From the IMG/VR virus record IMGVR_UViG_2850808358_000005: a DNA stretch of 64,000 bases; one strand, 5' to 3'. The position numbers and the translations under genes were made by a program. Under the pieces are notes generated by a model. The model was not told the origin of the DNA and searched no databases. It saw nothing but the letters and a program-made list of their open reading frames with translations. This stretch comes from a virus (Duplodnaviria > Heunggongvirae > Uroviricota > Caudoviricetes). Positions within the stretch are counted from its first letter, which is position 1. Every line of letters begins with the position of its first letter. This document shows, piece after piece, positions 1 through 64,000 of the stretch.

Positions 1-1821
1 AGCGGCGGCCTGATACGCCAGCGGGCTGTTCCAGTTTGAATAACCTTCTTTGCGCGCCATCGACTGCATCAATGCTCCCATAGTCCGGGGATCTGTAAGA
101 TTCAATATTGCATTCGGTGATACTCCCATCCATTTCGCAACATCCTGTGCATACTTTTTCGGATCGTTGTTATCACCTGCCGGGGCCCAGGTACTGACAA
201 TATCCTGAATAGTCTGTAATGCCCGTCCGGTTGTTTTCCCGGTAAAGTAACGCATGAGCTGGTTTTTCATCGCCTCCCAGCCCTCAAGAGCTGATTCGAA
301 AAACCGGAACCCTTTACCGCTCACCGGGCGAATATTCCCTGGATTGTTATTCCGATCGGCTAAAGTACGCTTCGTAGACTGCGCATGTTGTTCCGGCTCA
401 GCACCTGGAATATCTGACTGAATATTTGCGCCTTTTACGGTATGAGGATTACGACCAAAATCGGTATCAATGCCAAGCCAGCGCAATGAATCTCCAATAT
501 TTTGTTTCGTGTAATCCCAGGATGACTTCGCACTGGCACCAATATTTTCGCGATCAGAGTACAAATACGCAGCATAAGCCATCCAGCCTTTTAACCACGG
601 CGGGACCAGCAAACCTGATATTTTCCCGAAAGCCCCCAGAACCTTGGATACCCAGACACCCGCGATGAATGTACCGAGGATTTCCAGTGCATTTTGCCAG
701 CCGCCAACACCATCTTTTAGTTCCAGAAGGTGATCACGAAGCCAGGTGATCGCATCCTTCGCTTTATCTATTGCTGGTTGCCATTTTTCCCAGTCGATAA
801 GACTGTTACCGCCTTCTTTCCATGTTTTGTAGTCTTCCCACAAGAGACCGAGAGCCACGATCAGACCGGTAATCAGCCCTATAGGTGACATCCAGAAAGT
901 AGAGTTAAGTATCCGCATGGCGACAACCAGACCGCCGATAACCTCTATCAGGGTTTTCGTTTCGGCATCCAGTTTCCCCCACCACTCGATGATATCTCCG
1001 ACACCATCGACTATCCGGAATGCACCCCGCCCGACTATCTCACCCAGCCAGAGGATCCCCTTTATGACCTTTGTGATGGTGACTTCAATTTTGGGAAAAT
1101 TTTCAATTATCTTTTTGCGCAGGTTATCAATCTGCCCCGCCAGTCCGTCCGCAAGATTCGATCCGATTTTGTCCCGCGCCATCCCGGCCATTTCACCGAG
1201 CGATTTCAGCGAGGTCATAAACCGGTTTGACGATAAGGCAGCCTGATCGGCATTAAATCCGATCGCTTTCACCATTTCTGAATACTGAGCGCTGAACTGC
1301 CCCACTCCGCGACGCATAGCCATAAGGGTATTTTCGTCAATGCCCAGCATCTGCGCATACTGGTTAGCCCGGTAATACGGCATACCGCTGAGCTTCTGGC
1401 CTACACCAGTAAAAATAGCGGCCATGTCACGCATGTTACCGCTGGCATCACGGGTCTGTACGCCCAGGCGATTCAGAAAGCCTTCTGCACCGGGATTGTT
1501 ACGAATAAACCGGGAGAAGCTTTCCAGAGAAGATCGCGCAGCGTCCACGCTGCCGCCAACCTGCGAAACCGCATAGCCAATAGACTGAATTCCCTGGACT
1601 GTCGCGCCGGTGCGCTGTGACGCCCAGTAAAGATTATCCAGACCGGAGGCGATCTTAGCCGTGAAGGCCACCACGGACAGCGCAGCTCCTTCAACAGCCA
1701 GCCCCATTTTGATGACATTTGCAGTTGTACCGGCGAGGACAGAACCGAACTTTTTCGCTCCTGCATCATCCACACTGAAGCCAAGCGAGACGAGGAAATC
1801 TTTAATAGTCTCGGCGTTCAT
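1..1821 (-). CDS. phage tail tape measure protein, partial (start at 1821, runs off the left edge)
   Basis: Minus-strand translation from ATG 1819-1821 (MNAETIKDFLVSLGFSVDDAGAKKFGSVLAGTTANVIKMGLAVEG...) verified open for 67 codons and absent from the ORF track, consistent with no stop before position 1; Ala/Gly-rich; follows the chaperone gene. Confidence 0.5.
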   Translation of the reverse strand, partial: MNAETIKDFLVSLGFSVDDAGAKKFGSVLAGTTANVIKMGLAVEGAALSVVAFTAKIASGLDNLYWASQRTGATVQGIQSIGYAVSQVGGSVDAARSSLESFSRFIRNNPGAEGFLNRLGVQTRDASGNMRDMAAIFTGVGQKLSGMPYYRANQYAQMLGIDENTLMAMRRGVGQFSAQYSEMVKAIGFNADQAALSSNRFMTSLKSLGEMAGMARDKIGSNLADGLAGQIDNLRKKIIENFPKIEVTITKVIKGILWLGEIVGRGAFRIVDGVGDIIEWWGKLDAETKTLIEVIGGLVVAMRILNSTFWMSPIGLITGLIVALGLLWEDYKTWKEGGNSLIDWEKWQPAIDKAKDAITWLRDHLLELKDGVGGWQNALEILGTFIAGVWVSKVLGAFGKISGLLVPPWLKGWMAYAAYLYSDRENIGASAKSSWDYTKQNIGDSLRWLGIDTDFGRNPHTVKGANIQSDIPGAEPEQHAQSTKRTLADRNNNPGNIRPVSGKGFRFFESALEGWEAMKNQLMRYFTGKTTGRALQTIQDIVSTWAPAGDNNDPKKYAQDVAKWMGVSPNAILNLTDPRTMGALMQSMARKEGYSNWNSPLAYQAAA

Positions 1822-1998
1822 TATCCTCTCTCCATTTTTCTACCCGGACATCGTTGTCCTCGCACATATCAAGGTAGTCATTAAGAAGCGCGATGCGACA
1901 GAGATCTACCGCACCACTGTTAAGATCTTTCTGGTCAATATGGAAGGCAAGCGCCGGACGAAGAATAAAATCTTCACCACCCGGCAGGCTATTGAAGG

Positions 1999-2451
1999 TT
2001 ATTCCGCTGGCGGGATGGGCGTCTCTTTGGTAGGGTGTCCTTGCAAAAAATTTCCTAGCGAATCGGCGACCACCCGCGCCACCAGCTGCAGCATGACCAG
2101 CAGGTCAATATCATCAAACATCAGTTCGCCCTGGGTAAATACCGGCACCCATCCGTCCATATGACGCCGCGACACCACCGCAAGACAGGGATGAATAATT
2201 GCACTGGTGTCATCTTCGGTCAGGGAAGACAGTTCCTCAGCGATACGCGGGAGCATGGTTTCAAACACCGGTTTTAACTGCTCGAATTTCACGGTGTCTA
2301 TTTTGCCGTCAGCAGGCAAACGGGAGCGAATGCTCCCGAAATCTGACATCATTCCTGCCAGCACCGGCAGAAGTTTGCGGGTCACTTTCAGCTGGTCAAA
2401 AACGCTGAGTTTTGCCGCGCGATATTTCACGCCTTTGATTTCGAATTCCAT
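1999..2451 (-). CDS. phage tail assembly chaperone (putative)
   Basis: 150-aa ORF between tube-like and tape measure genes; position-based call. Confidence 0.4.
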   Translation of the reverse strand: MEFEIKGVKYRAAKLSVFDQLKVTRKLLPVLAGMMSDFGSIRSRLPADGKIDTVKFEQLKPVFETMLPRIAEELSSLTEDDTSAIIHPCLAVVSRRHMDGWVPVFTQGELMFDDIDLLVMLQLVARVVADSLGNFLQGHPTKETPIPPAE

Positions 2452-2454
2452 GTA

Positions 2455-2895
2455 TTAAAACTCCCCGAGAACCTGGTCAATCTTGCCGCAGTCAAGCACC
2501 CACGGCATCGTATTACCGGTTTTAGCGTTGGCGTTATCCGGTTGTTTCTGGAACGCAACACTGCGTGCCGTGATGATGTCGCCGCTGACCTTGTTTCGGA
2601 TCACAATAACGTTATTCCCCCATGTGGCAGAAGACTGGCTCTGTGCGTTATACGCCAGCGACAATTTTTTATTTGTCGGTGATGTCTTCAGAAGGTTAAC
2701 GGTAATCGTCCCGCTTTTATCTGCATGGAGACTGTGCATCACTTCGCCATCAGCACCGATGGTCATGGTGTTTTTAGGACCGCCCATCGCAACCACAATC
2801 CCCTCTTCAGAACTTGCCGAACCGTACCCGAGGTCAATCGAACCGGTCGGCCCGGTCAGCGTCGCAGTGACATCCATAAAAGAATAGGTAGACAT
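2455..2895 (-). CDS. phage tail tube-like protein (DUF3277-like)
   Basis: 146-aa ORF immediately downstream of the sheath-like gene; family assignment from memory. Confidence 0.4.
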   Translation of the reverse strand: MSTYSFMDVTATLTGPTGSIDLGYGSASSEEGIVVAMGGPKNTMTIGADGEVMHSLHADKSGTITVNLLKTSPTNKKLSLAYNAQSQSSATWGNNVIVIRNKVSGDIITARSVAFQKQPDNANAKTGNTMPWVLDCGKIDQVLGEF

Positions 2896-2905
2896 TCACT
2901 TCCCC

Positions 2906-4051
2906 TTAGCGAACAACGTTAATCTGTACGTCAGCGTAATGAACCGCGCCTGCAAGTTTTATTGCAGCCTGAATCACCGGAGCCTTACGGGCTTCACGTT
3001 CTGATTGTGCCTGTTCATCCAGCGGCTGGGCGTATACGTAATAACCTTTGGGCAGCGTGTCACCTGATGACAACTGACCAAGGTCGCCACCGTTCCATAC
3101 GCCCGGAGCAATCAGTCCATTCTGAACGGCCTGATCCAGTGATTTTTCAACACTTGATAACAGTCGGGTAATACCGGCTTCACTCTGGGGTACTTTCGTG
3201 GTGCTGGTATAAAGCAGGTTATAGAGGTTGGTCTGCACATAATTCTGTAACCAGTCCAGGCCGTGGCGTTCATCAAAGAAATCGCCGTTAGCCATCACTC
3301 CCTGCTGGAGGATAGCCGTATCATTCTGGTAGTACACGAATACATTGCAGTTTTTTGCATCAAGTGCCGATGCCTGGCTGACTGTCAGTGTTTCATACCC
3401 GACACCCGGCTCCTGCTTAAACTTGAGCGTAATCGCGGTATTACTGCCATTGAAATTAACCGTGAATGCCCGGCCAAATGCAGATAACGCAGCGTATTTA
3501 TTACCCGATGAATACTGAATAAAACTGCGTGAATATCCGGCGGTTTTCAGTTTTGATGCCAAATCATCGCTGGATGCAGTCTGCAGGCATTTCTCATCGC
3601 TTGTCGTAATCGCCAGAATACGGCTTACAGAAGAGGATTCGATCGCCGCAGCCACTTTCAGCCAGTCTGCATCCGGAATATCTGCATCGTCTGCAATCCC
3701 CAGCCCATACCATGAAGTATAATCAAGCATGGCATTCACAGCCTGCTCCAGCGTCTCAGGCGTGGCCTGTTCGCTGTCTCCCTTCGTTTTCACCCAACGA
3801 CCAACAAAAACCTCCTGAGGTTTCGGTGATTGTGAGAAAAACACCTGCGCAGCCTTATATTCTGGTGATTCCACGCCAAAATCTTTTCCAATATCTTCCG
3901 CAGCAGAATAACGGCGAATGCGCTCACTTACCGGAATGATTGTGGACGGGCCGAGAATGAGTAATGCACCAAAATTTCGCCCTGATGCTGCACGCGGCGA
4001 CATGATCACATCAACATTAACAACGTTTGATACAGGCAAGCCCTGTGCCAT
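2906..4051 (-). CDS. phage tail sheath-like protein (DUF3383-like)
   Basis: 381-aa ORF preceding tube, chaperone and tape measure genes; gene order typical of a tail module. Confidence 0.4.
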
Positions 4052-4054
4052 AGC

Positions 4055-4618
4055 TTAATCTCCGAAAAAGATGACTGGTGCTTCCACCAGCGATTTAATA
4101 CCGTACTCGCGCACAACCTTCCGGCGCAGACGCACCGTCATATCGTAGCGGCGGACCCATTGCTGATTAATAAGTTCAGGGAAGGGAGTCAGACCTGTGT
4201 AATCGCCAAGAGACAGCCCCAGCGCATTCAGTGCTGCATTGTTCTGCGGCACAGATATACCGTCACGAAACCGGGACGCATACACCATCCCCGCCGGACC
4301 ATAAAACGAAGCCATACACTCAATCGTTTCATGCCGCCAGAGCTGAGAGCCATCATCGGTCTGTCTGGTGAATGCCGGACTGTCATCACCTGACCATCCG
4401 ATAACCCCAAACGCACACCAGCTCGTTTCAGCCGGTAGCAGTGGCGGCTGCTCTTTCTGCCAGCGCGGACGAACCATCCCGGCAGACAGACCGGAAACGT
4501 TACGCATCCACTGGCTTAACAGCCTGTCGAGCGCTTCGTCATAATCCGGATCGCCACTGGTTGGTATCAGCCATCCGCGCTCTGTGCTGGTGTTATTGCT
4601 CAACCGGAATTCCCCCAT
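4055..4618 (-). CDS. phage structural protein (head-tail joining region), hypothetical
   Basis: ORF in the co-directional structural operon; start placed at internal Met (MGEFRL...) to limit overlap with the upstream gene. Confidence 0.35.
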   Translation of the reverse strand: MGEFRLSNNTSTERGWLIPTSGDPDYDEALDRLLSQWMRNVSGLSAGMVRPRWQKEQPPLLPAETSWCAFGVIGWSGDDSPAFTRQTDDGSQLWRHETIECMASFYGPAGMVYASRFRDGISVPQNNAALNALGLSLGDYTGLTPFPELINQQWVRRYDMTVRLRRKVVREYGIKSLVEAPVIFFGD

Positions 4619-4982
4619 CAAACGGCAGCAACTCACAATGCGCCTGAACGAATCCGGCACCATACGCTGTATACGGGTCGACGAAAGTCACACGATAATC
4701 ACGGCCCTGATACGTCACGATATCGGCATCACGGCCAGTCTGTCCCTGCGTCAGTCGCTCAGTCGTCACAATCAGAATTGCACCACTGATTACCTGCCCG
4801 GCCTGCATACGACGGTTTTCCAGAGAGCGATCAACAGTAACGACTCCGGCAAACTGCTTTTTAACTTCGCTGTCGCTGCCGATCCCATCCTCATCCACCG
4901 TTTGCACACGGCGTGTTACCCACAAATTGAAGTCGCAAAAATCGGGGTCAAAAAGCACATCTGTTACATCAAGAGTCGGCAT
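4593..4982 (-). CDS. phage structural protein, hypothetical
   Basis: 129-aa ORF, tightly packed in the head-tail operon. Confidence 0.35.
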   Translation of the reverse strand: MPTLDVTDVLFDPDFCDFNLWVTRRVQTVDEDGIGSDSEVKKQFAGVVTVDRSLENRRMQAGQVISGAILIVTTERLTQGQTGRDADIVTYQGRDYRVTFVDPYTAYGAGFVQAHCELLPFDGGIPVEQ

Positions 4983-5523
4983 CTTTATCCCTCACAACAT
5001 GGGTAATAGCTCTGCGATATTGCCCGGTGTCAATTAATGGTTTCGCCAGATCGGTTCCGGGAGATTCGCCAGCAGCGCGCCGGGCAAGTTCCAGTGTTGC
5101 CCCCTTGCGCCCCCGACGAGCCCGGGCTTCAACAGTGCTGTCAGCAAGCGGCGTAAAGCCGGTAATGGTCATGTAACGCCTGACGCCATTAGCGGCCAGC
5201 GTTCCGGCACGGTTGAGTGCGCGTTCTGCTCCCGCAGCATTACCATCAAGTGCAGCCTGCGCCGCGGCTTTGAGCTGCGGCACCGTCTGCTCTTCTGCCG
5301 ATTTAACGCCGGGGACCAGGTGAGGTCGTGGCGGGATGTTCTGCTCTGGTGAGCCGTATTCGTTGAGGTAACCGATGCCCGCATTACCAAACGGAACATC
5401 ATCCCGCCCGCTGTCTTCCGAAGGGATGCCGACCAGCACATCTTTTTTGGTTAACGACCTGAGCGCATCCAGAATGGCCTTAGCGTTATCCACCCTCGTT
5501 GTTACACCGCTTTTGAAACTCAT
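4969..5523 (-). CDS. phage structural protein, hypothetical
   Basis: 184-aa ORF in the head-tail operon. Confidence 0.35.
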
Positions 5524-5927
5524 AGCTGGCGACCGCCTGCACCGAACATCGTGATCAACTGATAAAATTCAGCGCCATATCGGGTGTTATTCCAGAAACC
5601 TGCATCAGGATTCAGCGTCGCGCTGGTGTCATAACTGACGCTTACCTTATCCACGGACTTTGAGGACTGAACACCATTGGTTGAACCGCCCGGACCACCA
5701 GCCAGCATCGCCCGGCTGTCTGCCGCCCAGAGCGTCATGTAGTGCGCAACGAACAATCCGGCAAAGTACGGAAACAACTTTTTTTCGGTGACGTTTTCGC
5801 TCAGCAGTTCATCGGCCAGATTCAGACGAAACTGGATTTGCGCTTCGGGATATTTGGCAGGGTCAGCAAACTGCGGGAAGTCGCGGCGAAAATCACTTAC
5901 CGCTGGCAGACTTTGATTCTTTGGCAT
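5520..5927 (-). CDS. phage structural protein, hypothetical
   Basis: 135-aa ORF; 4-nt overlap with the downstream gene. Confidence 0.35.
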
Positions 5928-6114
5928 TTTTTACCTCGTTACGCGCGTCTGTGGCTTTGCCAACGGATACTTCCGCGTGCGCACGAGTGAACCAGTGCGT
6001 GGCAACGTCTTCCTCCACTGCATGACGGCCTTTAACAAACTCGCGCCGCGAACCGTCGGGAAGCGTGAGCACAAACGGGGTATGTACGTGTATTACTGCA
6101 TTATTTTTTGCCAT
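5893..6114 (-). CDS. small phage protein, hypothetical
   Basis: Internal Met ([10 protein letters not shown]...) of ORF 5893..6345, chosen so the gene starts after the capsid stop at 6155. Confidence 0.3.
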
Positions 6115-6154
6115 CGGGTCATCCTTAATGGCCCCGCCAGGGGCCATGTGGCTG

Positions 6155-7096
6155 TTAAATGCCATCAACGTACGAAATGGTTTCTTTGTACACTGGCTCG
6201 ACTGCACCCAGCTTGCCGTAGTAAGTGACGATCTGATACAGACCGCGATACTGCACCGGCACGCTCTGAAGCGGAACCAGCGGGTAGCGGACGTATTTTT
6301 TATCGTTGGTGTACGCAACCATGCGATCCTTATTCCCCACACCACGGCCTTTCAGCCATTTAACCGCGCGGATATTCAGCGGAACACCGTTCTGGTGATA
6401 GCTGATGGTGTTGGTCTGAAGGTACGTCAACAGGGACTGGTTACCTGCAGATGAAACGATGATGCTGGACAACAGAGCAAACTGCTCAGGCGGGATCAGC
6501 AAATCACGCGGAACCACAGAGTAACCAGAAGCGGCCCACGCATCAGACAGCACCTGGTTAATGCTTGCGCGGATTTCGTCCGGTGTTGAGGTTGCCCACG
6601 TTTTGGCAGCGTTGTTGACAGGCACGCCGTCCAGGGTAACAAGGCCTTTCAGGTTTAATGCGGAATCGCCAACATATACCTGTTCATCGTTATCCATCTG
6701 CCATTTCAGTTGCATACCGTCATACTTCTGCGTATCAATCGGGCGGCCGACCTGCTGAGCAGCCTGCAATTCTATGACCGTCCAGCCAAGTTCCATCCCC
6801 CACAGGTTCAGCGGGTTACCGGATTTGCCGATATCCACGTTCACGCCAGCAATAGCGGTTGAGTCTTTGCCTACCCAGTTTTTTCCATTCGGATTTGCGC
6901 CAGTACCCGCAGCGGCGAAGCTGGTATTCGTCCAGCTGGAAATGTCATCTGCGATGGAGACGTCTTCACGCAGTTGAATATCGCGGCTCCAGGTGTACCC
7001 CACCAGTGGCAGGTTCAGCGTCTGGTCGAGTCGCTCCAGCTCCCCGATGAGAAAGGCACCAGAGCTGTCAACGGTTGCCTGATCAAAAGTAATCAT
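6155..7096 (-). CDS. phage major capsid protein (putative)
   Basis: 313-aa ORF following scaffold-like and accessory head genes; positional call. Confidence 0.45.
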   Translation of the reverse strand: MITFDQATVDSSGAFLIGELERLDQTLNLPLVGYTWSRDIQLREDVSIADDISSWTNTSFAAAGTGANPNGKNWVGKDSTAIAGVNVDIGKSGNPLNLWGMELGWTVIELQAAQQVGRPIDTQKYDGMQLKWQMDNDEQVYVGDSALNLKGLVTLDGVPVNNAAKTWATSTPDEIRASINQVLSDAWAASGYSVVPRDLLIPPEQFALLSSIIVSSAGNQSLLTYLQTNTISYHQNGVPLNIRAVKWLKGRGVGNKDRMVAYTNDKKYVRYPLVPLQSVPVQYRGLYQIVTYYGKLGAVEPVYKETISYVDGI

Positions 7097-7107
7097 TCGT
7101 CTGTTCC

Positions 7108-7614
7108 TTAAATCTTCCAGGAAATTTCTGCATTGCCGTCAGCATCACCGGCACCTGTGAATTCAGCGTTGGTCAGCACCACGTTTTTGCCACTGACTGA
7201 CGTGGACATGAATCCACCCAGCGGCACTTTGATGGATTCATCAGTGGAGACGACAACGTATACCGGATCGCCTTTTTTGATAGTGCTGGCATCAAAATCA
7301 GAACCGAGATTAACGGTCACGTAGCCACGCTTCATGGCGTCGCCCGGGAAGTTCTTGCCTGTTCCCACCTGGCGAACCATGTCCGGCTGCGACGTGGTCG
7401 GATAAGGGCGCACGTAGATCCCCTTCACCTTGTCTGCGGTATCACCATCTGCCAGCGGCACGAAAAAACCGTCATCATCGTATTTACCAGCCAGGCCATA
7501 GGCAGCGAAGGCGTTATCGGATTTAAGGACCACCGGTTCGACGGTTAAGTCCTGCGGGCGAGAGACAGCCCCGGCAATGCCAACAGGCATCCGGTACAGA
7601 AATACATTATTCAT
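7108..7614 (-). CDS. phage head accessory/decoration-like protein
   Basis: 168-aa ORF between scaffold-like and capsid genes. Confidence 0.35.
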   Translation of the reverse strand: MNNVFLYRMPVGIAGAVSRPQDLTVEPVVLKSDNAFAAYGLAGKYDDDGFFVPLADGDTADKVKGIYVRPYPTTSQPDMVRQVGTGKNFPGDAMKRGYVTVNLGSDFDASTIKKGDPVYVVVSTDESIKVPLGGFMSTSVSGKNVVLTNAEFTGAGDADGNAEISWKI

Positions 7615-7617
7615 TTT

Positions 7618-8838
7618 TTACCCTTTACGGTTTGCCCAGAATTCAGCGTTTTGTTTGTTCAGGGAAGCGATACTGGTCATGCCCATGTTTAGGCGCTGTG
7701 CATCGCCGGTGGTGGCGCGGGTGTTTCGCCCTTTGGCAACCTCAGACACGGCATTAAACGCCATGTCGACCGATTGTTTCGGTAATTTGCGGATATCCGC
7801 ATCACCGACTATCTGGCGAACCAGCGTTTTGTCAGCAGAAGCCAGAACCTCGCGTTTGAACGCGGTCGGTTTCATCTTACGGCTCAGATCGATACCCGGA
7901 ACGATAACTTCGGCACGCCAGGCTGAGTCACCAGTAATCGTGGTTTCCTCTTCATCGTCCTCGCCGTCACCGGTCGGATTATCGTCAGGCTTATTATCGT
8001 TATCGCCCGTGGCATTTCTTTCCAGCTTAGCCAGCAGGGCTTTCAGTAATGTTTTGAGGTCATCATCACTGTCGCCGGTTGGATCTCCGCCCATCTCTGG
8101 TGCTTTGTCCGGTAGTGGTTGCTGCGGGGACAGGTTGATGTTGAGATTAACGCCCTGCGGCAAATCCCCCTCATCTCCTGTAACCGATGCGGGAGCCGAC
8201 TCCACCAGTTCGTTCATGGTGTCGGCATCTCCTGTCTTGATGGCCGCACGCATGCGGTTCCACCAGTTTTTCTTTTGATTTGCCATTGTGTCTCTGTCTC
8301 CAATTGCACAACGATTTCCGGCTCTGCCTTTAGGGACAAGAGCCACATGGTTTCCGGTAATATCGACCTGCTCGGCTTTACCTGGCTCGGTCTGCTCGTA
8401 CTCCGCGTCATAGCCGCACGACACTTCGCGCAGGCCATCTTCGATAAGCTGAATGGCGCTTTCGTCTTTGACGATAAGGTCAGCCAGCATCAAATCAGAC
8501 TGCTCACCCGTCCCGCGCCGGACATTCTGGAGGTGCCCGACAGCAAGCTCTTTCCAGTTCTCGGGATTTACCAGCCGCACATTCCCGTTTTCATCTTCAG
8601 GATGCAGGATCGTGATGCTCATCCCTTCGAATGAGGCAAGCGTGGCCGGATGGAATACCTGCTCAGGAGAACGCGTGACGACTATTTCACCGAACTTATC
8701 GGGTTTCAGTTTTGGCAGGTCATCAGCACCATAGAGCTGCTTACCTGTTCGTCCTATCGGCACGTCTTTGCACAGCAACGAGCCGTCAGCCAGGCGGTAT
8801 CGGGTTTCCCCGAGCCTGGTCTCAAAAAAGTATTTCAT
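7618..8838 (-). CDS. phage head scaffold/maturation-like protein (DUF2213-like) with acidic low-complexity C-terminus
   Basis: 406-aa ORF after the head morphogenesis gene; D/E/G-rich repeats in the C-terminal half. Confidence 0.4.
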   Translation of the reverse strand: MKYFFETRLGETRYRLADGSLLCKDVPIGRTGKQLYGADDLPKLKPDKFGEIVVTRSPEQVFHPATLASFEGMSITILHPEDENGNVRLVNPENWKELAVGHLQNVRRGTGEQSDLMLADLIVKDESAIQLIEDGLREVSCGYDAEYEQTEPGKAEQVDITGNHVALVPKGRAGNRCAIGDRDTMANQKKNWWNRMRAAIKTGDADTMNELVESAPASVTGDEGDLPQGVNLNINLSPQQPLPDKAPEMGGDPTGDSDDDLKTLLKALLAKLERNATGDNDNKPDDNPTGDGEDDEEETTITGDSAWRAEVIVPGIDLSRKMKPTAFKREVLASADKTLVRQIVGDADIRKLPKQSVDMAFNAVSEVAKGRNTRATTGDAQRLNMGMTSIASLNKQNAEFWANRKG

Positions 8839-8841
8839 GGG

Positions 8842-9624
8842 TTATGCTGCCCTTTTCATTGCGAATGGAACGCGAACAAACACGATCTCTTTATAGCAGC
8901 GGCAGTTTGGCAGCTCGCCCGCGTGGCCGGTCATGCCGTCCAAAGTTGGAGGTGAATCCCAGCGGACGAATTTACCTTTCATGTGATCGTGGGAATCTCG
9001 GACATCGCCATCATCGGCTGTACGCCAAATATAACCATCCGAGCCAATAGCTATCGCTCGGGCCATATCCAGCGCGCCCGTTGCTCTTCCCAGTTCCGTT
9101 CGGGCAATCAGATCGGCCCTAGACTTAGCAACATCGCCGGTAGATGCAATCTCTTTAGCAAACTGCTCCGCCCGACCACCGGTGACAACAGCCTCTATCG
9201 CTTTGTTCTGGATGTCGTACACCCTGTCTGCGGCCTCGAGAGGCAGAGATTTGATGTACTTGACCTGTTCGGCGATGATGGATTGCATCACCTGGCCCAC
9301 AGGAGCGCTTTCCACAAGATTGCGGAGCTCGCGACTGATGTTCTTGCTGTGTTGCCGCCAAACTTTCTCGTTCTGCCGGGTTAGGTCCGCAGTAAAGTTT
9401 TCCGCGACCTTTGTCGCCCAGGGGGTGATGATTTCACTGTAACGCTCCAGCGCCGCAATAATTTCCGTGATACTGTCATTTGAACCATCGTAGCGACCAT
9501 TTACGATGTCTCCGACCGCCCTCGCTATCCTGCGTAGGCTGGTTCGATACCGGATTTCCGCCTGACGGCTCCTGCGGTTCGTCATCAGGTTCGCCGATGC
9601 CGGGCGGCGCTTCATCTTCGGCAT
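8842..9624 (-). CDS. phage head morphogenesis protein (Mu F / SPP1 gp7 family)
   Basis: C-terminal ...GHAGELPNCRCY... motif typical of the family; located after portal. Confidence 0.6.
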   Translation of the reverse strand: MPKMKRRPASANLMTNRRSRQAEIRYRTSLRRIARAVGDIVNGRYDGSNDSITEIIAALERYSEIITPWATKVAENFTADLTRQNEKVWRQHSKNISRELRNLVESAPVGQVMQSIIAEQVKYIKSLPLEAADRVYDIQNKAIEAVVTGGRAEQFAKEIASTGDVAKSRADLIARTELGRATGALDMARAIAIGSDGYIWRTADDGDVRDSHDHMKGKFVRWDSPPTLDGMTGHAGELPNCRCYKEIVFVRVPFAMKRAA

Positions 9625-10942
9625 TCTCGATGTCCTCGTCGGTAATGGATGCCCCGATGCCGGTTACGTCAGAATTTTCTCGCAAATCAGTCATAGCGGC
9701 TTTCAGTGTCATCAGACCATCACCCAGCGCCGTACTGATTGCGTTGGTGGTGTTTAACGCCACCGTTGAGCGATCGACATCAGACATTTGCCAGAGCGGG
9801 TTAAACTCAAACGTGAAATCGTCCGGCAGCGGCTTGCCAAGTTCCGAACGATGCATGATGTCCAGTATCCGCCGCACCGGAAGACGTAAACGCCTCTCCT
9901 GCAACGAACTGATGCGATCGTAATAGTTGGCAAGGTCTGCATCACCGGTAGAAAATCCTTTCGGGGACTGTCCGAACAACCGCACCAGTGGGATACCAAC
10001 AGCGCCACTAATCTGTTCTGCAAACTGCGAAAGGATGTCATCCAGACCACTGAAGCTGTACTGATGGGTTTCAAACTTATCCCGCGAGTCCATGAGCGTC
10101 ATGCCTTCATTACTCTGGAACTGTCGAATCAGGTCGATATTCTTCAGCAACGCTTCATACGCAGGACCACCAAGTGCGATAAGCTCGCGTAGCTTCTCCA
10201 CGCTGTAGGTACGCAAATGCGCCTTGTAGACCAGCTGCGCCGCGCCGACAGTAGCGCTGTCGAACGCGGTAAGACGATCCCAGATACGCTCTACAACCGA
10301 CATTCCCCATTCGTTCTCGGTCATCTTCTGCTGAAATGGCAACGTGACGCCATCAAAGCGAATCAGGCGACTGTGATGAATGCGCCAAGCAGGAATTCCC
10401 GTTGCTGTGGTCACCACATCGTAAAACTCAGGTTTACCCAGGTCCGGCCCCATATCTTTAATGCGGCGGGTCAGTGCCGGGTCGACCATCCAGCGGTCGA
10501 GCGGGAGAATCCCCTTAAACTTGCCCTTACCGATGGTTTCGGGTCGCAGCGGGGTCATTGGTGCCTGCCCCTCAATCATGATGAAACCCACCGCGCCGCC
10601 GTAGAGGCGCGACCATTTCAGCACGTCATTCAGCGCATCCCAGATTTGCAACTCATCCAGTTGTGATTCGAGAATGCCACGATCTTTTGCATCAATTTCC
10701 GAAGTGATGCGAATGCCTTTGCGGGTCATATCATCCGGGATAGCATCGACTGCTTCGCCGATGATCCAGGATGAACGATAGGACCATTCCACCAGCATGC
10801 GGTTACGACTGGTGAAATTAGCCCGGTAGGTGGATGCTGAGTGCTGGTTAGGTGTCTGCATCCCTACGCGGGCAATAAAATTCTCATAACCATCAGCTGT
10901 GGCCTGCACAGTTCGCCGCAGGGCTTGTTTGTTTCGTGCCAT
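9476..10942 (-). CDS. phage portal protein (DUF1073-type)
   Basis: 488-aa ORF directly downstream of terminase large subunit; acidic C-terminal tail. Confidence 0.6.
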   Translation of the reverse strand: MARNKQALRRTVQATADGYENFIARVGMQTPNQHSASTYRANFTSRNRMLVEWSYRSSWIIGEAVDAIPDDMTRKGIRITSEIDAKDRGILESQLDELQIWDALNDVLKWSRLYGGAVGFIMIEGQAPMTPLRPETIGKGKFKGILPLDRWMVDPALTRRIKDMGPDLGKPEFYDVVTTATGIPAWRIHHSRLIRFDGVTLPFQQKMTENEWGMSVVERIWDRLTAFDSATVGAAQLVYKAHLRTYSVEKLRELIALGGPAYEALLKNIDLIRQFQSNEGMTLMDSRDKFETHQYSFSGLDDILSQFAEQISGAVGIPLVRLFGQSPKGFSTGDADLANYYDRISSLQERRLRLPVRRILDIMHRSELGKPLPDDFTFEFNPLWQMSDVDRSTVALNTTNAISTALGDGLMTLKAAMTDLRENSDVTGIGASITDEDIENAEDEAPPGIGEPDDEPQEPSGGNPVSNQPTQDSEGGRRHRKWSLRWFK

Positions 10943-12285
10943 CAGGCCTGTCTCCCCAGCTGTTCCCAGATATCCAGCGATGTATCGATTGGCGCGAAGG
11001 CCATAATGAATGCATCAGCAACGTTTGGTGACGGTATCTCGCGTTTTGCGAGGTCTTTTTTACTTTCGACCATCACACGTCCGTTACGGTCGAAATCACG
11101 ATGAGGTGTTGTCAGTTCCAGTTTCAGCTTTTCAAGCAACGGACAACGAGAATCTATGCTGATCAGCTCATCCACAGGATACTGTTCTCCGTTGTTAATG
11201 GCGTTAAACGTATTTCTGAAACGGTCAGCCACCAGCCACCATGCCTGAGCCTTAAGATTTGCGAAAAAGTCTTTGTTGGGGATGCCGTTGTACTCGTCAT
11301 CTGGCTCATGCACACCAGCACCGGCGTTAAACCTCTGGTAATTCACACGTCGCGCGTATGCGTTCTCGCTCTTCCGGTCAGCGTTAATTTCAGAGAATTT
11401 AGCACCGGCAGACGCACCAACACCGATAGAGTCGTAAACAATATCTGCTTCACGCTCCAGCGCCGCCTGATAAGTACGCTGGCAGCTCTTCAGTAATTCA
11501 TCTTCTTTGGCCTTCCATTCGTCGGCCCAGAAAACAACGGATCCGTGACGGTAAACGTTAGCGCACTTATCTGTACCACTGTCAGCCACGTCAAAGCCAA
11601 TACGCTTTCTTCCACTGGGTTCGAAATTTAACGTTTTGTGCGCATCCACTGCGGCTTCTATCCAGGACAGTTTGATGATTGCCGCATCATCATCAGACTC
11701 CGGAACGCCCTCATACACATGTTTAAAACCATCCGGATCACGGCGTCGCGCCGCGTCGATAACCTTAAGCATGGTGTCAGACAGAAACGGATTTTCGTCA
11801 TAGTTAATTTTGCGGATGAGAGTGCCTTCGGGCGGATCAACAACGAAGTTGCGCCAGACGAAATCAGTAACAAGTCCGGGGTTGAATATGAACCAGCATT
11901 CCGAACCCTCTTTACGGATCGTTGGCTCCAGAATTTTCCACTGGTATTCCGTCAGTGCGTGGGCTTCTTCCAGCCACAACACATCGATCCCCTCCAGTGA
12001 CTTAATTTCTTCGATGTTGCGCCATAATCCATAAAAAACAAATTCCGAGCCAGTAACCCGGTTTATGATTTTGTTGTTCAGAATACGGAAACGGTGCCGC
12101 AGACCAAACCTGTCTATCTGAATTTTGAGCAGGGTATACACCGACTCTTCGATTTTATTCTGGATCTGACGGGCACAACAAAAACGCAGGGTGTATTTAT
12201 TCGACAGAAATATGGCAATGCCAGCGGCATCCCATGATTTTGACGATGACCGACCACCATAAAGCACTTTGTTACGTGCCCGCAT
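10942..12285 (-). CDS. terminase large subunit
   Basis: N-terminal P-loop (KVLYGGRSSSKSWD); start placed at Met of MRARNKVLYGG, 11 nt after the small-subunit stop (track ORF extends to 12453). Confidence 0.65.
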   Translation of the reverse strand: MRARNKVLYGGRSSSKSWDAAGIAIFLSNKYTLRFCCARQIQNKIEESVYTLLKIQIDRFGLRHRFRILNNKIINRVTGSEFVFYGLWRNIEEIKSLEGIDVLWLEEAHALTEYQWKILEPTIRKEGSECWFIFNPGLVTDFVWRNFVVDPPEGTLIRKINYDENPFLSDTMLKVIDAARRRDPDGFKHVYEGVPESDDDAAIIKLSWIEAAVDAHKTLNFEPSGRKRIGFDVADSGTDKCANVYRHGSVVFWADEWKAKEDELLKSCQRTYQAALEREADIVYDSIGVGASAGAKFSEINADRKSENAYARRVNYQRFNAGAGVHEPDDEYNGIPNKDFFANLKAQAWWLVADRFRNTFNAINNGEQYPVDELISIDSRCPLLEKLKLELTTPHRDFDRNGRVMVESKKDLAKREIPSPNVADAFIMAFAPIDTSLDIWEQLGRQA

Positions 12286-12295
12286 AGTCCAGAAA

Positions 12296-13060
12296 CTACG
12301 TAAAGCCGGATTCAGCGTCGGTTTGGATGTCAGAGTAGAAGTCATTGAGGTCACGCTCTCCATTGCCATCATCAATACCTGCATCACGGCGAAGACGATC
12401 AGCCTCCAGAGACACCTTATCAGTGGCGGCCTTGCGGTAGGCTGTATCAGCAAATATTTTTCCTACCGTCGCAAGCGTGCCAACGATGGACTCAATACGA
12501 ACTGTATTGCGCATCATTGCTTTCTCGGCGGCGCTGATATTTTCAATCAGCATCTTCCTTTCCTGGTCCCCATTAGCATCTTCCAGCGACACCAACCACC
12601 GGCCAATATTCTCTGCAGCGACAAGGTTGTTAGCACGAAGGCGAAATAATTCGTCCTCGAGCGTCAACGCTTTAGCGTCCTCTATCACCTCATCTTTGAG
12701 CAGAAGGCGACGGGCATAACCACCGTGTTTTAATGCCTGCTGGTTACCGGGTTGGAATGGGTTAGTCGGGGGATCGGTACGCATTCCGCGTATCGGTTTC
12801 GTATCCGGTGTAGATTCTGTTTTTAGTTGCGTACTTTTTTGTGTAAGGCCAGTAATGGCAGGCTTTCTGCTGGTACGCACTTTCCTTTTTTGCGTACCAT
12901 TTTTGCAAACCTGCGTACCGCCACTGCGTGCCCAACCAAGCTTTTTGGCCCTCTTCCTGATAGCCCCTTCTGTAACGCCGTATTTCTCGCCTATATCACG
13001 GAGGCTAAGGACTCCGGCCCGGTATGCCGATTCGATGGCCTCCCAGTCCGGTTTTGCCAT
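12296..13060 (-). CDS. terminase small subunit (putative, N-terminal HTH)
   Basis: 254-aa ORF immediately upstream of the large subunit; HTH-like N-terminus. Confidence 0.5.
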   Translation of the reverse strand: MAKPDWEAIESAYRAGVLSLRDIGEKYGVTEGAIRKRAKKLGWARSGGTQVCKNGTQKRKVRTSRKPAITGLTQKSTQLKTESTPDTKPIRGMRTDPPTNPFQPGNQQALKHGGYARRLLLKDEVIEDAKALTLEDELFRLRANNLVAAENIGRWLVSLEDANGDQERKMLIENISAAEKAMMRNTVRIESIVGTLATVGKIFADTAYRKAATDKVSLEADRLRRDAGIDDGNGERDLNDFYSDIQTDAESGFT

Positions 13061-13253
13061 GATTATGCTTCCTGTGATTTACTGTTATCGCTGCCTGTCA
13101 CAATAGGTTGCTTTAATTCTTCCTCATCACTCACTCCTGCGACGCTCCGTGGCAGGCCCCCCACAGGAGTACCTTGTAAATGTAAGGTGTTTAAGCCTAA
13201 ATTAAGTCGTATCACGGTTAAATAGCAAAGAAAAATTCACAGAAGGAAAGACA

Positions 13254-13766
13254 TTGATGGAGTGGATAAATGCTTTGATGAACTATTTTGTACTTCATCC
13301 ATATCGCCTATGGGGGCTTCTTTTTATAATAGCGTTCACAAAATCCACTTTACTCATTTCGGCGATATTGCCACCAGCATCAATTATGATGGCCACTGTA
13401 ATTACAGTCAGCAAGACGACTCTTTCACCATGGGAAGCTGGAATCACGGTCATGAGTGGCGCATGGTGCGGTACTATCGTTAATTACCATCTTGGTATAA
13501 TAATTGGGCATATCCCTCAACTTGCATGTATAATATCGAGCCGTTCCAATACAATAGAACGGGTTCGCCTTCAGTTGCAAAATAACTCTGTGTCAATACT
13601 TTTCACTTCGCGCTTTATCGCCGTGCTGCGTTATATTGCTCCTTTGGTGGCAGGAATGTTGCAACTTCATCCAGTGAAAGTGTATACAGTGAGTCTGATT
13701 TCAGCTGCTAGCTGGTCAGCACTTTATGTTGGTAGTTTTAGCTTCGTGTTGCCTTTTTTTAGCTAA
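13254..13766 (+). CDS. DedA/VTT-family membrane protein (moron)
   Basis: 170-aa multi-TM protein with a SRFIAVLRYIAPLVAGM motif resembling DedA proteins; AT-rich, opposite strand to the flanking phage operons. Confidence 0.45.
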   Translation: MMEWINALMNYFVLHPYRLWGLLFIIAFTKSTLLISAILPPASIMMATVITVSKTTLSPWEAGITVMSGAWCGTIVNYHLGIIIGHIPQLACIISSRSNTIERVRLQLQNNSVSILFTSRFIAVLRYIAPLVAGMLQLHPVKVYTVSLISAASWSALYVGSFSFVLPFFS

Positions 13767-13854
13767 ACTGCCCATAAAAAGCTCTTGCGAATCCAGCTTC
13801 CCCCATTCCTCTGACAACAGAATCTGATTTGAAGGATAATGAGTAAAATTACCG

Positions 13855-14337
13855 CTACCCCCCAAGGCATTGGATCCTGATGTACTCCTGAAGCATTCTC
13901 AATGCTGTCTGGTCGCTGATGATTCCGTCCCGGATACCGAGAACGTTTCGTCCAGCAACTGGAGAGAGTTCGACGGTGGCATCATTGCCCATGCCGGAGG
14001 CGCTGGAGGTTTCGGCTGAGGATGGCACAGGGCATTTTCCTTTGACGAGCACCCGACCACCATTATCAAGCTTGCGCCGAAGAGCATCATTTTCAGCTTT
14101 CGCATTGGCTAACTCCTTCGTGTATTTAGCATCGAGTGCATCAGCAGCACGCTGGCGCTGCTGCATGTCAGTAATGGTTGCGTTCGCCAGCTTCAGTTCT
14201 CTTGCGTTTTTGTCGCGCTGCTCTTTGTAGGTAATGGCGTTATCACGGTAATGATTAACAGCCCATGACAGGCGGACGATGATGCAGATAACCAGAGCGG
14301 AGATAATCGCGGTGACTCTGCTCATTGCTGCCCCCAC
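13855..14337 (-). CDS. Rz: i-spanin Rz
   Basis: N-terminus [17 protein letters not shown]...[11 protein letters not shown] matches lambda Rz; directly downstream of the endolysin. Confidence 0.85.
13899..14105 (-). CDS. Rz1: o-spanin Rz1 (embedded in Rz, +1 frame)
   Basis: Lipoprotein signal ([16 protein letters not shown]) and proline-rich segment, embedded in Rz as in lambda. Confidence 0.7.
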
Positions 14338-14819
14338 AAACAGACTTCACGCTCAATCTCACGACGGGTCATCAGCCCTTTCCATTGCTTACCGCCAGCA
14401 TATGTCCAGCGACGTAGCTGGTCACATGCGCCTTTGATATCGCCCTGGTTTATTTTGCGAAGAAGCGTCGATGTTCTGAAATTGCCAGCGCCCACGTTGT
14501 AAACGAACGAGTAAAGAGCGCCGCGCGTTGTTTCCGGTATATCGACTTTGATGTACGGGTTAATTTGTCTGGCGACAGTGGCAAGGTCTTTATTCAGGAG
14601 AGCTTTGCATTCTGCTTCGGTATACGTTTTACCAGGCATGATGTCTTTTCCGGTGTGTCCGTGACATACAGTCCATACACCAATGATATCTTTGTATGGT
14701 ATGTAGCTGACACCTTCCAGACCATCGTTACCACCTGGGCCAGTGATTAACACAGATGCTATAGCAACAGCCCCGCCACCAATAGCAACTGCAACAGCCT
14801 TGCGTAATGATGGCGACAT
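14322..14819 (-). CDS. SAR endolysin (phage lysozyme, RrrD/R21-like)
   Basis: Near-identity to E. coli prophage lysozyme ([22 protein letters not shown]...); N-terminal signal-anchor-release segment. Confidence 0.9.
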
Positions 14820-15034
14820 TATTCACCTCTCGCAGCCTTACGCTTATCTTCTCTTATTTTGAAATACAGATTCGTCAGATAAGTCAGAAGCCCCAGAAGC
14901 AGACTTCCCAGCACACCAATCGCAGCCCACTGTGATGGACTGACCTGATCCAACCACTGCAAAAACCAGTAGCCGGCACTGCCGGCGGAGGTGCCGTAGG
15001 CAATGCCTGTTGATATTTTTTCCATCTGATACAT
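14819..15034 (-). CDS. holin (EssD/S21-like pinholin)
   Basis: 71-aa 2-TM protein [24 protein letters not shown]; immediately upstream of the endolysin. Confidence 0.85.
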
Positions 15035-15712
15035 ATCCCGCCCCCCGACAGACCTGTGCTATCGGAAAGAAAAAAGGCCATCAGCAAAACTCTGATGGCC
15101 TGAATCACCTTTACCAATATTGTATGAAAAAACACGCACGTCTAATTGACAATAATTTTCATTTCCATTAAAAAAGATCGCGTAGCATTCTTAATTCATG
15201 AGGAACTTTACCCGCCAGCAATCTGAGTAGCGAAAGCTGTTCATCCCCAATGTTTTTGCTGGCGGGTCCTTTTTTCTACGGTCCTCCTCCCCGGAGGGGC
15301 ATTTCATTATTTTTCTAATCATTACTGGTGAGAAGGCGGAAGAAAAAGCCAGTTCTTCGCCCCTAAATAACAGCATGATTCCAGTCCATGCAAAATCTGA
15401 TTTCCAGCTCACACATACCGAGCACTGTACAAAAAACCGCCAGCCAAGGCAGTTAAGAGTGTGTTCCCGGGGTTTGCTTAGAATATTTTGTAAGTTGTCC
15501 GAAGAGATATTTACAACACCAGAATGATGCATTATCAGTCCCCTGCCAGAGGTTCACTACGTAACCTGACCGACAATGCACCATTCTGGTGCTGAAAAAA
15601 GAGCACTGGAACTGCAACAAAACAACATCACAGAACAGGAGATGGTAAGGAGTCAGACATTCCCACACAATATTGTGTCAGTGCAAATAACAACCTTCGT
15701 CTCAAATCTCGC

Positions 15713-15787
<75 letters not shown>

Positions 15788-15790
15788 ATA

Positions 15791-15866
<76 letters not shown>

Positions 15867-15868
15867 GC

Positions 15869-15945
15869 TGGCCCACCACCGAGGACTCGAACCTCGCACC
15901 GTCAACTTAGAAGGTTGATGCTCTATCCGGATGAGCTAGTGGTGG
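15869..15945 (-). tRNA. tRNA-Arg (anticodon UCU, reads rare AGA)
   Basis: Anticodon arm TCAAC-CTTCTAA-GTTGA; T-arm GGTTCGAGTCC; CCA encoded; phage argN/argO-like. Confidence 0.8.
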
Positions 15946-15946
15946 T

Positions 15947-16023
15947 TGGTGGCCCTTGCTGGACTTGAACCAGCGACCTGGCGATTATGAGTCGCTCGCT
16001 CTGACCAACTGAGCTAAAGGGCC
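15947..16023 (-). tRNA. tRNA-Ile2-like (anticodon CAU; could be elongator Met)
   Basis: Closely resembles E. coli ileX (GGCCC.TTAGCTCAG...GCGACTCATAATCGC...GGTTCAAGTCCAGC); anticodon loop CUCAUAA. Confidence 0.7.
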
Positions 16024-16111
16024 GGAGGCAGAATAATAACCATATGTCATCACATCTGCAAACTCATCTGACCACCAGCACGTTTAACGTCCTGTGCCGT
16101 TTTTCAGGTAT

Positions 16112-16133
16112 AAAAAAACCCGCATAAAGCGGG
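16112..16133 (-). terminator. rho-independent terminator between Q and the tRNA/lysis genes (tR'-like)
   Basis: Minus strand GCCCGCTTTATGCGGG followed by TTTTTTT. Confidence 0.55.
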
Positions 16134-16212
16134 CTCTTTCAAATGTCCATGTCTGCTATTCGCCTCGCGGTACAGCTTTGCGAAGCGTACAAGAATTGAA
16201 GCAGTTTTTACG

Positions 16213-16767
16213 TCAAAAAGCAATAACTTTTTTCTCTATACCAAAAGCCATAACCATTGGTTTGTACAAAATAAATTCTGCCACCTTTAGCCAATGCTCA
16301 ATGCGTCTTTCACAGGTTCTTAAACTCCATTTCGGGTGTGCATCATTCAGCAGTTCAGCCATTTTGCGTTTGGTCATCCCCCGCCCCTCATACCGTTGCC
16401 GAAGGACGCTAATCAATCCTGGATGCTCTGCCAGCACCTCACTTATAACCCGATCAATACATAACGCCTCTGCATCAGTACAATGCGCCAGCCAGCTCTT
16501 TTGCTTACCGTTAATCATATCCCGCAAAAAAGCCTCAAGTTCAGACTTGTTCAGACCTGCTTTTTTCATCCTCCGGAGCGCCTCGTTAATTGCCGTTTTT
16601 GTCAGCTTTTTAGAGGTCAACATCAGGTTAAACATATTCCCCGTCTTACCGCCACCAATATACGACCAGCGCCCCCACATACGTAGTTTTCCCTGAATCC
16701 AGACACTTTCCAGCGTGGTGAGACGAAGGTGTTCTCCGCTTTTTCCTGTATTCGTTGGGTAAATCAT
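16213..16767 (-). CDS. late-gene antiterminator Q-like protein
   Basis: Position upstream of tR', tRNAs and lysis cassette; start at internal ATG forming an ATGA overlap with the YbcO-like stop (track ORF extends to 16887). Confidence 0.55.
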   Translation of the reverse strand: MIYPTNTGKSGEHLRLTTLESVWIQGKLRMWGRWSYIGGGKTGNMFNLMLTSKKLTKTAINEALRRMKKAGLNKSELEAFLRDMINGKQKSWLAHCTDAEALCIDRVISEVLAEHPGLISVLRQRYEGRGMTKRKMAELLNDAHPKWSLRTCERRIEHWLKVAEFILYKPMVMAFGIEKKVIAF

Positions 16768-17054
16768 AAATATCCCTCCTTTCTCCAGATTTCTTGTGTG
16801 CGAAAAACACCTTCTGCATGCATCAGGCGTAATTCTTCTTTGGTGTAATCGCTGGTTTTTACCCGCCCGTCGATTAAATCGTGGCACGAGCTACAGGCAA
16901 TCGCTGCCTGCATATCGTGTGGCTTTATCGCTGTTCCGCACGTTCCCGCCAGTCGGTAATGCGCCAGCACAGACGTTTCCGGATCGTGATTGCAGTAGCC
17001 AGGAATTCTGACGGTGCACATCTGCCCCCGCGCCGCTTTAAGTAAATCCACCAT
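16764..17054 (-). CDS. YbcO-like protein (DUF1364, putative nuclease)
   Basis: Resembles E. coli DLP12 YbcO (KAARG..C.VRIPG.CN..PETSVLAH.RL.G.CGT..KP); Cys-rich. Confidence 0.55.
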   Translation of the reverse strand: MVDLLKAARGQMCTVRIPGYCNHDPETSVLAHYRLAGTCGTAIKPHDMQAAIACSSCHDLIDGRVKTSDYTKEELRLMHAEGVFRTQEIWRKEGYL

Positions 17055-17653
17055 TACGCAAACTCCAGCAGCTGCGCGGCCACATTTTCGACTTGTTCCG
17101 GAGAGGAAAATTTACGGAACAGAATCCAGTTCCACAGCACATTCAGTACAGATTTATAAACCTGCTGAAACTCGGTTTCGTCCATATTCGCAAACGCGAT
17201 AGATTTCGCCCGACACCCACGGCTACCGTCCGGATAAAAATGCTCGGTGTAAAATCCGGCCTGAATGGCTACCCACTCGCGGAAAGCCTCAAACGACTTT
17301 AGCAATGCCGTATCACGGGTTCTGCGTGTCGCAACTGTATTCAGATATTGCTCTACGGCTTCGCTCAGAGCTGGCGTATGTTCCCGACCTACTGATTCGC
17401 GCAGGTACTCAACGAAGCCTGAAACCAGTTTTTGTTCGCTAGGCGTGATCGCCCCTCCGACCGGAGTCCAGTAATCGAACCCCAGTTGCAGGAGTTTGAA
17501 AAAACGCTTGTGGAATGCGTAGTTACGAACGCGCTTAAAATCAGCGTGTATCCACTCACCTGTTTTGATTTGATGCAGAAAATCGCAACTCTCCGGCGTC
17601 GCCGGGAGAAGTAAACCAGAAGAAGTTTGTTTGACTAACTGTAAATGCACCAC
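17054..17653 (-). CDS. DUF1367-family phage protein (nin region)
   Basis: 199-aa ORF, translationally coupled to the YbcO-like gene; family call from memory. Confidence 0.45.
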   Translation of the reverse strand: MVHLQLVKQTSSGLLLPATPESCDFLHQIKTGEWIHADFKRVRNYAFHKRFFKLLQLGFDYWTPVGGAITPSEQKLVSGFVEYLRESVGREHTPALSEAVEQYLNTVATRRTRDTALLKSFEAFREWVAIQAGFYTEHFYPDGSRGCRAKSIAFANMDETEFQQVYKSVLNVLWNWILFRKFSSPEQVENVAAQLLEFA

Positions 17654-17713
17654 TACTACCCTCGTAATGGTGCGACAGGTACCAGGTGTTCAGACTGGCG
17701 TTGCCAGTATAAT

Positions 17714-17908
17714 TTAGTCTTCTTTAATACAGAAGTGGCTTACAGAATCTGCGTGCGATTCTTTGCTGATTAGAATTGCATCAGGAGGTAATGGCGTTAC
17801 GATAAACTCCCCATTTTCGAGCGTTATCACTTCGTAGTGACCTGGTAAAGAAAGCACAACAATCAATTCTTTAACGTTCATAACAAAAAGCCTGTGAACT
17901 TTTAACAC
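17714..17908 (-). CDS. hypothetical small protein
   Basis: 64-aa ORF; no recognisable family. Confidence 0.25.
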   Translation of the reverse strand: MLKVHRLFVMNVKELIVVLSLPGHYEVITLENGEFIVTPLPPDAILISKESHADSVSHFCIKED

Positions 17909-18011
17909 TTCCCCTTAAGGGGTCCATCCCTCTTCTCCCTGCGCGCTACTTAAGTGTTTTTGATTCTATTCCTGCGCATTCTGAAAGTTCAAACGCGTTG
18001 AAAATCGCAAC

Positions 18012-18034
18012 AAAAAACCCGCCGAAGCGGGTTA
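18012..18034 (-). terminator. rho-independent terminator at the hok mRNA 3' end
   Basis: Minus strand CCCGCTTCGGCGGG followed by a T-run, about 70 nt after the hok stop. Confidence 0.5.
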
Positions 18035-18103
18035 AGTGCGGGTGCGTTGAGGATGCCTGACACATCAGAGGTGGCGAGGGATTTCTCCCTCGCCTGGTCA
18101 CTC

Positions 18104-18259
18104 TTACTTCCTGGATTCGTAGTCTACGAAGACAGCGACCTCCGTCTGGCCGGTTCGGATTCGTACCTCACAGAGGTCTTTCCTCGTTACCAGTGCCGTC
18201 ACTATGACGGTTAAACAGATGACGATCAGGGCGATTAACATCGCCTTTTGCTGCTTCAT
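18104..18259 (-). CDS. hok: Hok/Gef-family type I toxin
   Basis: MKQQKAMLIALIVICLTVIVTALVTRKDLCEVRIRTGQTEVAVF... is near-identical to E. coli HokD/RelF; the in-frame upstream extension in the ORF track is likely the mok-like leader. Confidence 0.8.
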   Translation of the reverse strand: MKQQKAMLIALIVICLTVIVTALVTRKDLCEVRIRTGQTEVAVFVDYESRK

Positions 18260-18486
18260 AGCCTGCTTCTCCTTGCCTTTCGGCATGTAAGAGGCTAACC
18301 TACATGTGCAAAGCATGAAATTGGCCTCAGATTAATGTTAAGCGTCTTGCCGGACGCGTAATGTTAACTGGGGCTTTTCTCTATCTGCCTTTTGGTGTTC
18401 ATGCCTGAAGCAGATAGCCTCAAGCACCCGCAGTCATTCTACTTACCTCGCCAATATGAAATCAATCAGAAAGGTGCCCCATAAAA

Positions 18487-19173
18487 TCACTCCTTCTCTT
18501 CTTTACCGTAGTGGAGTTGACCAATTTTGATAAGAGGGCGTCCCTGAGATTTGCGGTGTAGATTGGTATCGCGCAGAGAATACACACAGCCACAATATTC
18601 CTGCTGATAGAATTTTTCGCGCTTGCTGATTTCAATCATACGGGACGAGCCGCCCTGCTTGCGCCAGTTATAATCCCAGTACACCATGCCCGGATAATGC
18701 GCGACGGCTCGCCGCCCACAGTCGTTAACCTGCTGCATATTTTTCCAGCGTGAAATGCCCAGTGAACTGCTGATCACACTGAAACCATTTTCAGCGGCGT
18801 ACAGCGCTGTCCGCTCAAAACGCATGTCAAAACACATGGTGCAACGGATCCCTCGTTCGGGCTCCCATTCCATTCCTTTGGCTCGTTCAAACCAGTTGTC
18901 TGTGTCGTAATCAGCATCAATAAACGGCACGCCGTGTTGTTCAGCAAAGCGAATATTCTCATCCTTACGAATTAAATACTCTTTCTGAGGATGAATGTTC
19001 GGGTTGTAGAAAAAGATGGTGTAGTCGATTCCCGAGGCCTGAAGCGCCTCCATCACCTCACCGGAACATGGAGCACAGCAAGAGTGCAGTAGTAGTTTGT
19101 TTGCCCCGTTTGGGAGCTCCAATTTGGGCCGTTTGAAATCAGCAACTGTCATAAATATGTTTATTGGGGTCAT
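18487..19173 (-). CDS. epoxyqueuosine reductase QueH-like protein (DUF208)
   Basis: Cys motifs [11 protein letters not shown] and EYCGCVYS characteristic of DUF208/QueH; 228 aa. Confidence 0.6.
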
Positions 19174-19320
19174 AAAAATATCAAAGAGTGTAGCATTAGA
19201 ACGGGGCTATCGGAAACAGATGTGTGACTGCTCCCCGCCCTTTCGGGCGGTCTCCTGATGATTTGAGGGTGCAGAAATCCCTCCGGTTAAGGATTAAATT
19301 TTTAACAGTGCTAAATTTAA

Positions 19321-19677
19321 TTATTCAGTTCTGGATTTTGTCGCCCTGCGTATCCGCGCTTTCGCGTTACGCTCAATCTGTATCAGCTTTTCTATATTTC
19401 TCCGCCTTTCCTGTTCCTCCTGGCGCAATAGCCTTACATCATCTGCCAGTCTGGTTTCTCTTTTTGCCACAGAGAGCATCCAGTCAAACGGCTCCACAAC
19501 CGCACCGCAGATTTTACAGCGGACCTGACGCTCTTTTTCGTCAACCCGTACAGAGGCGTGATGGCAATATGGTCTTTCCGATGGCTCATAAAGAAAATTA
19601 ACCTGATTACGAGGGTCATCCTCTTTTATCGGAAATAAAACGATATTGCTTAACTCATCTTCTGGTTTTATTTCCAT
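19321..19677 (-). CDS. hypothetical zinc-finger-like protein
   Basis: CHH...CxxC spacing plus basic coiled-coil C-terminus; start placed at internal Met MEIKPED. Confidence 0.3.
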   Translation of the reverse strand: MEIKPEDELSNIVLFPIKEDDPRNQVNFLYEPSERPYCHHASVRVDEKERQVRCKICGAVVEPFDWMLSVAKRETRLADDVRLLRQEEQERRRNIEKLIQIERNAKARIRRATKSRTE

Positions 19678-19734
19678 GCTCCTCTCCTTTGATGCGAATG
19701 CCAGCGGTAATTGAAGCCTGATAGCTAATTTCAT

Positions 19735-20157
19735 TCACAGTATCGCCTCCTGAAAATTACCCTGATAGAAAGCCAGTACACGCTGCATAGCTTCGCTCTT
19801 CCGGCACTCGCGATAGATTATATTCAGGCGCCTGTCGTAGCGGCGTATTTCTCCGTCAGGTAATGACCAGATAAGGTCCGGATCAACAACAACCGGTTTC
19901 CTCACCTTTACTCTCGAGAGTTTTTTGCGGGCGCTTTGCCAGTCCTTGCGAGCCTGTTCAGACGGGAATAAGCCGTAGCCAGAATTATATACATCACCAC
20001 TTGCGACCAGTTCCATGCATAAGCGACCGACAGACGCACGACTGATACCTGTTTCATCTGACAACTGCCGAATCGTGACCCGACCGTCCTGATGCACGAG
20101 TTCCACAATTCGCGTCTTCAGTTCTTCCCGCTGTTCGGGAGTAAAAGGTTTCGCCAT
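19735..20157 (-). CDS. HTH protein, YdaW-like (DUF977?)
   Basis: Winged-helix-like N-terminus (RVTIRQLSDETGISRASVGR); position after the DnaC-like gene as in Rac. Confidence 0.35.
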   Translation of the reverse strand: MAKPFTPEQREELKTRIVELVHQDGRVTIRQLSDETGISRASVGRLCMELVASGDVYNSGYGLFPSEQARKDWQSARKKLSRVKVRKPVVVDPDLIWSLPDGEIRRYDRRLNIIYRECRKSEAMQRVLAFYQGNFQEAIL

Positions 20158-20171
20158 AAATCCTCCTGAAA

Positions 20172-20918
20172 CTACTTAACAACCCTCGAATGGCTAACAT
20201 TCGGACGCCAGCTCTCCCAGTTAAAATTCACCCAGCGCCCGCCGTTCATGACCATGCGATCCATCACCCGCTCGCCGAGCAATGTTTTCATCACCTCATA
20301 GTTCAGGTTTGTCAGCATCCCCACGCTGCGCATCGACGCTGTCCGGCGATCAACAATCTGGTGCAGCACCACCTGCTCGTTTTTCGTCTCGCGCTGAATG
20401 CCAATTTCATCAAGAACCAGCAGATCCACTTCGCACAGCTCCCGCAAAAATTTTTCGCCTGACTGCCCGTCGTCATAGCTGGCGTGCAGGGCGCTCATAA
20501 CATCAGCCACGGTAACCACAATCACTGTCTGACCGTCTTTCAGCAGGCGATTCCCGATAGCTGCCGCTAAGTGATTCTTCCCGGTACCAGGTTTTCCGCT
20601 GAACGCAAAATTTGTACACCCGGTCATCAGTTCATCGGCGATGGATTTCGCCTGGCTTAACGCGTATCGCTGGCCGTCGTTCTGCACCTGGTAATTCGCA
20701 AACGAGCATTTACGGTGCAACGGCTGGATGCCTGAGCGATTCAGAATTTTTTCCACCCGCAACTGGCGATTCAGGCGGTTGATCTCCTCGCTACGTTTCT
20801 GGCCTTCAGCAAGTTGCCACTCGCGCCACTCCGCTACCGTTCTGAATGGGGCGGTTACATGTGGCGGGGTCAGTCGGCGGATGCGTTCCAGAACGCCGCC
20901 TGTCGCAATATTTTTCAT
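20172..20918 (-). CDS. DnaC-like replication ATPase (YdaV-like)
   Basis: Walker A GKPGTGKNHLAAAIG and Walker B LLVLDEIG; follows the O-like gene. Confidence 0.75.
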   Translation of the reverse strand: MKNIATGGVLERIRRLTPPHVTAPFRTVAEWREWQLAEGQKRSEEINRLNRQLRVEKILNRSGIQPLHRKCSFANYQVQNDGQRYALSQAKSIADELMTGCTNFAFSGKPGTGKNHLAAAIGNRLLKDGQTVIVVTVADVMSALHASYDDGQSGEKFLRELCEVDLLVLDEIGIQRETKNEQVVLHQIVDRRTASMRSVGMLTNLNYEVMKTLLGERVMDRMVMNGGRWVNFNWESWRPNVSHSRVVK

Positions 20919-20924
20919 GGTCCG

Positions 20925-21707
20925 TTACCCCCTGAAGCCTGGCGGGATCGCACTGTCCGGCAACGAGACGGTGTTAACCTGTCGGAGCAACGTCTCAGGC
21001 CGAACACCTTTCGGCGCGAACAGGCCCTGGTATTCATTGGCGATGCTGTGTCGAATCACCTGCTCAGGTGTAAAACCCTGCTGACGGAATTTTTCCAGTT
21101 CCCGTATCGCCCCGTTAGCGCCCTGCTCCGTTCGAATCGGTTTTCGCAATGCCTGTCTGAACCGGACCCACTCATGCCAGAGTGTTTCCGGCAACCAATC
21201 GGGCAGCTCAATAGCCTCCGGCTCGAATTTTTTAGACGCTCGTTTTTGGCGAGGGGGATTTAGGGGGAGATCAGTATTTAGATCTTCCTCTTCCTCTGGT
21301 AACGCTTTTTGATCCGTTTGTGTAACGCTGGCAGCGTTACCTTTTCGTTTCAGTTCGCGTATTTTTGTTACTCGCTCGTTTGTAACCGCCCGTTTTTTAG
21401 AGCTTTTTCCGTTATGACGTTCAAAGTTAGGTAGAGAAAGCCCACCGTCATTTTCGACCAGCCATCCAACCTGAATTAACGCATCAGCAAAACCAGACAT
21501 AAAAGTGATGCGATCTATTGCACTTTTTGTAACGCCGCGAGCGTTACAATCTGCATTACCGTCTATCATTTGTTGATCCGCCCATGCCCAGAAGCGAATA
21601 ACCTTCCCTAATGCGGCATCTGGATCAATATTCAGAATCTCAGCAAGCCTGAATATTTCCGGCTTATCCGGCGTAATAACCTCGAGCTTTATCCAGTTTG
21701 AAGCCAT
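20925..21707 (-). CDS. replication initiation / primosomal protein (YdaU / O-like)
   Basis: 260-aa ORF upstream of the DnaC-like gene; contains palindromic TGTAACGC-N5-GCGTTACA motifs in its coding region. Confidence 0.55.
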   Translation of the reverse strand: MASNWIKLEVITPDKPEIFRLAEILNIDPDAALGKVIRFWAWADQQMIDGNADCNARGVTKSAIDRITFMSGFADALIQVGWLVENDGGLSLPNFERHNGKSSKKRAVTNERVTKIRELKRKGNAASVTQTDQKALPEEEEDLNTDLPLNPPRQKRASKKFEPEAIELPDWLPETLWHEWVRFRQALRKPIRTEQGANGAIRELEKFRQQGFTPEQVIRHSIANEYQGLFAPKGVRPETLLRQVNTVSLPDSAIPPGFRG

Positions 21708-21784
21708 TTGTTTTCACCTTGTAACGCTCGCAGCGTTACATTTAACTGATACCGAACAAAACAATCCGGCACGATTAATTTCAA

Positions 21785-22207
21785 TCAATGCACTACGACA
21801 GAATCGCCGGGCGACCCACCACCGCTGAAATGTGCTTTCCGGTAAACGGCCTGGACAGCATCATCATGCGCATCAATTGCCGTACTCAACGCTTCCTGCG
21901 CCGCCAGTAATGCACGGCGTTCCAGGGTATCGAAGATACAGAGTCGGTGACGCAGCTCACGCGGAAGAATTGCCAGAACCGCAGGGATCAGTTTCTGAAT
22001 TTTTTCCCTTTGCGCTTTCGTTTCACCTTTCAACCAACGGTGATAGATATTCTGCTGATTGTTCCAGTCCTTGCCTGGTACCAGAGACAATTCGCCGCCC
22101 CCCTGCCGCAGATATTCTTCAGTAATTGCGTTAGCGACCCACGCCTGCCCTTTTTCGGCTGCCAGGGCTAACAACACTGATTCGATGTGCTCATGCCTGA
22201 TTTTCAT
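21785..22207 (-). CDS. YdaT-like protein (CII-position regulator)
   Basis: MKIRHEHIESVLLALAAEKGQAWVANAITEEYLRQGGGEL... closely matches my recollection of Rac YdaT. Confidence 0.6.
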   Translation of the reverse strand: MKIRHEHIESVLLALAAEKGQAWVANAITEEYLRQGGGELSLVPGKDWNNQQNIYHRWLKGETKAQREKIQKLIPAVLAILPRELRHRLCIFDTLERRALLAAQEALSTAIDAHDDAVQAVYRKAHFSGGGSPGDSVVVH

Positions 22208-22466
22208 GAATCATCCCCCGTGAATTTTGTGTGCTAGCCTTACATCCAACAGGTAAACCGTCGGTTGGGTTGGGGTACAAATCTGGCCGCAACTCATGAG
22301 GAGTAACCCCAGTTGCAAGGTAAATTTGGCGAACTCGTTCTCCTGTCGGCACTCGACCATGGTATTCATTTACCCATTTGTGTATTTGGGACGGCCAGGC
22401 CCCTATTGCGCGCCCTAACGGGCGAATACCACCAGCAATCTTTATTGCTTTATCCAAAGCAGTCAT
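22191..22466 (-). CDS. Cro-like HTH regulator (YdaS-like)
   Basis: Divergent from the repressor gene; HTH-like; start at internal Met MTALDK to leave a 104-bp operator region. Confidence 0.55.
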   Translation of the reverse strand: MTALDKAIKIAGGIRPLGRAIGAWPSQIHKWVNEYHGRVPTGERVRQIYLATGVTPHELRPDLYPNPTDGLPVGCKASTQNSRGMIHENQA

Positions 22467-22570
22467 ACAATCCTCCACTTCAATCAAACACAACAATTGT
22501 TCACTTAAAAAGAACATAAGTCAACACCCTGAGAAATTGTTAGTGTTCACTGAACGGTTATAATTGCCAA
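22467..22570. promoter_or_regulatory. divergent immunity promoter/operator region
   Basis: Palindromes TGTTCACTTAAAAAGAACA (22498..22516) and GTTCACTGAAC (22545..22555); TATAAT at 22559..22564 only 6 nt before the repressor ATG (leaderless-like). Confidence 0.45.
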
Positions 22571-22960
22571 ATGGACATGAGAAAAAAGCAATACGACACC
22601 CCGCTGGCAGAAAGGTTAGATACGATCTCGCAACAGCATCACTTAAGCGGTTCAGATTTAGCGCGTATCGCTGGTGTAGGTCGCTCATCAGTTAACGCAT
22701 GGAAAAAAAGAGGAACAATCAGTAAAGATTCCGCGGCAAAAATTGCAGAAGCTACAAACGTATCCCTTTCCTGGTTGCTGACAGGAAAAGAAGATAGCAA
22801 TAGAGAGACACTTGATGATGATGAGAAAGCCCTGCTTGATGTTTACAGAAATCTGCCACCTGTAGAACGCAGAAATATGCTTGCAGCTTTTCAAATGCGA
22901 CTTCAAAAACTGACTGAATTTTATTCAGAATACGTTGACCCAGCAACGCGTCAAAAATAA
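22571..22960 (+). CDS. cI-like prophage repressor (XRE-family HTH, RacR-like)
   Basis: HTH motif LSGSDLARIAGVGRSSVNAWKK; divergently arranged with the cro-like gene. Confidence 0.6.
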   Translation: MDMRKKQYDTPLAERLDTISQQHHLSGSDLARIAGVGRSSVNAWKKRGTISKDSAAKIAEATNVSLSWLLTGKEDSNRETLDDDEKALLDVYRNLPPVERRNMLAAFQMRLQKLTEFYSEYVDPATRQK

Positions 22961-22982
22961 TTCTTTATTTTACAAAACAATA

Positions 22983-23004
22983 CCGCCGAAAGGCGGTTTT
23001 TTTT
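22983..23004 (+). terminator. rho-independent terminator after the repressor gene
   Basis: CCGCCGAAAGGCGG followed by TTTTTTTT. Confidence 0.6.
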
Positions 23005-23127
23005 GCCTTTTATGAATTCATAATGTTGACATATGTTCATTTAAAGAGAACAATGTATTCCATCAAAGCACAACGGTGCGACAGGTTTTAGTTCCGCCAC
23101 CCGGCGTTAAGGGGAAATGAGGTCAGC

Positions 23128-23283
23128 ATGGATACTATCGATCTTGGCAACAACGAATCCCTGGTGTGTGGCGTGTTTCCCAACCAGGACGGCACGTTCA
23201 CCGCGATGACGTATACCAAAAGCAAAACGTTTAAAACCGAATCTGGCGCGCGTCGCTGGCTGGAAAGAAACTCAGGTGAGTAA
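23128..23283 (+). CDS. YdaF-like small protein (DUF1391)
   Basis: 51-aa ORF MDTIDLGNNESLVCGVFPNQDGTFTAMTYTKSK...; good RBS (AAGGGGAAATGAGG); below the ORF-track size cutoff. Confidence 0.5.
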   Translation: MDTIDLGNNESLVCGVFPNQDGTFTAMTYTKSKTFKTESGARRWLERNSGE

Positions 23284-23284
23284 T

Positions 23285-23413
23285 ATGGATTTCGACACAA
23301 TCATGAAAAAGGCTTACGAAGAATACTTCGAAGGCCTTGCCGAAGGCGAAGAAGCTCTCAGCTTCAGTGAGTTTAAACAGGCGCTTTCCAGTTCGGCAAA
23401 ATCTAACGGCTGA
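23285..23413 (+). CDS. YdaG-like small protein
   Basis: 42-aa ORF MDFDTIMKKAYEEYFEGLAEGEEALSFSEFKQ...; starts 2 nt after the previous stop. Confidence 0.35.
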   Translation: MDFDTIMKKAYEEYFEGLAEGEEALSFSEFKQALSSSAKSNG

Positions 23414-23442
23414 TAAGCGAAACAGCACCGCGAGGAATCGGT

Positions 23443-23661
23443 ATGCAGAAACGTGACCCCGTCATCATCGCGCCAGACTATACCGATGATGAACTTTATG
23501 AGTGGATGCACCAGAAAATTCAGGCTGCGCAGGACCTGAAGTGGGCCAATGAAGCCCGGGCTAAGGAGGCCGAAAATCTGTCCGCTCAGGAGCAGGATAT
23601 CACCAGGCTGGAAAAAGCAGCGGCATTAAGCATTGCCAGAATGATTACATACCAGCGTTAA
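23443..23661 (+). CDS. hypothetical small protein
   Basis: 72-aa ORF with coiled-coil-like C-terminus. Confidence 0.3.
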   Translation: MQKRDPVIIAPDYTDDELYEWMHQKIQAAQDLKWANEARAKEAENLSAQEQDITRLEKAAALSIARMITYQR

Positions 23662-23779
23662 TGGCTAACCAACGAAGCCAAGGTTGGTAATTAAGGAGTT
23701 CTCCACGGGTGAGGTGGAGTGCGTGCGCCGGACACGGGTGAGTATCCGGCATGTTCTTTAAAAATCTGAATACCTTGAC

Positions 23780-24250
23780 TCAAAAATCATTATTGAAATT
23801 GTAGTCCATGAGATACTCATTTTTACAGGAGGGACATTGAGTTTTCGTATATTTATCGCCTTCCTCGATAGGGAAAGGTTGCAATATAGATATTGCTCTC
23901 TTCGCAAAACATTCTGGACAAAAATACATGGTAATCTTGCCAGAGCTAGTATTGCACTGTCTGGCATACACAATCGTTCCAGTAATCAATTGGCGAGGTT
24001 CGCAGTCTTCACTTTGGAACTTAAACTTTTCTATCTCCGTGAGTTTTGCTTTGAGCGCAGCCTCATTGCTTTTAGAGATTGTCAGCTCATCAATGAGAGA
24101 CAAATATTCAAGCTGAATGCTTGACAACTTAGAGTTTATTTCAGACACAGCGCGATCAACCTCAGCCTGAGTTTTTGCTTCATTGAATAATTTTAACATT
24201 GATGCAGTCTCTTTGAGAGCTGACATCGCTAATGATAGATCAAACATCAC
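23780..24250 (-). CDS. hypothetical coiled-coil protein with C-terminal zinc-ribbon (CPEC...CPSC)
   Basis: 156-aa ORF in an AT-rich block on the strand opposite the early-left operon. Confidence 0.4.
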   Translation of the reverse strand: MMFDLSLAMSALKETASMLKLFNEAKTQAEVDRAVSEINSKLSSIQLEYLSLIDELTISKSNEAALKAKLTEIEKFKFQSEDCEPRQLITGTIVYARQCNTSSGKITMYFCPECFAKRAISILQPFPIEEGDKYTKTQCPSCKNEYLMDYNFNNDF

Positions 24251-25011
24251 TTGCTCACTCTTCTTATTGTTGGGGTATTCAGATTATACAAATTTCTTGT
24301 TGTTGGGGAATAACAGGAACCACCTCGCCTGACGTGGTTAAAAGCAGGCACACAACACGAAAGCGCACGGCGAGGTAGCTGGTCATAGATAGCCTGTCGT
24401 TAAATTTTCGCCGACCGTGCGCTTCCGGTTGTGGCAATCCGCGAAATGGCGCGGCGGTAAGTATGGCGGGGTTTCTCCGTTCCTCGCAAATGTCCACCGG
24501 GTTGTCAGGTTGACCATACGATTAAGTGACAACCCGCCACAACATCTCCAGATTGAGTTGTTGGCGATGAAACTTTTGGCGGCATCAGTTTTGCTCTGCC
24601 GCCCTTTTTAAAGTGAATTTTGTGATGCGGTGAATGCGGCTGAGCGCACGCGGAACAGTTAAAACAGTAAGGAAAATCCCTTATTCCGGCGTTAATTGTT
24701 AACTGGTTAACGTCACCTGGAGGCACCAGGCACCGCATCAACAAAATTTATTTAATTAATTATGCGCGAATTAACCGTTATTCGTGCAGGGGATTTCCAC
24801 ACCTGAAATCCGCCGCTCTTTAACAATATGAACCGGGCTGTCACGTAAACCACAATTCGGGGTGCCGCCGAATGCCCTGATATATCCGCAGAACCGGAAC
24901 GCAGGGTCGGGATGTGACTTTTTGAACAAACCAAACTGGCGGCTTCCGCCACTTGCGAGAAAACTAAATTCAGACTAAATTATAACTCCCAATGAAAAAA
25001 GGAACACCCAT

Positions 25012-25245
25012 ATGAAAATAGAAACTATCAGCTACATCAAGAAAAACGCAGCCTCACTGGACCTGGCGGAACCCATTCTTGTCACGCAGAATGGTGTTCC
25101 TGCATACGTAATTGAATCCTATGAGCAGCAACAGGAACGCGAGAACGCTATTGCGTTACTGAAACTTCTCACTATTTCAGAAAACGACAAGTCTGAAGGT
25201 CGCGTGTTTTCAAAAGCACAGTTGCTGGATAGCTTTAACAACTAA
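25012..25245 (+). CDS. Phd/YefM-family antitoxin (putative)
   Basis: 77-aa protein with the family N-terminal pattern (ISYIKKNAASLDLAEPILVTQNGVPAYVIESYE); 8-nt gap to the toxin gene. Confidence 0.55.
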   Translation: MKIETISYIKKNAASLDLAEPILVTQNGVPAYVIESYEQQQERENAIALLKLLTISENDKSEGRVFSKAQLLDSFNN

Positions 25246-25253
25246 GGTTAACT

Positions 25254-25574
25254 ATGCAGGTTGAATACACACTTACCGCCAGAACAAGCCTTGAGCAAAT
25301 TGCCGACCATCTCCGGAGTAACGACATTGACCCACGCCCTGTAATAGCAGAAATTCTTGAGCGATTTGAAACAAGAGTTACTGCATTCCCGTCCGGATGT
25401 CAGTTATGCCCGGAGTTGCTCAAGCTTGGCGTGGCTAAATACAGAGAGTGCAACACACCAGAAGGCTACAGAGTGCTGTACTCTGTCGAGGAGGATATTA
25501 TCACTGCACACGTGATTCTTTCCCAACGTCAGGATATTAAACAGTTACTGTTCAGACGATTGATCAGAGTTTAG
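25254..25574 (+). CDS. RelE/ParE-family toxin (putative)
   Basis: 106-aa protein with C-terminal EGYRVLYSVEEDIITAHVILSQRQD typical of the RelE/ParE fold; terminator follows. Confidence 0.5.
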   Translation: MQVEYTLTARTSLEQIADHLRSNDIDPRPVIAEILERFETRVTAFPSGCQLCPELLKLGVAKYRECNTPEGYRVLYSVEEDIITAHVILSQRQDIKQLLFRRLIRV

Positions 25575-25594
25575 CAATTACACATTTAGTAGCG

Positions 25595-25624
25595 CCCCTG
25601 TCCCCACCAGTTCAGGGGTTTTTG
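25595..25624 (+). terminator. rho-independent terminator after the toxin-antitoxin pair
   Basis: CCCCTG...CAGGGG stem followed by a T-run. Confidence 0.5.
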
Positions 25625-25893
25625 CTTTCTGATATCCGGGATATTGACAAAGCAACCTGCATTGTTGCAAGATGATCGCACTAGAAACAGTTAAGCGGTC
25701 ATCCGCACCCGATAGCCTTGCGGCTTTTTTATGCCTGAAATACGGCACATCCGTACAAAGATCGGGTGGAGAGGCGTAATACAATACCCGTAAGGGGAAT
25801 ATGCCCGGAGCTTCTTAACTGGCTCTAGTTGACACCCGATCACCAGCTACTAACTGGTAATCGCAGACTAAAACAGTTAAGGAGGCCACTAAA

Positions 25894-26448
25894 ATGGCTA
25901 CTATCCCTGCCCTTTCTCACCCTGACGTAACCATCGAAAATGGTCGCGCTGTCACTACGTCTGTTGCTATTGCGGAGTTCTTCGGCAAACGCCACGAACG
26001 TGTGCTGGATAAAATTCGCAATTTAGACTGCTCATCAAATTTTAACGAACACAATTTTGTGTCGGTCACCTACACCGACACCAAAGGCGAAAAACGCCCA
26101 ATGTACCAAATCACCAAAAACGGCTTCGTTTTCCTGGTGATGGGCTTCACTGGCAAAAAAGCCGCCGCATTCAAAGAAGCCTACATTGCTGAGTTCGACC
26201 GCATGGAGGCCGAACTGCGCCAGAATAATACCCTGCCCGCTGACAAAATTATCCCGGGAGATGGCCGTACTCTCGTTGTTCACTTCGACGAACACGGCAA
26301 CATCAGATTCACCGAAACCGTTCCTGACGGTGCAATGGTCTGTACCCTGGATACTTTCCAGTTTTATCTGGAAAAACAGGGGTGGGCTCTTGTAAACCGG
26401 AGCGCAATTAAAAACATGACCGTAGAGCAGTTGCTTTCCTTAAAATAA
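25894..26448 (+). CDS. Rha-family phage regulatory protein
   Basis: N-terminal Rha-like domain (HPDVTIENGRAVTTSVAIAEFFGKRHERVLDKIRNL). Confidence 0.6.
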   Translation: MATIPALSHPDVTIENGRAVTTSVAIAEFFGKRHERVLDKIRNLDCSSNFNEHNFVSVTYTDTKGEKRPMYQITKNGFVFLVMGFTGKKAAAFKEAYIAEFDRMEAELRQNNTLPADKIIPGDGRTLVVHFDEHGNIRFTETVPDGAMVCTLDTFQFYLEKQGWALVNRSAIKNMTVEQLLSLK

Positions 26449-26458
26449 AAATGGAGCT

Positions 26459-26746
26459 ATGGATATGAACCCCATGCTTGATTATTGTTTTACACCTGCC
26501 CTCAGGCAGACCATCAGTCATACCGGGATTAAAAAATGGCTGTGGAGAATCAGAAAAATTCTCCAGCAAAAAGGTGACCCGGATTTAATACAATGTGATT
26601 ACCATCTCTGCAATAAACAGTTTTTACCTGAAAAAGCTTTTACTGGCGAGCTTATTTATATGCATGGAAACATGATTGCCAGAAAGAAACGAAAATATTG
26701 CAGTGCAGCTTGTGCCGAAAAAGACAAGATGGCACACGAACTTTAA
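26459..26746 (+). CDS. hypothetical Cys/His-rich small protein
   Basis: 95 aa; CDYHLCNK and YCSAAC motifs; AT-rich. Confidence 0.3.
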   Translation: MDMNPMLDYCFTPALRQTISHTGIKKWLWRIRKILQQKGDPDLIQCDYHLCNKQFLPEKAFTGELIYMHGNMIARKKRKYCSAACAEKDKMAHEL

Positions 26747-26772
26747 TTAACTGAATATTCGAAACTGAATTT

Positions 26773-27117
26773 ATGCCAGCAATGGCAGGGATTCACTCAA
26801 CCTTAAAAAAGGAAACAGCAATGAGCATTATTGAATGTGAAATTGAACTTGATGTTATTAACGATTCTCTCGCCGAATTTAAATGTGGGAATACATTACA
26901 TAGTTTCATTCAGATTTCCCAAAAAGAAAACGTCACGGTAATTATTGATGACGGTTACGTTCTGGGAACATTTGATTGTTGTGTATGTGCCATTAAAGAA
27001 ATTGCATTACTCACAGCTCGCATTGAAGAGGCTGACAAGAAATACGGTATCAGTTATCAACGACTGAAAGAACTCTCTCATATCGCATCATCAGTTCGTT
27101 TCTTTTATGCAATCTGA
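26773..27117 (+). CDS. hypothetical protein
   Basis: 114 aa; contains FDCCVC; AT-rich; start may be the internal Met MSIIECE. Confidence 0.3.
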   Translation: MPAMAGIHSTLKKETAMSIIECEIELDVINDSLAEFKCGNTLHSFIQISQKENVTVIIDDGYVLGTFDCCVCAIKEIALLTARIEEADKKYGISYQRLKELSHIASSVRFFYAI

Positions 27118-27140
27118 ATATGAGTTGAGGTTAAAAAACA

Positions 27141-29009
27141 ATGAGCACCGATAAACAAGTTTACCCACTGTATTACGAAGCAAAAAATGACAAAGTAAGA
27201 AAACGCCTCGGTATTAAAGGCGGTTTTTACTGGGCTGAAGCGAAAAAATTATCCATTGCCATCTCCCGTGGTGCTGTTGCGATTGACGATGCTGGCTACG
27301 ATGAAGATGACTTTAAAAAACCTGTTCGCGTCAATTTGCCCGTTGTTGATGACCTCCCACCAGAAGGCGTGTTTGATACGGAATTCTGCAACCGTTACGA
27401 AAAAGGCGGGGAAGATGGCATCACAATGGTATTTATCGCATCTTCTCCCTCTGTTCAGGACAAACCAGCCAGCACTGACAATACCAACGTCAACGGCGAA
27501 GACATGACAGAAATTGAGGAGAACATGCTCCTGCCAGTTTCCGGTCAGGAACTGCCCATTCGTTGGCTTGCGCAACACGGCAGCGAAAAACCGGTAACGC
27601 ACGTTTCACGCGACGAACTCCAGGCATTACACATTGCTCGGGATGAAGAACTACCGGCTGTTACTGCTCTGGCTGTTTCGCATAAAACCAGTCTGCTCGA
27701 CCCGCTGGAGATTCGCGACCTCCACAAACTCGTGCGTGATACTGACAAAGTTTTCCCTAATCCTGGCAATTCAAATCTGGGACTGATGACTGCTTTTTTC
27801 GAAGCATATCTGGATGCCAACTACACCGATCGCGGTCTGCTGACAAAAGAGTGGATGAAAGGAAATCGTGTTTCGCGTATCACTCGCACGGCTTCCGGTG
27901 CTAATGCTGGCGGCGGGAACCTCACCGATCGCGGCGAAGGTTTCGTTCACGATCTGACGTCACTGGCGCGCGACGTAGCCACTGGCGTACTGGCTCGTTC
28001 AATGGACGTGGACATTTATAACCTTCATCCGGCACACGCTAAACGTGTCGAGGAAATTATCGCTGAAAATAAACCGCCCTTTTCTGTTTTCCGCGACAAA
28101 TTCATCACCATGCCTGGCGGGATGGATTATTCCCGCGCCATCGTGGTTGCGTCAGTGAAAGAAGCACCGATTGGTATCGAGGTCATCCCCGCGCACGTCA
28201 CTGAATATCTGAACAAGGTACTGACTGAAACCGATCATGCCAACCCTGATCCGGAAATCGTGGATATTGCCTGCGGTCGCTCCTCTGCCCCGATGCCGCA
28301 ACGTGTAACAGAAGAAGGAAAACAGGATGCAACTGAACATCATCAGGACACGCAGCCGCTGGATGCTCAGTCACAGGTAAATGCTGTTGATGCGAAATAT
28401 CAGAAACTGCGGACAGAACTCCATGAAGCCCGGAAAAACATTCCGCCCAAAAATCCTGTCGATGCAGACAAATTACTGGCTGCCTCTCGCGGAGAATTTG
28501 TTGAAGGGATTAGCGACCCGAATGATTCGAAATGGATTCCCGGTCATCATATCTCCTCAAATGAAGTCAAAAAAACGGAAAATGAAGTGCGACAGACTGA
28601 AGATAAACAGCACCAGAACAGCGAACCGGAGGAGGGAACACCCTGCAATCTGACTGGCGAGGATAACTGCCCTGACTGTGGCGCGGTGATGGGAGACGCA
28701 ACTTATCAGGAAACTTTTGACGAAAAAAAACCAGATGAAGCACAGGAAGAAGAGCCGAAGAAAACGGAAAAAGCTGATGATTTGTTACCGGAGAACGCTG
28801 GCAGCGATCAGCATAATGATAGCAATAATGAAACTGGCGAAGATGAACTCAACTGGAAAAGACAGGTGTTGATTGCGGCGGTTTACGGTTTATGTGCGAA
28901 TCCTGCGTGCATAGCCTATGCGCCTGCAATCCCTGACATCGCAATGATGATTGCCAACAAGCTTGAAAATTTTGGAGTGACCAGTGATGAGCGCTTACCC
29001 GATTTTTGA
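27141..29009 (+). CDS. RecE-like protein (resembles the N-terminal region of exodeoxyribonuclease VIII; C-terminal nuclease domain not evident)
   Basis: 622 aa; Rac-like context; acidic low-complexity tail with a [10 protein letters not shown] motif; family call from memory. Confidence 0.4.
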
Positions 29010-29283
29010 TCGTATTGAAGAAATGGCATGGGCTCGTCACTACCAGCAGATCGTTCGTGAAGAAAAAGAAACGGAACTGGCGGACGACCTGGAAAAAGGT
29101 CTGCCTCAGCACCTGTTTGAATCGCTCTGCATCGACCATTTGCAACGCCACGGTGCCAATAAACAGGCAATCAGCCACGCATTTGATGATGATGTTGAGT
29201 TTCAGGAGCGCATGGCAGAACACATCCGGTACATGGCTGAAACCATTGCCCACCACCAGGTTGATATTGATTTGGAGGACTAA
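28984..29283 (+). CDS. hypothetical protein
   Basis: 99-aa ORF overlapping the RecE-like stop. Confidence 0.3.
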
Positions 29284-29692
29284 AATCTATGGCGCTTTTT
29301 CAACGAGCAATAAACACACAGGCCTATCTAAAAGCAGGAATTATGGGGTTTGCTGGCGACGGCAAAACCTACACAGCAAGCGAACTGGCTATTGGTCTGG
29401 TAATGCTTATGCGGCAACGGGGAATTGAAGCTGGTAACCGCCCGGTAATGTTTCTGGACACAGAAACAGGCTCTGACTGGGTTAAACCCCGCTTTGATGC
29501 GGAAAATATCGAATTATTTACGGCAAAAACCCGCTCGTTTGTTGATCTGCTTGAAGCCATTAATGAAGCGGAAAGCAGCGGTTCCGTAATGATCATCGAC
29601 TCCATCAGTCACTTCTGGACCGGATTATGCGACGAGTATGCCAGACGCCGAAACCGTAAACGAGGACTGGAATTTTCAGACTGGGCGTGGCT

Positions 29693-39683: not shown

Positions 39684-39986
39684 TTAACGCGTATTTTTCA
39701 GCGACTCCTGTGCAAAATACGCTGTTGCTTTTTTTAATATATCTCGCTCAAGGCGAGCTTCATTTAACGCCTTACGCAGTTGCAGAATTTCAGATTCCAG
39801 TTCAGCCACCGTGCGGGAACCAGGAGTACCGAGCCCTTTTCTGGCGGCGGTAACCCATTGTCCTAAAGTGCCTTCAGGAAGGGATAATCGGGAAGCGCCT
39901 TCACTGATCGAAAGTTGATTTTCAAGAACCGTTCTGACAGCTTCGGCTTTGAACTCTTTAGAGTAACGTTGGGTTTTTCTGCTCAT
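39684..39986 (-). CDS. IS600 transposase OrfA
   Basis: Near-identical to the other OrfA copies. Confidence 0.85.
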   Translation of the reverse strand: MSRKTQRYSKEFKAEAVRTVLENQLSISEGASRLSLPEGTLGQWVTAARKGLGTPGSRTVAELESEILQLRKALNEARLERDILKKATAYFAQESLKNTR

Positions 39987-40050
39987 TATTAGCTCCTTCT
40001 GATGCCATTCTATTTCAGGAAGGAGTGTCCGTTAAACTCAGGCTACCTCA

Positions 40051-40718
40051 GTGTCATTTTGCGCGGCTGCCAGTGTATTGAGCAAATTACCAACACCAGA
40101 AAAATAAGGCGAATAAGTGCTTTCTGCCGCCTTTAACTCTCCTGGAGTTGCCTGCAATTCATCAGCATTTTTCTGTTTCTCTACAACATTACGAGCCATC
40201 ATGCCAAAGCCAAACGGCCCGGCAACGCCCATAACCGCAAGTTTTGTCCCCCACGATACGGTGGTTTTAAACAGGTTGTTTAATCTCGAAGTGGTCGTCC
40301 GTAGCGTAGAATTGATCTGCTTGTAAGTTTTCAGCGTCTGTTTGGCGTTTTTCCCCAGCCCGCTGAGGTACTTATCAAACATCGTTTCGCCGCGACCTTT
40401 ATAGTTGCTCACCAGCGAATCAGGTGTTTTCCCGCTGCCAACAAAGCGCCATTTTTCATCCCTTAAACGTCCATCAGTGGAAGCAGCCAGAACTGGCGCG
40501 GGTGAAGATGGTTTCCTGGGAGCCTGATTGGCTTCTCCGCCTGTGGTTGTCTGCCAAGAGCCACCTCCCGGACCGGTATTTGAAGGTATTTTAAGCGGCG
40601 TACCGGCAGGGCCAATCATCAGTCCGTTGCGATACTTTTCAAATATCGCCTCAAGCCGCCTGAGGTGTTCTTCATTAACATCCAGCGTCAGAACTGGCAT
40701 CTGGTTACCAGCCATCAC
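40051..40718 (-). pseudogene. phage structural gene (possibly tape measure N-terminus), C-terminally truncated by IS600 copy 3
   Basis: 223 native codons then 3 IS-derived codons and a stop; last gene of the structural operon before the IS. Confidence 0.35.
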
Positions 40719-40945
40719 AATACTCCTGCGGGATTTTTGAATTTGAGCAGCTCACGAAACTGAGCTGCTGTTTTTACATTTAGGCCGGAATCTGCACAGA
40801 TGTCTCTGAATCCGGCTCCGGCTGAGTAGTCGAGGATGTCGCTGATGACGTGTTCGCCGTCGCGCCAGAACTGGCGGCTGATTTCAATGTCGGCAATGAA
40901 GCGATCCATTCCGTAAGATTCAATAACGAGCATTGAGTGCTCCAT
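40715..40945 (-). CDS. small phage structural/assembly protein, hypothetical
   Basis: Start placed at internal Met MEHSMLV (track ORF extends to 41191). Confidence 0.25.
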   Translation of the reverse strand: MEHSMLVIESYGMDRFIADIEISRQFWRDGEHVISDILDYSAGAGFRDICADSGLNVKTAAQFRELLKFKNPAGVL

Positions 40946-40991
40946 ACTCCATTGACCACATCCATAGTCCCCTTCGCCTGCTCCGGTGAAT

Positions 40992-41408
40992 TTATCGACG
41001 AGACGCATGTAAAAAAATGAGCTCACCCGCCACTTCATCCAAATCAATGATTTCACGCTCCAGCGCCATATCGAGAGGGATTGTGTCGTAGCCTTTACCC
41101 TCCACTGGGTAAACAAGGTTTGCCAGGCGAATGACCTCATTAACAAGTGTATTACGGACCCCTTTATCACCTTCCCAGATATTAGAATCACGCGAGATCC
41201 GCTCCAGCATCAAAAAAGCGATACGCGGACCCGCAACGACGCCAAGACCTTCTGAAAAAATGGCAGAAAAAGTTTTACTCAGAATGAAGAAATGCTCTTT
41301 AAACACCTCTTTGCTGATCGGCGTGGCATGGATCCAGCCATTACCCTTTTCTGTCCGGACAGGAATAATCAGGTTTAAATTTCGCGCGATTTTCATACCA
41401 GATCCCAC
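40992..41408 (-). CDS. phage tail-module protein, hypothetical
   Basis: 138-aa ORF in the co-directional structural operon. Confidence 0.3.
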   Translation of the reverse strand: MGSGMKIARNLNLIIPVRTEKGNGWIHATPISKEVFKEHFFILSKTFSAIFSEGLGVVAGPRIAFLMLERISRDSNIWEGDKGVRNTLVNEVIRLANLVYPVEGKGYDTIPLDMALEREIIDLDEVAGELIFLHASRR

Positions 41409-41836
41409 ATTTCAGAGTTGATGTAATACGTACCAGTAATGGTGATGGCCACACCCGGCTCGCCCCCGGCGAAGGTCATATCCTGCACGTTGGTGATCGC
41501 CGTGTTATAGATATCGAAGTCACCGAACACCGTGCTGTCGCTATACACTTTTGCGTCGCCGATCGTGGCATTCTTTTTCCATTGCGCCTTGAATTGTTTT
41601 CCCAGCGCCTGGCTACGCAGCAGATGAACACGCGCCTGTAAAATCATGTATGGCTGCGGCGACTGCACGGCTCCCGTCATAGCGGGTAAAAACTCCGTGA
41701 TATTGCCCTGAAAGGACAATTCGACGCCTTCTTTTGCCAGAAATGAGGCGGACACATTCAGTTCAGAATGGGAGGTGAATTTAACGCTGGCGCGAACCCG
41801 GTTAAGGGTGCCAACGGGGATCATTGGATTAGGCAC
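41393..41836 (-). CDS. phage tail-module protein, hypothetical
   Basis: 147-aa ORF in the structural operon. Confidence 0.3.
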   Translation of the reverse strand: MPNPMIPVGTLNRVRASVKFTSHSELNVSASFLAKEGVELSFQGNITEFLPAMTGAVQSPQPYMILQARVHLLRSQALGKQFKAQWKKNATIGDAKVYSDSTVFGDFDIYNTAITNVQDMTFAGGEPGVAITITGTYYINSEMWDLV

Positions 41837-41847
41837 GGTTCAGTCCC

Positions 41848-42222
41848 TCACGAAAGCTGCATTGTCACATTGATGTTAAAAATGATTTCGACAAATCCGC
41901 GCATCGGCGTATAGGAGGCCGAAAGGCCTGCATAACGCCCGATACCGTAATCATTGGGATTAGTGTTGATATACTGGCGGAAAGGCACTGCATCGACGAC
42001 AGGCTGACCGTTGACCAGGCCGTAAGATACGCCCGTATTGAACACCGCCTGTGCGACCTGCTGTAGACGGTCGATCCCGTCCTGGTTGTAGTAAAGCGGG
42101 TTAATTGAGTTATTGCTGCCGTTGATCACCGTGTTGGCGAGCTGCATATCGACATTAATCTGCACCCAGTCCACGGAATACCAGTACGTCATATCGTTAC
42201 CGTCACTGGTAACGCCTTTCAC
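41848..42222 (-). CDS. phage structural protein, hypothetical
   Basis: 124-aa ORF. Confidence 0.3.
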   Translation of the reverse strand: MKGVTSDGNDMTYWYSVDWVQINVDMQLANTVINGSNNSINPLYYNQDGIDRLQQVAQAVFNTGVSYGLVNGQPVVDAVPFRQYINTNPNDYGIGRYAGLSASYTPMRGFVEIIFNINVTMQLS

Positions 42223-42635
42223 CAGAATCGTGTTGGAAATTCCCCCTCAGCCCCCGTGTCGACGTAGTTAATATTCTGCTTCGTCATCGTGACCAGAATT
42301 GAATTTTTGCCCGTGTGGGCGTTTACCGCCTGTAGATAGCGAAATGCCATCGGCGGCACCTTGTTGATTTCTGAAGGTGATGCGGAAACATAGTTCCACA
42401 TTACGGCTGCTGCCGCGTTTGTCGCCGGGTACGTATCATCCGCCGTTGCAATAACCGACTTAATACCGGCATAAGGCGAAACGTAATTCGTGTCGTCCGG
42501 CGTTTTCGTCAGCACGAAGAAATACTGCATCGCTTCGTTGGCGGTGTGGAGTTTTGCCAGACTGATAAACTCTGCGTCACCATCCCACGGCTGCGGCACC
42601 AGATACGCATAAAAACGCAGGAGCGGATCTTCCAT
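42219..42635 (-). CDS. phage structural protein, hypothetical
   Basis: 138-aa ORF; may be one frameshifted gene together with 42661..42912. Confidence 0.3.
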   Translation of the reverse strand: MEDPLLRFYAYLVPQPWDGDAEFISLAKLHTANEAMQYFFVLTKTPDDTNYVSPYAGIKSVIATADDTYPATNAAAAVMWNYVSASPSEINKVPPMAFRYLQAVNAHTGKNSILVTMTKQNINYVDTGAEGEFPTRFW

Positions 42636-42660
42636 ATAAGCTTTCAGTGCAGCGATTTCC

Positions 42661-42912
42661 TTACTGACTCCACCTTTCTGTACTCCCAGCTCCAGCAGGT
42701 AAATCCCAACTGAATTTCCCTGGGCAAAAAAACGTGTTTACTGCCGTCACCAGATTTTCACTGCCAACAATGGAAAACTGCCCCAGTGTCACTGGCGAAC
42801 CGGAAAGCTGAGAATCAGCAATCGTCCAGGTCAGTGTTTTTTCATCCGTGACGGTAGCAGTATATTCGCCATTCCACGCGTCGGGCGAACACCCGGAAAC
42901 AACAATTTTCAC
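42661..42912 (-). CDS. phage structural protein, hypothetical
   Basis: 83-aa ORF. Confidence 0.25.
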   Translation of the reverse strand: MKIVVSGCSPDAWNGEYTATVTDEKTLTWTIADSQLSGSPVTLGQFSIVGSENLVTAVNTFFCPGKFSWDLPAGAGSTERWSQ

Positions 42913-43184
42913 CTCAGAACTGTTTTCGCGTCGGATGTTGCTCCTTCCGGAAGCGTCATCGTAACGGTGACGTTTGCCGCAGATTTTCCTGCAGCAGCCG
43001 CCGACAACGCAGCAATCGGATTTCTTACCAGATCGTTAATATCCTGATTACGGGTGAGTAATACAGGCTTTCCCGGCTCATGAGTCGTGGAGCCAAACGA
43101 GAGAACAGCAGACATCTGCTGCAAATTCGAGGGAATGGCCCCGATGGTCTGGGACACATTCACCGTGACGATATTAAACCCCAT
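42909..43184 (-). CDS. phage structural protein, hypothetical
   Basis: 91-aa ORF. Confidence 0.25.
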   Translation of the reverse strand: MGFNIVTVNVSQTIGAIPSNLQQMSAVLSFGSTTHEPGKPVLLTRNQDINDLVRNPIAALSAAAAGKSAANVTVTMTLPEGATSDAKTVLR

Positions 43185-44128
43185 TATTTAACCTCATATT
43201 TACAAATGACTTTTTCAATCAACTGCCGGGATATTTCCCGGGCGGTGCTCTGGTAGTAATTCACGTCAAAATCGACAATCTTTTTCTTCGCCAGAGCGTT
43301 GATTTCAACCTGTCCCGACTTTGCGTCCTGAACCACCGGAATATTGGTTACACCAAACTTTTCCTCCTCCAGCGCCCTGTTCACCACCGAGTCGACAAGA
43401 TCCAGCGCCATTTTATTGCTGAATCCATAAAGCGTCAGGCGAACCGAATCCTGGACGAGCTGGAATCGCTCACCACCGAAAACAACGGGAGCCACCTGCA
43501 ATGGAATACTGTTGCGAACATCCACCGCGATATACGGAGGGCGAAGGTTCTGCGGTACCAGGTAAGACGGATACACGGTCGCGGCATCTTTCATTTGCAG
43601 CCAGATCGGGATGCTGTTGGATATGATCTGCTCGTCGCTGATATCCTCCTCGCAGTCGATAATCTGGGAACGCATGGTTGGCAAAATCGCCATGCCGCGA
43701 TAATGAAAAATACCCGACTGCTGATAGCGGCTCTCCATTCGAGAAAAAGCGAACTGGACGCCGCCGTACTCACCGAGATAGATCGCATCGGGATTTTCCA
43801 CATTAAAATCATCAACCTGCTGAACAGGCGTGAAAATAATGTTGTTCACATCCTTCGAGACAGACTCGTCCTGAATCGCAATAATCTGACGATGCAGGCT
43901 GCCTTTGATTTTCAGACGAGTTGGTGACTCAATATTCAGACGACACAGTTCATCGCAACTGATGATTTCCGCATTAACCCAATAGACAAAGCCATCCAGC
44001 GGCAGAACCTGCCGGACATAGAGCCTGAACGTGATTTCCTGGTCTGACGAGATGGTTTCAACTGCGGATTTAAGAACGGACGAGAGCTGCGAACTGTGCT
44101 GTTCGGCTAATTCTTCAAGACTCGGCAT
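43184..44128 (-). CDS. phage structural protein (possible major tail/sheath-like)
   Basis: 314-aa ORF downstream of head-completion-sized genes. Confidence 0.3.
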   Translation of the reverse strand: MPSLEELAEQHSSQLSSVLKSAVETISSDQEITFRLYVRQVLPLDGFVYWVNAEIISCDELCRLNIESPTRLKIKGSLHRQIIAIQDESVSKDVNNIIFTPVQQVDDFNVENPDAIYLGEYGGVQFAFSRMESRYQQSGIFHYRGMAILPTMRSQIIDCEEDISDEQIISNSIPIWLQMKDAATVYPSYLVPQNLRPPYIAVDVRNSIPLQVAPVVFGGERFQLVQDSVRLTLYGFSNKMALDLVDSVVNRALEEEKFGVTNIPVVQDAKSGQVEINALAKKKIVDFDVNYYQSTAREISRQLIEKVICKYEVK

Positions 44129-44570
44129 TGTTATCTATCCACGCTATAAAGCTGCCCTTAAACAGGCCGCCATCTATGAATGACGGGCGCCGCTCCCCGG
44201 TATATTTGTCCTTAAGCCTTGAGTTAACACCCTGTAACGCAGCCTGGGTTGGGACCTGATTTCCGTTGATCGTCATTCCGGCCATTTCTTCGGTTTCAAG
44301 AAATATATGGAAAATCTTCCCGGTCCCTTCCAGAAAATGCTCGCCAGGTAGCGGAGCCTTATACTTGAAGTGATTGACCAACTGGTACGCCAGTTCAGTA
44401 CCTGCCTCCTGGATAATCTCGTCCTTATGCATTTCCCAGAAGTGCGTAAAAATTTCGTATCGCTCCTCGAGGTCACAGGCCACGTCAAACGTGGTTTTTC
44501 CCAGTTCGTCGCCGTAGTCATACGGCTGGTCGATAACCCCAAAACAAAGTTTCATGGCGTGTAACCCCAT
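44115..44570 (-). CDS. phage head-tail joining protein, hypothetical
   Basis: 151-aa ORF. Confidence 0.3.
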   Translation of the reverse strand: MGLHAMKLCFGVIDQPYDYGDELGKTTFDVACDLEERYEIFTHFWEMHKDEIIQEAGTELAYQLVNHFKYKAPLPGEHFLEGTGKIFHIFLETEEMAGMTINGNQVPTQAALQGVNSRLKDKYTGERRPSFIDGGLFKGSFIAWIDNNAES

Positions 44571-44992
44571 ACCGTGCCCATCTGCATCAGCACCGCAACA
44601 ACCTGTCGTCCATACGGATCCTGTAACATCTGCAAATCCAGCAAAGACAGATTACTCAGCGCGTCGCTGATGGTGATCGAACCAGATGTCCCCTGGTCTG
44701 CTGCCGCGCTGACAAGCCCGGTAGCCAGTTTCCCAAGGTTGAGTTTTTTTCTCAGGTCGGCAAACCGCGAGCCGGGAGCGAAATTCAGGAGAAATGAGGC
44801 GGCAGCGTTATAAACCGTTCGCACATAGATGATGGGTAAACGCTCCAGCCCCTGATCGTGAGGGATTAGCTCCATAGCAGACTGAAAGCAACATTCCAGC
44901 GTCGGATCATCGTCAGCAATAGCGTGAACCGATACTTTCATGTCGTCACGAACAAAGCGAATAAATCCCTCCAGTGACGGACGCAAGGTCAT
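44552..44992 (-). CDS. phage head-tail joining protein, hypothetical
   Basis: 146-aa ORF. Confidence 0.3.
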   Translation of the reverse strand: MTLRPSLEGFIRFVRDDMKVSVHAIADDDPTLECCFQSAMELIPHDQGLERLPIIYVRTVYNAAASFLLNFAPGSRFADLRKKLNLGKLATGLVSAAADQGTSGSITISDALSNLSLLDLQMLQDPYGRQVVAVLMQMGTVWGYTP

Positions 44993-45276
44993 TATTTTTT
45001 AACCTTAATATTTCGCTTTGTGCTGGGCGGATTTTCCTGTTCAGTGTTAATCGCTTCCCCGGTGATTTCCATTTCAATACCACCCGGTTGAGGTTTTTCG
45101 CCACTTTGAATCACTGCCTGATCCACTGCGTTATTCAGCGATACGGCGCTGGCTGCAAGAATTTCTTCTGACAGGGATTCCAGATTTTCCGTTTTCTGCT
45201 CCGCGCAATCCTCAATGCGACCGACGCTCACAGGTTTATCGATGGAATAGCAGATACCGGAAAAATTCTTGTCCAC
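44992..45276 (-). CDS. small phage protein, hypothetical
   Basis: 94-aa ORF. Confidence 0.25.
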   Translation of the reverse strand: MDKNFSGICYSIDKPVSVGRIEDCAEQKTENLESLSEEILAASAVSLNNAVDQAVIQSGEKPQPGGIEMEITGEAINTEQENPPSTKRNIKVKK

Positions 45277-45303
45277 CTTGTCACAACGCTGGAATCCGTA
45301 AGG

Positions 45304-45489
45304 CTAATGCTGTCGGATGATGTGGTCGATAATATCGGACTGATTTTCGATCATATGCTGACGTCCGGACGGAATTGTCACACCGAACGACTGCGTTTTT
45401 TCGGGGAGTTTGTAGTTGAACGTGTGCGGCTGACGTGAGCAGTTAGCGATGTAGAGCTTCATAAATTTTTCCCACAAAAAAGGGAGCAT
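45304..45489 (-). CDS. small phage protein, hypothetical
   Basis: 61-aa ORF after the capsid gene. Confidence 0.2.
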   Translation of the reverse strand: MLPFLWEKFMKLYIANCSRQPHTFNYKLPEKTQSFGVTIPSGRQHMIENQSDIIDHIIRQH

Positions 45490-45518
45490 TTAGCTCCCCG
45501 CGTTATCAGATTGAACGT

Positions 45519-46547
45519 TTATGCGTATTTGGCAGACAACAGGGTGATCCCCTCAGGGCGGAAGTTCCAGCCCGGCGTCGCGCGCATGGTATACAACGTG
45601 GTCAGGCCGCCATCCGGCATAGGGGACGGGATTTCCGTCGGCGCTGCCATATCACAGAACATCACGTTGACGGCCTGCTGGTTAGGTACCAGCGGGGAGA
45701 AAATATTGGTGTTAATGGTGTGACGCGCTTCCGGAACCTCAATCGTCGGGTTCGTAACGATGATCAGGTCATTACCACCAGCGCCTTTACCGATCAGCGT
45801 GTCGTCCTGGCAGAACATGATGTCGTCGCCTGTCGCCTTATCGGCGACGTCTTTAACCATCGTTCCCACCGTTCCGGTACCACCACCAGGACGCTGGTAA
45901 CTGGTCAGCTCAACAATTCCTGTCCACTCCAGCGCCTTCATGAATCGCTGTGGGCTCAGAATAACAGTCGTTAATGGCTGCCCCAGCAGCAACATGCGGG
46001 TTTTCTGGTCAGCAATCAGGCCAAGCATAAATTTAGCCATCTCGCCGGAATCCCAGGTGGTGTACGAATCGTTACCTTTGCTGTCGTTGCCCAGATTCAG
46101 CGTCACTGCGTTCGGTGAGTTGGTGATCCCCTCGTTATTAGCTGCATTCACGCCATACAGCAGCATATTACGCAACATTTGAGCGTGTCCCTGACGGTTA
46201 GCCAGGCGCAGGCCTTCAATCAGAGAATAGCCCCAGCGATCTGCTGCATCAGTATCGAGATAGCTGTATTGCGAGCGGGAAGAAATTCGGTAAGTCATCA
46301 TTCCGTCATAGCCGCCAGAGATACTGGAAGACGGTAACTGACCCGGCAGAGACTGGCTGACCTGCGCCTGCGAGGTCATGCGCAGATATTTCTGATAGAC
46401 CATCAAATCACTGGAACTGATTTTTACCGCTGGAGCACCACCGGCCAGGACTTCAAACGCCCCGGAAGCCATGCTCTGTTGCACGATCATTTCCGGCAGC
46501 ACCATTGACGGCGACACAATAGTAGTCGCAGGAGTAAATGCGCTCAT
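45519..46547 (-). CDS. phage major capsid protein (putative)
   Basis: 342-aa ORF in the same relative position as the prophage-1 capsid gene. Confidence 0.4.
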   Translation of the reverse strand: MSAFTPATTIVSPSMVLPEMIVQQSMASGAFEVLAGGAPAVKISSSDLMVYQKYLRMTSQAQVSQSLPGQLPSSSISGGYDGMMTYRISSRSQYSYLDTDAADRWGYSLIEGLRLANRQGHAQMLRNMLLYGVNAANNEGITNSPNAVTLNLGNDSKGNDSYTTWDSGEMAKFMLGLIADQKTRMLLLGQPLTTVILSPQRFMKALEWTGIVELTSYQRPGGGTGTVGTMVKDVADKATGDDIMFCQDDTLIGKGAGGNDLIIVTNPTIEVPEARHTINTNIFSPLVPNQQAVNVMFCDMAAPTEIPSPMPDGGLTTLYTMRATPGWNFRPEGITLLSAKYA

Positions 46548-46561
46548 TAATTAATATCCCC

Positions 46562-47101
46562 TTAAATTAAAAACAGGCCGCACGGTTTGCCGATTTCCCA
46601 GACAACGTTACCACCATCCTCTTTTTTCACCGTCAGGTTTCCGTCAACTGAAACCATCAGCAGCTTAATATCCACTTTCGGATTAGCGCCGGGTGATCCC
46701 GAATAAACATCAACCATGTTTTTCGTCAGATCCCACACAAAACCACTGGCAGCAACGGTGTTATTTCCATCAGCCAGCGCAACAACTTCTGCACTGACAG
46801 GGAGAGGAATGCGGGCACCTGAGCCAACGCGGTAATAGTGAACAAAGCCACCCGCGAGATATAACGGCACCGGATTATCCGGCGTGGTAATGCCATGAAA
46901 TGCCTGATTAAAGACAGTAAAGGCGTTACAGGCGTCCTTCGTGGCTTGTTTAATTACCGCGCCGTTAACGCTGTCTTTCGCGGGGGCAATGCACTCCATA
47001 ACTCCAACGCCACCCCATACCGGTTCAGTGATTTTGCTGTCCAGTCGACCGGAGCAAAGTTGCAGACGAATTGCCGGATCATCCTGCGCATCCCCCTGCA
47101 T
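46562..47101 (-). CDS. phage head accessory/decoration-like protein
   Basis: 179-aa ORF preceding the capsid gene; IS4 lies 41 bp upstream of its start. Confidence 0.3.
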   Translation of the reverse strand: MQGDAQDDPAIRLQLCSGRLDSKITEPVWGGVGVMECIAPAKDSVNGAVIKQATKDACNAFTVFNQAFHGITTPDNPVPLYLAGGFVHYYRVGSGARIPLPVSAEVVALADGNNTVAASGFVWDLTKNMVDVYSGSPGANPKVDIKLLMVSVDGNLTVKKEDGGNVVWEIGKPCGLFLI

Positions 47102-47142
47102 CAGCCCACGGGATTCGACGTTAAAAAGGCCACCAAATGCTC

Positions 47143-48567
47143 TAATGCCAGTCAGTTAAGCAACTGACTGGCTCTTTTTCGGGGCTGTGGGGTATTTCCA
47201 GGGCCTCTCCTTTACCACTCTCGGGAAGGCCCTTTCCCTTCTCGTCGGTAATTTCACAAGTTGTCCCATACTTGCAAGATCGCGCATCAGCTCCGGTATA
47301 CGTCCCGGTGAAACGCCCTGCAATGTCATCAGCATTCTCATCACCATTCCGCATGATTCTGAGAAACTCAGTTGATTCGGCCAGTAACCTTTCAGATGTT
47401 CCGCCATTTTAATCATCTGATATCTCACCAGATTATAAGCCAGTAAGACACCCCACAGCTCTTGCTCCACAAGCTCCGGCTTTTTACTTCTCAGCGTCAG
47501 CCTGCTCAGTTGCATCGTCTGTTTTATCTCCCTGTATCCCAGTTCGATTTCCCAGCGATGACTGTACAGATCCGCCATTTCTCCTCCGGGGAAGCGCATG
47601 GCGTCCGTCATCGACGTCAGCAGATGGCAGACTTTTCCTTTGCGCGTCACGGTCAGCAGGCGGGCTGTCACTTCATTTCCCAGTCCCGGCCACTTTTTTC
47701 GTGCCTGCGGGCTGGTTTTCAGCTTCACCAGATGATCGCCTTTACCCAGTTTTCTGAGCTCTTCATATTGCGCTCCCTTTCTGAGAGGTATCATCCAGTG
47801 GCGGTGTTCTCCCGCCAGGCTCCAGGCATTTAACAGTCCCAGTGAGTAATAACCTTTATCCATTAACGTCAGAGTGTTATCGCCGGTTTGTTCTATAAGT
47901 TGCTCAGCAAGCTCATTTTCGCTGTTCTTCATCGTGCCGAAGGCTGCAGCCGTCAGCAGATGGCTGGTCAGTTCCATCTGGCAGACCATTTTGACCTGCG
48001 GGTAGAGCGCCGGGTTCCCGGCATGTGTCTGGCGGGGGAAGGCTGCATCGTTCTCTGGTGTATCCGGTGTGCGCCAGAACACACCATCGATGGCCAGCAG
48101 GGTCAGGCCGCACCAGTGCGGATGCGGCGTGGCGTTATGCCAGAGCTGCGCTGTTTTCGTGAACACGCGGCGGACAGCCTCACTTCCCAGGCGCTGGCGG
48201 GCCTGAATAACGGCACTGGGGCAACGAAGGGGCGATTGCCCGGCAGCATGATGTCCAGGCGATTCACAATCTGGTGAAGAGGTTCTTTACGCTCAAGCGC
48301 CATGCCAACAATACACCAGACCATCATTTCGAGGGGAAGACGGCGCTTGCGTAGCGTTACAGTACCTGATTCGGCAAGGCAACGAGAGATGAGTTCGGGG
48401 TCGAGGTAATCCCCCAGAGAAGTCAGTGGGTTACGCAGAGAATCGTAACGGGATACCAGATCAAGAGCCTGTCCAATGTGCATAAAAAAATCCGGAAACA
48501 AGTGAGCGTTTCCGGATTCTTACACAGCCACTGGATCGGTCAACTGATCCTTAACTGATCGGCATTA
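47143..48567 (-). mobile_element. IS4 (1425 bp)
   Basis: Ends TAATGCCAGTCAGTTAAG / CCTTAACTGATCGGCATTA; 12-bp target duplication CACCAAATGCTC at 47131..47142 and 48568..48579. Confidence 0.85.
47156..48501 (-). pseudogene. IS4 transposase, frameshifted
   Basis: Two overlapping ORFs (48103..48501 and 47156..48166) together match the IS4 transposase with a frame change near 48103..48166; element is 1 nt short of 1426 bp. Confidence 0.75.
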
Positions 48568-48608
48568 CACCAAATGCTCCACGGTTTTTAAACGGATGAA
48601 AGTTAATA

Positions 48609-49325
48609 TCAGCCATTGTTCAGGCTCCCTTGAGTGTTAATTTTTGCCAGACGACGCCCCGGAATTTTGAAAGCACTCAGCCAGACGTTCGGATCGCCCT
48701 GATATTCAGTAATGCGACGTCCGGCTTCATCGTTGCGGATACGTTTATGCAGTTGCCCCTGCGTACTCATCATTTCTTTTTCGATGGACTGACGGGCGGC
48801 ACTGAAAATTGCGTCCTCAAGCACAGCCAGCGTTGCAGAATCCGCAATCGCGCGAATATTGACGTCCTTATGTACCGAAGAGTGTTTCTGCATAGCGATT
48901 AGCGCACGCTTGCGGTAGTCCAGCGCATTTTCACCAGAAAACGGTGCTGGCGCGTTTTTACCGCAGGCACTGAATGCGGAGTCGGCTTTTGCCTGTGCTT
49001 CTGCCAAGGCTGAGTCATTGCGTTCTTTTTCTGCCTCCTCGGCAGCCTTACGCTGTTCTTCCGCTTCGGAATCAGCCTTTGCTTTCTCCTCAGCGTCTTT
49101 AGCTGCCGCCTCGTCAGCTTTGGCTTTTTCTTCCGCCTCCTTTGCCGCAGCTTCATCAGCTTTACGCCGTTCCTCTGCGGCTTCATCGGCTTTGGCCTTT
49201 TCTTCGGCCTCTTTTTTCACCTGTTCTTCGGCATCCGCCCGCGCTTTGTCCCGCTGTTCTAGTGAGTCCATGCGCGTAACGACACCATCGATTTTCTGAT
49301 TAATGCCTTGCAGGGCATCGCTCAC
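48609..49325 (-). CDS. phage scaffold-like protein with tandem EEKAKADEAAAK repeats
   Basis: 238 aa; in-frame repeat array in 49020..49230; first gene of the remaining head module. Confidence 0.35.
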   Translation of the reverse strand: MSDALQGINQKIDGVVTRMDSLEQRDKARADAEEQVKKEAEEKAKADEAAEERRKADEAAAKEAEEKAKADEAAAKDAEEKAKADSEAEEQRKAAEEAEKERNDSALAEAQAKADSAFSACGKNAPAPFSGENALDYRKRALIAMQKHSSVHKDVNIRAIADSATLAVLEDAIFSAARQSIEKEMMSTQGQLHKRIRNDEAGRRITEYQGDPNVWLSAFKIPGRRLAKINTQGSLNNG

Positions 49326-49555
49326 CCCGTTACTTTATTCGTACCCCTTATAATGGGGTGTTAGCCAGCCAGACCCGGCATGATTACTGCCCCCAGTCGT
49401 CCATGATCCGGGGGGTGATGTCACCGGGTCTGGTGGGGCGCTGGTAACCGCTAATAGGGGTCAGGTCAGGCACTTTTGCCGGGACCGTCTGTAACGTGGA
49501 TGCCGGTACCTGCTCCCCGTGGTTATCTGGTTAACCCATATACAAGGGAGACAGA

Positions 49556-50275
49556 ATGACCGAATCCAGCGATTACGAATCCGTCCAGGTCTTTATCGGC
49601 GTTGATGTCGGTAAAGATACGCATCACGCTGTTGCCATTAATCGTTCAGGTAAACGCCTGTTCGATAAAGCATTACCCAACGACGAAAACAAACTCAGGT
49701 CGCTAATATCTGACCTGAAACAACATGGTCAGATACTGCTGGTTGTTGATCAGCCAGCTACCATCGGTGCGTTACCTGTCACCGTTGCCCGCTCAGAAGG
49801 AGTCCTTGTCGGATACCTCCCTGGACTGGCCATGCGCCGCATAGCCGACTTACACGCCGGTGAAGCTAAAACTGATGCTCGTGACGCTGCCATCATTGCC
49901 GAAGCTGCCCGTACCCTGCCTCACGCGCTACGCACGCTGAAACTGGCTGACGAGCAAATCGCCGAACTCTCCATGCTCTGCGGCTTCGATGATGATCTTG
50001 CCGCACAGACAACGCAGGCCAGCAACCGTATCCGCGGCCTTCTGACCCAGATACATCCGGCACTGGAGCGCGTTCTCGGTCCGAGACTTGAGCACCCGGC
50101 GGTACTCGATCTTCTCCAGCGATATCCCTCACCAGAAAAACTCGCTTCGCTGGGTGAGAAGAAGCTGGCAGCCCAGCTCTGCAAACTTGCGCCTCGTCTG
50201 GGTAAACGCCTTGCAGCAGACATAGCTCAGGCACTGGCCGAACGATGTAAGAAAATCATATCCCATACCATTTAA
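49556..50275 (+). pseudogene. IS110-family transposase, C-terminally truncated
   Basis: N-terminal DEDD domain (VFIGVDVGKDTHHAVAIN...); ends abruptly where it meets the truncated trkG. Confidence 0.55.
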
Positions 50276-51540
50276 CACCAGTATAAAAAACACCGTGAAG
50301 AGAGTATAAAGAAAAAAGAAACTCCATACAGACCTCATGACACGATCTGTAACTATCTTCCCTCCTACATTTACACTCAACAACGCTCTGGGATGAGAAA
50401 GCTGGTTTATCTCGTGTTTGCTTTGTTTGAAAAGTATAAGAAATCGAAGTGACTTAATTCCACCACAAGTTGAACCTACACATCCCCCAAAGAAACTTGA
50501 CAACAGCAAAAACACTATCGTGTGCGTGGGCCAGTTTGCATAATCCTGCGTAGCTAAACCATTATCAGTGAGCATGGAGCTGGCAAGAAAAAACGAATGA
50601 ATAAAACTTCCAGGCAAGTCATACATACCTATATGCCAGACCTGGAAAGAGGTAACAATGATCACCCCTAAGGCTATTAACAGAAAGAAACGAAGTTCAA
50701 TATCTCTGATTAAAGGTTTTATCGTTTTCCTGCTAATAACAATATACCAAAGGGTGAAATTGAAAGCCGATAGCAGGGAAAAAGAACCAGCCACCAGCTC
50801 AACCAAATAGTTATTAAAATATCCGATACTCTCGCTATGAGTTGAGAAACCACCAAGCGAAACTGTGGATATCCCGTGACAAATAGCATCAAACAAAGGC
50901 ATTCCTGCAAGTCTATAACAGACAATACAAGCAATACCTAATAAAGAATAAGTTATCCAAAGTGTCCGTGACGTATCGGCCAGGCGGGGAGTAAGTTTGT
51001 CATCCTTAAATGGCCCCGGCATTTCTGACTGATAAAGCTTTGCACCACCAATACCCAATAATGGCAATACAGCAACCGCCAGAACAATAACTCCTAAACC
51101 ACCTATAAAATTTAACTGTGACCGATAGTACAAATATGCCCGAGGTAATGAACTAACATCATCAATTACAGTTGCTCCTGTTGTTGTTATTCCAGAAACC
51201 CCTTCAAATAGAGCATCGATAAACGTTAAATTAAGTTCTGAGTCAATCCATAAAGGGAATGCACTAATAACAGAAAACAAAATCCAAAACATTACAATTA
51301 TAATAAACCCATCACGGGTACGTAATTGAATACCAGATTTCTTAGTTGTATACCACGCTCCGCCACCAATGCAAAAAATATAACGAAAGTTATAAAGAAA
51401 ACGAACAGGCTTTTTTCTTTATAAAACAATGCTACAACCATTGGTGGCAACATTGAAAGACTATAGAGCCAAACCAGGAACCCACACATATGAGTAACAA
51501 CTCTTACATGAGATGTATTCATATCTAAATATTCTTTCAA
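50129..51540 (-). pseudogene. trkG: Trk potassium transporter TrkG homolog, frameshifted and C-terminally truncated
   Basis: Both ORFs (51298..51540, 50129..51292) match Rac-encoded TrkG as recalled; frame break near 51292; last ~45 codons unrelated. Confidence 0.7.
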
Positions 51541-51659
51541 TTATAACCACCTTGCTGCAACATTATGATTATACTGTATAAAATTTAACTCCTCTAAGAT
51601 CTTACTTCACTGTTCCTTATGAAACAATCATCAAAATGAATCATATTGTAGTTAAGATT

Positions 51660-52136
51660 TTACTTTAAACACTGTTCGGTTATGTATTGCTGAGCACCTT
51701 CAAGTTGGGCCTGCATCATTACCAGTCGTTCCCGGAGGGTGAAATAATCCCGTTCAGCGGTGTCTGCCAGTCTGGGGGAGACTGCATTATCCACGCTGGA
51801 GGCGATGGTGGCTTCACGCACGGACGGAGAGACTGCTTTGATGTGCAACCGACGACGACCAGCGGCAACATCATCACGTAGAGCATCATTTTCAGCTTTC
51901 GCATCAGCTAACTCCTTCAGGTATTTTGCATCGAGTGCAGCAACATCACGCTGGCGTATCTGCATGTCAGTAATGATTGCGGTCGCCTGGTTGAGTTTTT
52001 CCTTCACATTATCGCGCTGCTCTTTGTAGGTAATGGCGTTATCACGGTAATGATTAACAGCCCATGACAGGCGGACGATGATGCAGATAACCAGAGCGGA
52101 GATAATCGCGGTGACTCTGCTCATTGCTGCCCCCAC
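51660..52136 (-). CDS. Rz: i-spanin Rz (prophage 2 copy)
   Basis: Lambda Rz-like over its whole length. Confidence 0.85.
51719..51904 (-). CDS. Rz1: o-spanin Rz1 (prophage 2 copy)
   Basis: [14 protein letters not shown] lipobox and PPSPPAW proline-rich segment, embedded in Rz. Confidence 0.75.
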
Positions 52137-52618
52137 AAACAGACTTCACGCTCAATCTCACGACGGGTCATCAGCCCTTTCCATTGCTTACCGCCAGCAT
52201 ATGTCCAGCGACGTAGCTGGTCACATGCGCCTTTGATATCGCCCTGGTTTATTTTGCGAAGAAGCGTCGATGTTCTGAAATTGCCAGCGCCCACGTTGTA
52301 AACGAACGAGTAAAGAGCGCCGCGCGTTGTTTCCGGTATATCGACTTTGATGTACGGGTTAATTTGTCTGGCGACAGTGGCAAGGTCTTTATTCAGGAGA
52401 GCTTTGCATTCTGCTTCGGTATACGTTTTACCAGGCATGATGTCTTTTCCGGTGTGTCCGTGACATACAGTCCATACACCAATGATATCTTTGTATGGTA
52501 TGTAGCTGACACCTTCCAGACCATCGTTACCACCTGGGCCAGTGATTAACACAGATGCTATAGCAACAGCCCCGCCACCAATAGCAACTGCAACAGCCTT
52601 GCGTAATGATGGCGACAT
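52121..52618 (-). CDS. SAR endolysin (prophage 2 copy)
   Basis: Identical to 14322..14819. Confidence 0.9.
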
Positions 52619-52833
52619 TATTCACCTCTCGCAGCCTTACGCTTATCTTCTCTTATTTTGAAATACAGATTCGTCAGATAAGTCAGAAGCCCCAGAAGCA
52701 GACTTCCCAGCACACCAATCGCAGCCCACTGTGATGGACTGACCTGATCCAACCACTGCAAAAACCAGTAGCCGGCACTGCCGGCGGAGGTGCCGTAGGC
52801 AATGCCTGTTGATATTTTTTCCATCTGATACAT
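52618..52833 (-). CDS. holin (prophage 2 copy)
   Basis: Identical to 14819..15034. Confidence 0.85.
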
Positions 52834-53511
52834 ATCCCGCCCCCCGACAGACCTGTGCTATCGGAAAGAAAAAAGGCCATCAGCAAAACTCTGATGGCCT
52901 GAATCACCTTTACCAATATTGTATGAAAAAACACGCACGTCTAATTGACAATAATTTTCATTTCCATTAAAAAAGATCGCGTAGCATTCTTAATTCATGA
53001 GGAACTTTACCCGCCAGCAATCTGAGTAGCGAAAGCTGTTCATCCCCAATGTTTTTGCTGGCGGGTCCTTTTTTCTACGGTCCTCCTCCCGGAGGGGGCA
53101 TTTCATTATTTTTCTAATCATTACTGGTGAGAAGGCGGAAGAAAAAGCCAGTTCTTCGCCCCTAAATAACAGCATGATTCCAGTCCATGCAAAATCTGAT
53201 TTCCAGCTCACACATACCGAGCACTGTACAAAAAACCGCCAGCCAAGGCAGTTAAGAGTGTGTTCCCGGGGTTTGCTTAGAATATTTTGTAAGTTGTCCG
53301 AAGAGATATTTACAACACCAGAATGATGCATTATCAGTCCCCTGCCAGAGGTTCACTACGTAACCTGACCGACAATGCACCATTCTGGTGCTGAAAAAAG
53401 AGCACTGGAACTGCAACAAAACAACATCACAGAACAGGAGATGGTAAGGAGTCAGACATTCCCACACAATATTGTGTCAGTGCAAATAACAACCTTCGTC
53501 TCAAATCTCGC

Positions 53512-53586
<75 letters not shown>

Positions 53587-53589
53587 ATA

Positions 53590-53665
<76 letters not shown>

Positions 53666-53667
53666 GC

Positions 53668-53744
53668 TGGCCCACCACCGAGGACTCGAACCTCGCACCG
53701 TCAACTTAGAAGGTTGATGCTCTATCCGGATGAGCTAGTGGTGG
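53668..53744 (-). tRNA. tRNA-Arg (UCU), second copy
   Basis: Identical to 15869..15945. Confidence 0.8.
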
Positions 53745-53745
53745 T

Positions 53746-53822
53746 TGGTGGCCCTTGCTGGACTTGAACCAGCGACCTGGCGATTATGAGTCGCTCGCTC
53801 TGACCAACTGAGCTAAAGGGCC
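53746..53822 (-). tRNA. tRNA-Ile2-like (CAU), second copy
   Basis: Identical to 15947..16023. Confidence 0.7.
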
Positions 53823-53910
53823 GGAGGCAGAATAATAACCATATGTCATCACATCTGCAAACTCATCTGACCACCAGCACGTTTAACGTCCTGTGCCGTT
53901 TTTCAGGTAT

Positions 53911-53932
53911 AAAAAAACCCGCATAAAGCGGG
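53911..53932 (-). terminator. tR'-like rho-independent terminator (prophage 2 copy)
   Basis: Same hairpin and T-run as 16112..16133. Confidence 0.55.
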
Positions 53933-54029
53933 CTCTTTCAAATGTCCATGTCTGCTATTCGCCTCGCGGTACAGCTTTGCGAAGCGTACCGGAATTGAAG
54001 CAGTTTATGGCTAAAATTGCAAGAACTTT

Positions 54030-54587
54030 TTAAAGCTGCATCAGCCTTTCCACCAGTTTATCTCTGCGAACAACAAACCAACCATTGGCTCTCGCCAGTT
54101 CCAGCCATGACTCAAGGGAAATAACAATATCATCATCCCGCAACTGAATTGTGGAAACAGTGACACCGCCTTGCTGATAACAGAGAACTCGCGTGTCGTA
54201 ACTTTTCTGGCATGAAACTGGCGTTGACGGCTCCTTTTGACTGAAATAGCAGTCTTCCAGTTTTTCGAACACATCCCACGCCTGATCGGTTTCGAGCATT
54301 TTTGCGTGGCGGGCTGCGCCGCGTTCTGTCCAGAGAATGAGGGAGCGGGTTTTGGGAGAGATGGGATTTTGTGAGTAGTTTAAAGCTACCCGCAATTCTT
54401 TAAGGTCATTACCAACAACTTTGAAAAAGTGTTTCCCTTCAACGAAGCGTACTTTGTTCTCATAATGATTCTGGCGAATACGCACCGGCTCAGTGCCGTA
54501 AAGCTGCGCCAAAAGTTCGGTGGTAATAACAGGAATCTGGTTATAGGTAACAGGGGAAAGGTTTTTGACAGAAATCTGAACAGTCAT
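54030..54587 (-). CDS. ORF6N/KilA-N-like phage protein (antirepressor-like)
   Basis: N-terminal NQIPVITTELLAQLYGTEPVRIRQNH; paralog of 57299..57847; inserted between Q and tR' in prophage 2 only. Confidence 0.4.
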   Translation of the reverse strand: MTVQISVKNLSPVTYNQIPVITTELLAQLYGTEPVRIRQNHYENKVRFVEGKHFFKVVGNDLKELRVALNYSQNPISPKTRSLILWTERGAARHAKMLETDQAWDVFEKLEDCYFSQKEPSTPVSCQKSYDTRVLCYQQGGVTVSTIQLRDDDIVISLESWLELARANGWFVVRRDKLVERLMQL

Positions 54588-54856
54588 AACGACCTCGCGT
54601 TTCGATGGTTTTTAACTCACCACCTGCGACGCCAATAGCTGGGTGGTGAACTGTGCAGGGTTGGCGTAACCGGTCGAAACATCCGGCGAGTCTCTCAACT
54701 CCCCCACACAGCCCACCATAAATCGCGAATGTGACTGTGCTTAGCGCATAAAAAAACCGCCAGCGCGGTTATGCACCGTTTCGATATCCGGGACGCCAAT
54801 CCCGACGCCAGATTTTGCTGGCGCGTGAGGAATATAGCCCCGGATAACAGATTGAG

Positions 54857-55411
54857 TCAACAGACAGTTTTTAAATCCCCGGAAGAGAATGCATCACGCA
54901 TCGGCAGATAGAGCATAAACTCTGCCATTTTCAACCACGCATCTATGCGATTACGGCACGTGGCGTAACACCACTCAGGGTGTGAATCATTCAGCAATTC
55001 AGCCATTTTTCGCTTAGTCATCCCCCTCCCTTCATATCGTTGCCGGAGGATACAAATCAATCCTGGGTGTTCTGCCAGCACTTCACTAATCACCCGATCA
55101 ATGCATAACGCCTCTGCATCAGTACAATGCACCAGCCAGCTTTTTTGCTTGCCGTTGATCATATCCCGCAAAAAAGCCTCAAGTTCAGGTTTGTCCAGAC
55201 CTGCTTTTTTCATCCTCCGGAGCGCCTCGTTAATTGCCGTTTTTGTCAGCTTTTTAGAGGCCAACAACTGGTTGAACATATTCCCCGTCTTACCGCCGCC
55301 AATATACGACCAGCGCCCCCACATGCGCAGTTTTCCCTGAATCCAGACACTTTCCAGCGTGGTGAGACGAAGGTGTTCCCCACTTTTGCCTGTATTTGTT
55401 GGGTAAATCAT
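54857..55411 (-). CDS. late-gene antiterminator Q-like protein (prophage 2 copy)
   Basis: Homolog of 16213..16767; ATGA overlap with the YbcO-like stop. Confidence 0.55.
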   Translation of the reverse strand: MIYPTNTGKSGEHLRLTTLESVWIQGKLRMWGRWSYIGGGKTGNMFNQLLASKKLTKTAINEALRRMKKAGLDKPELEAFLRDMINGKQKSWLVHCTDAEALCIDRVISEVLAEHPGLICILRQRYEGRGMTKRKMAELLNDSHPEWCYATCRNRIDAWLKMAEFMLYLPMRDAFSSGDLKTVC

Positions 55412-55698
55412 AAATAACCTTCCTTTCTCCAGATTTCTTGCGTGCGAAAAACACCTTCTGCATGCATCAGGCGTAATTCTTCTTTGGTGTAATCGCTTGT
55501 TTTTACCCGCCCGTCGATTAAATCGTGGCATGAGCTACAGGCAATCGCCGCCTGCATATCGTGTGGTTTTGTCGCTGTTCCGCACGTTCCCGCCAGTCGG
55601 TAATGCGCCAGCACAGACGTTTCCGGATCGTGATTGCAGTAGCCAGGAATTCTGACGGTGCACATCTGCCCCCGCGCCGCTTTACGTAAATCCACCAT
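55408..55698 (-). CDS. YbcO-like protein (prophage 2 copy)
   Basis: Homolog of 16764..17054. Confidence 0.55.
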   Translation of the reverse strand: MVDLRKAARGQMCTVRIPGYCNHDPETSVLAHYRLAGTCGTATKPHDMQAAIACSSCHDLIDGRVKTSDYTKEELRLMHAEGVFRTQEIWRKEGYL

Positions 55699-56340
55699 TA
55701 CGCAAACTCCAGTAGCTGCGCGGCCACATTTTCGACTTCCTCCGGAGAGGAGAATTTACGGAACAGGATCCAGTTCCACAGCACATTCAGTACAGATTTA
55801 TAAACCTGCTGAAACTCGGTTTCGTCCATGTTCGCAAATGCGATAGATTTTGCCCTGCGCCCACGACTACCATCAGGATAAATATGCTCGGTGTAAAATC
55901 CGGCCTGAATGGTTACCCACTCGCGGAAAGCCTCAAACGACTTTAGCAATGCCGTATCACGGGTTCTGCGTGTCGCAACTGTATTCAGATATTGCTCTGC
56001 GGCTTCGCTCAGAGCTGGCGTATGTTCCCGGCCTACTGATTCACACAGGTAATCAACGAAACCGGACACCAGTTTTCGTTCGCGAGGCGTGATCGCCCCA
56101 CCGACCGGAGTCCAGTAATCGAAACCCAGTTGCAGGAGTTTGAAAAAAACGCTTGTGGAATGCGTAGTTACGCACACGCTTAAAGTCTGCGTGTATCCAC
56201 TCACCTATTTTGATTTGATGCAGAAAATCGCAACTCTCCGGCGTCGCCGGGAGAAGTAATCCGGAAGAGGTTTGTTTGACCAGTTGTATATGTGCCATCG
56301 GCTTTCTCCGGTGGCACGGTGTTACACAGCAGGAGTTCAA
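55698..56340 (-). pseudogene. DUF1367-family gene, frameshifted
   Basis: Split into ORFs 55698..56204 and 56053..56340; an A-run at 56143..56149 is A7 versus A6 in the prophage-1 copy. Confidence 0.5.
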
Positions 56341-56624
56341 TCCTGCTCAAGATTGTAGATGAGTTTATTCTTCAGCAAAAGCAGAAAACCAGCCTTAAAA
56401 CCAATCTCTTTCAAAACCCGTAATGATGTGACAAATTCGTCCTCACGCAAAATAAAACCGTCCGTCAGAAGTCCATTACAAAAATAAAATAACACAGCAC
56501 CGCTCTTCCTTTGTTGAGATTGCAAACATCTAATGCGGCAATGGCTGACAATCGCTCCATTCTCAACGCGCACAGCATAGAGGCCATTTTCACTAAAAAT
56601 TTCACGCAATTCTTCGATTTTCAT
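56337..56624 (-). CDS. hypothetical protein
   Basis: 95-aa ORF; no counterpart in prophage 1. Confidence 0.3.
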   Translation of the reverse strand: MKIEELREIFSENGLYAVRVENGAIVSHCRIRCLQSQQRKSGAVLFYFCNGLLTDGFILREDEFVTSLRVLKEIGFKAGFLLLLKNKLIYNLEQD

Positions 56625-56873
56625 CTTCAGAATCCTTCCAGATAAATAGCTCTCCCCTGTTCGGGGTCCATCCCTCTTCTCCCTGCGCGCTACTTAAGTG
56701 AGTCGATTCTATCTGCGAAGGTGCGCGAATCAAATTCACCGGAAATAAACAACAAAAAACCCGCCGAAACGCTGAGAGATCACAGCGATGGGCGGGTTAA
56801 GTGCGGGTGCGTTGAGGATGCCTGACACATCAGAGGTGGGCGGGGATGGGATCAGCTCCCCGCCCGGTCACTC

Positions 56874-57029
56874 TTACTTCCTGGATTCGTAGTCTACGAA
56901 GACAGCGACCTCCGTCTGGCCGGTTCGGATTCGTACCTCACAGAGGTCTTTCCTCGTTACCAGTGCCGTCACTATGACGGTTAAACAGATGACGATCAGG
57001 GCGACTAACATCGCCTTTTGCTGCTTCAT
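56874..57029 (-). CDS. hok: Hok/Gef-family type I toxin (second copy)
   Basis: MKQQKAMLVALIVICLTVIVTALVTRKDLCEVRIRTGQTEVAVF... Confidence 0.8.
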   Translation of the reverse strand: MKQQKAMLVALIVICLTVIVTALVTRKDLCEVRIRTGQTEVAVFVDYESRK

Positions 57030-57298
57030 AGCCTGCTTCTCCTTGCCTTCCGGCACGTAAGAGGCTAACCTACATGTGTCTAGCATGAAATTGGCCTCAG
57101 ATTAATGTTAAGCGTCTTGCAGGACGCGTAATGTTAACTGGGGCTTCTCATCTGCCTTTTGGTGTTCATGCCTGAGACAGATAGCCTCAAGCACCCGCAG
57201 CAATTCTACTTAACTTCCCTTTCACCGCAAATCATTTTATCCCCGGTGGTAATGTTCTCCCGATATGGGAATTCCCATATCGGGGCTAATTTAACCAG

Positions 57299-57847
57299 TT
57301 AAAGCTCCATTAATTTTCCGGCAAGTTCATCTCGCGGCATTACCAGCCATCCGCGCGATTTAAGCAACATCAGGGCTTCTTCAACCGTCACCAGCTGACC
57401 AGGCGCATAACTTCGGATGAAGGCAGTTTTATCATCACGGATCGCCAGGTGAATATCGATGTTCATTTTCCCCGTAGCCCGATCTTTCTCGTACTGGTTG
57501 AAGTAGCAGTCTTCCAATTTTTCGAATACTTCCCACGCCTGATCGGTTTCGAGCATTTTGGCGTGACGTGCTGCTCCGCGTTCTGTCCAGAGAATGAGGG
57601 AGCGAACGTTACGGGCAATTTTCACAGACTCGCTTAAAGATAGTCTGTGCTTCATACCTCTAAGCTCATCGCCCACTAACTTATAAAAATGCTTACCTTC
57701 AATAAAACGTTCAGCGTTTCTGGCGTGATTTTGCTGAATGCGAATCGCTTCTGTGCCGTACAACTGCGCCAAAAGTTCAGTGGTAATAACAGGTATCTGG
57801 TTATGGGCGATCGGGGAGAGAGTTTCAACAGAGATTTGAGTGGTCAT
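57299..57847 (-). CDS. ORF6N/KilA-N-like phage protein (antirepressor-like)
   Basis: Start placed at MTTQISVETLSPIAHNQIPVITTELLAQLYGTE (track ORF extends to 57979). Confidence 0.4.
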   Translation of the reverse strand: MTTQISVETLSPIAHNQIPVITTELLAQLYGTEAIRIQQNHARNAERFIEGKHFYKLVGDELRGMKHRLSLSESVKIARNVRSLILWTERGAARHAKMLETDQAWEVFEKLEDCYFNQYEKDRATGKMNIDIHLAIRDDKTAFIRSYAPGQLVTVEEALMLLKSRGWLVMPRDELAGKLMEL

Positions 57848-58174
57848 AACGATAACTCCGTACATTTGGAAATTATCGCCACCGACGACGCCAATCGAAC
57901 TGGTGGCGAACTGTGCAGGGTTGGCGTAACCGGGTACGGAAACCGGCGAGCCTTTCGGCTCCCCCACACAGCCCGCCATAAATCGCGAATGTGACTGTGC
58001 AAACGATATGAAAAAAGACGCGGACGCGTCTCATATCGCTCCGTAAACATCCGGGACGCCAATCCCGACGCCAGATTTTGCTGGCGCGTGAGGAATATAG
58101 CCCCGGATTAACGTTGTCGTCAACAGCCACTACAGGCTAAACTAACAATATTCCCCAACAACGAAGGATTTAAC

Positions 58175-58462
58175 ATGGCTCAGGTCTATTTTGATACACT
58201 GAAGTTCGTCGAAACCTTGGAAGCCGCAGGAATGCCGGCAGCTCAGGCGCGCGCTATATCTGCCGCAGTGAAAGATTCTCACGAAGCCGCAGAAGTCGCC
58301 ACAAAGCGCGACCTAAATGATGTCAGAACTGAACTAAAAAACGACATTGCAGCCCTTGATGCAAAAATAGACAAACTCAGCCTGCAACTGACCGTCAGAT
58401 TTGGTGGCATGCTCGTCGTTGCTGTTGGCGCACTGACAGCCATCATCAAATTACCTCTTTAA
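58175..58462 (+). CDS. coiled-coil small membrane protein (DUF1640-like)
   Basis: MAQVYFDTLKFVETLEAAGMPAAQA... with C-terminal hydrophobic segment; family call from memory. Confidence 0.35.
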   Translation: MAQVYFDTLKFVETLEAAGMPAAQARAISAAVKDSHEAAEVATKRDLNDVRTELKNDIAALDAKIDKLSLQLTVRFGGMLVVAVGALTAIIKLPL

Positions 58463-58571
58463 ATTACCAGCCCGTTCGGGGCTGGTTTACCTTACCCCCA
58501 GCGGCAAATCGAATACACAACCAGCGCCACCGCCATTGCAATTCCTACCGTGGTGAATGCTTCAGGCCAGG

Positions 58572-59090
58572 TCATCGTAAAACATCCTCCACGCTTATCA
58601 GTCCATTTCGCTTCAGGTAATCCATCGCCTTCTCCGGTAATTTGCAGTCAGGCTTAGCTTTTTTCAGTTGACTGACCAGTCGTTTAACCCACATTGTTAA
58701 TTCGCTAACCTGATTACTGGATGCTAGTAGGTTGTCGGCTTTACCCAGAATGACAGCACAGCAAGCCTCTTTGAGTACCCAGTCAACAGCGTCTTTCCAT
58801 GCTCCTGTTTCGACTGGTGGATTCTCACGCTTTACCTGTTCATAAAAGCGCACGGCTTTAACCAGTCCTTCTGATGTCACCTGGACTGGCGGGGCAGTGA
58901 ATAAGGCCTGAATTTCATAGTTCGGCCTGTCGTTACAATCCTCTTTTTTCGGTACATATTTCCAGTCACCAGACCACCACTTCCCCTGAAAGTCCGTAAC
59001 GCCTTTTTTTTTCACGTAGCGATATCGCCATGCCACTGTTTTTGCTTGCCCCGCCGTTTCATGCCCTTCCTGATAATTAATCTCGCTCAT
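58572..59090 (-). CDS. hypothetical protein (third gene of a small-gene operon)
   Basis: 172-aa ORF; ATGA overlap with the upstream small gene. Confidence 0.35.
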   Translation of the reverse strand: MSEINYQEGHETAGQAKTVAWRYRYVKKKGVTDFQGKWWSGDWKYVPKKEDCNDRPNYEIQALFTAPPVQVTSEGLVKAVRFYEQVKRENPPVETGAWKDAVDWVLKEACCAVILGKADNLLASSNQVSELTMWVKRLVSQLKKAKPDCKLPEKAMDYLKRNGLISVEDVLR

Positions 59091-59263
59091 TCATCGCCCC
59101 ACTCATCACAATATGCTTCGACCGGAGTTTTTCCTGCTTCATAATCATCACGCCATGCTTCAGCATCAGCAGCACTGCCACCACGTAACTCTGCATAGTC
59201 CATTAACAGTTCATGCCATTCTTCAAAACTGACGTTGTATTTAGTTGAACCAAAATCAGCCAT
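59087..59263 (-). CDS. small acidic protein, hypothetical
   Basis: 58-aa ORF MADFGSTKYNVSFEEWHELLMDYAELRGG...CDEWGDE found by manual translation; below the track size cutoff. Confidence 0.35.
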   Translation of the reverse strand: MADFGSTKYNVSFEEWHELLMDYAELRGGSAADAEAWRDDYEAGKTPVEAYCDEWGDE

Positions 59264-59438
59264 TTTGTTCTTCCTCTTCGTCTTTTATTTCGTGATATGA
59301 GTAATTGCAGTAGTTAAAGAAAATATCTTTTGCTTCGTCATGTATTTCATCAGGCGTCGCATCATCATCCACTTCGAATTCATCCTCGAAATCTCCACCG
59401 GCTATTCCCGTTTCAATAATAATTTTGAACTTTCGCAT
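59256..59438 (-). CDS. small highly acidic protein, hypothetical
   Basis: 60 aa from MRKFKIIIETGIAGGDFEDEFEVDDDATPDEIHDE...; about one third Asp/Glu. Confidence 0.35.
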   Translation of the reverse strand: MRKFKIIIETGIAGGDFEDEFEVDDDATPDEIHDEAKDIFFNYCNYSYHEIKDEEEEQNG

Positions 59439-59484
59439 TTCACTACCGCCCTTTCGGGCCTGAGGGATCCCCACAAAATTACTG

Positions 59485-59989
59485 CTAATAAACCAGCACC
59501 ATATTTCGGTAGGTTCTGGACAGATGGTTTAGAACTGTGCTCAGTACTGTTCGTCTTAAAATAAGTGGCGAGTGTCGAAGAACATTCTTCGCTAACGTCA
59601 GATATGAGATAACCCGCCGGGATTTAATGCTGTTAGCCTGATATTTCAGGTGTAACCCTTTATTTTCAGCGTGATAACCGAGTAACCACATTACGATAGT
59701 GCTCAACGTTGCCAGCAGACTCAGAACCAGAATTCTTCCTGTTGAACGACTTTTGCTGGCCCGAAGACCAAATCCGAAGCGCCCGTTCTTTTCATCACGA
59801 AAGTTTTGCTCTATCTGCATTCACCGACTGTATAACTTGATGATTTCTCGCGCTCTGAAGTCATTTGTACTGCTGAAGATCAACCAGGCTTCTTTTGCTG
59901 ATTTGCTCTGTTCTTTGTCTGTTTTGTTTAAACCACTCTGACCTTTCGAACGTTTCTTTTTTCGCCCTTTTGCCGATTTCTTATAGGTG
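59485..59989 (-). pseudogene. IS10-like (IS4-family) transposase gene fragment, C-terminal ~155 codons with internal stop
   Basis: YKKSAKGRKKK...SAKEAWL...YSR*MQIEQNFRDEK...GFGLR parallels IS10 transposase (YKSRSKGRKNQ...SAKEPWIL...SKRMQIEETFRDLK...GLGLR); in-frame TGA at 59821..59823; N-terminal part absent from the window. Confidence 0.55.
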
Positions 59990-60032
59990 TGAGGTGTACT
60001 GGCAATAGCGGACACTACCATTTGTTCTTTTT

Positions 60033-60851
60033 TTAAGCAGCCATCTGATGATATTTTTCCCTGAAGGCTGCCGGGGAGATATTCCCCAGACGAGAGTGAC
60101 GACGCTGACGATTGTAGAAAATCTCAATGTATTCCCGTATTACTGAGATGGCTTCATCCCGGTTATTAAAACGATAGTGGCTCAGGCTCTCATTTTTCAG
60201 CGTTCCCCAGAAGCTTTCCATCGGAGCGTTGTCGTAACAGTTACCTTTACGCGACATTGATGTTTTCAGACCAAACTGCTCCTGTATGACCCGGTAATCG
60301 TATGCGCAGTACTGTGAACCTCGATCAGAGTGGTGGATTAGCCCGGCAGGTGGGCGCTGGCTCCTGAGCGCCATAAACAGGGCTTTACCTGTCAGCTCTT
60401 TTGTCATGCGCGCTCCCATGGCGTAGCCGACAATTTCGCACGTATAAACATCTTTGATGCCAGCGAGGTACAACCATCCCTCCTGTGTGGCAACATACGT
60501 CAGGTCCGCCACCCAGACCTGATTTGGTGCTGTAGGAGCGAACGTCTGGTTCAGCAGATTTGGCGCAACTGGCAGATTGTGGTTCGGGTTCGTAGTCGCT
60601 CTGAACTTGCGTTTCTGCTTACAGCGTAGCCTTAGCTCCTTACGAAGACGTGCCAGTCGGTCACGACCAACGATGATGCCATTCTCTGCCAGCTCCGTCT
60701 GGAGCCGCCGGGTTCCATATGTTTCGCGAGTGCGGATATGTGCCACCTTAATCTCCAGTTTTAGCCGCTCATCACTTTGTTTTCTGTCTGAGGGTTCATG
60801 CTGTACCCAGTTGTAATAACCGCTCCTGGATACACCAAATACCTGACACAT
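60033..60851 (-). CDS. IS600 transposase OrfB
   Basis: 272-aa ORF, near-identical to the other copies (one substitution, GARM versus GERM). Confidence 0.8.
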   Translation of the reverse strand: MCQVFGVSRSGYYNWVQHEPSDRKQSDERLKLEIKVAHIRTRETYGTRRLQTELAENGIIVGRDRLARLRKELRLRCKQKRKFRATTNPNHNLPVAPNLLNQTFAPTAPNQVWVADLTYVATQEGWLYLAGIKDVYTCEIVGYAMGARMTKELTGKALFMALRSQRPPAGLIHHSDRGSQYCAYDYRVIQEQFGLKTSMSRKGNCYDNAPMESFWGTLKNESLSHYRFNNRDEAISVIREYIEIFYNRQRRHSRLGNISPAAFREKYHQMAA

Positions 60852-60886
60852 CGCTTCAATGGGAAATTGTTGTCGCCATTGTTCGA

Positions 60887-61190
60887 TTAACGCGTATTTT
60901 TCAGCGACTCCTGTGCAAAATACGCTGTTGCTTTTTTTAATATATCTCGCTCAAGGCGAGCTTCATTTAACGCCTTACGCAGTTGCAGAATTTCAGATTC
61001 CAGTTCAGCCACCGTGCAGGAACCAGGAGTACCGAGCCCTTTTCTGGCGGCGGTAACCCATTGTCCTAAAGTGCCTTCAGGAAGGGATAATCGGGAAGCG
61101 CCTTCACTGATCGAAAGTTGATTTTCAAGAACCGTTCTGACAGCTTCGGCTTTGAACTCTTTAGAGTAACGTTGGGTTTTTTCTGCTCAT
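60887..61190 (-). pseudogene. IS600 orfA, frameshifted after codon 4
   Basis: T-run at 61177..61182 is T6 versus T5 in copy 3, giving MSRKNPTLL-stop. Confidence 0.7.
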
Positions 61191-61254
61191 TATTAGCTCC
61201 TTCTGATGCCATTCTATTTCAGGAAGGAGTGTCCGTTAAACTCAGGCTACCTCA

Positions 61255-64000: not shown

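Follow-up and report, generated by a model that had tools for sequence, protein, structure and literature searches.

The gene at positions 13257–13766 of the window (the whole stretch of 64,000 nucleotides analysed here) encodes a minimal inner-membrane protein that belongs to the DedA/VTT superfamily but departs from typical DedAs. Temperate phages captured the gene, along with its promoter elements, from a mostly chromosomal clade. An envelope-related role is plausible. It is moderately likely that, in the Shigella/Escherichia coli lambdoid prophage that carries it, the gene is a lysogenic-conversion envelope moron linked to PhoPQ and Mg2+, whose product is probably a translocator of anionic lipids or polyprenyl phosphate and not a lysis-timing factor.

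DedA proteins are widespread and needed for resistance to colistin and cationic peptides in several pathogens. The clade described here constitutes a natural experiment: as a conserved and selected subfamily has a Lys in place of a buried Glu reported essential in YqjA, the role of this residue becomes directly testable. Furthermore, the moron travels from one lambdoid phage to another, unrelated one as a unit that extends from promoter to stop codon and has a PhoPQ-type promoter architecture, and PhoPQ is a regulator of virulence and polymyxin tolerance in Shigella. If expressed, the prophage copy would give Shigella an extra PhoPQ-type envelope gene normally absent from E. coli. The Enterobacter ortholog, whose induction is one of the strongest of any envelope gene in a colistin-resistant mgrB-deletion isolate, had never before been set apart as a distinct DedA subtype.

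The moron cassette and its phage slots

The gene, its promoter elements and its neighbours are positioned as follows in the window.

9476-10942, minus strand: portal (context)
10942..12453, minus strand: terminase large subunit TerL (Pfam Terminase_3, 131 bits)
12296..13060, minus strand: terminase small subunit TerS (phrog_370, 319 bits)
13068..13864, no strand assigned: moron cassette, the 797-bp segment absent from relatives without the DedA-like gene (the flanks are homologous up to 13067 and again from 13865)
13182..13776, plus strand: core mobile unit, from promoter to stop codon (blastn against a Citrobacter youngae prophage, L011 7927-8520, 82.4% over 595 bp)
13188..13204, plus strand: PhoP-box-like direct repeat TGTTTA-AGCCT-AAATTA (9/12 to consensus; half-site 1 perfect, half-site 2 weak)
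13218..13223, plus strand: -10-like hexamer TTAAAT, separated from the upstream repeat by 13 nt
13244..13247, plus strand: Shine-Dalgarno sequence AGGA, 9 nt before ATG 13257 and 6 nt before TTG 13254
13257..13766, plus strand: CDS from the ATG, 169-aa atypical DedA/VTT-superfamily inner-membrane protein (ORF call, profile searches, orthologs)
13855..14337, minus strand: Rz i-spanin, convergent with the DedA-like gene (Pfam Phage_lysis, 103 bits; phrog_13, 242 bits)
13899..14105, minus strand: Rz1 o-spanin lipoprotein inside Rz (68-aa ORF in the Rz +1 frame, lipobox ...VVGC)
14322-14819, minus strand: endolysin (Pfam Phage_lysozyme, 155.6 bits)
14819-15034, minus strand: P21-type class II holin (Pfam Phage_holin_2_1, 121.4 bits)

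The initial annotation had described an AT-rich plus-strand gene standing alone between two minus-strand phage operons, those of terminase and lysis, and had proposed that it is a moron. The arrangement is exactly the one described, the DedA-like ORF being the sole plus-strand gene between two minus-strand phage modules. Its GC content of 42.0% (38.8% at third codon positions) is low compared with the 50–52% of the flanks measured in 400-bp windows; across the cassette, GC falls to 40–44%. The moron proposal is borne out by an empty site, the atypical GC content, the opposite strand, the gene's own conserved promoter elements and a location in the slot occupied by bor in lambda. The PGAP annotation, which already labels the product "DedA family protein", starts at TTG 13254 and gives a protein of 170 aa (WP_011069285.1). 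The equivalent of the ATG (MEW...) is the start in all orthologs, and both protein lengths are present in databases. PGAP also annotates Rz1 at the homologous place in E. coli SUISSEKPC3NDM5.

In the references used to delimit the cassette, it is replaced by a gap of about 208 bp in Klebsiella phage ST16-OXA48phi5.2 (L090) and by less in E. coli SUISSEKPC3NDM5 (L089), and the empty site is also found in many E. coli prophages. Among 5,426 complete E. coli genomes, the flanks are matched in 1,905 and the gene is present in only 6, so that any benefit it brings would be lineage-specific.

The limits of the core unit come from the C. youngae prophage, whose flanking sequences are unrelated to those of the window. 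Its homolog (78%) occupies the same convergent slot downstream of the spanin genes in an unrelated lambdoid prophage, with a different set of holin, GH19 endolysin and spanin genes and with lambda-type TerS and TerL. This is the only clear second phage context. Two other candidates for prophage cargo were rejected: the copy on a Citrobacter freundii "plasmid" lies in a chromosome-like context beside icd, and the copy on a Citrobacter contig classified as viral in IMG/VR lies just outside a Mu-like prophage. Searches for repeats and inverted repeats yielded short chance-level matches and no insertion scars, and an Rfam scan detected tRNAs only. In strain VL7S7, everything upstream of position 13210 has been removed by IS911.

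An atypical member of the DedA/VTT superfamily

The DedA-like motif noticed initially corresponds to a match of residues 41–161 to the Pfam family VTT_dom (PF09335), with 52.4 bits for a gathering score of 33.9 (E=9e-14, profile positions 3–121 of 123). Comparison with canonical DedAs by hhalign gives a probability of 99.9% and E=9.6e-33 over 166 columns. However, the protein scores well below the NCBIfam cut-offs of the DedA equivalog PRK10847 (31 versus 236 bits) and of the UptA equivalogs NF052604 and NF052605 (19.9 and 16.3 versus 250 and 300 bits). Its C-terminus aligns with YqjA residue ~173, whereas canonical DedAs are about 220 aa long and carry a C-terminal transmembrane (TM) helix; this last, fourth helix is missing from the whole clade. 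The assignment to the DedA family thus stands at the level of the superfamily but not for canonical DedAs, given the failed equivalogs, the absent C-terminal helix and a Lys in place of the core Glu.

All clade members share two arginines, R119 and R125, which align with R130 and R136 of YqjA (R112 and R118 of UptA). The YqjA pair is functionally essential, and the equivalent arginines bind C55-P in UptA. E39 and D51 of YqjA have both been reported to be essential, the D51A substitution abolishing function, and these positions are occupied by K29 and A41, neither of which varies across 20 clade sequences. Within the top 150 library hits, Lys in the E39 column is limited to 19 clade members; the 127 other hits aligned in this column have 125 Glu, 1 Asp and 1 Gln there, i.e. 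an acidic residue in 126 of 127. The hypothesis that A41 is also peculiar to the clade was rejected, as YabI-like relatives have Ser, Ala, Thr or Val at this position. On the alignments, the Glu-to-Lys replacement is therefore the sole clade-specific change of the two acidic positions. Since it removes a residue important in YqjA and in C55-P binding in UptA, transport activity should not be assumed.

The nearest outgroup of the clade is formed by proteins resembling YabI and by fusions of the DedA-PAP2(-LssY_C) type; E. coli YabI and these fusions are the closest sequence relatives outside the clade. This outgroup and the transport of undecaprenyl phosphate by E. coli DedA and B. subtilis UptA speak for a link to lipids.

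An AF2 model built from a 58-sequence alignment (pLDDT 85, pTM 0.81) contains a first helix-break-helix at residues 32–35/41–52, with its tip at L38-P39-P40 and a pLDDT of only ~62 at residues 31–50, and a second at 111–118/124–134, with its tip around R119. The order of these two elements is the one expected for a DedA. The predicted layout would be an N-terminal amphipathic helix, TM1, helix-break-helix 1 with the LPP tip, TM2, two amphipathic helices, helix-break-helix 2 with R119 and R125, and TM3. A model from the 20-sequence clade alignment (pLDDT 54.5) was left out of the fold search. A PDB sequence search and Foldseek gave no significant match and no solved DedA for comparison, and BFVD gave only weak matches to VTT proteins of giant viruses and no phage DedA.

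Promoter elements, chromosomal orthologs and Mg2+ neighbourhood

The clade is a small group of Enterobacterales, with 12 representatives among 1.84 billion proteins. It is mostly chromosomal and includes Citrobacter, Kosakonia, Enterobacter, Lelliottia, Hafnia, Morganella and Arsenophonus; the majority of 62 species loci lie in non-phage contexts. Comparison with six orthologs gives dN/dS values of 0.15–0.25, with ~0.18 on the branch leading to the phage copy, and the latter keeps 32 of the 32 clade-invariant residues. The identical protein is found on at least 1000 contigs, and the ORF is intact in 18/18 Shigella-type loci, in several of which TerL and Rz are disrupted by insertion sequences. 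Judged from these sequence comparisons, the ORF is a real, intact and selectively maintained coding gene.

A direct repeat (T/G)GTT(G/T)A-N5-xATT(T/G)A is positionally conserved upstream of the gene in 16 aligned orthologs from unrelated contexts. In this alignment, all the conserved non-coding columns belong to the repeat, the -10 hexamer, the Shine-Dalgarno sequence, whose central G is invariant, or the ATG. Of 39 Enterobacteriaceae orthologs, 29 have exactly 12 nt between the repeat and the -10 hexamer (TTAAAT, TCTAAT or TTTAAT), compared with 13 nt in the window. The consensus of the PhoP box, (T/G)GTTTA-N5-(T/G)GTTTA, and the architectures of PhoP-dependent promoters have been published (PMC5775216, PMC3335776). 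In architecture I, the box is in direct orientation, 11–13 nt upstream of the -10 hexamer (PMC3335776), which fits both the orientation of the repeat in the window and its distance of 13 nt from TTAAAT. Promoters of the orthologs match architectures I and II. Their proximal box has 9–10 of the 12 consensus positions, and mgtE-linked loci carry a perfect PhoP box 20 nt further upstream, this distal box being 12/12 in Enterobacter orthologs.

With 3 mismatches, the window box falls outside the limit of at most 2 used for Shigella flexneri 301 (PMC5775216). None of the 117 PhoPQ-dependent genes of this strain is recognisable as the DedA-like gene, the unnamed SFxxxx tags among them not having been mapped to the ORF (PMC5775216). 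A generic scan around the ORF found neither a consensus sigma-70 promoter nor an intrinsic terminator; the former result is expected for an activator-dependent promoter without a -35 element. Literature searches by protein accession, and on DedA together with prophage, returned nothing relevant to the gene in Shigella or E. coli, and arn genes are the only ones given in a preprint on phoPQ RNA-seq of E. cloacae.

Transcriptomic data come from a published mgrB-deletion isolate of Enterobacter hormaechei, in which N5F16_08430 is up 23.1-fold and MgtE 19.6-fold. N5F16_08430, a DedA family gene of E. hormaechei 4236, is flanked by MgtE and an SDR gene, which is the synteny of loci L024 and L017; by this synteny, not by its sequence, it is the chromosomal ortholog of the clade. 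Comparison of promoters and these published data on the Enterobacter ortholog lead us to infer that the clade is under PhoPQ-type control.

Proximity to Mg2+ transporters is frequent among the orthologs. Indeed, MgtE or CorA is encoded within 4 kb in 40 of 62 chromosomal loci, in four arrangements, although these counts are inflated by shared ancestry. An M-box riboswitch and mgtE adjoin the gene in two different arrangements, and the Enterobacter orthologs lie beside such an M-box-mgtE unit. However, no Mg2+ transporter is adjacent to the closest relatives, in Citrobacter and Kosakonia, or to the phage copies.

Proposed role, rival explanations and known systems

In the favoured reading, that of a PhoPQ/Mg2+-linked envelope moron, genes of the clade would be induced by low Mg2+, cationic peptides and acid through PhoPQ-type control, together with the Mg2+ importer gene mgtE and the lipid A-remodelling genes arn and pagP. 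By homology, the protein would move or bind an anionic lipid head group at a predicted pair of re-entrant hairpins through the two conserved arginines, undecaprenyl phosphate or a phospholipid being the likely substrate. It would thereby help to remodel the envelope when PhoPQ is induced. Canonical DedAs have a buried Glu paired with the second Arg; as the clade has Lys there instead, the protein is probably unlike YqjA- and UptA-type proteins in its coupling or its substrate. In a lysogen, the protein would act as a conversion factor that alters envelope properties outside the lysis programme.

A more far-reaching version is offered only tentatively, being rather unlikely as a whole. According to it, the clade would form a mechanistically distinct, charge-inverted DedA branch, a dedicated component of the PhoPQ/Mg2+ regulon that works without the Glu-Arg pair considered central to DedA function, captured by phages with its promoter at least twice and providing lysogens with envelope remodelling switched on inside the host. 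Such a branch would combine buried K29, R119 and R125, no conserved acidic residue, a minimal core of three TM helices and two hairpins, and no C-terminal helix, and might work as an uncoupled scramblase of anionic lipids or regulate DedAs of the host by hetero-dimerising with them.

Alternatively, the protein could be a non-transporting modulator or dominant-negative partner that hetero-dimerises through its hairpins with YqjA, YghB, DedA or YabI of the host and thereby shifts membrane potential, undecaprenyl phosphate (UndP) recycling, or sensitivity to drugs and peptides. Both YqjA and UptA form dimers whose interface contains the hairpins and the E39/D51/R130/R136 cluster, and the clade retains the hairpin motifs and both arginines, yet has an invariant Lys and no C-terminal helix. 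An autonomous function nevertheless fits at least equally well with purifying selection on a single chromosomal gene in many genera and with co-induction with transporters, and we hold this modulator explanation to be unlikely.

A role in Mg2+/Ca2+ homeostasis, in which the protein would assist Mg2+ acquisition directly or indirectly and the prophage copy would aid growth of the lysogen in Mg2+-poor host niches, appears quite improbable. It would account for the linkage to MgtE or CorA in 40/62 loci, the adjoining M-box riboswitches and the co-induction of MgtE; moreover, defects related to divalent cations are seen in Klebsiella DedA mutants, and Mg2+ uptake reportedly requires a DedA in Xanthomonas. 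However, such phenotypes of DedA mutants are regarded as indirect consequences of membrane hyperpolarisation, and the linkage, besides being inflated by ancestry, does not extend to the phage copies and their closest relatives.

It is very unlikely that the gene is a silent, hitch-hiking passenger whose promoter has decayed and which has lost its expression or its usefulness in Shigella/E. coli. The weak second half-site, the 13-nt spacing, the lack of a detected terminator, the rarity of the gene in E. coli, the loss of the upstream region to IS911 in VL7S7 and a likely silencing of AT-rich DNA by H-NS (for the principle, PMC3335776) would agree with it. Against this stand the dN/dS of ~0.18 on the gene's own branch, the retention of all 32 invariant residues and an ORF intact in every copy, even in defective prophages riddled with insertion sequences.

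Superinfection exclusion or another anti-phage activity is highly improbable. Many morons encode small inner-membrane proteins that block DNA entry of other phages, and the position and orientation of the gene suit expression in the lysogen. However, PADLOC detected 0 defence families at E <= 0.01, and the mgtE-linked chromosomal orthologs, induced with the PhoP regulon, point to physiology, not defence.

The suggestion in the initial annotation that the protein could affect lysis timing is no longer tenable as more than a slim chance: the gene directly adjoins the lysis cassette, and membrane potential, the trigger of holins, is affected by DedA proteins, but the gene lies on the strand opposite to the late operon, convergent to it and with its own promoter elements, the majority of homologs are found on chromosomes away from any lysis genes, bor, which lambda carries in this slot, is unrelated to lysis, and searches of PHROG and Pfam families for holins, antiholins and other lysis proteins gave no match, the only hits being phrog_33251 (unknown function) and VTT_dom.

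Compared with known systems, the envelope moron shares with YqjA and YghB homology over ~166 columns, the equivalents of R130 and R136, and S52 (here S42). It differs from them by the changes E39 to K29 and D51 to A41, and the clade lacks ~10 N-terminal and ~45 C-terminal residues, including a helix implicated in crosslinking. B. subtilis UptA and E. coli DedA, which transport UndP, belong to the same superfamily and have the C55-P-binding arginine pair; however, E32 of UptA, which is hydrogen-bonded to R118, corresponds to a Lys in the clade. YabI and the DedA-PAP2(-LssY_C) proteins have in common with the clade the VTT/DedA core, the ExxxxxxxxxLPG[TSAV] and RFxxxxR..P..AG motifs and a non-acidic residue at the D51 position. 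They keep the core Glu, carry extra C-terminal helices or domains and are only ~20–27% identical, whereas clade proteins have a Lys (KST...LPPAS) and end after TM3. Within the clade, the E. hormaechei protein N5F16_08430 is ~50% identical to the phage copy, and the Enterobacter ortholog has two PhoP boxes, one of them perfect, and an mgtE neighbour, both absent from the phage copy.

As a moron, the gene resembles bor of lambda, a single accessory gene of atypical composition that immediately follows Rz/Rz1, precedes the packaging genes and faces the late operon in convergent orientation. The product of bor, located in the envelope, is believed to function in the lysogen. The DedA-like gene also resembles trkG of Rac, another post-Rz moron; the second prophage of the window has a TrkH/TrkG-like ORF after Rz. 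Neither is related in sequence to the DedA-like gene, Bor being an outer-membrane lipoprotein and TrkG a K+ transporter. Unlike both, the cargo in the window is an inner-membrane protein of the DedA superfamily that brings PhoP-type promoter elements along.

A discrete insert in the bor slot

Features surrounding the DedA-like gene
left of the gene, minus strand: TerL (Terminase_3), then portal
12296-13060, minus strand: TerS (phrog_370, 319 bits)
13254 (TTG)-13766, plus strand: DedA-like ORF, 170 aa from TTG, in-frame ATG at 13257 (ORF listing)
13855-14337, minus strand: Rz (Phage_lysis, phrog_13), right of the gene
13899-14105: Rz1 lipoprotein ORF, embedded in Rz
right of the gene, beyond Rz, minus strand: endolysin and P21-type holin

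As the initial annotation had it, the DedA-like ORF is a lone plus-strand gene between two minus-strand phage modules (TerS/TerL/portal on the left, Rz/Rz1/endolysin/holin on the right) and is AT-rich, with 40-43% GC over the ORF vs 50-52% in both flanks (42.0% for the gene, GC3 38.8%). PGAP places its start at the TTG (WP_011069285.1), and databases contain both TTG- and ATG-start forms. As the N-terminus 'MEW...' is found at the ATG-equivalent position in all orthologs, ATG 13257, with a Shine-Dalgarno AGGA located 9 nt upstream, is the likelier start.

The same annotation considered the gene to be a moron, which is borne out by comparison with empty sites. The TerS and Rz of the window also occur in Klebsiella phage ST16-OXA48phi5.2 and in numerous E. 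coli prophages, whose homology to the window ends at 13067 and restarts at 13865, and therefore delimits a discrete insert, 13068-13864. The same place is occupied in lambda by bor, convergent to Rz; the insert is a moron lying in the bor slot. The gene is present in 6 of the 5,426 complete E. coli genomes, the flanking Rz/TerS DNA being matched in 1,905, and deposited phages contain no match at the DNA level and no protein match above ~30% identity.

The gene and its promoter have passed as one unit between unrelated lambdoid phages. A homolog (78% identical) lies between a spanin gene and TerS/TerL in a C. youngae lambdoid prophage that has a lambda gpA-type terminase and a different lysis set (two holins, a GH19 endolysin, phrog_1026 and phrog_214 spanins); the 82% DNA identity between both copies is confined to 13182-13776, i.e. 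from the promoter to 10 nt beyond the stop codon. In this prophage locus (L011), two different spanin genes flank the DedA-like gene on either side (7171-7818 and 8736-9050, both on the minus strand; phrog_214, phrog_1026). Window 14332-14400 matches the first 69-nt region of the phrog_214 gene at 81% identity, hinting that the moron may have moved along with part of a neighbouring lysis cassette. A homolog of the Hfq-binding sRNA isrI (RF01392, 64.7 bits; 10593-10689, minus strand) is found just upstream of the holin genes.

Spread, origin and neighbouring elements

An identical protein is encoded by at least 1000 contigs from S. flexneri, S. sonnei, S. dysenteriae and E. coli and by 14 IMG/VR prophage contigs, and all copies have an intact ORF, despite an IS2-split TerL, a truncated Rz or an IS911-replaced left flank. 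E. coli FDAARGOS_943 (L001 5574-6802) has a TerL interrupted by IS2 and a stop codon within its head-morphogenesis gene, and in E. coli VL7S7 (L091 3824-4992) an IS911 whose edge is 52 bp before the DedA start has removed the PhoP-like box; both strains retain an intact DedA ORF.

The moron gene descends from a chromosomal Enterobacterales clade that displays a Glu-to-Lys core substitution and is devoid of the C-terminal helix. In a genome scan, 62 further species-level genomes (Citrobacter, Kosakonia, Enterobacter, Lelliottia, Hafnia, Morganella, Arsenophonus) contained the family; all contexts other than that of C. youngae are chromosomal, without phage flanks, one clade copy lying just outside a Mu-like prophage. 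An exhaustive profile search among 1.84 billion representatives gave only 12 hits at E <= 1e-30. Beyond them the scores fall abruptly to generic DedAs, and YabI-like proteins and DedA-PAP2 lipid phosphatase fusions of 530-700 aa, with or without LssY_C, rank next. The C. freundii 'plasmid' pRHBSTW-00902_4 (L002, NZ_CP056259.1; 82 kb) carries icd, rluE, mnmA, hflD and purB beside the DedA-like gene, and this record looks chromosomal (mis-assigned replicon or large chromosomal capture).

Other features of the window
14078-16232 vs 51877-54031; 16334-17635 vs 54978-56280; 31300-33475 vs 61254-63428: duplicated pairs
15713-16023 and 53512-53822, minus strand: identical prophage tRNA clusters, Gly(tcc)-Thr(tgt)-Arg(tct)-'Met'(cat)
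18487-19173, minus strand: epoxyqueuosine reductase QueH (Pfam 220 bits), prophage accessory gene in the early/nin region
29693-30958, 36211-37475, 38787-40051 and 59989-61254: four ~1265-bp IS3-family copies, ~99.6-99.8% identical
34052-35767, plus strand: IpaH-type T3SS effector gene (LRR_TTSS, LRR, NEL E3-ligase), amid IS copies, in the stretch separating the two prophage segments
50129-51292 (minus), 49556-50275 (plus) and 51660-52136 (minus): Rac-like prophage, region of the second lysis cassette, the TrkH/TrkG-type ORF and the IS110-family transposase

In the second, Rac-like prophage, too, an AT-rich ORF comes after Rz, following the lysis cassette. It encodes a TrkH/TrkG-type cation transporter, adjoins the IS110-family transposase and is truncated to 387 aa (profile 41-444 of 502); the post-Rz slot thus holds a membrane-transporter moron here as well. 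Two related lambdoid modules (half of Rz, endolysin, holin, tRNA cluster, DUF1133/Q-like genes) are duplicated with 94-98% identity, and the break of homology in the middle of Rz suggests that recombination may have occurred at this point. Since PGAP annotates this CAT tRNA as tRNA-Ile in L001, the homologous E. coli locus, it is probably a lysidine-modified Ile2 tRNA. The IS3-family element (transposase 29736-30893, HTH_Tnp_1 and rve domains) is IS600-like by its size and its PGAP name in L091. Homologous E. coli prophages carry the hokD toxin gene close to the QueH position, and the IpaH-type gene identifies a Shigella or EIEC-like host.

The promoter and its magnesium context

Promoter and riboswitch features
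window 13188-13204: PhoP-like repeat, TGTTTA AGCCT AAATTA (9/12; first half-site perfect, second weak)
window 13218-13223: -10-like TTAAAT, 13 nt after the repeat
L017 (Lelliottia) 7673-7842, minus strand: M-box RF00380 (115 bits), precedes mgtE, adjoins the DedA-like gene
L048 (Arsenophonus) 8792-8961, plus strand: M-box RF00380 (108 bits), precedes mgtE, adjoins the DedA-like gene

The clade has a conserved promoter of PhoP architecture. Across 16 orthologs taken from unrelated contexts, all conserved non-coding columns of the 90 upstream bp fall within four elements: a direct repeat, (T/G)GTT(G/T)A-N5-xATT(T/G)A, a -10-like hexamer, T(T/C)(A/T)AAT, the SD and the ATG. In 29/39 Enterobacteriaceae loci, the repeat precedes the hexamer by exactly 12 nt, and the mgtE-linked Enterobacter/Lelliottia loci have a second box ~20 nt further upstream (~24 match the PhoP consensus 12/12). 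PhoP 'architecture I' of Salmonella places a direct box 12 nt (range 11-13) before the -10, to which 'architecture II' adds an upstream box (PMC3335776); the clade spacing fits the former and the extra box the latter.

MgtE or CorA is encoded within 4 kb of the gene in 40 of the 62 chromosomal loci. In Lelliottia (divergent arrangement) and Arsenophonus (tandem), an M-box Mg2+ riboswitch (RF00380, 108-115 bits) separates the DedA-like gene from mgtE. The Enterobacter/Lelliottia intergenic region that harbours the M-box also has a perfect PhoP box, which suggests that mgtE may be controlled there by both PhoP and the riboswitch, like Salmonella mgtA. N5F16_08425 (MgtE), N5F16_08430 (DedA family) and N5F16_08435 (SDR) of E. 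hormaechei 4236 display the synteny of chromosomal loci L024 and L017, and are upregulated 19.6-, 23.1- and 3.1-fold, respectively, in the published transcriptome of the colistin-resistant isolate. This isolate carries an mgrB deletion de-repressing PhoPQ, and arn genes, pagP, slyB, ybjG and mgtA are also upregulated. PhoPQ/Mg2+-linked expression is thus strongly indicated for Enterobacter and weakly for the Shigella copy, whose box misses the <=2-mismatch filter applied to S. flexneri 301 (PMC5775216). The insert would exemplify a moron carrying a host-regulon promoter; a silent passenger remains an alternative, as does a more direct role in Mg2+ handling.

In Morganella (L059-L062, L066, L068-L070), the DedA-like gene is directly 3' of an EamA/RarD-like transporter gene (7-bp gap in L059) and convergent with corA; no PhoP-like box is found at these loci, and regulation therefore differs there.

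A charge-swapped DedA core

The ORF is a genuine DedA-superfamily gene under selection. The family match predicted from the sequence was obtained (Pfam VTT_dom, 52.4 bits, gathering score 33.9), and the clade profile aligns over 166 columns with a canonical-DedA profile built from YqjA, YghB, DedA, YabI, YohD and others (hhalign, 99.9% probability, E=9.6e-33). Pairwise dN/dS vs six orthologs is 0.15-0.25, and three-taxon decomposition of these values gives ~0.18 on the branch to the window copy. The names 'DedA family protein' and 'VTT domain-containing protein' are already in use, and the literature search found no publication on phage-borne DedA or on the clade. Homology and domain fusions point to a putative role in handling anionic lipid (UndP or phospholipid) during envelope remodelling. 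The suggested effect on lysis timing is not supported, the protein having no lysis-family match in a PHROG search, nor is a phage-defence role (no PADLOC match).

YqjA E39, D51, R130 and R136 lie at the centre of a hairpin-mediated dimer, and the D51A and R136A mutants are non-functional; in UptA, E32 hydrogen-bonds R118 and both residues contribute to C55-P binding. In the clade, E39 is replaced by an invariant lysine, K29, according to three alignments (six K-12 paralogs from NC_000913, the top 150 library hits aligned with hmmalign, and hhalign). Among these 150 hits, this column is K in 19/19 clade members, and E in 125, D in 1 and Q in 1 of the 127 other aligned hits. D51 is replaced by an invariant A41 (LPPAS instead of LPGDS), which is not special to the clade since YabI-like relatives carry S/A/T/V there. 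R130/R136 are kept as R119/R125 and S52 as S42, and no invariant acidic residue occurs anywhere in the clade alignment. With 31 bits for DedA (cut-off 236) and 19.9 bits for UptA (cut-off 250), the protein scores below the NCBIfam equivalog thresholds; with its altered core, it therefore belongs to the superfamily but to no characterised subfamily. That it modulates host DedA dimers remains a further reading, and the clade provides a natural charge-inversion test of DedA mechanism.

No related solved structure was found in the PDB, by sequence or by Foldseek. The AlphaFold2 model from a 58-sequence alignment (pLDDT 85, pTM 0.81) has helices H2-13, H15-35, H41-52, H58-85, H87-96, H98-109, H111-118, H124-134 and H139-168, with breaks at L38-P39-P40 and R119-123. 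The published layout of YqjA is TM1, hairpin, TM2, amphipathic helix, hairpin and TM3, plus a last helix; the predicted helix order of the DedA-like protein would match it from TM1 to TM3, but without this last helix.

Follow-up and report, generated by a model that had tools for sequence, protein, structure and literature searches.

A palindrome repeated in and ahead of a prophage replication initiator gene, and its probable role as the initiator's own recognition site

Three copies of one palindrome occur in and just ahead of a prophage gene for a replication initiator, which raises the question of what reads them and whether they mark a replication origin. The stretch of DNA analyzed is 64 kb long and is referred to as the window. 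An initial annotation had described near-perfect copies about 200 bp apart and had offered two readings, an iteron/origin organization as inside lambda O, or binding sites for the YdaT/YdaS-type regulators.

The initiator gene and its palindromes

The window was scanned for TGTAACGC-N5-GCGTTACA with up to three mismatches allowed. GTAACGC-N5-GCGTTAC was matched three times, at 21321-21341 (one mismatch, the last base C), 21528-21548 and 21720-21740 (no mismatch each), without a fourth match. Shuffled sequence gave an expectation of 0.15 against the three observed, and 0 of 100 shuffles reached three. The three annotated copies are thereby confirmed, as is their approximate spacing, measured at 207 and 192 bp between successive copies. 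Palindromes A and B lie inside the O-like open reading frame (20925-21707, minus strand), while palindrome C lies 13 nt upstream of its ATG; this position is observed directly. The palindrome is generally 7-N5-7 (19 bp) and is extended to 8-N5-8 in the window.

The motif is local and does not recur at similar density genome-wide. About 230 kb of flanking sequence from 3.4-kb homologous loci held two marginal matches with two mismatches outside the initiator gene and no others, and 7 of the 23 GTAACGC/GCGTTAC 7-mers in the window are located in 21299-21740. A half-site annotated at 21381 was not counted: it reads TGTAAC-C-GC, with a 1-nt insertion, and GTTAC was found there in just 3 of 49 homologues. 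A conserved half-site had been overlooked, GTAACGC at 21299-21305, together with the polypurine tract that adjoins it. No DnaA boxes (at most one mismatch) were found in 20900-21800. The features are as follows.

20172..20918, minus strand: DnaC/IstB-like AAA+ helicase-loader gene (YdaV-like; Pfam IstB_IS21 1e-19, Bac_DnaA), directly downstream of the initiator
20925..21707, minus strand: initiator ('O-like') gene, 260 aa, with N-domain, disordered linker and DnaT-like C-domain
20925-21209, minus strand: DnaT-like C-terminal domain, aa 167-260 (phmmer against PDB sequences)
Within 20925..21707, minus strand: predicted disordered linker, aa 123-166 (model)
21342-21707, minus strand: predicted N-terminal winged-helix-like domain, aa ~10-122 (structure model)
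21283..21297, minus strand: polypurine (GA) tract AGAGGAAGAGGAAGA (coding strand), immediately following half-site GCGTTACC
21298..21305, minus strand: unpaired half-site GCGTTACC, encoding A-L-P; same DNA motif as the right arm of the palindrome, in another frame
21321..21341, no strand assigned: palindrome B (in-gene, +367), minus strand GGTAACGC-TGCCA-GCGTTACA, reading G-N-A-A-S-V-T
21346..21351, minus strand: degenerate half-site GAAACG, 12 nt upstream of palindrome B; exact GTAACG here in other lineages
21528..21548, no strand assigned: palindrome A (in-gene, +160 from ATG), TGTAACGC-N5-GCGTTACA, minus-strand reading C-N-A-R-G-V-T
21553..21560, minus strand: degenerate extra half-site GGTAATGC, 12 nt upstream of palindrome A (gene sense), part of a four-codon insertion (GNAD|CNAR) duplicating a half-site
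21720..21740, no strand assigned: palindrome C (upstream), TGTAACGC-TCGCA-GCGTTACA, directly 5' of the AAGGTG ribosome-binding site and 13 nt before the initiator ATG
22496..22524, minus strand: PR-like sigma-70 promoter, TTGACT-17-AACAAT, ahead of the ydaS-ydaT-initiator-loader operon

Structure prediction favours, with moderate confidence, a winged-helix fold for the N-domain. A Pfam search of the initiator returned no family at E ≤ 0.01, including the Phage_rep_O and replisome-organizer models, and Foldseek returned no significant match of the full-length model in the PDB. For the N-domain-only model, the nearest named viral fold neighbours were 'replisome organizer' and DUF1376/YdaU proteins, with weak fold-level likeness to the replisome organizer (E 2e-3, 21% identity). 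The C-domain was matched to DnaT by phmmer against PDB sequences over aa 167-260 (2ru8, E 9.3e-5; 9zbt, E 2.7e-4). These residues align with DnaT 91-179, and the C-terminal tail is near-identical (VNTVS-PDS-IPPGFRG). As the NCBIfam DnaT model matches the tail alone and far under the family cut-off, a shared domain is indicated rather than a full-length DnaT. The N-domain family is very large, with 6,747 representatives after clustering at 50% identity (4,263 at E ≤ 1e-10). Its members include proteins of cultured phages that infect Salmonella (epsilon15), E. coli, Klebsiella, Xanthomonas, Ralstonia, Pseudomonas and Vibrio. Searching the plasmid collection with the protein returned just two matches, both probably phage-like replicons. 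The E. coli RefSeq label for the gene is 'hypothetical protein'.

The PR-like promoter would drive the whole operon, so that its transcript would cross all three palindromes, and a consensus scan of the ydaT-to-initiator interval found no sigma-70-like promoter. The DnaC/IstB-like protein is presumed to be the helicase-loading partner of the initiator; the partner gene varies by lineage and is a DnaB helicase or is missing elsewhere.

Conservation of the sites as DNA and their palindrome classes

Homologues comprised about 90 diverged loci with 43-100% amino-acid identity from Enterobacterales, Pseudomonas, Betaproteobacteria, Planctomycetota, Verrucomicrobiota and cultured phages (genome GC 41-66%). 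All three copies were kept in 80 of 80 close relatives (viral contigs). A motif scan of homologous loci, the check named in the initial annotation, placed palindromes near +148 and +350 in 67 of the 78 non-duplicate, diverse loci, with palindrome A at about +148 to +160 and palindrome B at +337 to +393 in 67 loci each. The A-to-B distance ranged from 189 to 231 bp, and no helical phasing of this distance was found across loci. Palindrome B occurred in an alternative reading frame (V-T-Q-x-A-L) in about 14 loci, and some loci had no palindrome A. Palindrome C was kept at -32 to -44 solely in Enterobacterales loci with an intergenic gap (L085, L087-L089, L091, L092), two of which are without YdaT (L089, L092).

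Half-sites were concentrated around palindrome B. Exact GTAACG was found at -11/-12 or -23/-24 of palindrome B in 35 of 68 loci and exact CGTTAC downstream of it in 52 of 68, while an extra half-site at 12-nt spacing upstream of palindrome A occurred in 6 of 68. This B cluster holds up to four half-sites 11-12 bp apart and is the sole part of the layout with such spacing. The window departs from its relatives in that the downstream half-site stands 16 nt from palindrome B, compared with the usual 4-5 nt.

The codons within the palindromes are used with strong bias. Valine was encoded by GTT in 123 of 126 cases (98%) vs 28% elsewhere in the same genes, glycine by GGT in 81 of 84 (23% elsewhere) and asparagine by AAC in all 125 (63% elsewhere). 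Flanking codons switch amino acid (G/S/C/R; S/N/G/T/I) yet keep NGT and NNC. Over 109 aligned columns, the two lowest third-position entropies of degenerate codons sit in palindrome A, which contains the sole degenerate codons of the N-domain with a third-position entropy below 0.5 bits. GCGTTAC encodes S-V-T within the palindrome and A-L-P in the half-site that follows, and is thus read in two frames. In the AF2 model, palindrome A encodes a lower-confidence loop between N-domain helices and palindrome B is part of the disordered linker. By these comparisons the conserved unit is the DNA rather than the protein, and this DNA-level conservation is observed directly.

Distant subfamilies retained the layout and had the palindrome altered in concert at every copy. 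In epsilon15, phiPSA1, BUCT711, RPZH3 and Carin1 (32-35% identity), GTCCGC-N7-GCGGAC was found at one or both positions, with palindrome A shifted to +65 in the epsilon15 class. An extra half-site was present in epsilon15, phiPSA1, BUCT711 and RPZH3 as well. Raharianne carried GTAGACG-N6-CGTCTAC and one further locus (L128) GTTGCGC-N5-GCGCAAC, both in the same layout. BUCT554 and BUCT711 both belong to the genus Uetakevirus and have different palindrome classes, which means that class tracks the protein rather than phage group or host; TL-2011b and epsilon15 likewise differ in class between closely related host genera. Site specificity co-varies with the initiator N-domain, a covariation that is observed directly.

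The association is with the N-domain and not with its neighbours, and this too is observed directly. Across 91 diverse loci, YdaT and YdaS were each found in 5 and a DnaC-like gene in 14, and no neighbouring gene co-occurred consistently with the palindromes. As judged from gene content, the sites follow the initiator N-domain rather than YdaT, YdaS or the loader of the helicase. In the reverse direction, 80 viral loci matched the 23-nt half-site/GA-tract junction exactly; 78 of them encode the N-domain, and the other two end at a contig edge. A Verrucomicrobiaceae subgroup kept the initiator protein and lacked both the palindromes and the GA tract, which shows that gene and sites can be separated; the origin in such genomes could be elsewhere.

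In most relatives the GA tract is a (GAGAA)n repeat of 15-26 nt, of which the window holds a short copy (15 nt). Between 30 and 65 nt after the start of palindrome B, purine content was 79-83% and AT content 61-65%, with baselines of about 53 and 45%, respectively. At least 19 purines in 21 nt were present in 63 of 84 loci, and the tract is common to subfamilies with different palindromes. Its purine-rich strand is always the coding strand. Arginine in the tract was encoded by AGA in 110 of 117 cases vs a 6% baseline, an enrichment that is partly circular because the tract was chosen by purine content. The GA tract is a candidate DNA-unwinding or single-stranded-DNA element.

Two side observations concern invariance. 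The 14 specified bases of the GTAACGC palindrome are near-invariant across phyla, which is unusual for initiator/origin pairs. The GA tract is near-invariant across specificity classes, which is likewise unusual for such pairs.

A putative origin inside the initiator gene and the alternatives

Conservation as DNA and not as protein makes it most likely that the palindromes are bound by the initiator itself, at a lambda-style origin. Judged from sequence comparison, it is probable, with a fair measure of doubt, that the palindromes are the recognition sites of the prophage initiator and together form a replication origin within its coding sequence. Both binding by the initiator and origin activity are what we infer from the patterns described above. 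Dimers of the N-terminal domain would bind GTAACGC-N5-GCGTTAC, with the dimer stoichiometry as part of the proposal. The B cluster would be the origin core, with upstream half-site, palindrome and downstream half-site about 11-12 bp apart in most lineages. The abutting GA tract may act as an unwinding or single-strand element, and the DnaT-like C-domain and the adjacent DnaC-like loader would recruit the host DnaB helicase. An auxiliary role would fall to palindrome A, some 200 bp upstream, and to palindrome C, which is specific to Enterobacterales; these sites may aid nucleoprotein complex assembly or serve in repression of the initiator gene by its product. Literature searches returned no binding or replication experiment for this initiator family, and full-text searches on the motif, the GA tract and the epsilon15 origin returned nothing relevant; no origin appears to have been described for the family.

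That the initiator binds the palindromes solely as autoregulatory operators, by roadblock of the PR transcript or occlusion of the ribosome-binding site at palindrome C, is unlikely. Palindrome C does abut the ribosome-binding site, the missing separate promoter makes a roadblock on a read-through transcript conceivable, plasmid Rep proteins autorepress through inverted repeats, and the Verrucomicrobiaceae subgroup has the protein without the sites. However, palindrome C is confined to Enterobacterales, and the universally conserved unit is the B cluster with the GA tract, which lies deep in the gene at a domain boundary in the layout of the lambda and SPP1 origins and is without obvious operator logic. 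It is also rather improbable that a factor other than the initiator reads the sites, whether a conserved protein of the host or a different phage protein. Such a reader would fit the GA tract common to all specificity classes, the unusual invariance of GTAACGC across phyla could suggest a universal one, and binding by the initiator is itself deduced from sequence. Against it, the class switches with the N-domain subfamily (BUCT554/BUCT711; TL-2011b/epsilon15), no other gene co-occurs consistently and one class spans unrelated hosts. The regulators encoded by ydaT (CII-like) and ydaS (Cro-like), immediately upstream of the initiator in this prophage, suggested the operator reading of the initial annotation, which did not hold up and is now highly improbable. 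The experimentally defined, footprinted YdaT box is ATGATT/TTGATT-N6-AATCAA (PMC11879457, PMC9986795), and it is matched in the window at 22197-22214 and 21771-21788. The YdaT box of Rac and CP-933P resembles the palindrome as a short-spacer inverted repeat of the same prophage early region, but differs in sequence and is sited at the start of ydaT, not in the initiator gene (PMC11879457, PMC9986795). Inverted repeats of the cI/Cro-operator type in the window (TGTTCA-N8-GAACA) are also unlike the palindrome, and each regulator is absent from 86 of the 91 loci, most of which have palindromes.

Two readings would place the signal outside protein-DNA recognition. Hairpins in the mRNA or cruciforms in the DNA, acting in stability, processing, translational control or termination, are very unlikely. 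Each palindrome could fold into a stem of 7-8 bp capped by a 5-nt loop, palindrome B on the antisense strand scores as terminator-like (hairpin, then CTTTTCGTTT), and one locus (L130) has a symmetric double change. However, 100 of 103 arm variants disrupt the pairing, the other three being one compensated change and two G-U cases, and such uncompensated changes argue against a hairpin; the arm sequence itself is conserved, as are the unpaired half-sites, and there is no T-run in the sense direction. An Rfam search of the region gave no match at E ≤ 1 except a spurious tmRNA fragment. A structured RNA element was rejected on the same grounds, with pairing not maintained and no family in Rfam. 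The probability is close to negligible that the repeats arose by chance or as a side effect of protein-level selection on a recurrent motif, [GSC]-N-A-x-[SGC]-V-T. The peptide 'DGNAxSVTK' is conserved in the family alignment, but synonymous sites are fixed while amino acids vary, two frames are used and the segments encoded are of lower confidence or disordered. Chance is excluded by the shuffle test and the recurrence in about 90 loci.

Within the preferred reading of an initiator-bound origin, a more specific role of the GA tract is conceivable but doubtful. At the tract, the PR-type transcript could give rise to a stable R-loop or to a primer that resists RNase H, for transcript-primed helicase loading mediated by a DnaT mimic, or (GAGAA)n could be a sequence-specific single-strand binding track like DnaA-trios. 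In the R-loop case, the palindrome-bound N-domain would place the DnaT-like domain on the displaced strand, by a route distinct from that of lambda O-P. The constant coding-strand orientation of the purines and the DnaT-like domain of the initiator are the observations cited for it, and DnaT is part of the primosome that initiates replication at R-loops and D-loops.

If the initiator-bound origin is real, one DNA signature, consisting of two class-specific palindromes, a half-site and the GA tract within the initiator gene, would point to the origin in thousands of phage and prophage genomes. Genes labelled 'hypothetical' or 'primosomal protein I' should, it is argued, be annotated as replication initiators with an internal origin. 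The case is also a clean example from nature of coding sequence under constraint from a cis-element that overlaps it, and the GTAACGC, GTCCGC, GTAGACG and GTTGCGC classes offer natural specificity-swap pairs for studying how winged-helix initiators read DNA. The near-invariance of the palindrome bases and the GA tract calls for explanation.

Comparison with known systems

Plasmid-type iterons, which are tandem direct repeats of 17-22 bp, were rejected as a model, the sites here being inverted and non-tandem. E. coli DnaT (primosomal protein I) has the C-terminal domain alone in common with the initiator. DnaT is without an origin-binding N-domain and acts in PriA-dependent restart, not in sequence-specific initiation. 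Rac ydaU of E. coli K-12 likewise has the C-terminal part in common, with a different N-domain and without GTAACGC palindromes.

SPP1 oriL is embedded in gene 38, where repeats bound by the organizer G38P (AB boxes) lie beside the DNA-unwinding element and loader and helicase genes follow downstream (PMC5737612). By pattern match, the present locus resembles it in having origin-type repeats within the organizer's own gene next to a candidate unwinding element. The repeat type and the hosts differ, protein similarity is weak and at the fold level only, and no second copy comparable to SPP1 oriR was seen in the 64-kb window.

Lambda is alike in layout and differs in its parts. Lambdoid site specificities diverge between phages as far as known, unlike the site sequence here, which is almost invariant across phyla. 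Lambda has four to six tandem iterons at 20-24 bp spacing, compared with two to three full palindromes 189-231 bp apart and single half-sites here. Its tract is AT-rich where the present one is a GA repeat, and the C-domain here is DnaT-like. No homology to lambda O was detected, since hhalign of the N-domain profile against it gave a probability of 0.2% and Pfam Phage_rep_O was not matched. In the lambda layout (NC_001416), iterons are located at +349 to +433 of O and palindrome B here at +337 to +393, both at the junction of N- and C-domain. The lambda sites (TCCCTCAAAACGAGGGA-type) are inverted repeats about 19 bp long (PMC7466680), and so are the palindromes here. A purine-rich, AT-rich tract of the coding strand (AAAAGAAAAAAGAAAAGA) follows the sites as the GA tract does, the region is transcribed from a PR-type promoter, and N-domain and sites form a swappable module in both. 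The lambda-O-like organization proposed in the initial annotation thus falls short in the tandem array and in protein homology, and is supported in the DNA-level conservation, the position at a domain boundary, the purine- and AT-rich tract and the covariation with the N-domain.

Palindromes in the early region of the prophage

The segment from 20.1 to 23.0 kb of the window, 96-100% identical to E. coli and Shigella sequences, holds the early genes of a Rac-like lambdoid prophage. Its features were as follows:

22571-22960, plus strand: cI-type repressor gene
22524-22496: PR-like promoter
22191-22517, minus strand: YdaS/Cro-like gene
21785-22207, minus strand: YdaT/CII-like gene
20925-21707, minus strand: O-like gene
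20172-20918, minus strand: DnaC/IstB-like loader gene
minus strand: DUF977, zinc-ribbon and QueH genes, the last an epoxyqueuosine reductase homologue at 18487-19173, downstream of the replication genes (Pfam, E 2e-65)

The palindrome TGTAACGC-N5-GCGTTACA occurred at 21528-21548 (A), 21321-21341 (B, one mismatch) and 21720-21740 (C), with no other copy in the 64 kb at up to three mismatches. The shuffle expectation was 0.15, and three copies were reached in 0 of 100 shuffles. Palindromes A and B lie within the O-like reading frame, and C lies 13 nt 5' of its ATG. The coordinates and the spacing of about 200 bp in the initial annotation were correct (207 and 192 bp measured); the half-site that it placed at 21381 is not conserved.

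Two inverted repeats of identical type, TGTTCA-N8-GAACA, flank the cI-like gene (22498-22516 and 23034-23052), the copy in the cI/cro intergenic region overlapping the PR-like promoter and the other following the cI terminator. Both repeats probably serve as operators for the repressor, and their sequence is unrelated to that of the GTAACGC palindrome. Elsewhere in the window, two tRNA clusters (15713-16023 and 53512-53822, minus strand) share the order Gly(tcc), Thr(tgt), Arg(tct), Met(cat), and the 300-nt stretches flanking them are duplicated with 90-100% identity (14210/52009 and 16323/54967), which points to another, related lambdoid prophage segment. An element of about 1.27 kb is present at least four times, in both orientations (29688-30958, 36211-37480, 38787-40051, 59990-61231), with 100% identity over up to 1265 nt; it is probably an insertion sequence, as would be in keeping with an IS-rich genome like that of Shigella.

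Conservation of the palindromes as DNA

In the phages ST11-OXA245phi3.2 (Klebsiella), TL-2011b (Escherichia) and BUCT554 (Enterobacter), the N-terminal coding half of the gene has only 68-70% nucleotide identity, and both in-gene palindromes are kept, 209 bp apart, with free spacers. A scan with a profile of the N-terminal domain (N-domain) of the O-like protein, with one genome per species, yielded 80 loci (43-100% amino acid identity, 41-66% GC) from Enterobacterales, Pseudomonas, Betaproteobacteria, Planctomycetota and Verrucomicrobiota. Matches to GTAACGC-N5-GCGTTAC with at most 2 of 14 mismatches were counted in 78 non-duplicate loci. The palindrome recurred at about +148 from the ATG in 67 of these and at +337 to +393 likewise in 67, both being present in 62 loci at 189-231 bp apart; elsewhere in the 3.4-kb loci only two marginal two-mismatch matches were found.

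The usual frame, xGT-AAC-GCx-xxx-xGC-GTT-ACx, encodes [G/S/C]-N-A-x-[S/G/C]-V-T. Within the motif, valine was encoded by GTT in 123 of 126 cases, glycine by GGT in 81/84 and asparagine by AAC in 125/125, versus 28, 23 and 63% elsewhere in the same genes, respectively. The amino acid varies at the first (G/S/C/R) and fifth (S/N/G/T/I) codons, where the base patterns NGT and NNC occurred in 116/126 and 124/126. Across the first 110 codons, aligned codon by codon, third-position entropy averaged 1.46 bits, and the only two degenerate codons below 0.5 bits were both inside palindrome A. Within the palindrome the 7-mer GCGTTAC corresponds to S-V-T, and where it recurs a few bases further downstream, as an additional half-site, it corresponds to A-L-P. 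Palindrome B itself is read in another frame, V-T-Q-x-A-L, in about 14 loci. The codon choice indicates that DNA is what selection keeps and, together with the two reading frames, rules out a protein-level origin of the motif. A hairpin also appears unlikely from these alignments, since of 103 arm departures from the consensus 100 break pairing, one is compensated and two give G-U pairs, unpaired half-sites are conserved among loci, and no Rfam match was found in the palindrome region.

Alignment of the loci on palindrome B revealed a cluster of further elements, represented in the window by:

21346-21351, minus-strand sequence: degenerate half-site GAAACG
21321-21341: palindrome B
21298-21305, minus-strand sequence: half-site GCGTTACC
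21283-21297, minus-strand sequence: GA tract AGAGGAAGAGGAAGA

Among the 68 loci in which half-sites were counted, an exact GTAACG stands 11-12 nt (sometimes 23-24 nt) upstream of B in 35, and an exact CGTTAC downstream of it in 52 (41 at +6/+7, 8 at +18 and 3 at +30). A polypurine tract, typically CC[A/T][A/G]GAGAAGAGAAGAGAAGAG, directly follows the downstream half-site. From 30 to 65 nt after the start of B, purine and AT contents were 79-83% and 61-65%, with baselines of about 53 and 45%, respectively; at least 19 purines per 21 nt were found in 63/84 loci and (GAGAA)x3 in 29/86. Palindrome C, at -32 to -44, is present only in those Enterobacterales where an intergenic gap precedes the gene.

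At 21528-21560, a four-codon insertion (DGNAD-CNARGVTK here, 'DGNAxSVTK' in most relatives) duplicates the half-site, giving GGTAATGC followed by TGTAACGC; the array of sites thus appears to have expanded locally inside the coding sequence. On the antisense strand, palindrome B followed by CTTTTCGTTT scores as intrinsic-terminator-like (21322-21350, plus strand) because of the AAAAG spacer, one that relatives commonly have; the site could end antisense transcription or be incidental.

The putative initiator protein and the palindrome class

The 260-aa O-like protein had no Pfam match and fell into phrog_2509, 'replication initiation protein' (PHROGs, E 2e-87). An AF2 model predicts an N-domain (aa ~10-122) of helix, helix, loop, helix, helix, beta-hairpin and long basic helix, followed by a disordered linker (123-166) and a helical C-domain. 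Palindrome A encodes a lower-confidence loop (aa 47-60) and palindrome B with the GA tract encodes the linker, so in this model the DNA elements sit where the protein tolerates them. The nearest named neighbours among viral models were 'replisome organizer' (E 2e-3) and DUF1376/YdaU proteins. The C-domain (aa 167-260; 20925-21209, minus strand) and the C-terminal domain of E. coli DnaT are homologous (2ru8, E 9e-5) and share a near-identical tail, VNTVS-PDS-IPPGFRG; this homology makes the initiator look like an origin-binding domain fused to a DnaT mimic. The N-domain family comprises 6,747 representatives of 50%-identity clusters at E <= 1e-3 and includes cultured phages from at least eight host genera.

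Neighbour genes were scored in 91 diverse loci with 1.5-kb flanks. Homologues of YdaT and YdaS occurred in 5 loci each, DnaC-like genes in 14 and the window's C-terminal domain in 6; downstream partners vary between a DnaC-like loader, a DnaB helicase or neither, and the N-domain was the sole constant. In the reverse test, the exact 23-nt junction GCGTTACC[AT][AG]GAGAAGAGAAGAG was found in 113 viral-contig stretches; among the 80 listed, the N-domain is encoded in 78, where the median position of the junction is +390, and the remaining two have a contig end within 51 nt. The Verrucomicrobiaceae and Prosthecobacter MAG loci L109, L151 and L154-L158 keep the N-domain protein without palindromes or GA tract, site A being just a degenerate CAAACGATTTAAACGTTAC; these genes may be decayed or domesticated, or the origin may lie elsewhere. 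A Pseudomonas-type gene copy with its sites in L144, a 1551-bp contig titled Streptomyces hayashii, is probably contamination of that assembly.

Distant N-domains (32-37% identity) showed the same layout with another palindrome. In epsilon15, phiPSA1, BUCT711 (Klebsiella) and RPZH3 (Ralstonia), GTCCGC-N7-GCGGAC stands at +65 and +341 to +365, and after the palindrome come a GCGGAC-type half-site (in RPZH3, GCGGTCC) and AGAGAAGAGAAGAGAAGAGAAGA; Carin1 (Cobetia) has it at +344 only, with a weaker tract. Raharianne (Ralstonia) carries GTAGACG-N6-CGTCTAC at +153 and +369 and then the same GA tract, the Planctomycetales locus L128 GTTGCGC-N5-GCGCAAC at +139 and +328 along with the GA tract and a further two GCGCAAC half-sites, and locus L130 GTCACGC...GCGTGAC. 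All palindrome copies of a locus change together, and every class has the GA tract. Two Uetakevirus members, BUCT554 and BUCT711, have different classes, so the class follows the N-domain and not the phage group or host. Such covariation should be expected of an initiator and its sites.

Proposed origin and comparison with known systems

The palindromes are a genuine feature, and one of wider occurrence than the initial annotation could show. What the comparative sequences establish goes no further than a constraint on the palindrome bases by a sequence-specific reader that co-evolves with the N-domain. We consider it fairly probable that the palindromes are initiator-binding sites forming an origin. 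By analogy with lambda and SPP1, N-domain dimers would bind the palindromes. The B cluster beside the GA tract would be the core where the duplex opens, and the DnaT-like C-domain and DnaC-like loader would recruit DnaB, with a transcript from the PR-like promoter running through the origin. Palindromes A and C would be auxiliary; through C, which is at the ribosome-binding site, the initiator may restrain its own production.

Two main alternatives are left: the palindromes may serve as operators only, or their reader may be other than the initiator. A host factor in this role is argued against by the palindrome class, which tracks the N-domain. YdaT, which the initial annotation had suggested along with YdaS, fails as the reader, as its footprinted box, ATGATT-N6-AATCAA (PMC11879457; PMC9986795), is a different sequence located elsewhere: ATGATTCATGAAAATCAG at 22197-22214 (minus strand), one base off the Rac box, overlaps the start codon of ydaT, and another match with a single mismatch, ACGATTAATTTCAATCAA at 21771-21788 (plus strand), overlaps its stop codon and ends 31 bp before C.

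The K-12 Rac prophage, of which oriJ was reported as an active origin (PMC3945230), shares only the C-terminal part of the gene (ydaU, L001) and has none of the GTAACGC palindromes. Its N-domain is different, of DUF1376 type, and five TTGAACATCTGC-like 12-mers in the equivalent part of the gene (L001 1940-2240) may be the iterons of oriJ. The ydaU difference would fit an N-domain and sites forming a swappable module.

No description of such an origin was found in the literature searched, the coverage of which was incomplete, so that an earlier report is possible. The ori iterons of lambda lie in gene O (PMC7466680); in NC_001416, four inverted-repeat iterons at +349 to +433 are followed by ACAAAAGACACTATTACAAAAGAAAAAAGAAAAGA on the coding strand. 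The likeness to lambda O proposed initially holds for the in-gene position, the repeat type and the purine-rich tract, and would extend to the proposed PR-type transcription through the origin. It does not hold for the protein, which lacks homology to O and has a DnaT-like C-domain, or for the palindromes, which form no tandem array; the tract here is a GA repeat, and the site sequence diverges very slowly. As in SPP1, where oriL is embedded in the organizer gene with repeats beside the unwinding element (PMC5737612), the repeats here adjoin a candidate unwinding element within the initiator gene. The best classification of the system is as an origin of lambda/SPP1 style located within the initiator gene, in a large and essentially uncharacterised initiator family, and what is unusual here is the site arrangement and the depth of DNA conservation.

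Follow-up and report, generated by a model that had tools for sequence, protein, structure and literature searches.

Ring interacting pore 1 (Rip1) is an antiphage protein of prophages, and the facts on it that are used here come from section 5 of a review (PMC13434031) that gives a summary of the work of Patel et al. 2026 (Nature 651:1060). Rip1 is not toxic on its own; it acts against superinfecting phages by sensing small-terminase or portal rings and then forming a lethal membrane pore (PMC13434031). Twelve Rip1 subunits ring an 11-mer small-terminase ring, the C-terminal half of Rip1 touching the small terminase and its N-terminal part being an amphipathic helix; this assembly is the pore, which permeabilises liposomes as well as cells and brings about premature lysis (PMC13434031). 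Escape mutants are altered in the portal in phages of Pseudomonas and in the small terminase in those of E. coli, and homologues are widespread in Proteobacteria, chiefly on prophages (PMC13434031). Elsewhere, Rip1 is listed as a small terminase subunit sensor (PMC13601566). The slot between the terminase genes, which D3112 orf25 occupies, is the reported position of both Rip1 and Tab (PMC13434031, PMC10884400).

An antisense gene in a Qin/Rac-like prophage

The window, by which we mean the whole stretch of 64,000 nt that was analysed, contains a Qin/Rac-like lambdoid E. coli prophage with a lone gene antisense to its ydfA-ydfB-ydfC early-left operon:

23780..24250, minus strand: Rip1-family ORF, stop codon at 23780-23782 (basis: ORF list, RefSeq, phrog_1244, 9oox, Foldseek)
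23443-23661, plus strand: ydfC, on one side of the ORF
23753..24325, no strand assigned: moron cassette, present in filled slots, with about 29-45 nt in its place in empty slots

The ORF had been singled out in an earlier note, made without database searches, as a 156-aa candidate exclusion or defence gene. It is a real and intact prophage gene, found in the ORF list and annotated, with no difference in sequence, in E. coli VL40, the locus of which is 100% identical to the window over 23600-24500. RefSeq holds this sequence as a 155-aa hypothetical protein (WP_052327206.1) that begins at the ATG at 24247; counted from the GTG at 24250, a start that is conserved across the slot alleles in their alignment, the product has 156 aa.

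Divergently transcribed genes for a Cro-like protein and a DicA-like repressor lie at 22.2-23.0 kb. From this repressor side the order continues with ydfA, ydfB and ydfC on the plus strand, the minus-strand ORF, and Phd/YefM, RelE/ParE and Rha again on the plus strand. The position described in the earlier note is thus the right one, with ydfC on one side, the Phd/YefM-RelE/ParE-Rha block on the other, and the gene running against the repressor/ydfABC operon on the other strand. So is the low GC content that the note had pointed out: it is 38.4% in the ORF, compared to 46.5% in the left flank, 47.4% in the right flank and 48.8% in the whole window.

Identification as a Rip1-family protein

Scans of the window protein against Pfam and NCBIfam gave noise-level zinc-ribbon matches only, none of them significant, and PADLOC-DB v2.0.0 (2023), a library older than Rip1, gave 0 families at E-values up to 1. 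Among the PHROGs, the protein matches phrog_1244, annotated as 'unknown function', with an E-value of 1.7e-35. A word-indexed homologue search returned a single close relative, an 88%-identical Salmonella protein, and only nine proteins when it was rerun with an alignment; an exhaustive HMMER search over 1.84 billion cluster representatives yielded 257 relatives at E-values up to 1e-3, all of about 145-175 aa and matched over their full length.

When a family profile built from 60 aligned sequences was searched against all PDB sequences, the sole strong match was 9oox_L (E 6.1e-37, full length), a 164-aa chain with the entry name 'ring interacting pore 1 (Rip1)'. The window protein alone also found this chain in a phmmer search of the PDB (E 1.3e-7, residues 10-147). 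The title of 9oox describes a cryo-EM structure of Escherichia phage HK446 Rip1 with the small terminase of Enterobacteria phage T6, and the sequence of 9oox_L matches coliphage HK446 gp37 (YP_007111990.1) at 100% identity. To this gp37 the window protein aligns in BLASTP with 24% identity over 143 aa, one 1-residue gap and an E-value of 7e-11. In this comparison the C-terminal domain of the window protein corresponds to residues 95-157 of HK446 Rip1, and both CxxC pairs are present in the two proteins. HK446 Rip1, D3112 orf25, HK620 HkaP and the slot allele of E. coli O103:H2 12009 are all assigned to phrog_1244.

The AlphaFold2 (AF2) model points the same way. In a Foldseek search of the PDB, the only significant matches were 9oox_L and 9oox_M (E 3-5e-7, probability 1.00), and the next match had an E-value of 0.22. 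The best 9oox alignment has a target-normalised TM-score of up to 0.81 and an rmsd of 2.9 A, values which compare a prediction with an experimental structure. Remote-homology search and structure prediction, both suggested in the earlier note, therefore lead to the Rip1 structure 9oox, and the homology found is to Rip1, with none to a known structural or regulatory phage protein. The earlier note recognised no family; this is superseded, the family being Rip1/phrog_1244, published in 2026.

Even though identity to the characterised Rip1 proteins is just 19-25%, membership of the window protein in the Rip1 family is well supported by the sequence comparisons and the structural model. A function in defence, as guessed in the earlier note, is supported by this homology, since the sequence, the PHROG membership shared with HK446 Rip1 and the predicted fold agree, and the filled and empty states of its slot (see below) are in keeping with it. 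We therefore propose, with a probability of about 0.78, that the window gene is a diverged Rip1-family single-protein antiphage defence gene, which a lambdoid prophage carries in its early-left region as an antisense moron with transcription of its own.

Domain structure

Two parts can be told apart in the predicted structure:

24011..24244, minus strand: N-terminal helical hairpin, residues 2-79, presumed pore-forming amphipathic part (AF2)
23801..24001, minus strand: C-terminal beta-rich zinc-ribbon domain, residues 83-149, presumed ring-sensing part (AF2, Cys4)
23909-23920, minus strand: CPEC motif, C110 and C113
23825-23836, minus strand: CPSC motif, C138 and C141

The AF2 model, which was built with the family alignment, has a mean pLDDT of 91.4. 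Its N-terminal helices span residues 2-23 and 27-79 (pLDDT 74-98); the N-terminal 'coiled coil' of the earlier note was thus roughly right, but is better called a helical hairpin. The C-terminal domain, residues 83-149, is modelled with pLDDT values above 94. It contains the four cysteines of the CPEC...CPSC pattern that the earlier note had seen, and these residues (C110, C113, C138, C141), presumed to form a zinc ribbon, are the sole invariant columns in the alignment of 60 family sequences. Y82, G90, Y94, S120 and L122 are nearly invariant in the same alignment. The window protein keeps all invariant and nearly all near-invariant residues of the family; in it and in its Salmonella relative, the near-invariant Tyr82 is replaced by Cys.

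No transmembrane segment was detected in the window protein, whose maximum Kyte-Doolittle value over 19 residues is 0.72. The hydrophobic moment of its N-terminal part, computed from the single sequence, was not significantly above that of shuffled sequences (344 of 1000 shuffles). At the level of the family, the averaged hydrophobicity of the N-terminal 79 residues shows an alpha-helical amphipathic periodicity that only 2 of 2000 shuffles matched. Going by the description of Rip1 (PMC13434031), these helices would be the pore-forming part of the protein.

Comparison with described systems

HK446 Rip1 resembles the window gene in its phrog_1244 membership, predicted fold (TM 0.81), two CxxC pairs and SILQ motif, and it too stands by itself in a lambdoid coliphage, antisense to the early-left operon. 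It has 164 aa, compared to 155 aa in the window protein, with an alignment that is colinear over 143 residues. The differences lie in the sequence, which is 24% identical, in the loop between the CxxC pairs and in the family Tyr82, which is Cys in the window. Further, HK446 Rip1 is located in the sieB slot (N to ral/cIII side), whereas the window gene, in a Qin/Rac-type prophage, has ydfC on one side and the dicF-like region on the other.

The Rip1 group of Mu-like Pseudomonas aeruginosa phages (D3112 orf25, DMS3, JBD30) belongs to the same family and likewise consists of lone minus-strand morons; D3112 orf25 matches phrog_1244 with an E-value of 5.6e-58 and the window protein, in tblastn, with an E-value of 8e-5. 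This group differs from the window protein in sequence (19-24% identity), and its reported escape mutations are in the portal (PMC13434031). HkaP of HK620 and HK630 is a third relative, assigned to phrog_1244 (E 7.9e-51) and, like the window gene, antisense in the early-left operon, with 21-31% identity to the window protein. The literature that we found on 'hkaP' consisted of a biosensor paper that uses the neighbouring intergenic regions as insertion sites and reports no function for the gene.

All family members that we examined in annotated phages are lone genes antisense to the surrounding operon. Those of HK620, HK630 and HK446 lie between N and the cIII/ral side, which is the classical sieB position, that of PhiR29_2 lies beside cI, and that of RcWaterboi lies in a Mu-like early operon.

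Two further proteins were considered and rejected. Tab (JBD26 gp31) occupies the same minus-strand terminase slot as the Pseudomonas Rip1-family genes, among them D3112 orf25, and it also hits a late virion-assembly component (PMC10884400). Unlike the window protein, it has 83 residues, is accompanied by an anti-Tab partner gene and blocks tail assembly without forming a pore, and a comparison of our family alignment with JBD26 gp31 in hhalign gave a probability of 0.1%, so that the two are unrelated. GiPD474, a defence gene of Gifsy-1, was considered since the closest homologue of the window protein is from Salmonella, and was rejected as it encodes an ATPase-domain protein.

The moron slot and its alleles

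To compare the occupancy of this position in related prophages, as the earlier note had proposed, we used a conserved 23-mer after ydfC as anchor, which gave 101 usable loci of IMG/VR prophages. In 89 of them the slot is empty, the flanks being joined by about 29-45 nt, and it is filled in the other 12 by an antisense cassette of roughly 570 bp, corresponding to about 23753-24325 in the window; the junctions were read from the alignment of filled and empty loci. All 12 filled slots carry an ORF of phrog_1244 type, always antisense, and a -10 element of their own. Since the slot is found filled or empty among related prophages and the cassette has a GC content of only 37.9%, we have direct evidence that the gene is a moron, that is, a self-contained AT-rich insertion, which the earlier note had supposed from position and composition.

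The filled slots comprise three allele types. Between the window type and the O103 type, identity is 49% for the N-terminal helices and 37% for the C-terminal domain. The third type agrees with the O103 type throughout the C-terminal domain (100% identity) but only to 54% in the N-terminal helices, a pattern pointing to recombination between the two functional halves. Some sister alleles have decayed, through a 10-nt deletion in L022 and a 1-nt deletion in O103:H2 12009, the latter being the reason why RefSeq calls only 114 aa in that strain; selection on the slot is thus not absolute.

Among 5,426 complete E. coli genomes, the window allele occurs in four, always at full length, the HK446 type in 145, and relatives of the O103 type in 734, including O157:H7 and O103:H2. 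Wherever an annotation is listed for these copies, they are either called 'hypothetical protein' or not annotated. The 88%-identical Salmonella homologue is also full length, and it lies antisense between repressor-side small genes and Rha, that is, in the equivalent slot.

Promoter region and cassette-closing stem

Upstream of the ORF and around the cassette, we find the following elements:

24283..24288, minus strand: TATAAT, a perfect -10 hexamer read from the sequence and assigned to a presumed rip1-like promoter
24261..24278, plus strand: direct repeat copy 1, TTCTTATTGTTGGGGTAT, overlapping the 5' UTR and the right stem arm
24294..24311, plus strand: direct repeat copy 2, TTCTTGTTGTTGGGGAAT, where the -35 element of the presumed promoter would lie
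23763..23779, plus strand: left arm of the cassette-closing inverted repeat, with a perfect 12-nt core at 23763-23774, extendable to 17 nt
24269..24285, plus strand: right arm of the same inverted repeat, with its core at 24274-24285

The two direct repeats that the earlier note placed in the promoter region are real, but its coordinates were one base off: they comprise 16 nt at 24263-24278 and 24296-24311 and can be extended to 18 nt, of which 16 are identical. Allowing up to 2 mismatches, the motif has no further occurrence in the 64 kb, where 0.16 would be expected. The repeats flank the TATAAT hexamer, which is kept in all filled alleles despite the divergence of the ORF, and copy 2 is identical in all of them. 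As to the promoter itself, a consensus scan did not call the site, the -35 element being poor, but the conservation of the -10 hexamer and of the repeats across alleles argues for a rip1-like promoter here, whose activity we infer; the antisense, stand-alone position of the gene and its status as a prophage moron are direct observations.

It is unlikely that the repeats act as simple promoter operators, since one of them provides the 3' arm of a long-range stem. The ORF is bracketed by a perfect 12-nt inverted repeat (23763-23774 and 24274-24285), whose right arm overlaps copy 1 of the direct repeat; by our own estimate, chance would produce about 0.04 such pairs in the 1.2 kb that were searched. 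On the plus strand, the stem reaches about 17 bp through G.U pairs; on the minus strand the same pairs are mismatches. It closes the cassette in the minimum free energy folds of both the window and the O103-type alleles. The O103-type arms differ in sequence and keep their pairing, with A-U changed to G-C in the core and TCCCAAC paired with GTTGGG(G)A in the extension, a covariation signal that, coming from three allele types, is thin.

Since the transcription start predicted near 24276 leaves only about 3 nt of the right arm in the rip1-like mRNA, the stem more likely matters in RNA of the opposite strand that reads through from ydfC towards the DicF-like RNA at 24568-24604. There it could create a site for RNase III or other processing, or it could enforce a transcriptional or antisense shut-off of rip1 at induction. 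That the cassette is a regulated module, in which the rip1-like gene is wired to the state of the prophage via the opposite-strand early-left transcript, is a tentative idea that we consider more likely wrong than right by a wide measure. If true, control by the stem would provide self-immunity without a dedicated anti-Rip1 protein and preserve the maturation of the DicF-like RNA downstream.

Other explanations of the inverted repeat were considered. Its arms are set 10 and about 40 nt inward from the cassette junctions, which disfavours terminal repeats of a mobile element, and a DNA inversion switch gains no support from the 12 filled loci, in all of which the ORF has the same orientation.

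Proposed mode of action and alternative explanations

We infer expression, trigger identity, oligomerisation, pore formation and antiphage phenotype of the window allele by analogy with characterised Rip1 proteins. On this basis, the lysogen would make the Rip1-like protein from the promoter of the cassette, and the protein would be harmless alone. A superinfecting phage that has entered late gene expression would build an oligomeric ring of small terminase or portal, around which the C-terminal zinc-ribbon domains would bind, templating a Rip1 ring of roughly 12 subunits. The N-terminal amphipathic helices of this ring would then make a pore in the inner membrane, and the cell would lyse or die before progeny are assembled, an abortive infection by which the population is protected. 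The resident prophage might tolerate its own Rip1-like protein either because the resident rings are not recognised or because convergent early-left transcription silences the gene; we regard both as possibilities.

The resident prophage encodes potential triggers in cis:

12296-13060: resident small terminase (phrog_370, E 7.5e-95)
10942-12453: resident large terminase
9476-10942: resident portal

With these at hand and no anti-Rip1 partner gene visible in the cassette, one could imagine that the Rip1-fold protein serves its own prophage, as an accessory pore triggered by the resident small terminase or portal which adjusts lysis timing or kills misinduced cells. We consider this improbable. 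The characterised Rip1 proteins act on superinfecting phages, with escape mutations in the portal or small terminase of the invader (PMC13434031), and a gene that runs antisense to the early operon is in keeping with expression in the lysogen rather than during lytic growth. Further, 89 of 101 otherwise similar prophages lack the gene, which is thus not needed for the lytic cycle. We judge it similarly improbable that the gene is a decaying or non-functional remnant which has kept its frame and lost expression or activity. The rarity of the window allele (4 of 5,426 complete E. coli genomes), the frameshifts in its sister alleles, the weak -35 element and the damaged state of the nearby prophage arm, in which a RecE-like gene is truncated and an IS3-family transposase is present, would be in line with decay; yet the frame is intact, the invariant family residues are all kept and the near-invariant ones nearly all, the structure is modelled with very high confidence, full length is retained in the four E. 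coli copies as well as in the 88%-identical Salmonella homologue, and the -10 hexamer and upstream repeats are conserved across alleles.

A Cys4 zinc ribbon and long helices would also suit a nucleic-acid-binding regulator of the immunity region, in which the helices act as a dimerisation coiled coil, and the gene adjoins the repressor-side genes and has conserved direct repeats upstream. Nevertheless, such a role is very unlikely, given that no DNA- or RNA-binding family in Pfam or NCBIfam matches above noise, that the only significant structural neighbour in Foldseek is Rip1, and that family members also occupy non-regulatory slots, such as the one between the terminase genes in Mu-like Pseudomonas phages. 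SieB of lambda and P22 is expressed from the prophage, lies antisense to pL within the early-left operon and has an abortive-type outcome. The window gene shares this niche and would share the type of outcome, and the HK620 record labels hkaP as 'putative superinfection exclusion protein', so that a SieB-type exclusion protein comes to mind. This label rests on position, however, whereas a solved structure ties the family to Rip1. There is no relationship to SieB in sequence or fold, no Pfam SieB match at E-values up to 1 and, as described above, no transmembrane segment in the window protein. The lack of homology effectively rules out membership in SieB, and we give the SieB-type reading hardly any credence, less than any of the other alternatives. 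We therefore favour a Rip1-family defence gene as the explanation of the locus.

Implications

With this assignment, a gene annotated as 'hypothetical protein' gains a likely function, and phrog_1244 can now carry a functional label. The region between ydfC and the dicF-like sequence, with its clean filled and empty states, is a second well-defined moron slot for the Rip1 family in lambdoid prophages. Its series of alleles, comprising a rare diverged type, the O103 type and a mosaic, offers material for mapping the parts of Rip1 that determine trigger specificity and those that form the pore, and the mosaic alleles, together with the diverged sensor of the window allele, in which Tyr82 has changed to Cys, may define new trigger specificities.

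Mosaic and decayed alleles of the Rip1-family gene

Alleles of the slot gene, the Rip1-family ORF within the antisense moron cassette (23753-24325), show mosaicism at the level of the domains. A comparison over this slot between the IMG/VR loci L013 and L019 on the one hand and L042 and L052 on the other showed C-terminal domains, the presumed sensor, that are 100% identical, joined to N-terminal helices, the presumed pore part, that are just 54% identical. This pattern implies intragenic recombination between the two halves, each with its own function.

Decayed copies of the gene were found as well. The IMG/VR locus L022 carries a window-type allele with a 10-nt deletion and a 1-nt insertion. 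In E. coli O103:H2 12009 (L002, 4198-4660), the gene has lost one nucleotide in its N-terminal part, which is why RefSeq calls only a C-terminal fragment of 114 aa there. Among Pseudomonas phages, a Rip1-family gene is present in D3112 (L006, orf25), DMS3, JBD30 and MP38. In the slot that these genes occupy, between the terminase genes, JBD26 (L009, genes 30-31) instead has the pair of the tail assembly blocker and its antagonist (tab/anti-tab), which is unrelated to the Rip1 family.

Other features of the prophage

Three ORFs elsewhere in the prophage deserve mention:

13254-13766, plus strand: VTT/DedA-type membrane-protein ORF of 170 aa, on the strand opposite to the adjoining small terminase gene (12296-13060, minus strand)
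27141-29009, plus strand: RecE/exonuclease VIII-like ORF
29736-30893, minus strand: IS3-family transposase (rve, HTH_Tnp_1)

The VTT/DedA-type ORF may likewise be a moron on the opposite strand, placed where the late region begins. Since the transposase follows the RecE-like ORF, the left arm of the prophage seems to be disrupted; in the relative VL40, the Rha and RecE genes are both annotated as partial.

RNA candidates and repeats around the cassette

Searches with Rfam models yielded three matches downstream of the cassette:

24568-24604, plus strand: putative shortened DicF-like RNA, below threshold at 27.9 bits (gathering score 48)
24606-24775, plus strand: candidate for the Salmonella sRNA family STnc100, 38.9 bits, below the gathering score of 47
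25760-25849, plus strand: sRNA-Xcc1, 67.4 bits, above the gathering score of 53 (E 3e-11)

The DicF-like RNA spans 37 nt, compared to 52 positions in the model, and retains the GGCGG...CCGCC hairpin followed by a T run. The STnc100 candidate overlies a 25-nt inverted repeat (24608-24632 / 24731-24755), and the sRNA-Xcc1 match has the RelE/ParE toxin gene on one side and the Rha ORF on the other.

Two repeats, which share one segment, lie at the cassette itself:

24261-24278 and 24294-24311: direct-repeat copies with the motif TTCTTGTTGTTGGGG
23763-23779 and 24269-24285, plus strand: arms of an inverted repeat that brackets the entire antisense cassette

Within the 64-kb window, the direct-repeat motif is confined to this site (24261-24311), and it is kept in all three allele types despite the divergence of the ORF. 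The perfect -10 of the presumed promoter sits between the two copies. The first copy doubles as the right arm of the inverted repeat; in the folds of both alleles, the second is base-paired to TCCGGCA in the left flank.

The stem formed by the inverted repeat has a perfect core of 12 nt and extends to about 17 bp once G.U pairs, which are valid on the plus strand only, are counted. MFE folds of the window and O103-type alleles both predict it, and in the O103-type allele compensatory changes preserve its pairing. Within a read-through RNA from ydfC to dicF, it could act as an element for processing or for silencing.

Follow-up and report, generated by a model that had tools for sequence, protein, structure and literature searches.

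A known relative of the locus analysed here is the dicF region of the Qin prophage of Escherichia coli K-12. There, an RNase III-dependent species of 190 nt and an RNase E-dependent species of 53 nt are derived from the dicBp polycistronic transcript, the major species is a terminated transcript of 1,146 nt, and no internal promoter was found in the dicF region (PMC10448788). The 3′ end of the 72-nt DicF is made by RNase III, and the role of the DicF 3′ region in pairing with ftsZ has been defined experimentally (PMC5069750). STnc100 has been described near late/tail genes and near the Fels-1 chaperone genes (bioRxiv 10.64898/2026.05.13.724894), and the put RNA of phage HK022 folds into two stems and a short triplex over ~70 nt (PMC9378689).

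We analysed 64,000 nt of a tailed-phage record (IMGVR_UViG_2850808358_000005; this whole stretch of DNA is referred to as the window), in which a preliminary description had pointed to a structured, non-coding stretch at 24260–25010 and had proposed that it may encode one or more phage sRNAs or a 3′ end processed from the early-left transcript. This stretch is very probably the untranslated 'dicF segment' of the early-left (dicBF-type) operon of a Qin/Rac-type lambdoid prophage, and not a new element. The identical strain VL40 is annotated with dicA-like, DUF1391 (ydfA), ydfB, and ydfC genes upstream of it, and it is syntenic with the untranslated ydfC-dicF-dicB region of K-12 Qin, with ~90% identity over 24340–24755; its location after ydfABC is thus that of DicF (RF00039). 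The proposal of phage sRNAs or a processed transcript was supported, since the K-12 counterpart is a processed part of the dicBp polycistronic transcript. Both loci share the position after ydfABC, the upstream long stem, a 121-nt module, a GGCGG/CCGCC terminator stem with U-run, and a downstream element closed by a long helix (Table 1). In contrast, the 11-nt loop deletion of the window is not present in K-12, and the 5′ arm, the linker, and the P2 hairpin differ in sequence. The window also has a reverse-strand ORF inserted upstream, and a boxA leader followed by phd/parE in place of dicB/ydfD.

Four mechanical ORFs of 64, 79, 72, and 66 aa, on both strands, lie within the stretch, and a Pfam search of these gave no match. 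Its alignment with K-12 contains indels of 1, 2, 5, 11, and 12 nt, which exclude a conserved reading frame, as none would tolerate them; the earlier statement that no convincing ORF is present therefore held. The small ORFs on both strands might be taken for the remnant of a decayed protein-coding gene, but this is extremely improbable, because none of them has a Pfam match, the homologs differ by indels of lengths not divisible by three, substitutions preserve the RNA helices, and the K-12 homolog was found experimentally to be untranslated (PMC10448788; PMC5069750). The stretch had also been called GC-rich, which it is not as a whole (GC content 0.481 vs. 0.488 for the window); enrichment was confined to 24315–24612 (0.53).

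The hairpins were all found where the preliminary description had placed them. Of the checks proposed there, the Rfam search gave matches to DicF and STnc100, both below the gathering score, and folding revealed strong structure in 24560–24790 (z = −5.36 against shuffled sequences). The corresponding values were −2.59 for 24300–24612 and a weak −1.78 for 24760–25015. At the gathering threshold no Rfam match was obtained inside the stretch, and E-value mode returned, besides the two sub-threshold families, one chance match to mir-11 and nothing else. No tRNA or tmRNA was found by ARAGORN or Rfam within 23500–25500.

Table 1. Features of the dicF-type locus and its flanks, with positions in the window.
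Feature	Position	Strand	Basis
Putative PL/dicBp-like sigma-70 promoter	23026–23054	+	TTGACA-17-AACAAT, consensus scan
Probable promoter/operator region of minus-strand ORF 23780–24250	24251–24314	−	Sequence and ORF family
Conserved hairpin AACCAC-CTCGCCTGAC-GTGGTT	24318–24339	+	Not in K-12 Qin
Long stem, GGCACACAACACGAAAGCGCACGG (24347–70) / CCGTGCGCTTCCGGTTGTGGC (24415–35)	24347–24435	+	MFE fold, near-identity to K-12
Pseudoknotted leader module, 121 nt	24425–24545	+	Covariance model, 125 bits
Module helix P0	24428–35/24536–43		
Module helix P1a	24439–43/24450–54		
Module helix PK	24456–58 and 24461–66 with 24514–22		
Module helix P2	24467–71/24482–86		
Module helix P3	24498–24507/24527–36		
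Linker and single-stranded 5′ arm, small RNA	24544–24577	+	K-12 alignment, slot-type comparison
DicF-like small RNA and intrinsic terminator	24568–24609	+	Stem GGCGGCA/TGCCGCC (24578–84/24597–603), then T5
Multi-hairpin element, 143 nt	24610–24752	+	Fold z = −5.36; 21-bp closing helix 24612–32/24731–52
Hairpin GCGCGAAT-N8-ATTCGTGC	24764–24787	+	Fold; start of dicB-replacing leader
Putative rrn-type antitermination signal	24791–24826	+	boxB-like hairpin 24791–24811, 3 nt, boxA GCTCTTTAACAA 24815–24826
BoxA and ~90-nt conserved leader	24815–24917	+	Includes hairpin ATTCGG-N7-CCGAAT (24855–73)
Probable phd/parE promoter and operator	24953–24986	+	TTGCGA-17-TAAATT, by inspection

Judged by sequence, two of these structures are homologs of K-12 processing sites: the long stem is that of the upstream RNase III site yielding the 190-nt DicF species, and the 143-nt element is that of the dicF-dicB spacer, in which cleavage by RNase III produces the 72-nt DicF. 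The lengths of the K-12 RNA species correspond to the two conserved helices, and the 5′ end of the 190-nt species falls within 3 nt of the start of the module (in the K-12 locus L158, dicF has its 3′ end at 2435, and 190 nt back from there is 2246, with the module start at 2249). All processing steps proposed for this strain are carried over from K-12 by analogy. Upon lifting of the DicA-like repressor, transcription would proceed from the PL-like promoter near 23050 through ydfA-B-C into the leader. Cleavage of the long stem at ~24347–24435 by RNase III would yield a species of ~185–190 nt that starts with the 121-nt module. RNase E would cleave in the linker (24544–24577), which is the expected site by comparison with K-12 (PMC10448788), giving a short RNA of ~40–45 nt with its 3′ end at the terminator (24578–24609). 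Read-through polymerases would transcribe the 143-nt element, whose 21-bp closing helix may act as a second RNase III site, parting the small RNA from the downstream message.

The covariance model of the 121-nt module found a single copy in the window, scoring below the K-12 copy (145 bits), and neither the rightward operon nor the window's other prophage held a further one; Rfam contained no match to it. Over 76 distinct sequences, 96% of the cells were paired, compared with 30–56% when the partners were slid, and compensatory change was observed in seven pairs, although these statistics overstate independence, the sequences being closely related and partly collected with an exact-match pattern. 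The PK helix was 99% paired though it had not been built into the model, and in the window it has one mismatch (G24457/A24521). Single-stranded segments of the module were highly conserved. A scan of species-representative genomes with an exact core pattern, which under-samples the true host range of the module, gave real matches only in Escherichia/Shigella and in apparent E. coli contigs binned in non-enterobacterial MAGs; the remaining matches, in unrelated bacteria, were rejected as chance.

The same module was detected in phages P1 and P7, where the leader of the ban operon, which C1 controls, contains a 'dicF-like region' (covariance-model scores of 89–100 bits). Its P3 and PK helices show compensatory changes there and, as in the window, an intrinsic terminator hairpin lies on its 3′ side. 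The P1/P7 copies differ in having neither the upstream RNase III stem nor P0, and in starting only ~35 nt after the promoter, Pban. Their terminator hairpin (GCCCATC/GGTGGGC) is unrelated to DicF, with tRNA genes, tciABC, and ban downstream. In phages cdtI and pPE4 the module starts 230–290 nt after PL. A GC hairpin with a T-run was present 41–115 nt downstream of the module in all true module loci examined (139/139).

The position of the module near the start of early operons, with no N gene between promoter and module and with an intrinsic terminator always on its 3′ side before genes needing expression, together with its strongly conserved single-stranded segments, would suit an RNA that acts in cis on RNA polymerase or on how efficiently terminators work, by put-like processive antitermination or attenuation, beyond a role as processing scaffold. 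HK022 putL and putR are likewise cis-encoded structured RNAs at the start of early operons, upstream of terminators, in lambdoid phages without N. Such a function is nevertheless unlikely. Homology to put was rejected, as the module model found nothing at E ≤ 0.001 in HK022 nt 23000–36000, a region that holds putL and should hold putR, and putL shares only the 9-mer GCGCGGCGG; compared with put, the module is a 121-nt RNA with an H-type pseudoknot and one copy per phage. Moreover, the rightward operon of the prophage lacks a second copy, no conserved complementarity between module and terminator able to form an anti-terminator was found, a distance of 1.36 kb separates module and promoter in the window, and the major species in K-12 is the terminated 1,146-nt transcript (PMC10448788).

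Other candidates were tried and discarded. A riboswitch-style switch was rejected because no module sequence pairing with the 5′ strand of the terminator is conserved between DicF-type and P1-type terminators, and the alternative hairpin CCACAAC/GUUGUUGG is specific to the window and missing from K-12. An ops/RfaH site, to which GGCGGTAAGTATG of the module bears a likeness (GGCGGTAGnnTG), was rejected on the ops consensus, as position 8 is A and P1 variants carry T6 -> C. We propose only tentatively, as an unlikely reading, that the module is an undescribed class of cis-acting phage RNA, setting read-through into the early genes or serving as a general launch pad for maturation and stabilisation of any small RNA placed behind it. 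It is put forward with the same reserve that this class would be common to lambdoid prophages lacking N and to the ban operon of P1/P7, and would in every case stand directly before an intrinsic terminator with a freely exchangeable hairpin, which may be DicF, one of at least 11 other hairpins, or even a tRNA.

Within the dicF segment, the DicF resemblance of the terminator hairpin, previously noted together with a shorter loop and a different 5′ part, was confirmed as homology: the Rfam DicF model aligned with 24568–24604, both differences appeared in that alignment, and the locus is syntenic with K-12. The match reached 27.9 bits (E = 0.0018; gathering score 48), whereas the same model gave 76.7 bits for K-12 DicF and 37.9 bits for another variant (L003). 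Its GGCGG...CCGCC stem and U-run form a predicted Rho-independent terminator, and the hairpin at 24578–24609 has an energy of −13.7 kcal/mol. Relative to K-12 DicF, alignment showed an 11-nt loop deletion (ACUCCGUGACU) that takes out the ftsZ-pairing CUCCG. Against the translation-initiation region of ftsZ, the strongest predicted local duplex had −16.7 kcal/mol, compared to −22.9 kcal/mol for K-12, and left the CGGAG Shine-Dalgarno sequence in the ribosome-binding site unpaired, in a windowed analysis that was used instead of whole-length RNAduplex, in which shuffled sRNAs scored equally against the ftsZ leader. In place of the DicF 5′ arm that pairs with xylR (UUUCUGGUGACG), the window has the unrelated GAUGAAACUUUU.

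The small RNA is a rare hybrid or deletion allele. With the CUCCG loop bases and the canonical 5′ seed both gone, it has most likely lost the ability to inhibit cell division. It would work mainly as an attenuator/terminator, and possibly as an sRNA with other targets. The score below gathering and the scarcity of the short-loop allele, present in 2 of 5426 E. coli genomes, fit a recent, possibly non-functional allele. A decayed dicF allele that only terminates, producing no functional trans-acting RNA and with the other structures as inherited baggage, is a real though lesser possibility. Removal of the experimentally defined ftsZ-pairing part, the unlike 5′ arm, and the rarity of the allele are consistent with it, and the 5′ half resembles one slot type and the 3′ half another, as in a recombinant or deletion product. 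However, the stem and the U-tail are intact, as are the two conserved long helices that flank the RNA as processing sites, and at least 12 hairpin types occur at the same slot in other phages, which suggests normal turnover of functional small RNAs rather than decay. As a separate observation, an annotated tRNA occupies the DicF slot in strain A34, and only in that strain.

Downstream of the DicF-like allele, the 10-bp inverted repeat reported earlier (TGATGCGGTG/CACCGCATCA, 24623–32/24731–40) was present; it does not constitute the whole helix and forms the inner part of the 21-bp helix closing the 143-nt element. For 16 variants of this element, RNAalifold predicted 45 pairs, four of them with compensatory change. 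The Rfam STnc100 model (RF02076) matched 24606–24775 with 38.9 bits, below its gathering score of 47, so that the element is only weakly STnc100-like. It shares with STnc100/PasD the core GGUGAAU...CACCNGGAGGCACCNGGCACC, as well as a long stem that encloses it; the copies at dicF loci differ in their sub-threshold scores (all 33–39 bits, with 34.4 for K-12), in lying in the early-left leader, and in having no terminator of their own. In most loci the element runs up to the start codon of the following gene, like a 5′ UTR. The phage lambda N leader contains a long RNase III-sensitive helix in the early-left leader, directly before the first protein gene. Similarly, the 21-bp helix ends ~20 nt before the dicB or kil start codon in most dicF loci, whereas in the window it is followed by a further leader of 260 nt and not by a gene.

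It is highly unlikely that each structured piece is a separate sRNA gene transcribed from its own promoter, such as an STnc100/PasD-type gene at 24606–24775, instead of part of a single processed leader. The sub-threshold match of 38.9 bits would agree with this, STnc100/PasD are bona fide prophage sRNAs (bioRxiv 10.64898/2026.05.13.724894), and a compact unit resembling STnc100 in Cronobacter phage phiES15 ends in its own terminator. Yet a consensus scan found no promoter-like site on the + strand in 24300–24760, as the K-12 study found no internal one (PMC10448788), and the missing terminator, the adjoining start codon in most loci, and the scores of all copies below gathering likewise argue for a leader element of the dicF segment.

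The PL/dicBp-like promoter, the presumed start of the early-left transcript running through the stretch, lies 3′ of the dicA-like repressor gene and its terminator, in a position like that of K-12 dicBp between dicA and ydfA. Between ydfC and the leader sits a convergent, minus-strand 'moron' ORF (23780–24250; phrog_1244, a family of unknown function), for which a defence-system search gave no match. The resulting distance of the leader from the PL-like promoter may reduce the transcription reaching it. The first ~55 nt (24251–24314) are probably the promoter region of this ORF, with a TATAAT on the minus strand (24288–24283) between direct repeats TTGTTGGGG at 24267–75 and 24300–08; both the ORF and this segment are missing from K-12 Qin. 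The adjacent AACCAC/GTGGTT hairpin has copies with 92–100% identity in Cronobacter, Hafnia, Salmonella, and Escherichia phages, in which they adjoin reverse-strand ORFs with their own direct repeats.

The leader that replaces dicB opens with a hairpin (24764–24787) conserved in other phd/parE-bearing loci. The GGATTTC...GAAATCC repeat mentioned in the preliminary description was located at 24791–24811 and forms a hairpin with a 7-nt loop that ends 3 nt before a boxA (GCTCTTTAACA(A), + strand), the sole exact 12-mer of this kind in the window. This boxA agrees with the gamma-proteobacterial consensus GYTCTTTAANA (PMC5725501) and with the rrnB leader TGCTCTTTAACAA, which is likewise 3′ of its own hairpin (ending 2 nt before); 12 of 13 bases of the rrnB boxA are identical. 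Unlike the boxA of the rrn leader, suhB, or CRISPR leaders, it lies in a prophage early-left leader before a toxin-antitoxin pair, and no rrn boxC-like GU-rich element was recognised in the window leader. Copies of the boxA leader with ~79% identity recur in E. coli (182 records within the 60–80% identity band, or ~180 genomes), and its stem showed one compensatory pair change (G-C -> A-U). In the one such locus examined (L160), which belongs to an integrative element, a small ORF and a VirB-type operon lie downstream of the copy.

The rrn-like boxB-boxA leader probably recruits host Nus factors, protecting the long downstream transcript from Rho. A literature search for boxA in Rac/Qin early operons found no link. 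The boxA leader travels with the toxin-antitoxin cassette (4 of 147 loci), and it may act for this cassette and not for the operon. Pfam matches to Phd/YefM and ParE were obtained at 25012–25574, and their probable promoter, which was under the threshold of the consensus scan, is overlapped by direct repeats ACTAAATT (24963–70 and 24974–81).

The main value of this analysis is the correct annotation of a previously unannotated dicF-type locus. In addition, a conserved pseudoknotted domain with support from covariation has been matched to the 190-nt DicF species of K-12; it also occurs in P1 and has no Rfam family. The probable loss of anti-ftsZ activity matters for counts of dicF copies and for the prediction of prophage toxicity, and the slot behind the module is a hot spot for swapped terminator-type small RNAs and, in one strain, a tRNA, offering a natural system for prophage sRNA turnover. 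The rrn-type boxA leader thus stands in the early operon of a prophage and, at another site, in ~180 E. coli genomes, where the examined copy belongs to an integrative element and precedes a type IV secretion operon; this hints at mobile elements using host Nus antitermination without an N protein.

Analysis of the window showed that it belongs to E. coli, with 100% identity to strain VL40, in which the annotation around the locus describes the immunity and early-left region of a lambdoid prophage. Alignment of 23662-25015 with the syntenic ydfC-dicB interval of the cryptic K-12 prophage Qin revealed near-identity across 24340-24755, and 4719 of 5426 complete E. coli genomes had a match to the region. 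The K-12 interval constitutes the untranslated portion of the dicBF operon (promoter dicBp, repressor DicA). Two DicF species are cut from the operon RNA, one of 190 nt that depends on RNase III and one of 53 nt that depends on RNase E (PMC10448788). A 72-nt form results from an RNase III cut 3′ of the terminator (PMC5069750). In identity and architecture, the stretch under study (24260-25010) is probably an early-left leader, processed like that of K-12, whose DicF allele has lost its function or been retargeted and in which a boxA/toxin-antitoxin cassette takes the place of dicB.

Positions of features in and around the stretch (window coordinates)
Feature	Position	Remark
VL40 gene order, first: Cro/YdaT-side operon		minus strand
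Second: CI/DicA-like repressor	22571-22960	Pfam Phage_CI_repr
Third: DUF1391/ydfA, ydfB, ydfC
Fourth: hypothetical ORF		minus strand
Fifth: unannotated gap		stretch under study
Sixth: Phd/YefM and ParE genes, then Rha, RecE
TATAAT between two TTGTTGGGG repeats	24251-24314	minus strand, upstream of ORF 23780-24250 (-)
Leader hairpin	24764-87
Leader hairpin ahead of boxA	24791-24811
boxA GCTCTTTAACAA	24815-26	three bases after hairpin 24791-24811
Weak promoter TTGCGA-17-TAAATT	24953-24986	overlapped by two ACTAAATT repeats; by inspection
Duplicated RNA genes	15716-16023 and 53515-53822
Duplicated RNA genes	31700-31879 and 61654-61832
Duplicated RNA genes	18254-18429 and 57024-57196
Duplicated RNA genes	54639-54837 and 57899-58100

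The preliminary description had reported no convincing ORF here, and only mechanical ORFs of 64, 79, 72, and 66 aa (either strand) were found, with no Pfam matches; that the stretch is decayed coding sequence is highly improbable. The hairpins listed earlier were all recovered in place, and folding bore out the structure of their region (24560-24790, z = -5.36 against shuffled controls), with z = -2.59 for 24300-24612 and a marginal gain for 24760-25015 (z = -1.78). The stretch as a whole was not GC-rich as had been claimed (0.481 vs. 0.488 in the window), enrichment being confined to 24315-24612 (0.53).

The minus-strand ORF 23780-24250 is a member of phrog_1244 without a defence-system match. 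K-12 lacks this ORF, its repeats, and the conserved hairpin at 24318-39, which recur together in other phages with differing repeats. The hairpin (AACCACCTCGCCTGAYGTGGTT) was 92-100% conserved among Escherichia, Salmonella, Cronobacter, and Hafnia phages (window 24251-24339; Cronobacter phage phiES15 ~1990-2022; compared locus L164 ~1960-2022), always adjoining a reverse-strand ORF with a direct-repeat pair upstream (TTGTTGGGG in the window, ACTGTAGGGGT in phage 606R2).

In the minimum-free-energy fold, 24415-24435 paired with 24347-24370, and directly after this stem lies a 121-nt module (24425-24545) conserved well past Qin-type prophages. It occurs 230-290 nt 3′ of the PL promoter in phages cdtI and vB_Apl-pPE4 (pPE4), ~35 nt 3′ of the C1-controlled Pban promoter in P1 and P7 (GenBank label 'dicF-like region'), and also in Salmonella phage F1055. 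Alignment of 28 divergent copies led to a structure in which P0 is the closing helix, P1a a small hairpin, P2 a hairpin that varies, and P3 another hairpin, whose loop CCAUACGCU pairs with GGU..GUAUGG in a nine-pair helix (PK) to make an H-type pseudoknot. For the covariance model, P0, P2, and P3 were used and PK was left out; the model found exactly one copy in the window (125 bits) and one copy per locus in 78 loci, or 76 distinct sequences. Among these close relatives, 96% of helix cells were paired vs. 30-56% with the 3′ partners slid, seven pairs showed compensatory changes, and the covariation score was reached by none of 500 shuffles. PK, outside the model, was 99% paired, with UA switched to CG in phage P1; the window copy has one mismatch in this helix. 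Because most copies were gathered by an exact 18-base pattern, loop invariance is partly ascertainment. The Rfam search of the stretch returned no family matching the module. Where the module sits in P1, cdtI, and pPE4 hints at a cis-acting antiterminator or attenuator, a reading made unlikely by the absence of similarity to HK022 put, the lack of a second copy in the window, and the predominance of termination in K-12. Computed back from the annotated 3′ end of dicF, the K-12 190-nt species begins 3 nt ahead of the module, and 'long DicF' therefore consists of module, linker, and DicF. That the structured pieces are independent sRNA genes seems quite improbable.

A GC-rich hairpin with a T-run was present 41-115 nt 3′ of the module in all 139 true module loci. 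The hairpin in this slot was highly variable, with canonical DicF dominant and at least 11 other hairpin/5′-arm types. P1 carries a terminator unrelated to DicF, and pPE4 (locus positions 2596-2770) a DicF-like small RNA plus linker in tandem, as two identical ~95-nt units followed by the downstream element and kil. E. coli A34 (4240-4317) has a tRNA-like gene exactly between the conserved module and downstream element (PGAP 'tRNA-OTHER'; Rfam tRNA 44.2 bits; no ARAGORN call). By eye, its anticodon loop looks oversized, and pairing of the 5′ acceptor strand with the remnant of the DicF terminator 3′ strand would also be possible. Phage pPE4 is labelled an Actinobacillus phage, yet has E. coli-type DicA, YdaT, Kil, and RecE genes. 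A single-stranded motif, UUGCUGUGUGUAGU(C)UU, a candidate seed for a further family of early-left sRNAs, precedes differing terminator hairpins in the slots of loci L150 and L054, in phiES15 (~2228-2262), and in L164 (~2050-2095).

The resemblance to DicF proposed earlier was borne out: the window hairpin aligned to the Rfam model (RF00039), at 27.9 bits, under the gathering score of 48 and compared to 76.7 bits for K-12 DicF. The shorter loop and different 5′ region were evident, 11 loop nt (ACUCCGUGACU) being missing relative to K-12 and the linker and 5′ arm differing. DicF uses its 3′ part to base-pair with the ribosome-binding site of ftsZ, and regulation is lost when this part is mutated (PMC5069750). 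In windowed duplex calculations, CUCCG of canonical DicF paired with the ftsZ Shine-Dalgarno sequence (-22.9 kcal/mol); the window variant has lost the ftsZ-pairing bases, and its best ftsZ duplex (-16.7 kcal/mol) left the Shine-Dalgarno sequence free. With terminator stem and U-tail intact (-13.7 kcal/mol), the variant presumably still terminates and is still releasable but has probably lost ftsZ targeting. That this hairpin is only a terminator remnant is a less likely reading. At ≥98% identity, the allele occurred in only 2 of 5426 genomes.

The 10-bp inverted repeat described downstream is present and is the inner half of a 21-bp helix (24612-32 with 24731-52) around four hairpins. For 16 variants of this element (24610-24752), RNAalifold predicted a central hairpin that varies and 45 pairs in all, of which four showed compensatory changes. 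The K-12 dicF-dicB spacer is the same element, and because the 72-nt DicF 3′ end lies inside the 5′ strand of the helix, this helix would be the RNase III site on the downstream side. In the majority of loci, ~20 nt separate its end from the start codon of the gene that comes first (dicB, kil, or another). Rfam STnc100 matched the element at 38.9 bits in the window and 33-39 elsewhere (gathering score 47). A sub-threshold STnc100-like match (33.4 bits) was also seen in P1 (3842-3961), just 5′ of tciA in the ban operon, so that P1 may have both flanking elements of the dicF leader, with tRNA genes between.

dicB is absent from the window locus. The 12-mer GCTCTTTAACAA occurs exactly once in the window, fits the gamma-proteobacterial boxA consensus GYTCTTTAANA (PMC5725501), and is the boxA of the rrnB leader, a hairpin preceding both. 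With the next ~90 nt it accompanies the phd/parE cassette in 4 of 147 dicF-type loci and one Rac-like locus without the module, and copies of boxA plus leader (window part 24791-24917) at ~79% identity were found in about 180 genomes of E. coli. In the single such locus examined (L160, 2501-2603), the leader lies in an integrative element, after an Hha-family gene and just 5′ of a small ORF and a VirB-type (type IV secretion) operon, with one compensatory stem change. We regard the boxA leader of the window as a putative Nus-factor (anti-Rho) leader that would recruit Nus factors. The weak promoter at 24953-24986 is likely an autoregulated toxin-antitoxin promoter. A second match to the loose consensus, for which about one chance match is expected per window, lies at 23753-23763 (+) (GTTCTTTAAAA), 3 nt after the hairpin CCGGACACGGGTGAGTATCCGG (23729-50), and coincides with the point of divergence from K-12.

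Other RNA genes were also observed. An Rfam sRNA-Xcc1 match over the gathering score (67.4 bits) lies at 25760-25849 (+), between the ParE toxin and Rha-family genes; A34 has isrK and C4 antisense RNA matches there instead. Within the window, two related prophage segments carry RNA genes in duplicate (four-tRNA arrays, RalA, sok, and isrK plus C4 with a1b1 targets), and the core-genome SraC/RyeA-SdsR/RyeB pair lies at its right end (63394-63538).

A limited literature survey found no description of the module as a defined P1-shared RNA domain, of the cassette-like slot, or of the boxA leader, and no Rfam family covers the last. The dicF locus as an element type is already known, as is its processing by RNases III and E; the window copy is a new variant of it. 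The early-left leader of phiES15 (2020-2270) is compact: GAATGCGGCTAAGCGCACGCGG and the STnc100 core CACCGGGAGGCACCCGGCACC accompany a long stem, the terminator is the leader's own, the flanking sequences are as in the Qin-type leader, and neither module nor DicF is present. It looks like an ancestral or minimal form of the Qin-type leader. Because of this compact unit, we speculate that the Qin-type leader is an STnc100-like scaffold that took in the module and an sRNA.

Follow-up and report, generated by a model that had tools for sequence, protein, structure and literature searches.

A YdaE-type zinc-finger fusion and a phrog_2434 protein upstream of a recE-like gene in a Rac-type prophage, and the possible relation of the latter protein to RacC

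Background

The closest described counterpart of the locus considered here is the early-left region of the Rac prophage of E. coli K-12, in which the genes are arranged in the order kilR, ydaE, racC and recE. Experiments have established RacC as a blocker of the retron toxin RcaT, whose trigger is the degradation of msDNA by RecE, making racC and recE a blocker-trigger pair; YdaE is not mentioned among the blockers or triggers of that retron screen (Bobonis et al., 10.1101/2020.06.22.160242). Upon displacement of the Rac repressor both ydaE and racC are derepressed 40-70-fold alongside kilR (PMC11014345). The K-12 YdaE protein (b4526; 56 aa; 'zinc-binding protein'; NF041288, PF27493) is presented, in the passage of PMC6892955 that cites Blindauer 2002, as binding one zinc via four cysteines in an SmtA-like finger, the site being described as a single structural Cys4 site. 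S. Typhimurium natively has retron-Sen2 (10.1101/2020.06.22.160242), and in its prophage Gifsy-1 recE is preceded not by racC but by a member of the second protein family described below.

Results

Organization of the locus

The window, by which we mean the whole 64,000-nucleotide stretch of DNA that was analysed, contains the following features around the two genes of interest.

25894..26448, + strand: 3' part of rha (Phage_pRha; Pfam Phage_pRha E 1.4e-30)
26453..26456, + strand: Shine-Dalgarno sequence GGAG for ORF1 (sequence reading)
26459..26746, + strand: ORF1, N-module fused to a YdaE zinc finger (phrog_6751 E 1.2e-45; NF041288 YdaE_coli 85.3 bits)
26465..26587, + strand: N-module of ORF1, ~41 aa, pI 9.9, MNPMLDYCFTPALRQTISHTGIKKWLWRIRKILQQKGDPDL
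26588..26743, + strand: YdaE zinc-finger domain, residues 44-95 (56% identity to K-12 YdaE)
26773..27117, + strand: ORF2, phrog_2434 member (phrog_2434 E 1.9e-40)
26809..26815, + strand: Shine-Dalgarno sequence AAGGAAA for the short form of ORF2 (sequence reading)
27141..29009, + strand: RecE-like ORF, 622 aa (Pfam Exonuc_VIII E 1.1e-36)
28984..29283, + strand: lambda-type gam, overlapping the end of the RecE-like ORF (Pfam Gam E 8.1e-56)

An earlier sequence-only reading had singled out two adjacent AT-rich ORFs of 95 and 114 aa, bearing the motifs CDYHLC and YCSAAC (ORF1) and FDCCVC (ORF2), between Rha and a RecE-like gene. Both ORFs and all three motifs are present as described, the coordinates and the flanking genes agree, and the compositional contrast holds: GC is 39.2% in ORF1 and 36.8% in ORF2 (GC3 0.30), against 48.3% in rha, 49.2% in the RecE-like gene and 48.8% in the whole window. 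The low GC is common to the homologues, with K-12 ydaE at 36.8% and racC at 39.1% versus 49.4% for recE. ORF1 and ORF2 are co-directional with rha, the RecE-like gene, gam, and genes for an AAA ATPase, xis and int. Two related loci (L001 and L183) display the gene order cI-like HTH, DUF1391, ydfB, ydfC, rha, YdaE, ORF2, RecE, Gam, AAA ATPase, xis and int. Among homologue pairs with dS of 0.5-1.1, dN/dS is 0.12-0.18 for ORF1 and 0.14-0.21 for ORF2, indicating purifying selection on both. Both are genuine protein-coding genes and belong to the repressor-controlled early-left operon of a prophage of the Rac/lambdoid type; we regard their identity and anatomy, as described below, as very nearly certain. 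No RNA genes, promoters or terminators were found inside the ORF1-ORF2 interval.

Both flanking genes are incomplete. The 5' end of rha has been replaced by an insertion; an intact relative of 283 aa is found in L001, and the copy in strain VL40 is flagged 'missing N-terminus' by PGAP. The RecE-like ORF corresponds to the N-terminal and middle portions of exonuclease VIII alone, with Exonuc_VIII spanning residues 52-189 (Pfam) and the match to NF007259 covering model positions 1-596 of 877 with a score under the cut-off. Searches with Pfam and NCBIfam profiles recovered no nuclease domain in 27141..29009, and relatives of this ORF are flagged 'missing C-terminus' by PGAP.

ORF1 as a fusion of a micro-protein module to YdaE

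The true start of ORF1 probably lies later than the listed one, at the ATG at 26465, giving a protein of 93 aa: the GGAG at 26453-26456 is 8 nt 5' of this codon and only 2 nt 5' of the ATG at 26459, MNP is the start in most homologues, and PGAP chose the ATG at 26465 in strain VL40. By its sequence, ORF1 clearly belongs to the YdaE family and is predicted to contain the single-zinc Cys4 SmtA-like finger of the Rac protein. Residues 44-95 match NCBIfam NF041288 with 85.3 bits against a 35-bit cut-off (E 2.2e-24), its homologues bear the precomputed Pfam assignment PF27493 'YdaE', and its C-terminal 52 aa are 56% identical to K-12 YdaE (E 2e-18). The likeness extends to the four cysteines, C46, C51, C81 and C85, which are all conserved or invariant in the homologues and have the same CX4C...CX3C spacing as in K-12 YdaE (the family allows CX2C), and to the AEKDxMAHEL tail, which is AEKDKMAHEL in ORF1 and contains the MAHE motif of the family. 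CDYHLC provides Cys46 and Cys51 (TGT 26594-26596, TGC 26609-26611), while YCSAAC provides Cys81 and Cys85. Both proteins are further encoded in an early-left operon, upstream of recE and at low GC. ORF1 differs from K-12 YdaE in its additional 41-aa basic N-terminal module (phrog_22279 type) and in its upstream neighbor, which is rha in place of kilR; it is basic (pI 9.3, net charge ~+7), whereas K-12 YdaE is nearly neutral (pI 7.7). The sequence-only reading had assigned neither ORF to a known family, which does not hold for ORF1, and took confident homology to known lambda/Rac early proteins with an established function as what would overturn it; this applies by half to ORF1, as zinc binding is all that is established for YdaE.

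Homologues of the N-module occur as stand-alone micro-genes of ~38 aa (phrog_22279), and an HMM of the module matches separate small ORFs just 5' of ydaE in Gifsy-1 (STM2630.1n, E 2e-6) and in L006, L007 and L009. STM2630.1n in turn matches phrog_22279 (E 3.7e-30) and positions 8-43 of phrog_6751 (E 1.5e-5). These profile matches show that ORF1 is, as judged from sequence comparison, a fusion of a 38-aa micro-protein module with YdaE, and that the long YdaE variants are gene fusions. A resemblance of the module to the lambda Kil peptide (PF06301), suggested by a shared 'KKW', was considered and rejected: there is no Pfam match, and hhalign gave a probability of 0.7% over 10 columns.

Sequence searches of the PDB gave a single match, and this only with K-12 YdaE: 1JJD (SmtA), weak at E 0.24 but with the cysteines aligned, the SmtA/BmtA finger core KCA..C...SKAI...YYCSEACA falling upon the YdaE Cys ligands. 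The SmtA-type zinc finger is reportedly GATA-like. YdaE differs from SmtA/BmtA in having no additional Cys or His residues for a Zn4 cluster, in the longer insert between its Cys pairs and in being prophage-encoded. Membership of SmtA/BmtA proper (PF02069) is not supported, with 15 bits versus a 33-bit cut-off and only the finger cysteines aligning with 1JJD.

ORF2 as a member of an uncharacterized prophage family

ORF2 probably begins at the ATG at 26821, yielding 98 aa. The AAGGAAA at 26809-26815 lies 5 nt 5' of this codon and its core AGGA (26810-26813) 7 nt 5', the same ATG is the start in most homologues, and the N-terminal extension is not kept between subfamilies. Residues 12-110 of the listed form match positions 1-99 of the 100 in phrog_2434 (E 1.9e-40), so that ORF2, too, can be assigned to a family, which is catalogued though uncharacterized and is limited to prophages of Enterobacterales. 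The relatives comprise 17 close and ~75 distant protein clusters from many genera, none of which displays a Pfam domain, and share the conserved motif TV(I/V)(L/I)DGGYxLGxFxCxxCA. No solved structure in the PDB matches ORF2 by sequence.

FDCCVC corresponds to Cys69/70/72 of the 114-aa form, its CCVC, of the CxxC type, being encoded at 26977-26988. The AF2 model (pLDDT 87.4) predicts a five-stranded β-meander packed on two helices, with the CxxC (C53 and C56 of the 98-aa form), which is mostly CPxC in the family, predicted to open helix 1 (helix 54-75). A fold search with this model recovered no enzyme-like match, the best hit in the BFVD viral library having E 0.05. Among 85 members C22 is present in 80%, C53 in 88%, C56 in 84% and a C-terminal His in 58%. 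A strict metal site was rejected on these grounds, the cysteines being conserved but not invariant and the C-terminal His missing from the subfamily of the window; so was a thioredoxin-like CxxC oxidoreductase, given that the modelled fold is not thioredoxin-like and that these cysteines are kept in only 84-88% of the members. Mimicry of DNA was also set aside: ORF2 is acidic (pI 4.7), yet its Gifsy-1 homologue is neutral. A Cys-rich protein of 62-84 aa encoded 3' of the ORF2-family gene in L008, L011, L012 and L014 was considered as a YdaE relative and dismissed, as it was missed by the YdaE HMM, Pfam and PHROGs.

Homologous cassettes, and the comparison with RacC

Homologous cassettes are present in Gifsy-1, in the order kil, N-module (STM2630.1n), YdaE (STM2630), ORF2-family gene (STM2631), RecE and RecT, and in HK225, in the order kil, YdaE (gp36), ORF2-family gene (gp35), RecE and RecT. 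The N-module and YdaE, fused in ORF1, are separate overlapping genes in Gifsy-1, and HK225 has no N-module. The ORF2 homologues of both are 36-38% identical to ORF2 and contain CPHC in place of CCVC; STM2631 ends in a C-terminal His, and gp35 in AVS. RecE is of full length in both, unlike the RecE-like ORF of the window.

ORF2 occupies the position of racC, and the two proteins are alike in their slot between ydaE and recE, in size (91 aa for RacC, 98 aa for ORF2) and in the AT-rich composition of their genes. RacC has no CxxC motif, however, and its family is very narrow compared with the ~75 distant clusters of the ORF2 family. Homology of the two was examined and rejected: BLASTP gave E 3.3 and hhalign a probability of 5%, and RacC scored 1.8 bits against the ORF2 family HMM, a score matched by 153 of 2000 shuffles. 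The RacC family, whose phage matches are all at least 94% identical, lacks the diversity needed for a useful profile. As ORF2 has no detectable similarity to RacC, the parallel between them rests on position and not on homology.

Linkage and exchange at the slot before recE

A sample of 80 IMG/VR loci with an ORF2-family gene was examined; three of these stop at a contig edge, which leaves 77 assessable, and in all 77 a RecE-like gene starts 36-359 nt downstream of the ORF2-family gene. The same linkage is seen in nine genome loci from six genera. The ORF2-family genes of the IMG/VR sample collapse into 14 clusters at 90% identity and five at 60%, and since the viral loci are mostly related E. 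coli and Salmonella prophages these counts do not represent independent events. Across the loci surveyed the family was never found elsewhere in a prophage, nor on conjugative plasmids.

Conversely, among 80 loci with YdaE, the slot before recE is occupied by RacC in 65, by the ORF2 family in 10 and by phrog_2016 in one. Both ORF2 type 1 and RacC pair with the RecE N-terminus types E0 and E1 and with the YdaE types Y0, Y2f and Y3f, and other loci with the same RecE types have phrog_2016, a 92-aa protein or nothing in this position. Thus, the ORF2 family and RacC are interchangeable alternatives beside the same YdaE and RecE types. No co-adaptation of subtypes between the slot protein and either the RecE N-terminus or YdaE was detected among these loci, the components re-assorting freely.

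Discussion

A possible RacC-like role

Based on the slot that it shares with RacC, an anti-defence function of ORF2 receives indirect support by analogy. We tentatively propose, as a possibility that we hold at somewhat less than an even chance, that ORF2 might be a non-homologous analogue of RacC and, like it, block the effector of a defence system. Produced soon after induction, it would bind its target stoichiometrically and neutralize an abortive-infection effector whose activation is due to the RecE-type recombination nuclease of the phage itself. RcaT, triggered by RecE through msDNA degradation and blocked by RacC, would be the model for this. ORF1, with its YdaE finger and N-module, might then be a second small binder that re-assorts separately and is retained next to that nuclease gene. 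Its ligand may be a nucleic acid or a protein, and its binding may support or protect the RecE-type nuclease module, though any specific role for ORF1 is doubtful. In the window itself the RecE-like ORF has no nuclease domain that could degrade msDNA, and the supposed trigger is therefore missing from this prophage. A conserved position would also result from mosaic linkage alone or from a function in recombination itself.

More speculatively, and with less confidence than in the proposal for ORF2 itself, phrog_2434 as a whole (ORF2, STM2631) might represent a hitherto unrecognized counter-defence family, with the slot before recE being a general locus for a blocker beside its trigger, filled by non-homologous occupants (RacC, phrog_2434, phrog_2016 and the 92-aa protein), and with the YdaE finger and the 38-aa module as further parts of the same protective cassette. 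The sensing system would in that case be the retron RcaT or another RecE-sensing abortive-infection system.

Alternative explanations

Lambda Gam, P22 Arf/Abc and Kil of lambda and Rac are, like ORF1 and ORF2, small early proteins encoded beside phage recombination genes, though they have no sequence relation to either, and the true Gam of this prophage is the separate gene at 28984-29283. Lambda Gam and P22 Arf/Abc sit beside their recombinases, and by this parallel YdaE and the ORF2-family protein could be accessory factors of the RecE/RecT module, binding the long N-terminal region of RecE or the ends of DNA, or inhibiting a nuclease of the host. Consistent with such a role, both genes directly precede RecE-type genes in five diverged subfamilies of ORF2 and with several types of RecE N-terminus, YdaE is found directly 5' of RecE in Klebsiella phages and 5' of a YdfE/Rv2179c-type exonuclease in L019, the linkage survives where only the N-terminal part of RecE is left (the window and L017), and ORF1 is basic with an SmtA-type zinc finger. 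Yet the slot protein is dispensable and replaceable by RacC, phrog_2016, the 92-aa protein or nothing with the same RecE types, its subtypes do not co-vary with those of the RecE N-terminus, gam is already present in this prophage, and recombineering works with RecE/RecT alone; we consider this explanation rather unlikely. A different alternative is that these are generic host-takeover or anti-defence genes unrelated to RecE (e.g. for anti-restriction or for the inhibition of another host protein), with the junction before recE merely a place where the insertion of AT-rich accessory genes is tolerated. The free re-assortment of unrelated occupants, the contrast in composition with the flanks, which is kept in the homologues, and the small, non-enzymatic nature of the proteins would all fit with this, as would the reduced susceptibility of a ydaE knock-out to killing by the Agrobacterium T6SS, which was partly complemented (PMC7012810). 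An insertion point of this kind is at odds with the invariable presence of a RecE-type gene within 359 nt of the ORF2-family gene in the 77 assessable loci and with the failure to find the family elsewhere; further, neither ORF matched any known defence or anti-defence family, the PADLOC-DB profiles giving no hit at E up to 1. We judge it an unlikely explanation.

The net charge of ~+7 and the SmtA-type finger raise the possibility that ORF1 is a small nucleic-acid-binding regulator, combining a zinc finger with a basic helix, of the early operon or of host genes, with ORF2 being unrelated cargo. However, K-12 YdaE is nearly neutral and has no basic N-module, no DNA-binding family was matched in Pfam, and the zinc site described for YdaE is a lone structural Cys4 site, making such a regulator improbable. 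Finally, the database labels might be correct, with ORF2 being a DNA breaking-rejoining enzyme and YdaE a zinc chaperone or metallothionein for zinc homeostasis: 'DNA breaking-rejoining protein' is the name that NCBI gives to proteins throughout the ORF2 family, and YdaE is given as a 'putative Zn chaperone' in PMC6892955. We find this scarcely credible. ORF2 has 98 aa and no recombinase or topoisomerase match in Pfam, NCBIfam or the PDB, the same label is attached to unrelated 51-aa YdaE-like proteins of Klebsiella phages, and YdaE has only the four finger cysteines, its Metallothio_Pro score of 15 bits lying under the 33-bit cut-off, and is a repressed prophage gene (PMC11014345). A tyrosine recombinase or topoisomerase IB was considered specifically and rejected, the catalytic core of such enzymes needing ~170 aa or more with a matching profile or fold, of which ORF2 has neither the length nor the match. 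The name 'DNA breaking-rejoining protein' is thus misleading and without support.

Implications

Correction of this misleading database name is a practical outcome of the analysis. If the blocker reading of ORF2 is wrong, ORF1 and ORF2 would be ordinary conserved prophage genes of unknown function. If it is true, it would explain the retention of unrelated small genes beside RecE, and the junction before recE would be a predictable site for mining anti-defence proteins in enterobacterial prophages, including Gifsy-1 and Gifsy-2 of Salmonella, whose host has a RecE-triggered retron.

Genomic setting of the gene pair

The region is the early-left arm of a prophage of the Rac/lambdoid type.

Features of the early-left arm (window coordinates)
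22571-22960: cI-type repressor gene
23780-24250, minus strand: ORF of 156 aa whose N-terminal half resembles a coiled coil, with CPEC...CPSC motifs and no Pfam match; 'hypothetical protein' in Escherichia coli VL40
25012-25245 and 25254-25574: Phd/YefM-ParE toxin-antitoxin pair
25760-25849: sRNA-Xcc1 match (Rfam, 67 bits), a short way ahead of the truncated rha
25894-26448: Phage_pRha gene fragment (Pfam), upstream flank of ORF1
26459-26746, plus strand: ORF1, 95 aa as listed, adjoining ORF2
26773-27117, plus strand: ORF2, 114 aa as listed
27141-29009: Exonuc_VIII/RecE-like ORF (Pfam), downstream flank of ORF2
28984-29283: lambda-type gam, its start overlapped by the RecE-like ORF
29289-29711: AAA_24-type ATPase gene, interrupted after 140 codons (365 aa in relatives)
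29736-30893, minus strand: IS3-family element cutting the ATPase gene (transposase 385 aa)

The two adjacent small genes, ORF1 and ORF2, lie between rha and the RecE-like gene as the sequence-only reading had described, and they are indeed AT-rich, with GC contents of 39.2% and 36.8% (GC3 of ORF2 0.30) against 48-49% in the flanking genes and 48.8% in the window; the Cys/His motifs named in that reading were found in both. Translation of ORF1 likely begins at ATG 26465, giving 93 aa, as a GGAG lies 8 nt before it and PGAP picks the same start in strain VL40. The likely start of ORF2 is ATG 26821, giving 98 aa, preceded at 5 nt by AAGGAAA (core AGGA at 7 nt), and most homologues begin there. 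Comparison with homologues at dS 0.5-1.1 gave dN/dS values (Nei-Gojobori) of 0.12-0.18 for ORF1 and 0.14-0.21 for ORF2, and both are therefore genes under purifying selection. Scanning the ORF1-ORF2 interval for RNA families, promoter-like and terminator-like sites recovered none inside it.

E. coli FDAARGOS_943, a close relative, carries the pair at 100% identity, in the order HTH repressor, DUF1391, ydfB, ydfC, rha, YdaE-family protein, 'DNA breaking-rejoining protein', RecE (pseudogene), Gam, AAA ATPase, DUF1187, xis and int. Most of this particular pair is present in only 10 of 5426 complete E. coli genomes, and CssrB together with the many IS elements in the window suggests a Shigella-like host. 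In the window ydaT is encoded on the strand opposite to the cI-type repressor gene, and the 5' end of rha is swapped for a segment (24250-25893) with the toxin-antitoxin pair; VL40 shares this arrangement at 99.9% identity, and PGAP there calls rha a pseudogene. The IS type that cuts the ATPase gene also disrupts ORF1 itself in one IMG/VR locus (L106). At 622 aa the RecE-like ORF covers just the N-terminal and middle portions of exonuclease VIII and lacks its nuclease domain. A comparable layout of RecE N-part (661 aa), Gam, RecT and YqaJ occurs in another locus, L017, and therefore the N-part may be a protein in its own right and its gene not a dead one. The RalA antitoxin sRNA (31700-31879 and 61654-61832), a four-tRNA cluster in near-identical copies (15716-16023 and 53515-53822) and the sok, isrK and C4 matches are all duplicated, which suggests that the window takes in two prophage segments related to each other.

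ORF1 combines a YdaE finger with a separate N-terminal module

The C-terminal 52 residues of ORF1 belong to the YdaE family (NCBIfam NF041288, 85.3 bits against a cut-off of 35) and are 56% identical to YdaE of the K-12 Rac prophage, while homologues of ORF1 bear the Pfam domain PF27493 'YdaE'; the sequence-only reading, which could assign ORF1 to no known family, is wrong on this point. Cysteines C46, C51, C81 and C85 are conserved. The sole PDB sequence match of K-12 YdaE is the cyanobacterial metallothionein SmtA (1JJD), a weak hit (E 0.24) in which the cysteines align. This agrees with the published description of an SmtA-like finger binding a single zinc via four cysteines (Blindauer 2002, as cited in PMC6892955).

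The N-terminal 41 residues of ORF1 (the N-module) have no counterpart in K-12 YdaE. An HMM of this module recovered separate micro-ORFs just 5' of ydaE, namely STM2630.1n of Gifsy-1 (E 2e-6) and others in Raoultella, Citrobacter and Enterobacter prophages. STM2630.1n falls in phrog_22279, and it further matches the fused family phrog_6751 over positions 8-43. With the N-module a separate gene elsewhere, ORF1 is thus a fusion of two small early genes.

ORF2, a phrog_2434 protein with a predicted fold of five strands and two helices

ORF2 matches phrog_2434 (E 1.9e-40), a family without assigned function, and none of Pfam, NCBIfam and PADLOC returned a match. Its relatives, 39 representatives in an exhaustive HMMER search and 75 clusters in a profile search, contain no Pfam domain; nearly all are 88-122 aa long and come from Escherichia, Shigella, Salmonella, Citrobacter, Enterobacter, Pantoea, Mangrovibacter and related genera. 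The AlphaFold2 model (pLDDT 87.4, 35-sequence alignment) predicts five antiparallel strands (8-12, 17-22, 26-32, 38-42 and 46-51) and, after them, two helices (54-75 and 79-97). The motif of the family reads TV(I/V)(L/I)DGGYxLGxFxCxxCA, its CxxC, mostly CPHC, lying at the start of helix 1 in 84-88% of members. Among 85 aligned members 80% have a third Cys and 58% a C-terminal His (e.g. TVH or TIH); the subfamily of the window lacks this His and ends in FFYAI. A metal or redox site is thus possible, though the family does not require one. The 107-aa protein preceding recE in L017 (4362-4685), unrelated to this family, likewise ends in VMH.

The NCBI name 'DNA breaking-rejoining protein' is attached to the whole ORF2 family, and also to 51-aa YdaE-like proteins directly before RecE in two Klebsiella phages (L184, 3492-3647; L185, 3477-3632), so that two families without relation to each other now share the label. 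Neither sequence nor fold supports the name for ORF2, and it is therefore treated as a propagated label; that the database labels are correct is very improbable.

Gene order around recE

HK225 and Gifsy-1 share the order kil, (N-module), YdaE, ORF2 family, RecE, RecT. A RecE-type gene (recognized as Exonuc_VIII, phrog_607/26058 or phrog_2489) follows the ORF2-family gene in nine genome loci from six genera, and a RecE-like gene starts 36-359 nt downstream of it in 77 of 80 IMG/VR contigs (14 clusters of ORF2-family genes at 90% identity, 5 at 60%), the other 3 stopping at the contig edge. In the 80 contigs that YdaE retrieved, RacC fills the ydaE-recE slot in 65, the ORF2 family in 10 and phrog_2016 in 1, and 3 are IS-disrupted. 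Elsewhere the slot is empty, with a fused YdaE directly before a YdfE/Rv2179c-type exonuclease or, in Klebsiella, YdaE directly before RecE. Tabulating YdaE types against slot occupants and RecE N-terminus types revealed free re-assortment. Window-type ORF2 and RacC are each found alongside RecE of types E0 and E1 and alongside YdaE of types Y0, Y2f and Y3f, and they thus act like alleles that replace each other in a single slot; no sequence similarity between them was detectable.

One ORF2 subfamily has no YdaE upstream. In 13-17 loci a Cys-rich 62-84-aa protein (CxxC ... CxxC), matching neither the YdaE HMM nor Pfam nor PHROG, lies instead between the ORF2-family and RecE-like genes.

Examples of the Cys-rich protein (locus coordinates)
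L008: 2796-3050
L011: 4224-4478
L012: 4269-4457
L014: 4269-4478

In Salmonella the antisense sRNA IsrB-2 sits between STM2631 and sbcA (recE) (PMC2330248), an interval between 5288 and 5415 in the Gifsy-1 locus. The minus strand of the window has a terminator-like hairpin at 27204-27222, just within the 5' end of the RecE-like ORF, where Rfam gave no match.

Functional implications

Through msDNA degradation, RecE of the Rac prophage sets off two toxin-antitoxin systems, retron-Sen2 and retron-Eco9 (Bobonis et al., bioRxiv 10.1101/2020.06.22.160242; summary in PMC11951105). In that study RacC blocked the retron toxin RcaT. Displacement of the Rac repressor derepresses ydaE and racC along with kilR (PMC11014345). 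Retron-Sen2 is native to S. Typhimurium, and the same retron screen carries no report of YdaE (bioRxiv 10.1101/2020.06.22.160242). In S. Typhimurium Gifsy-1 the gene before recE belongs to the ORF2 family and is not racC.

Position, interchangeability with RacC, the non-enzymatic predicted fold and this precedent make it the best-supported, though tentative, reading that the ORF2 family is a non-homologous RacC analogue: the phage's own RecE-type nuclease would set off a defence effector, which the ORF2-family protein, as a small binding protein, would neutralize. However, adjacency to recE can also arise from nothing more than mosaic linkage, or from some part played in recombination. A recombination-accessory function for the pair, to which the same adjacency speaks, is rather unlikely. 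The missing nuclease domain also tells against the RacC-analogue reading, as it leaves this particular prophage without the presumed trigger. A host-takeover or anti-defence role of the pair independent of RecE, set beside the regular presence of RecE-like genes downstream, is unlikely. ORF1 as a whole is basic (pI 9.3), and YdaE is conserved next to exonuclease genes and re-assorts separately; that ORF1 acts as a regulatory nucleic-acid-binding protein is improbable.

The identity and anatomy of both proteins are secure, and an anti-defence role for ORF2 is plausible on more specific grounds than those of the sequence-only reading. Both genes already had database entries, one under a misleading name. 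The new points are that ORF1 is read as a fusion, that phrog_2434 is strictly linked to recE and that it takes the same position as RacC. The idea that ORF2 may be a RacC analogue is less a surprise than a lead that can be put to the test.
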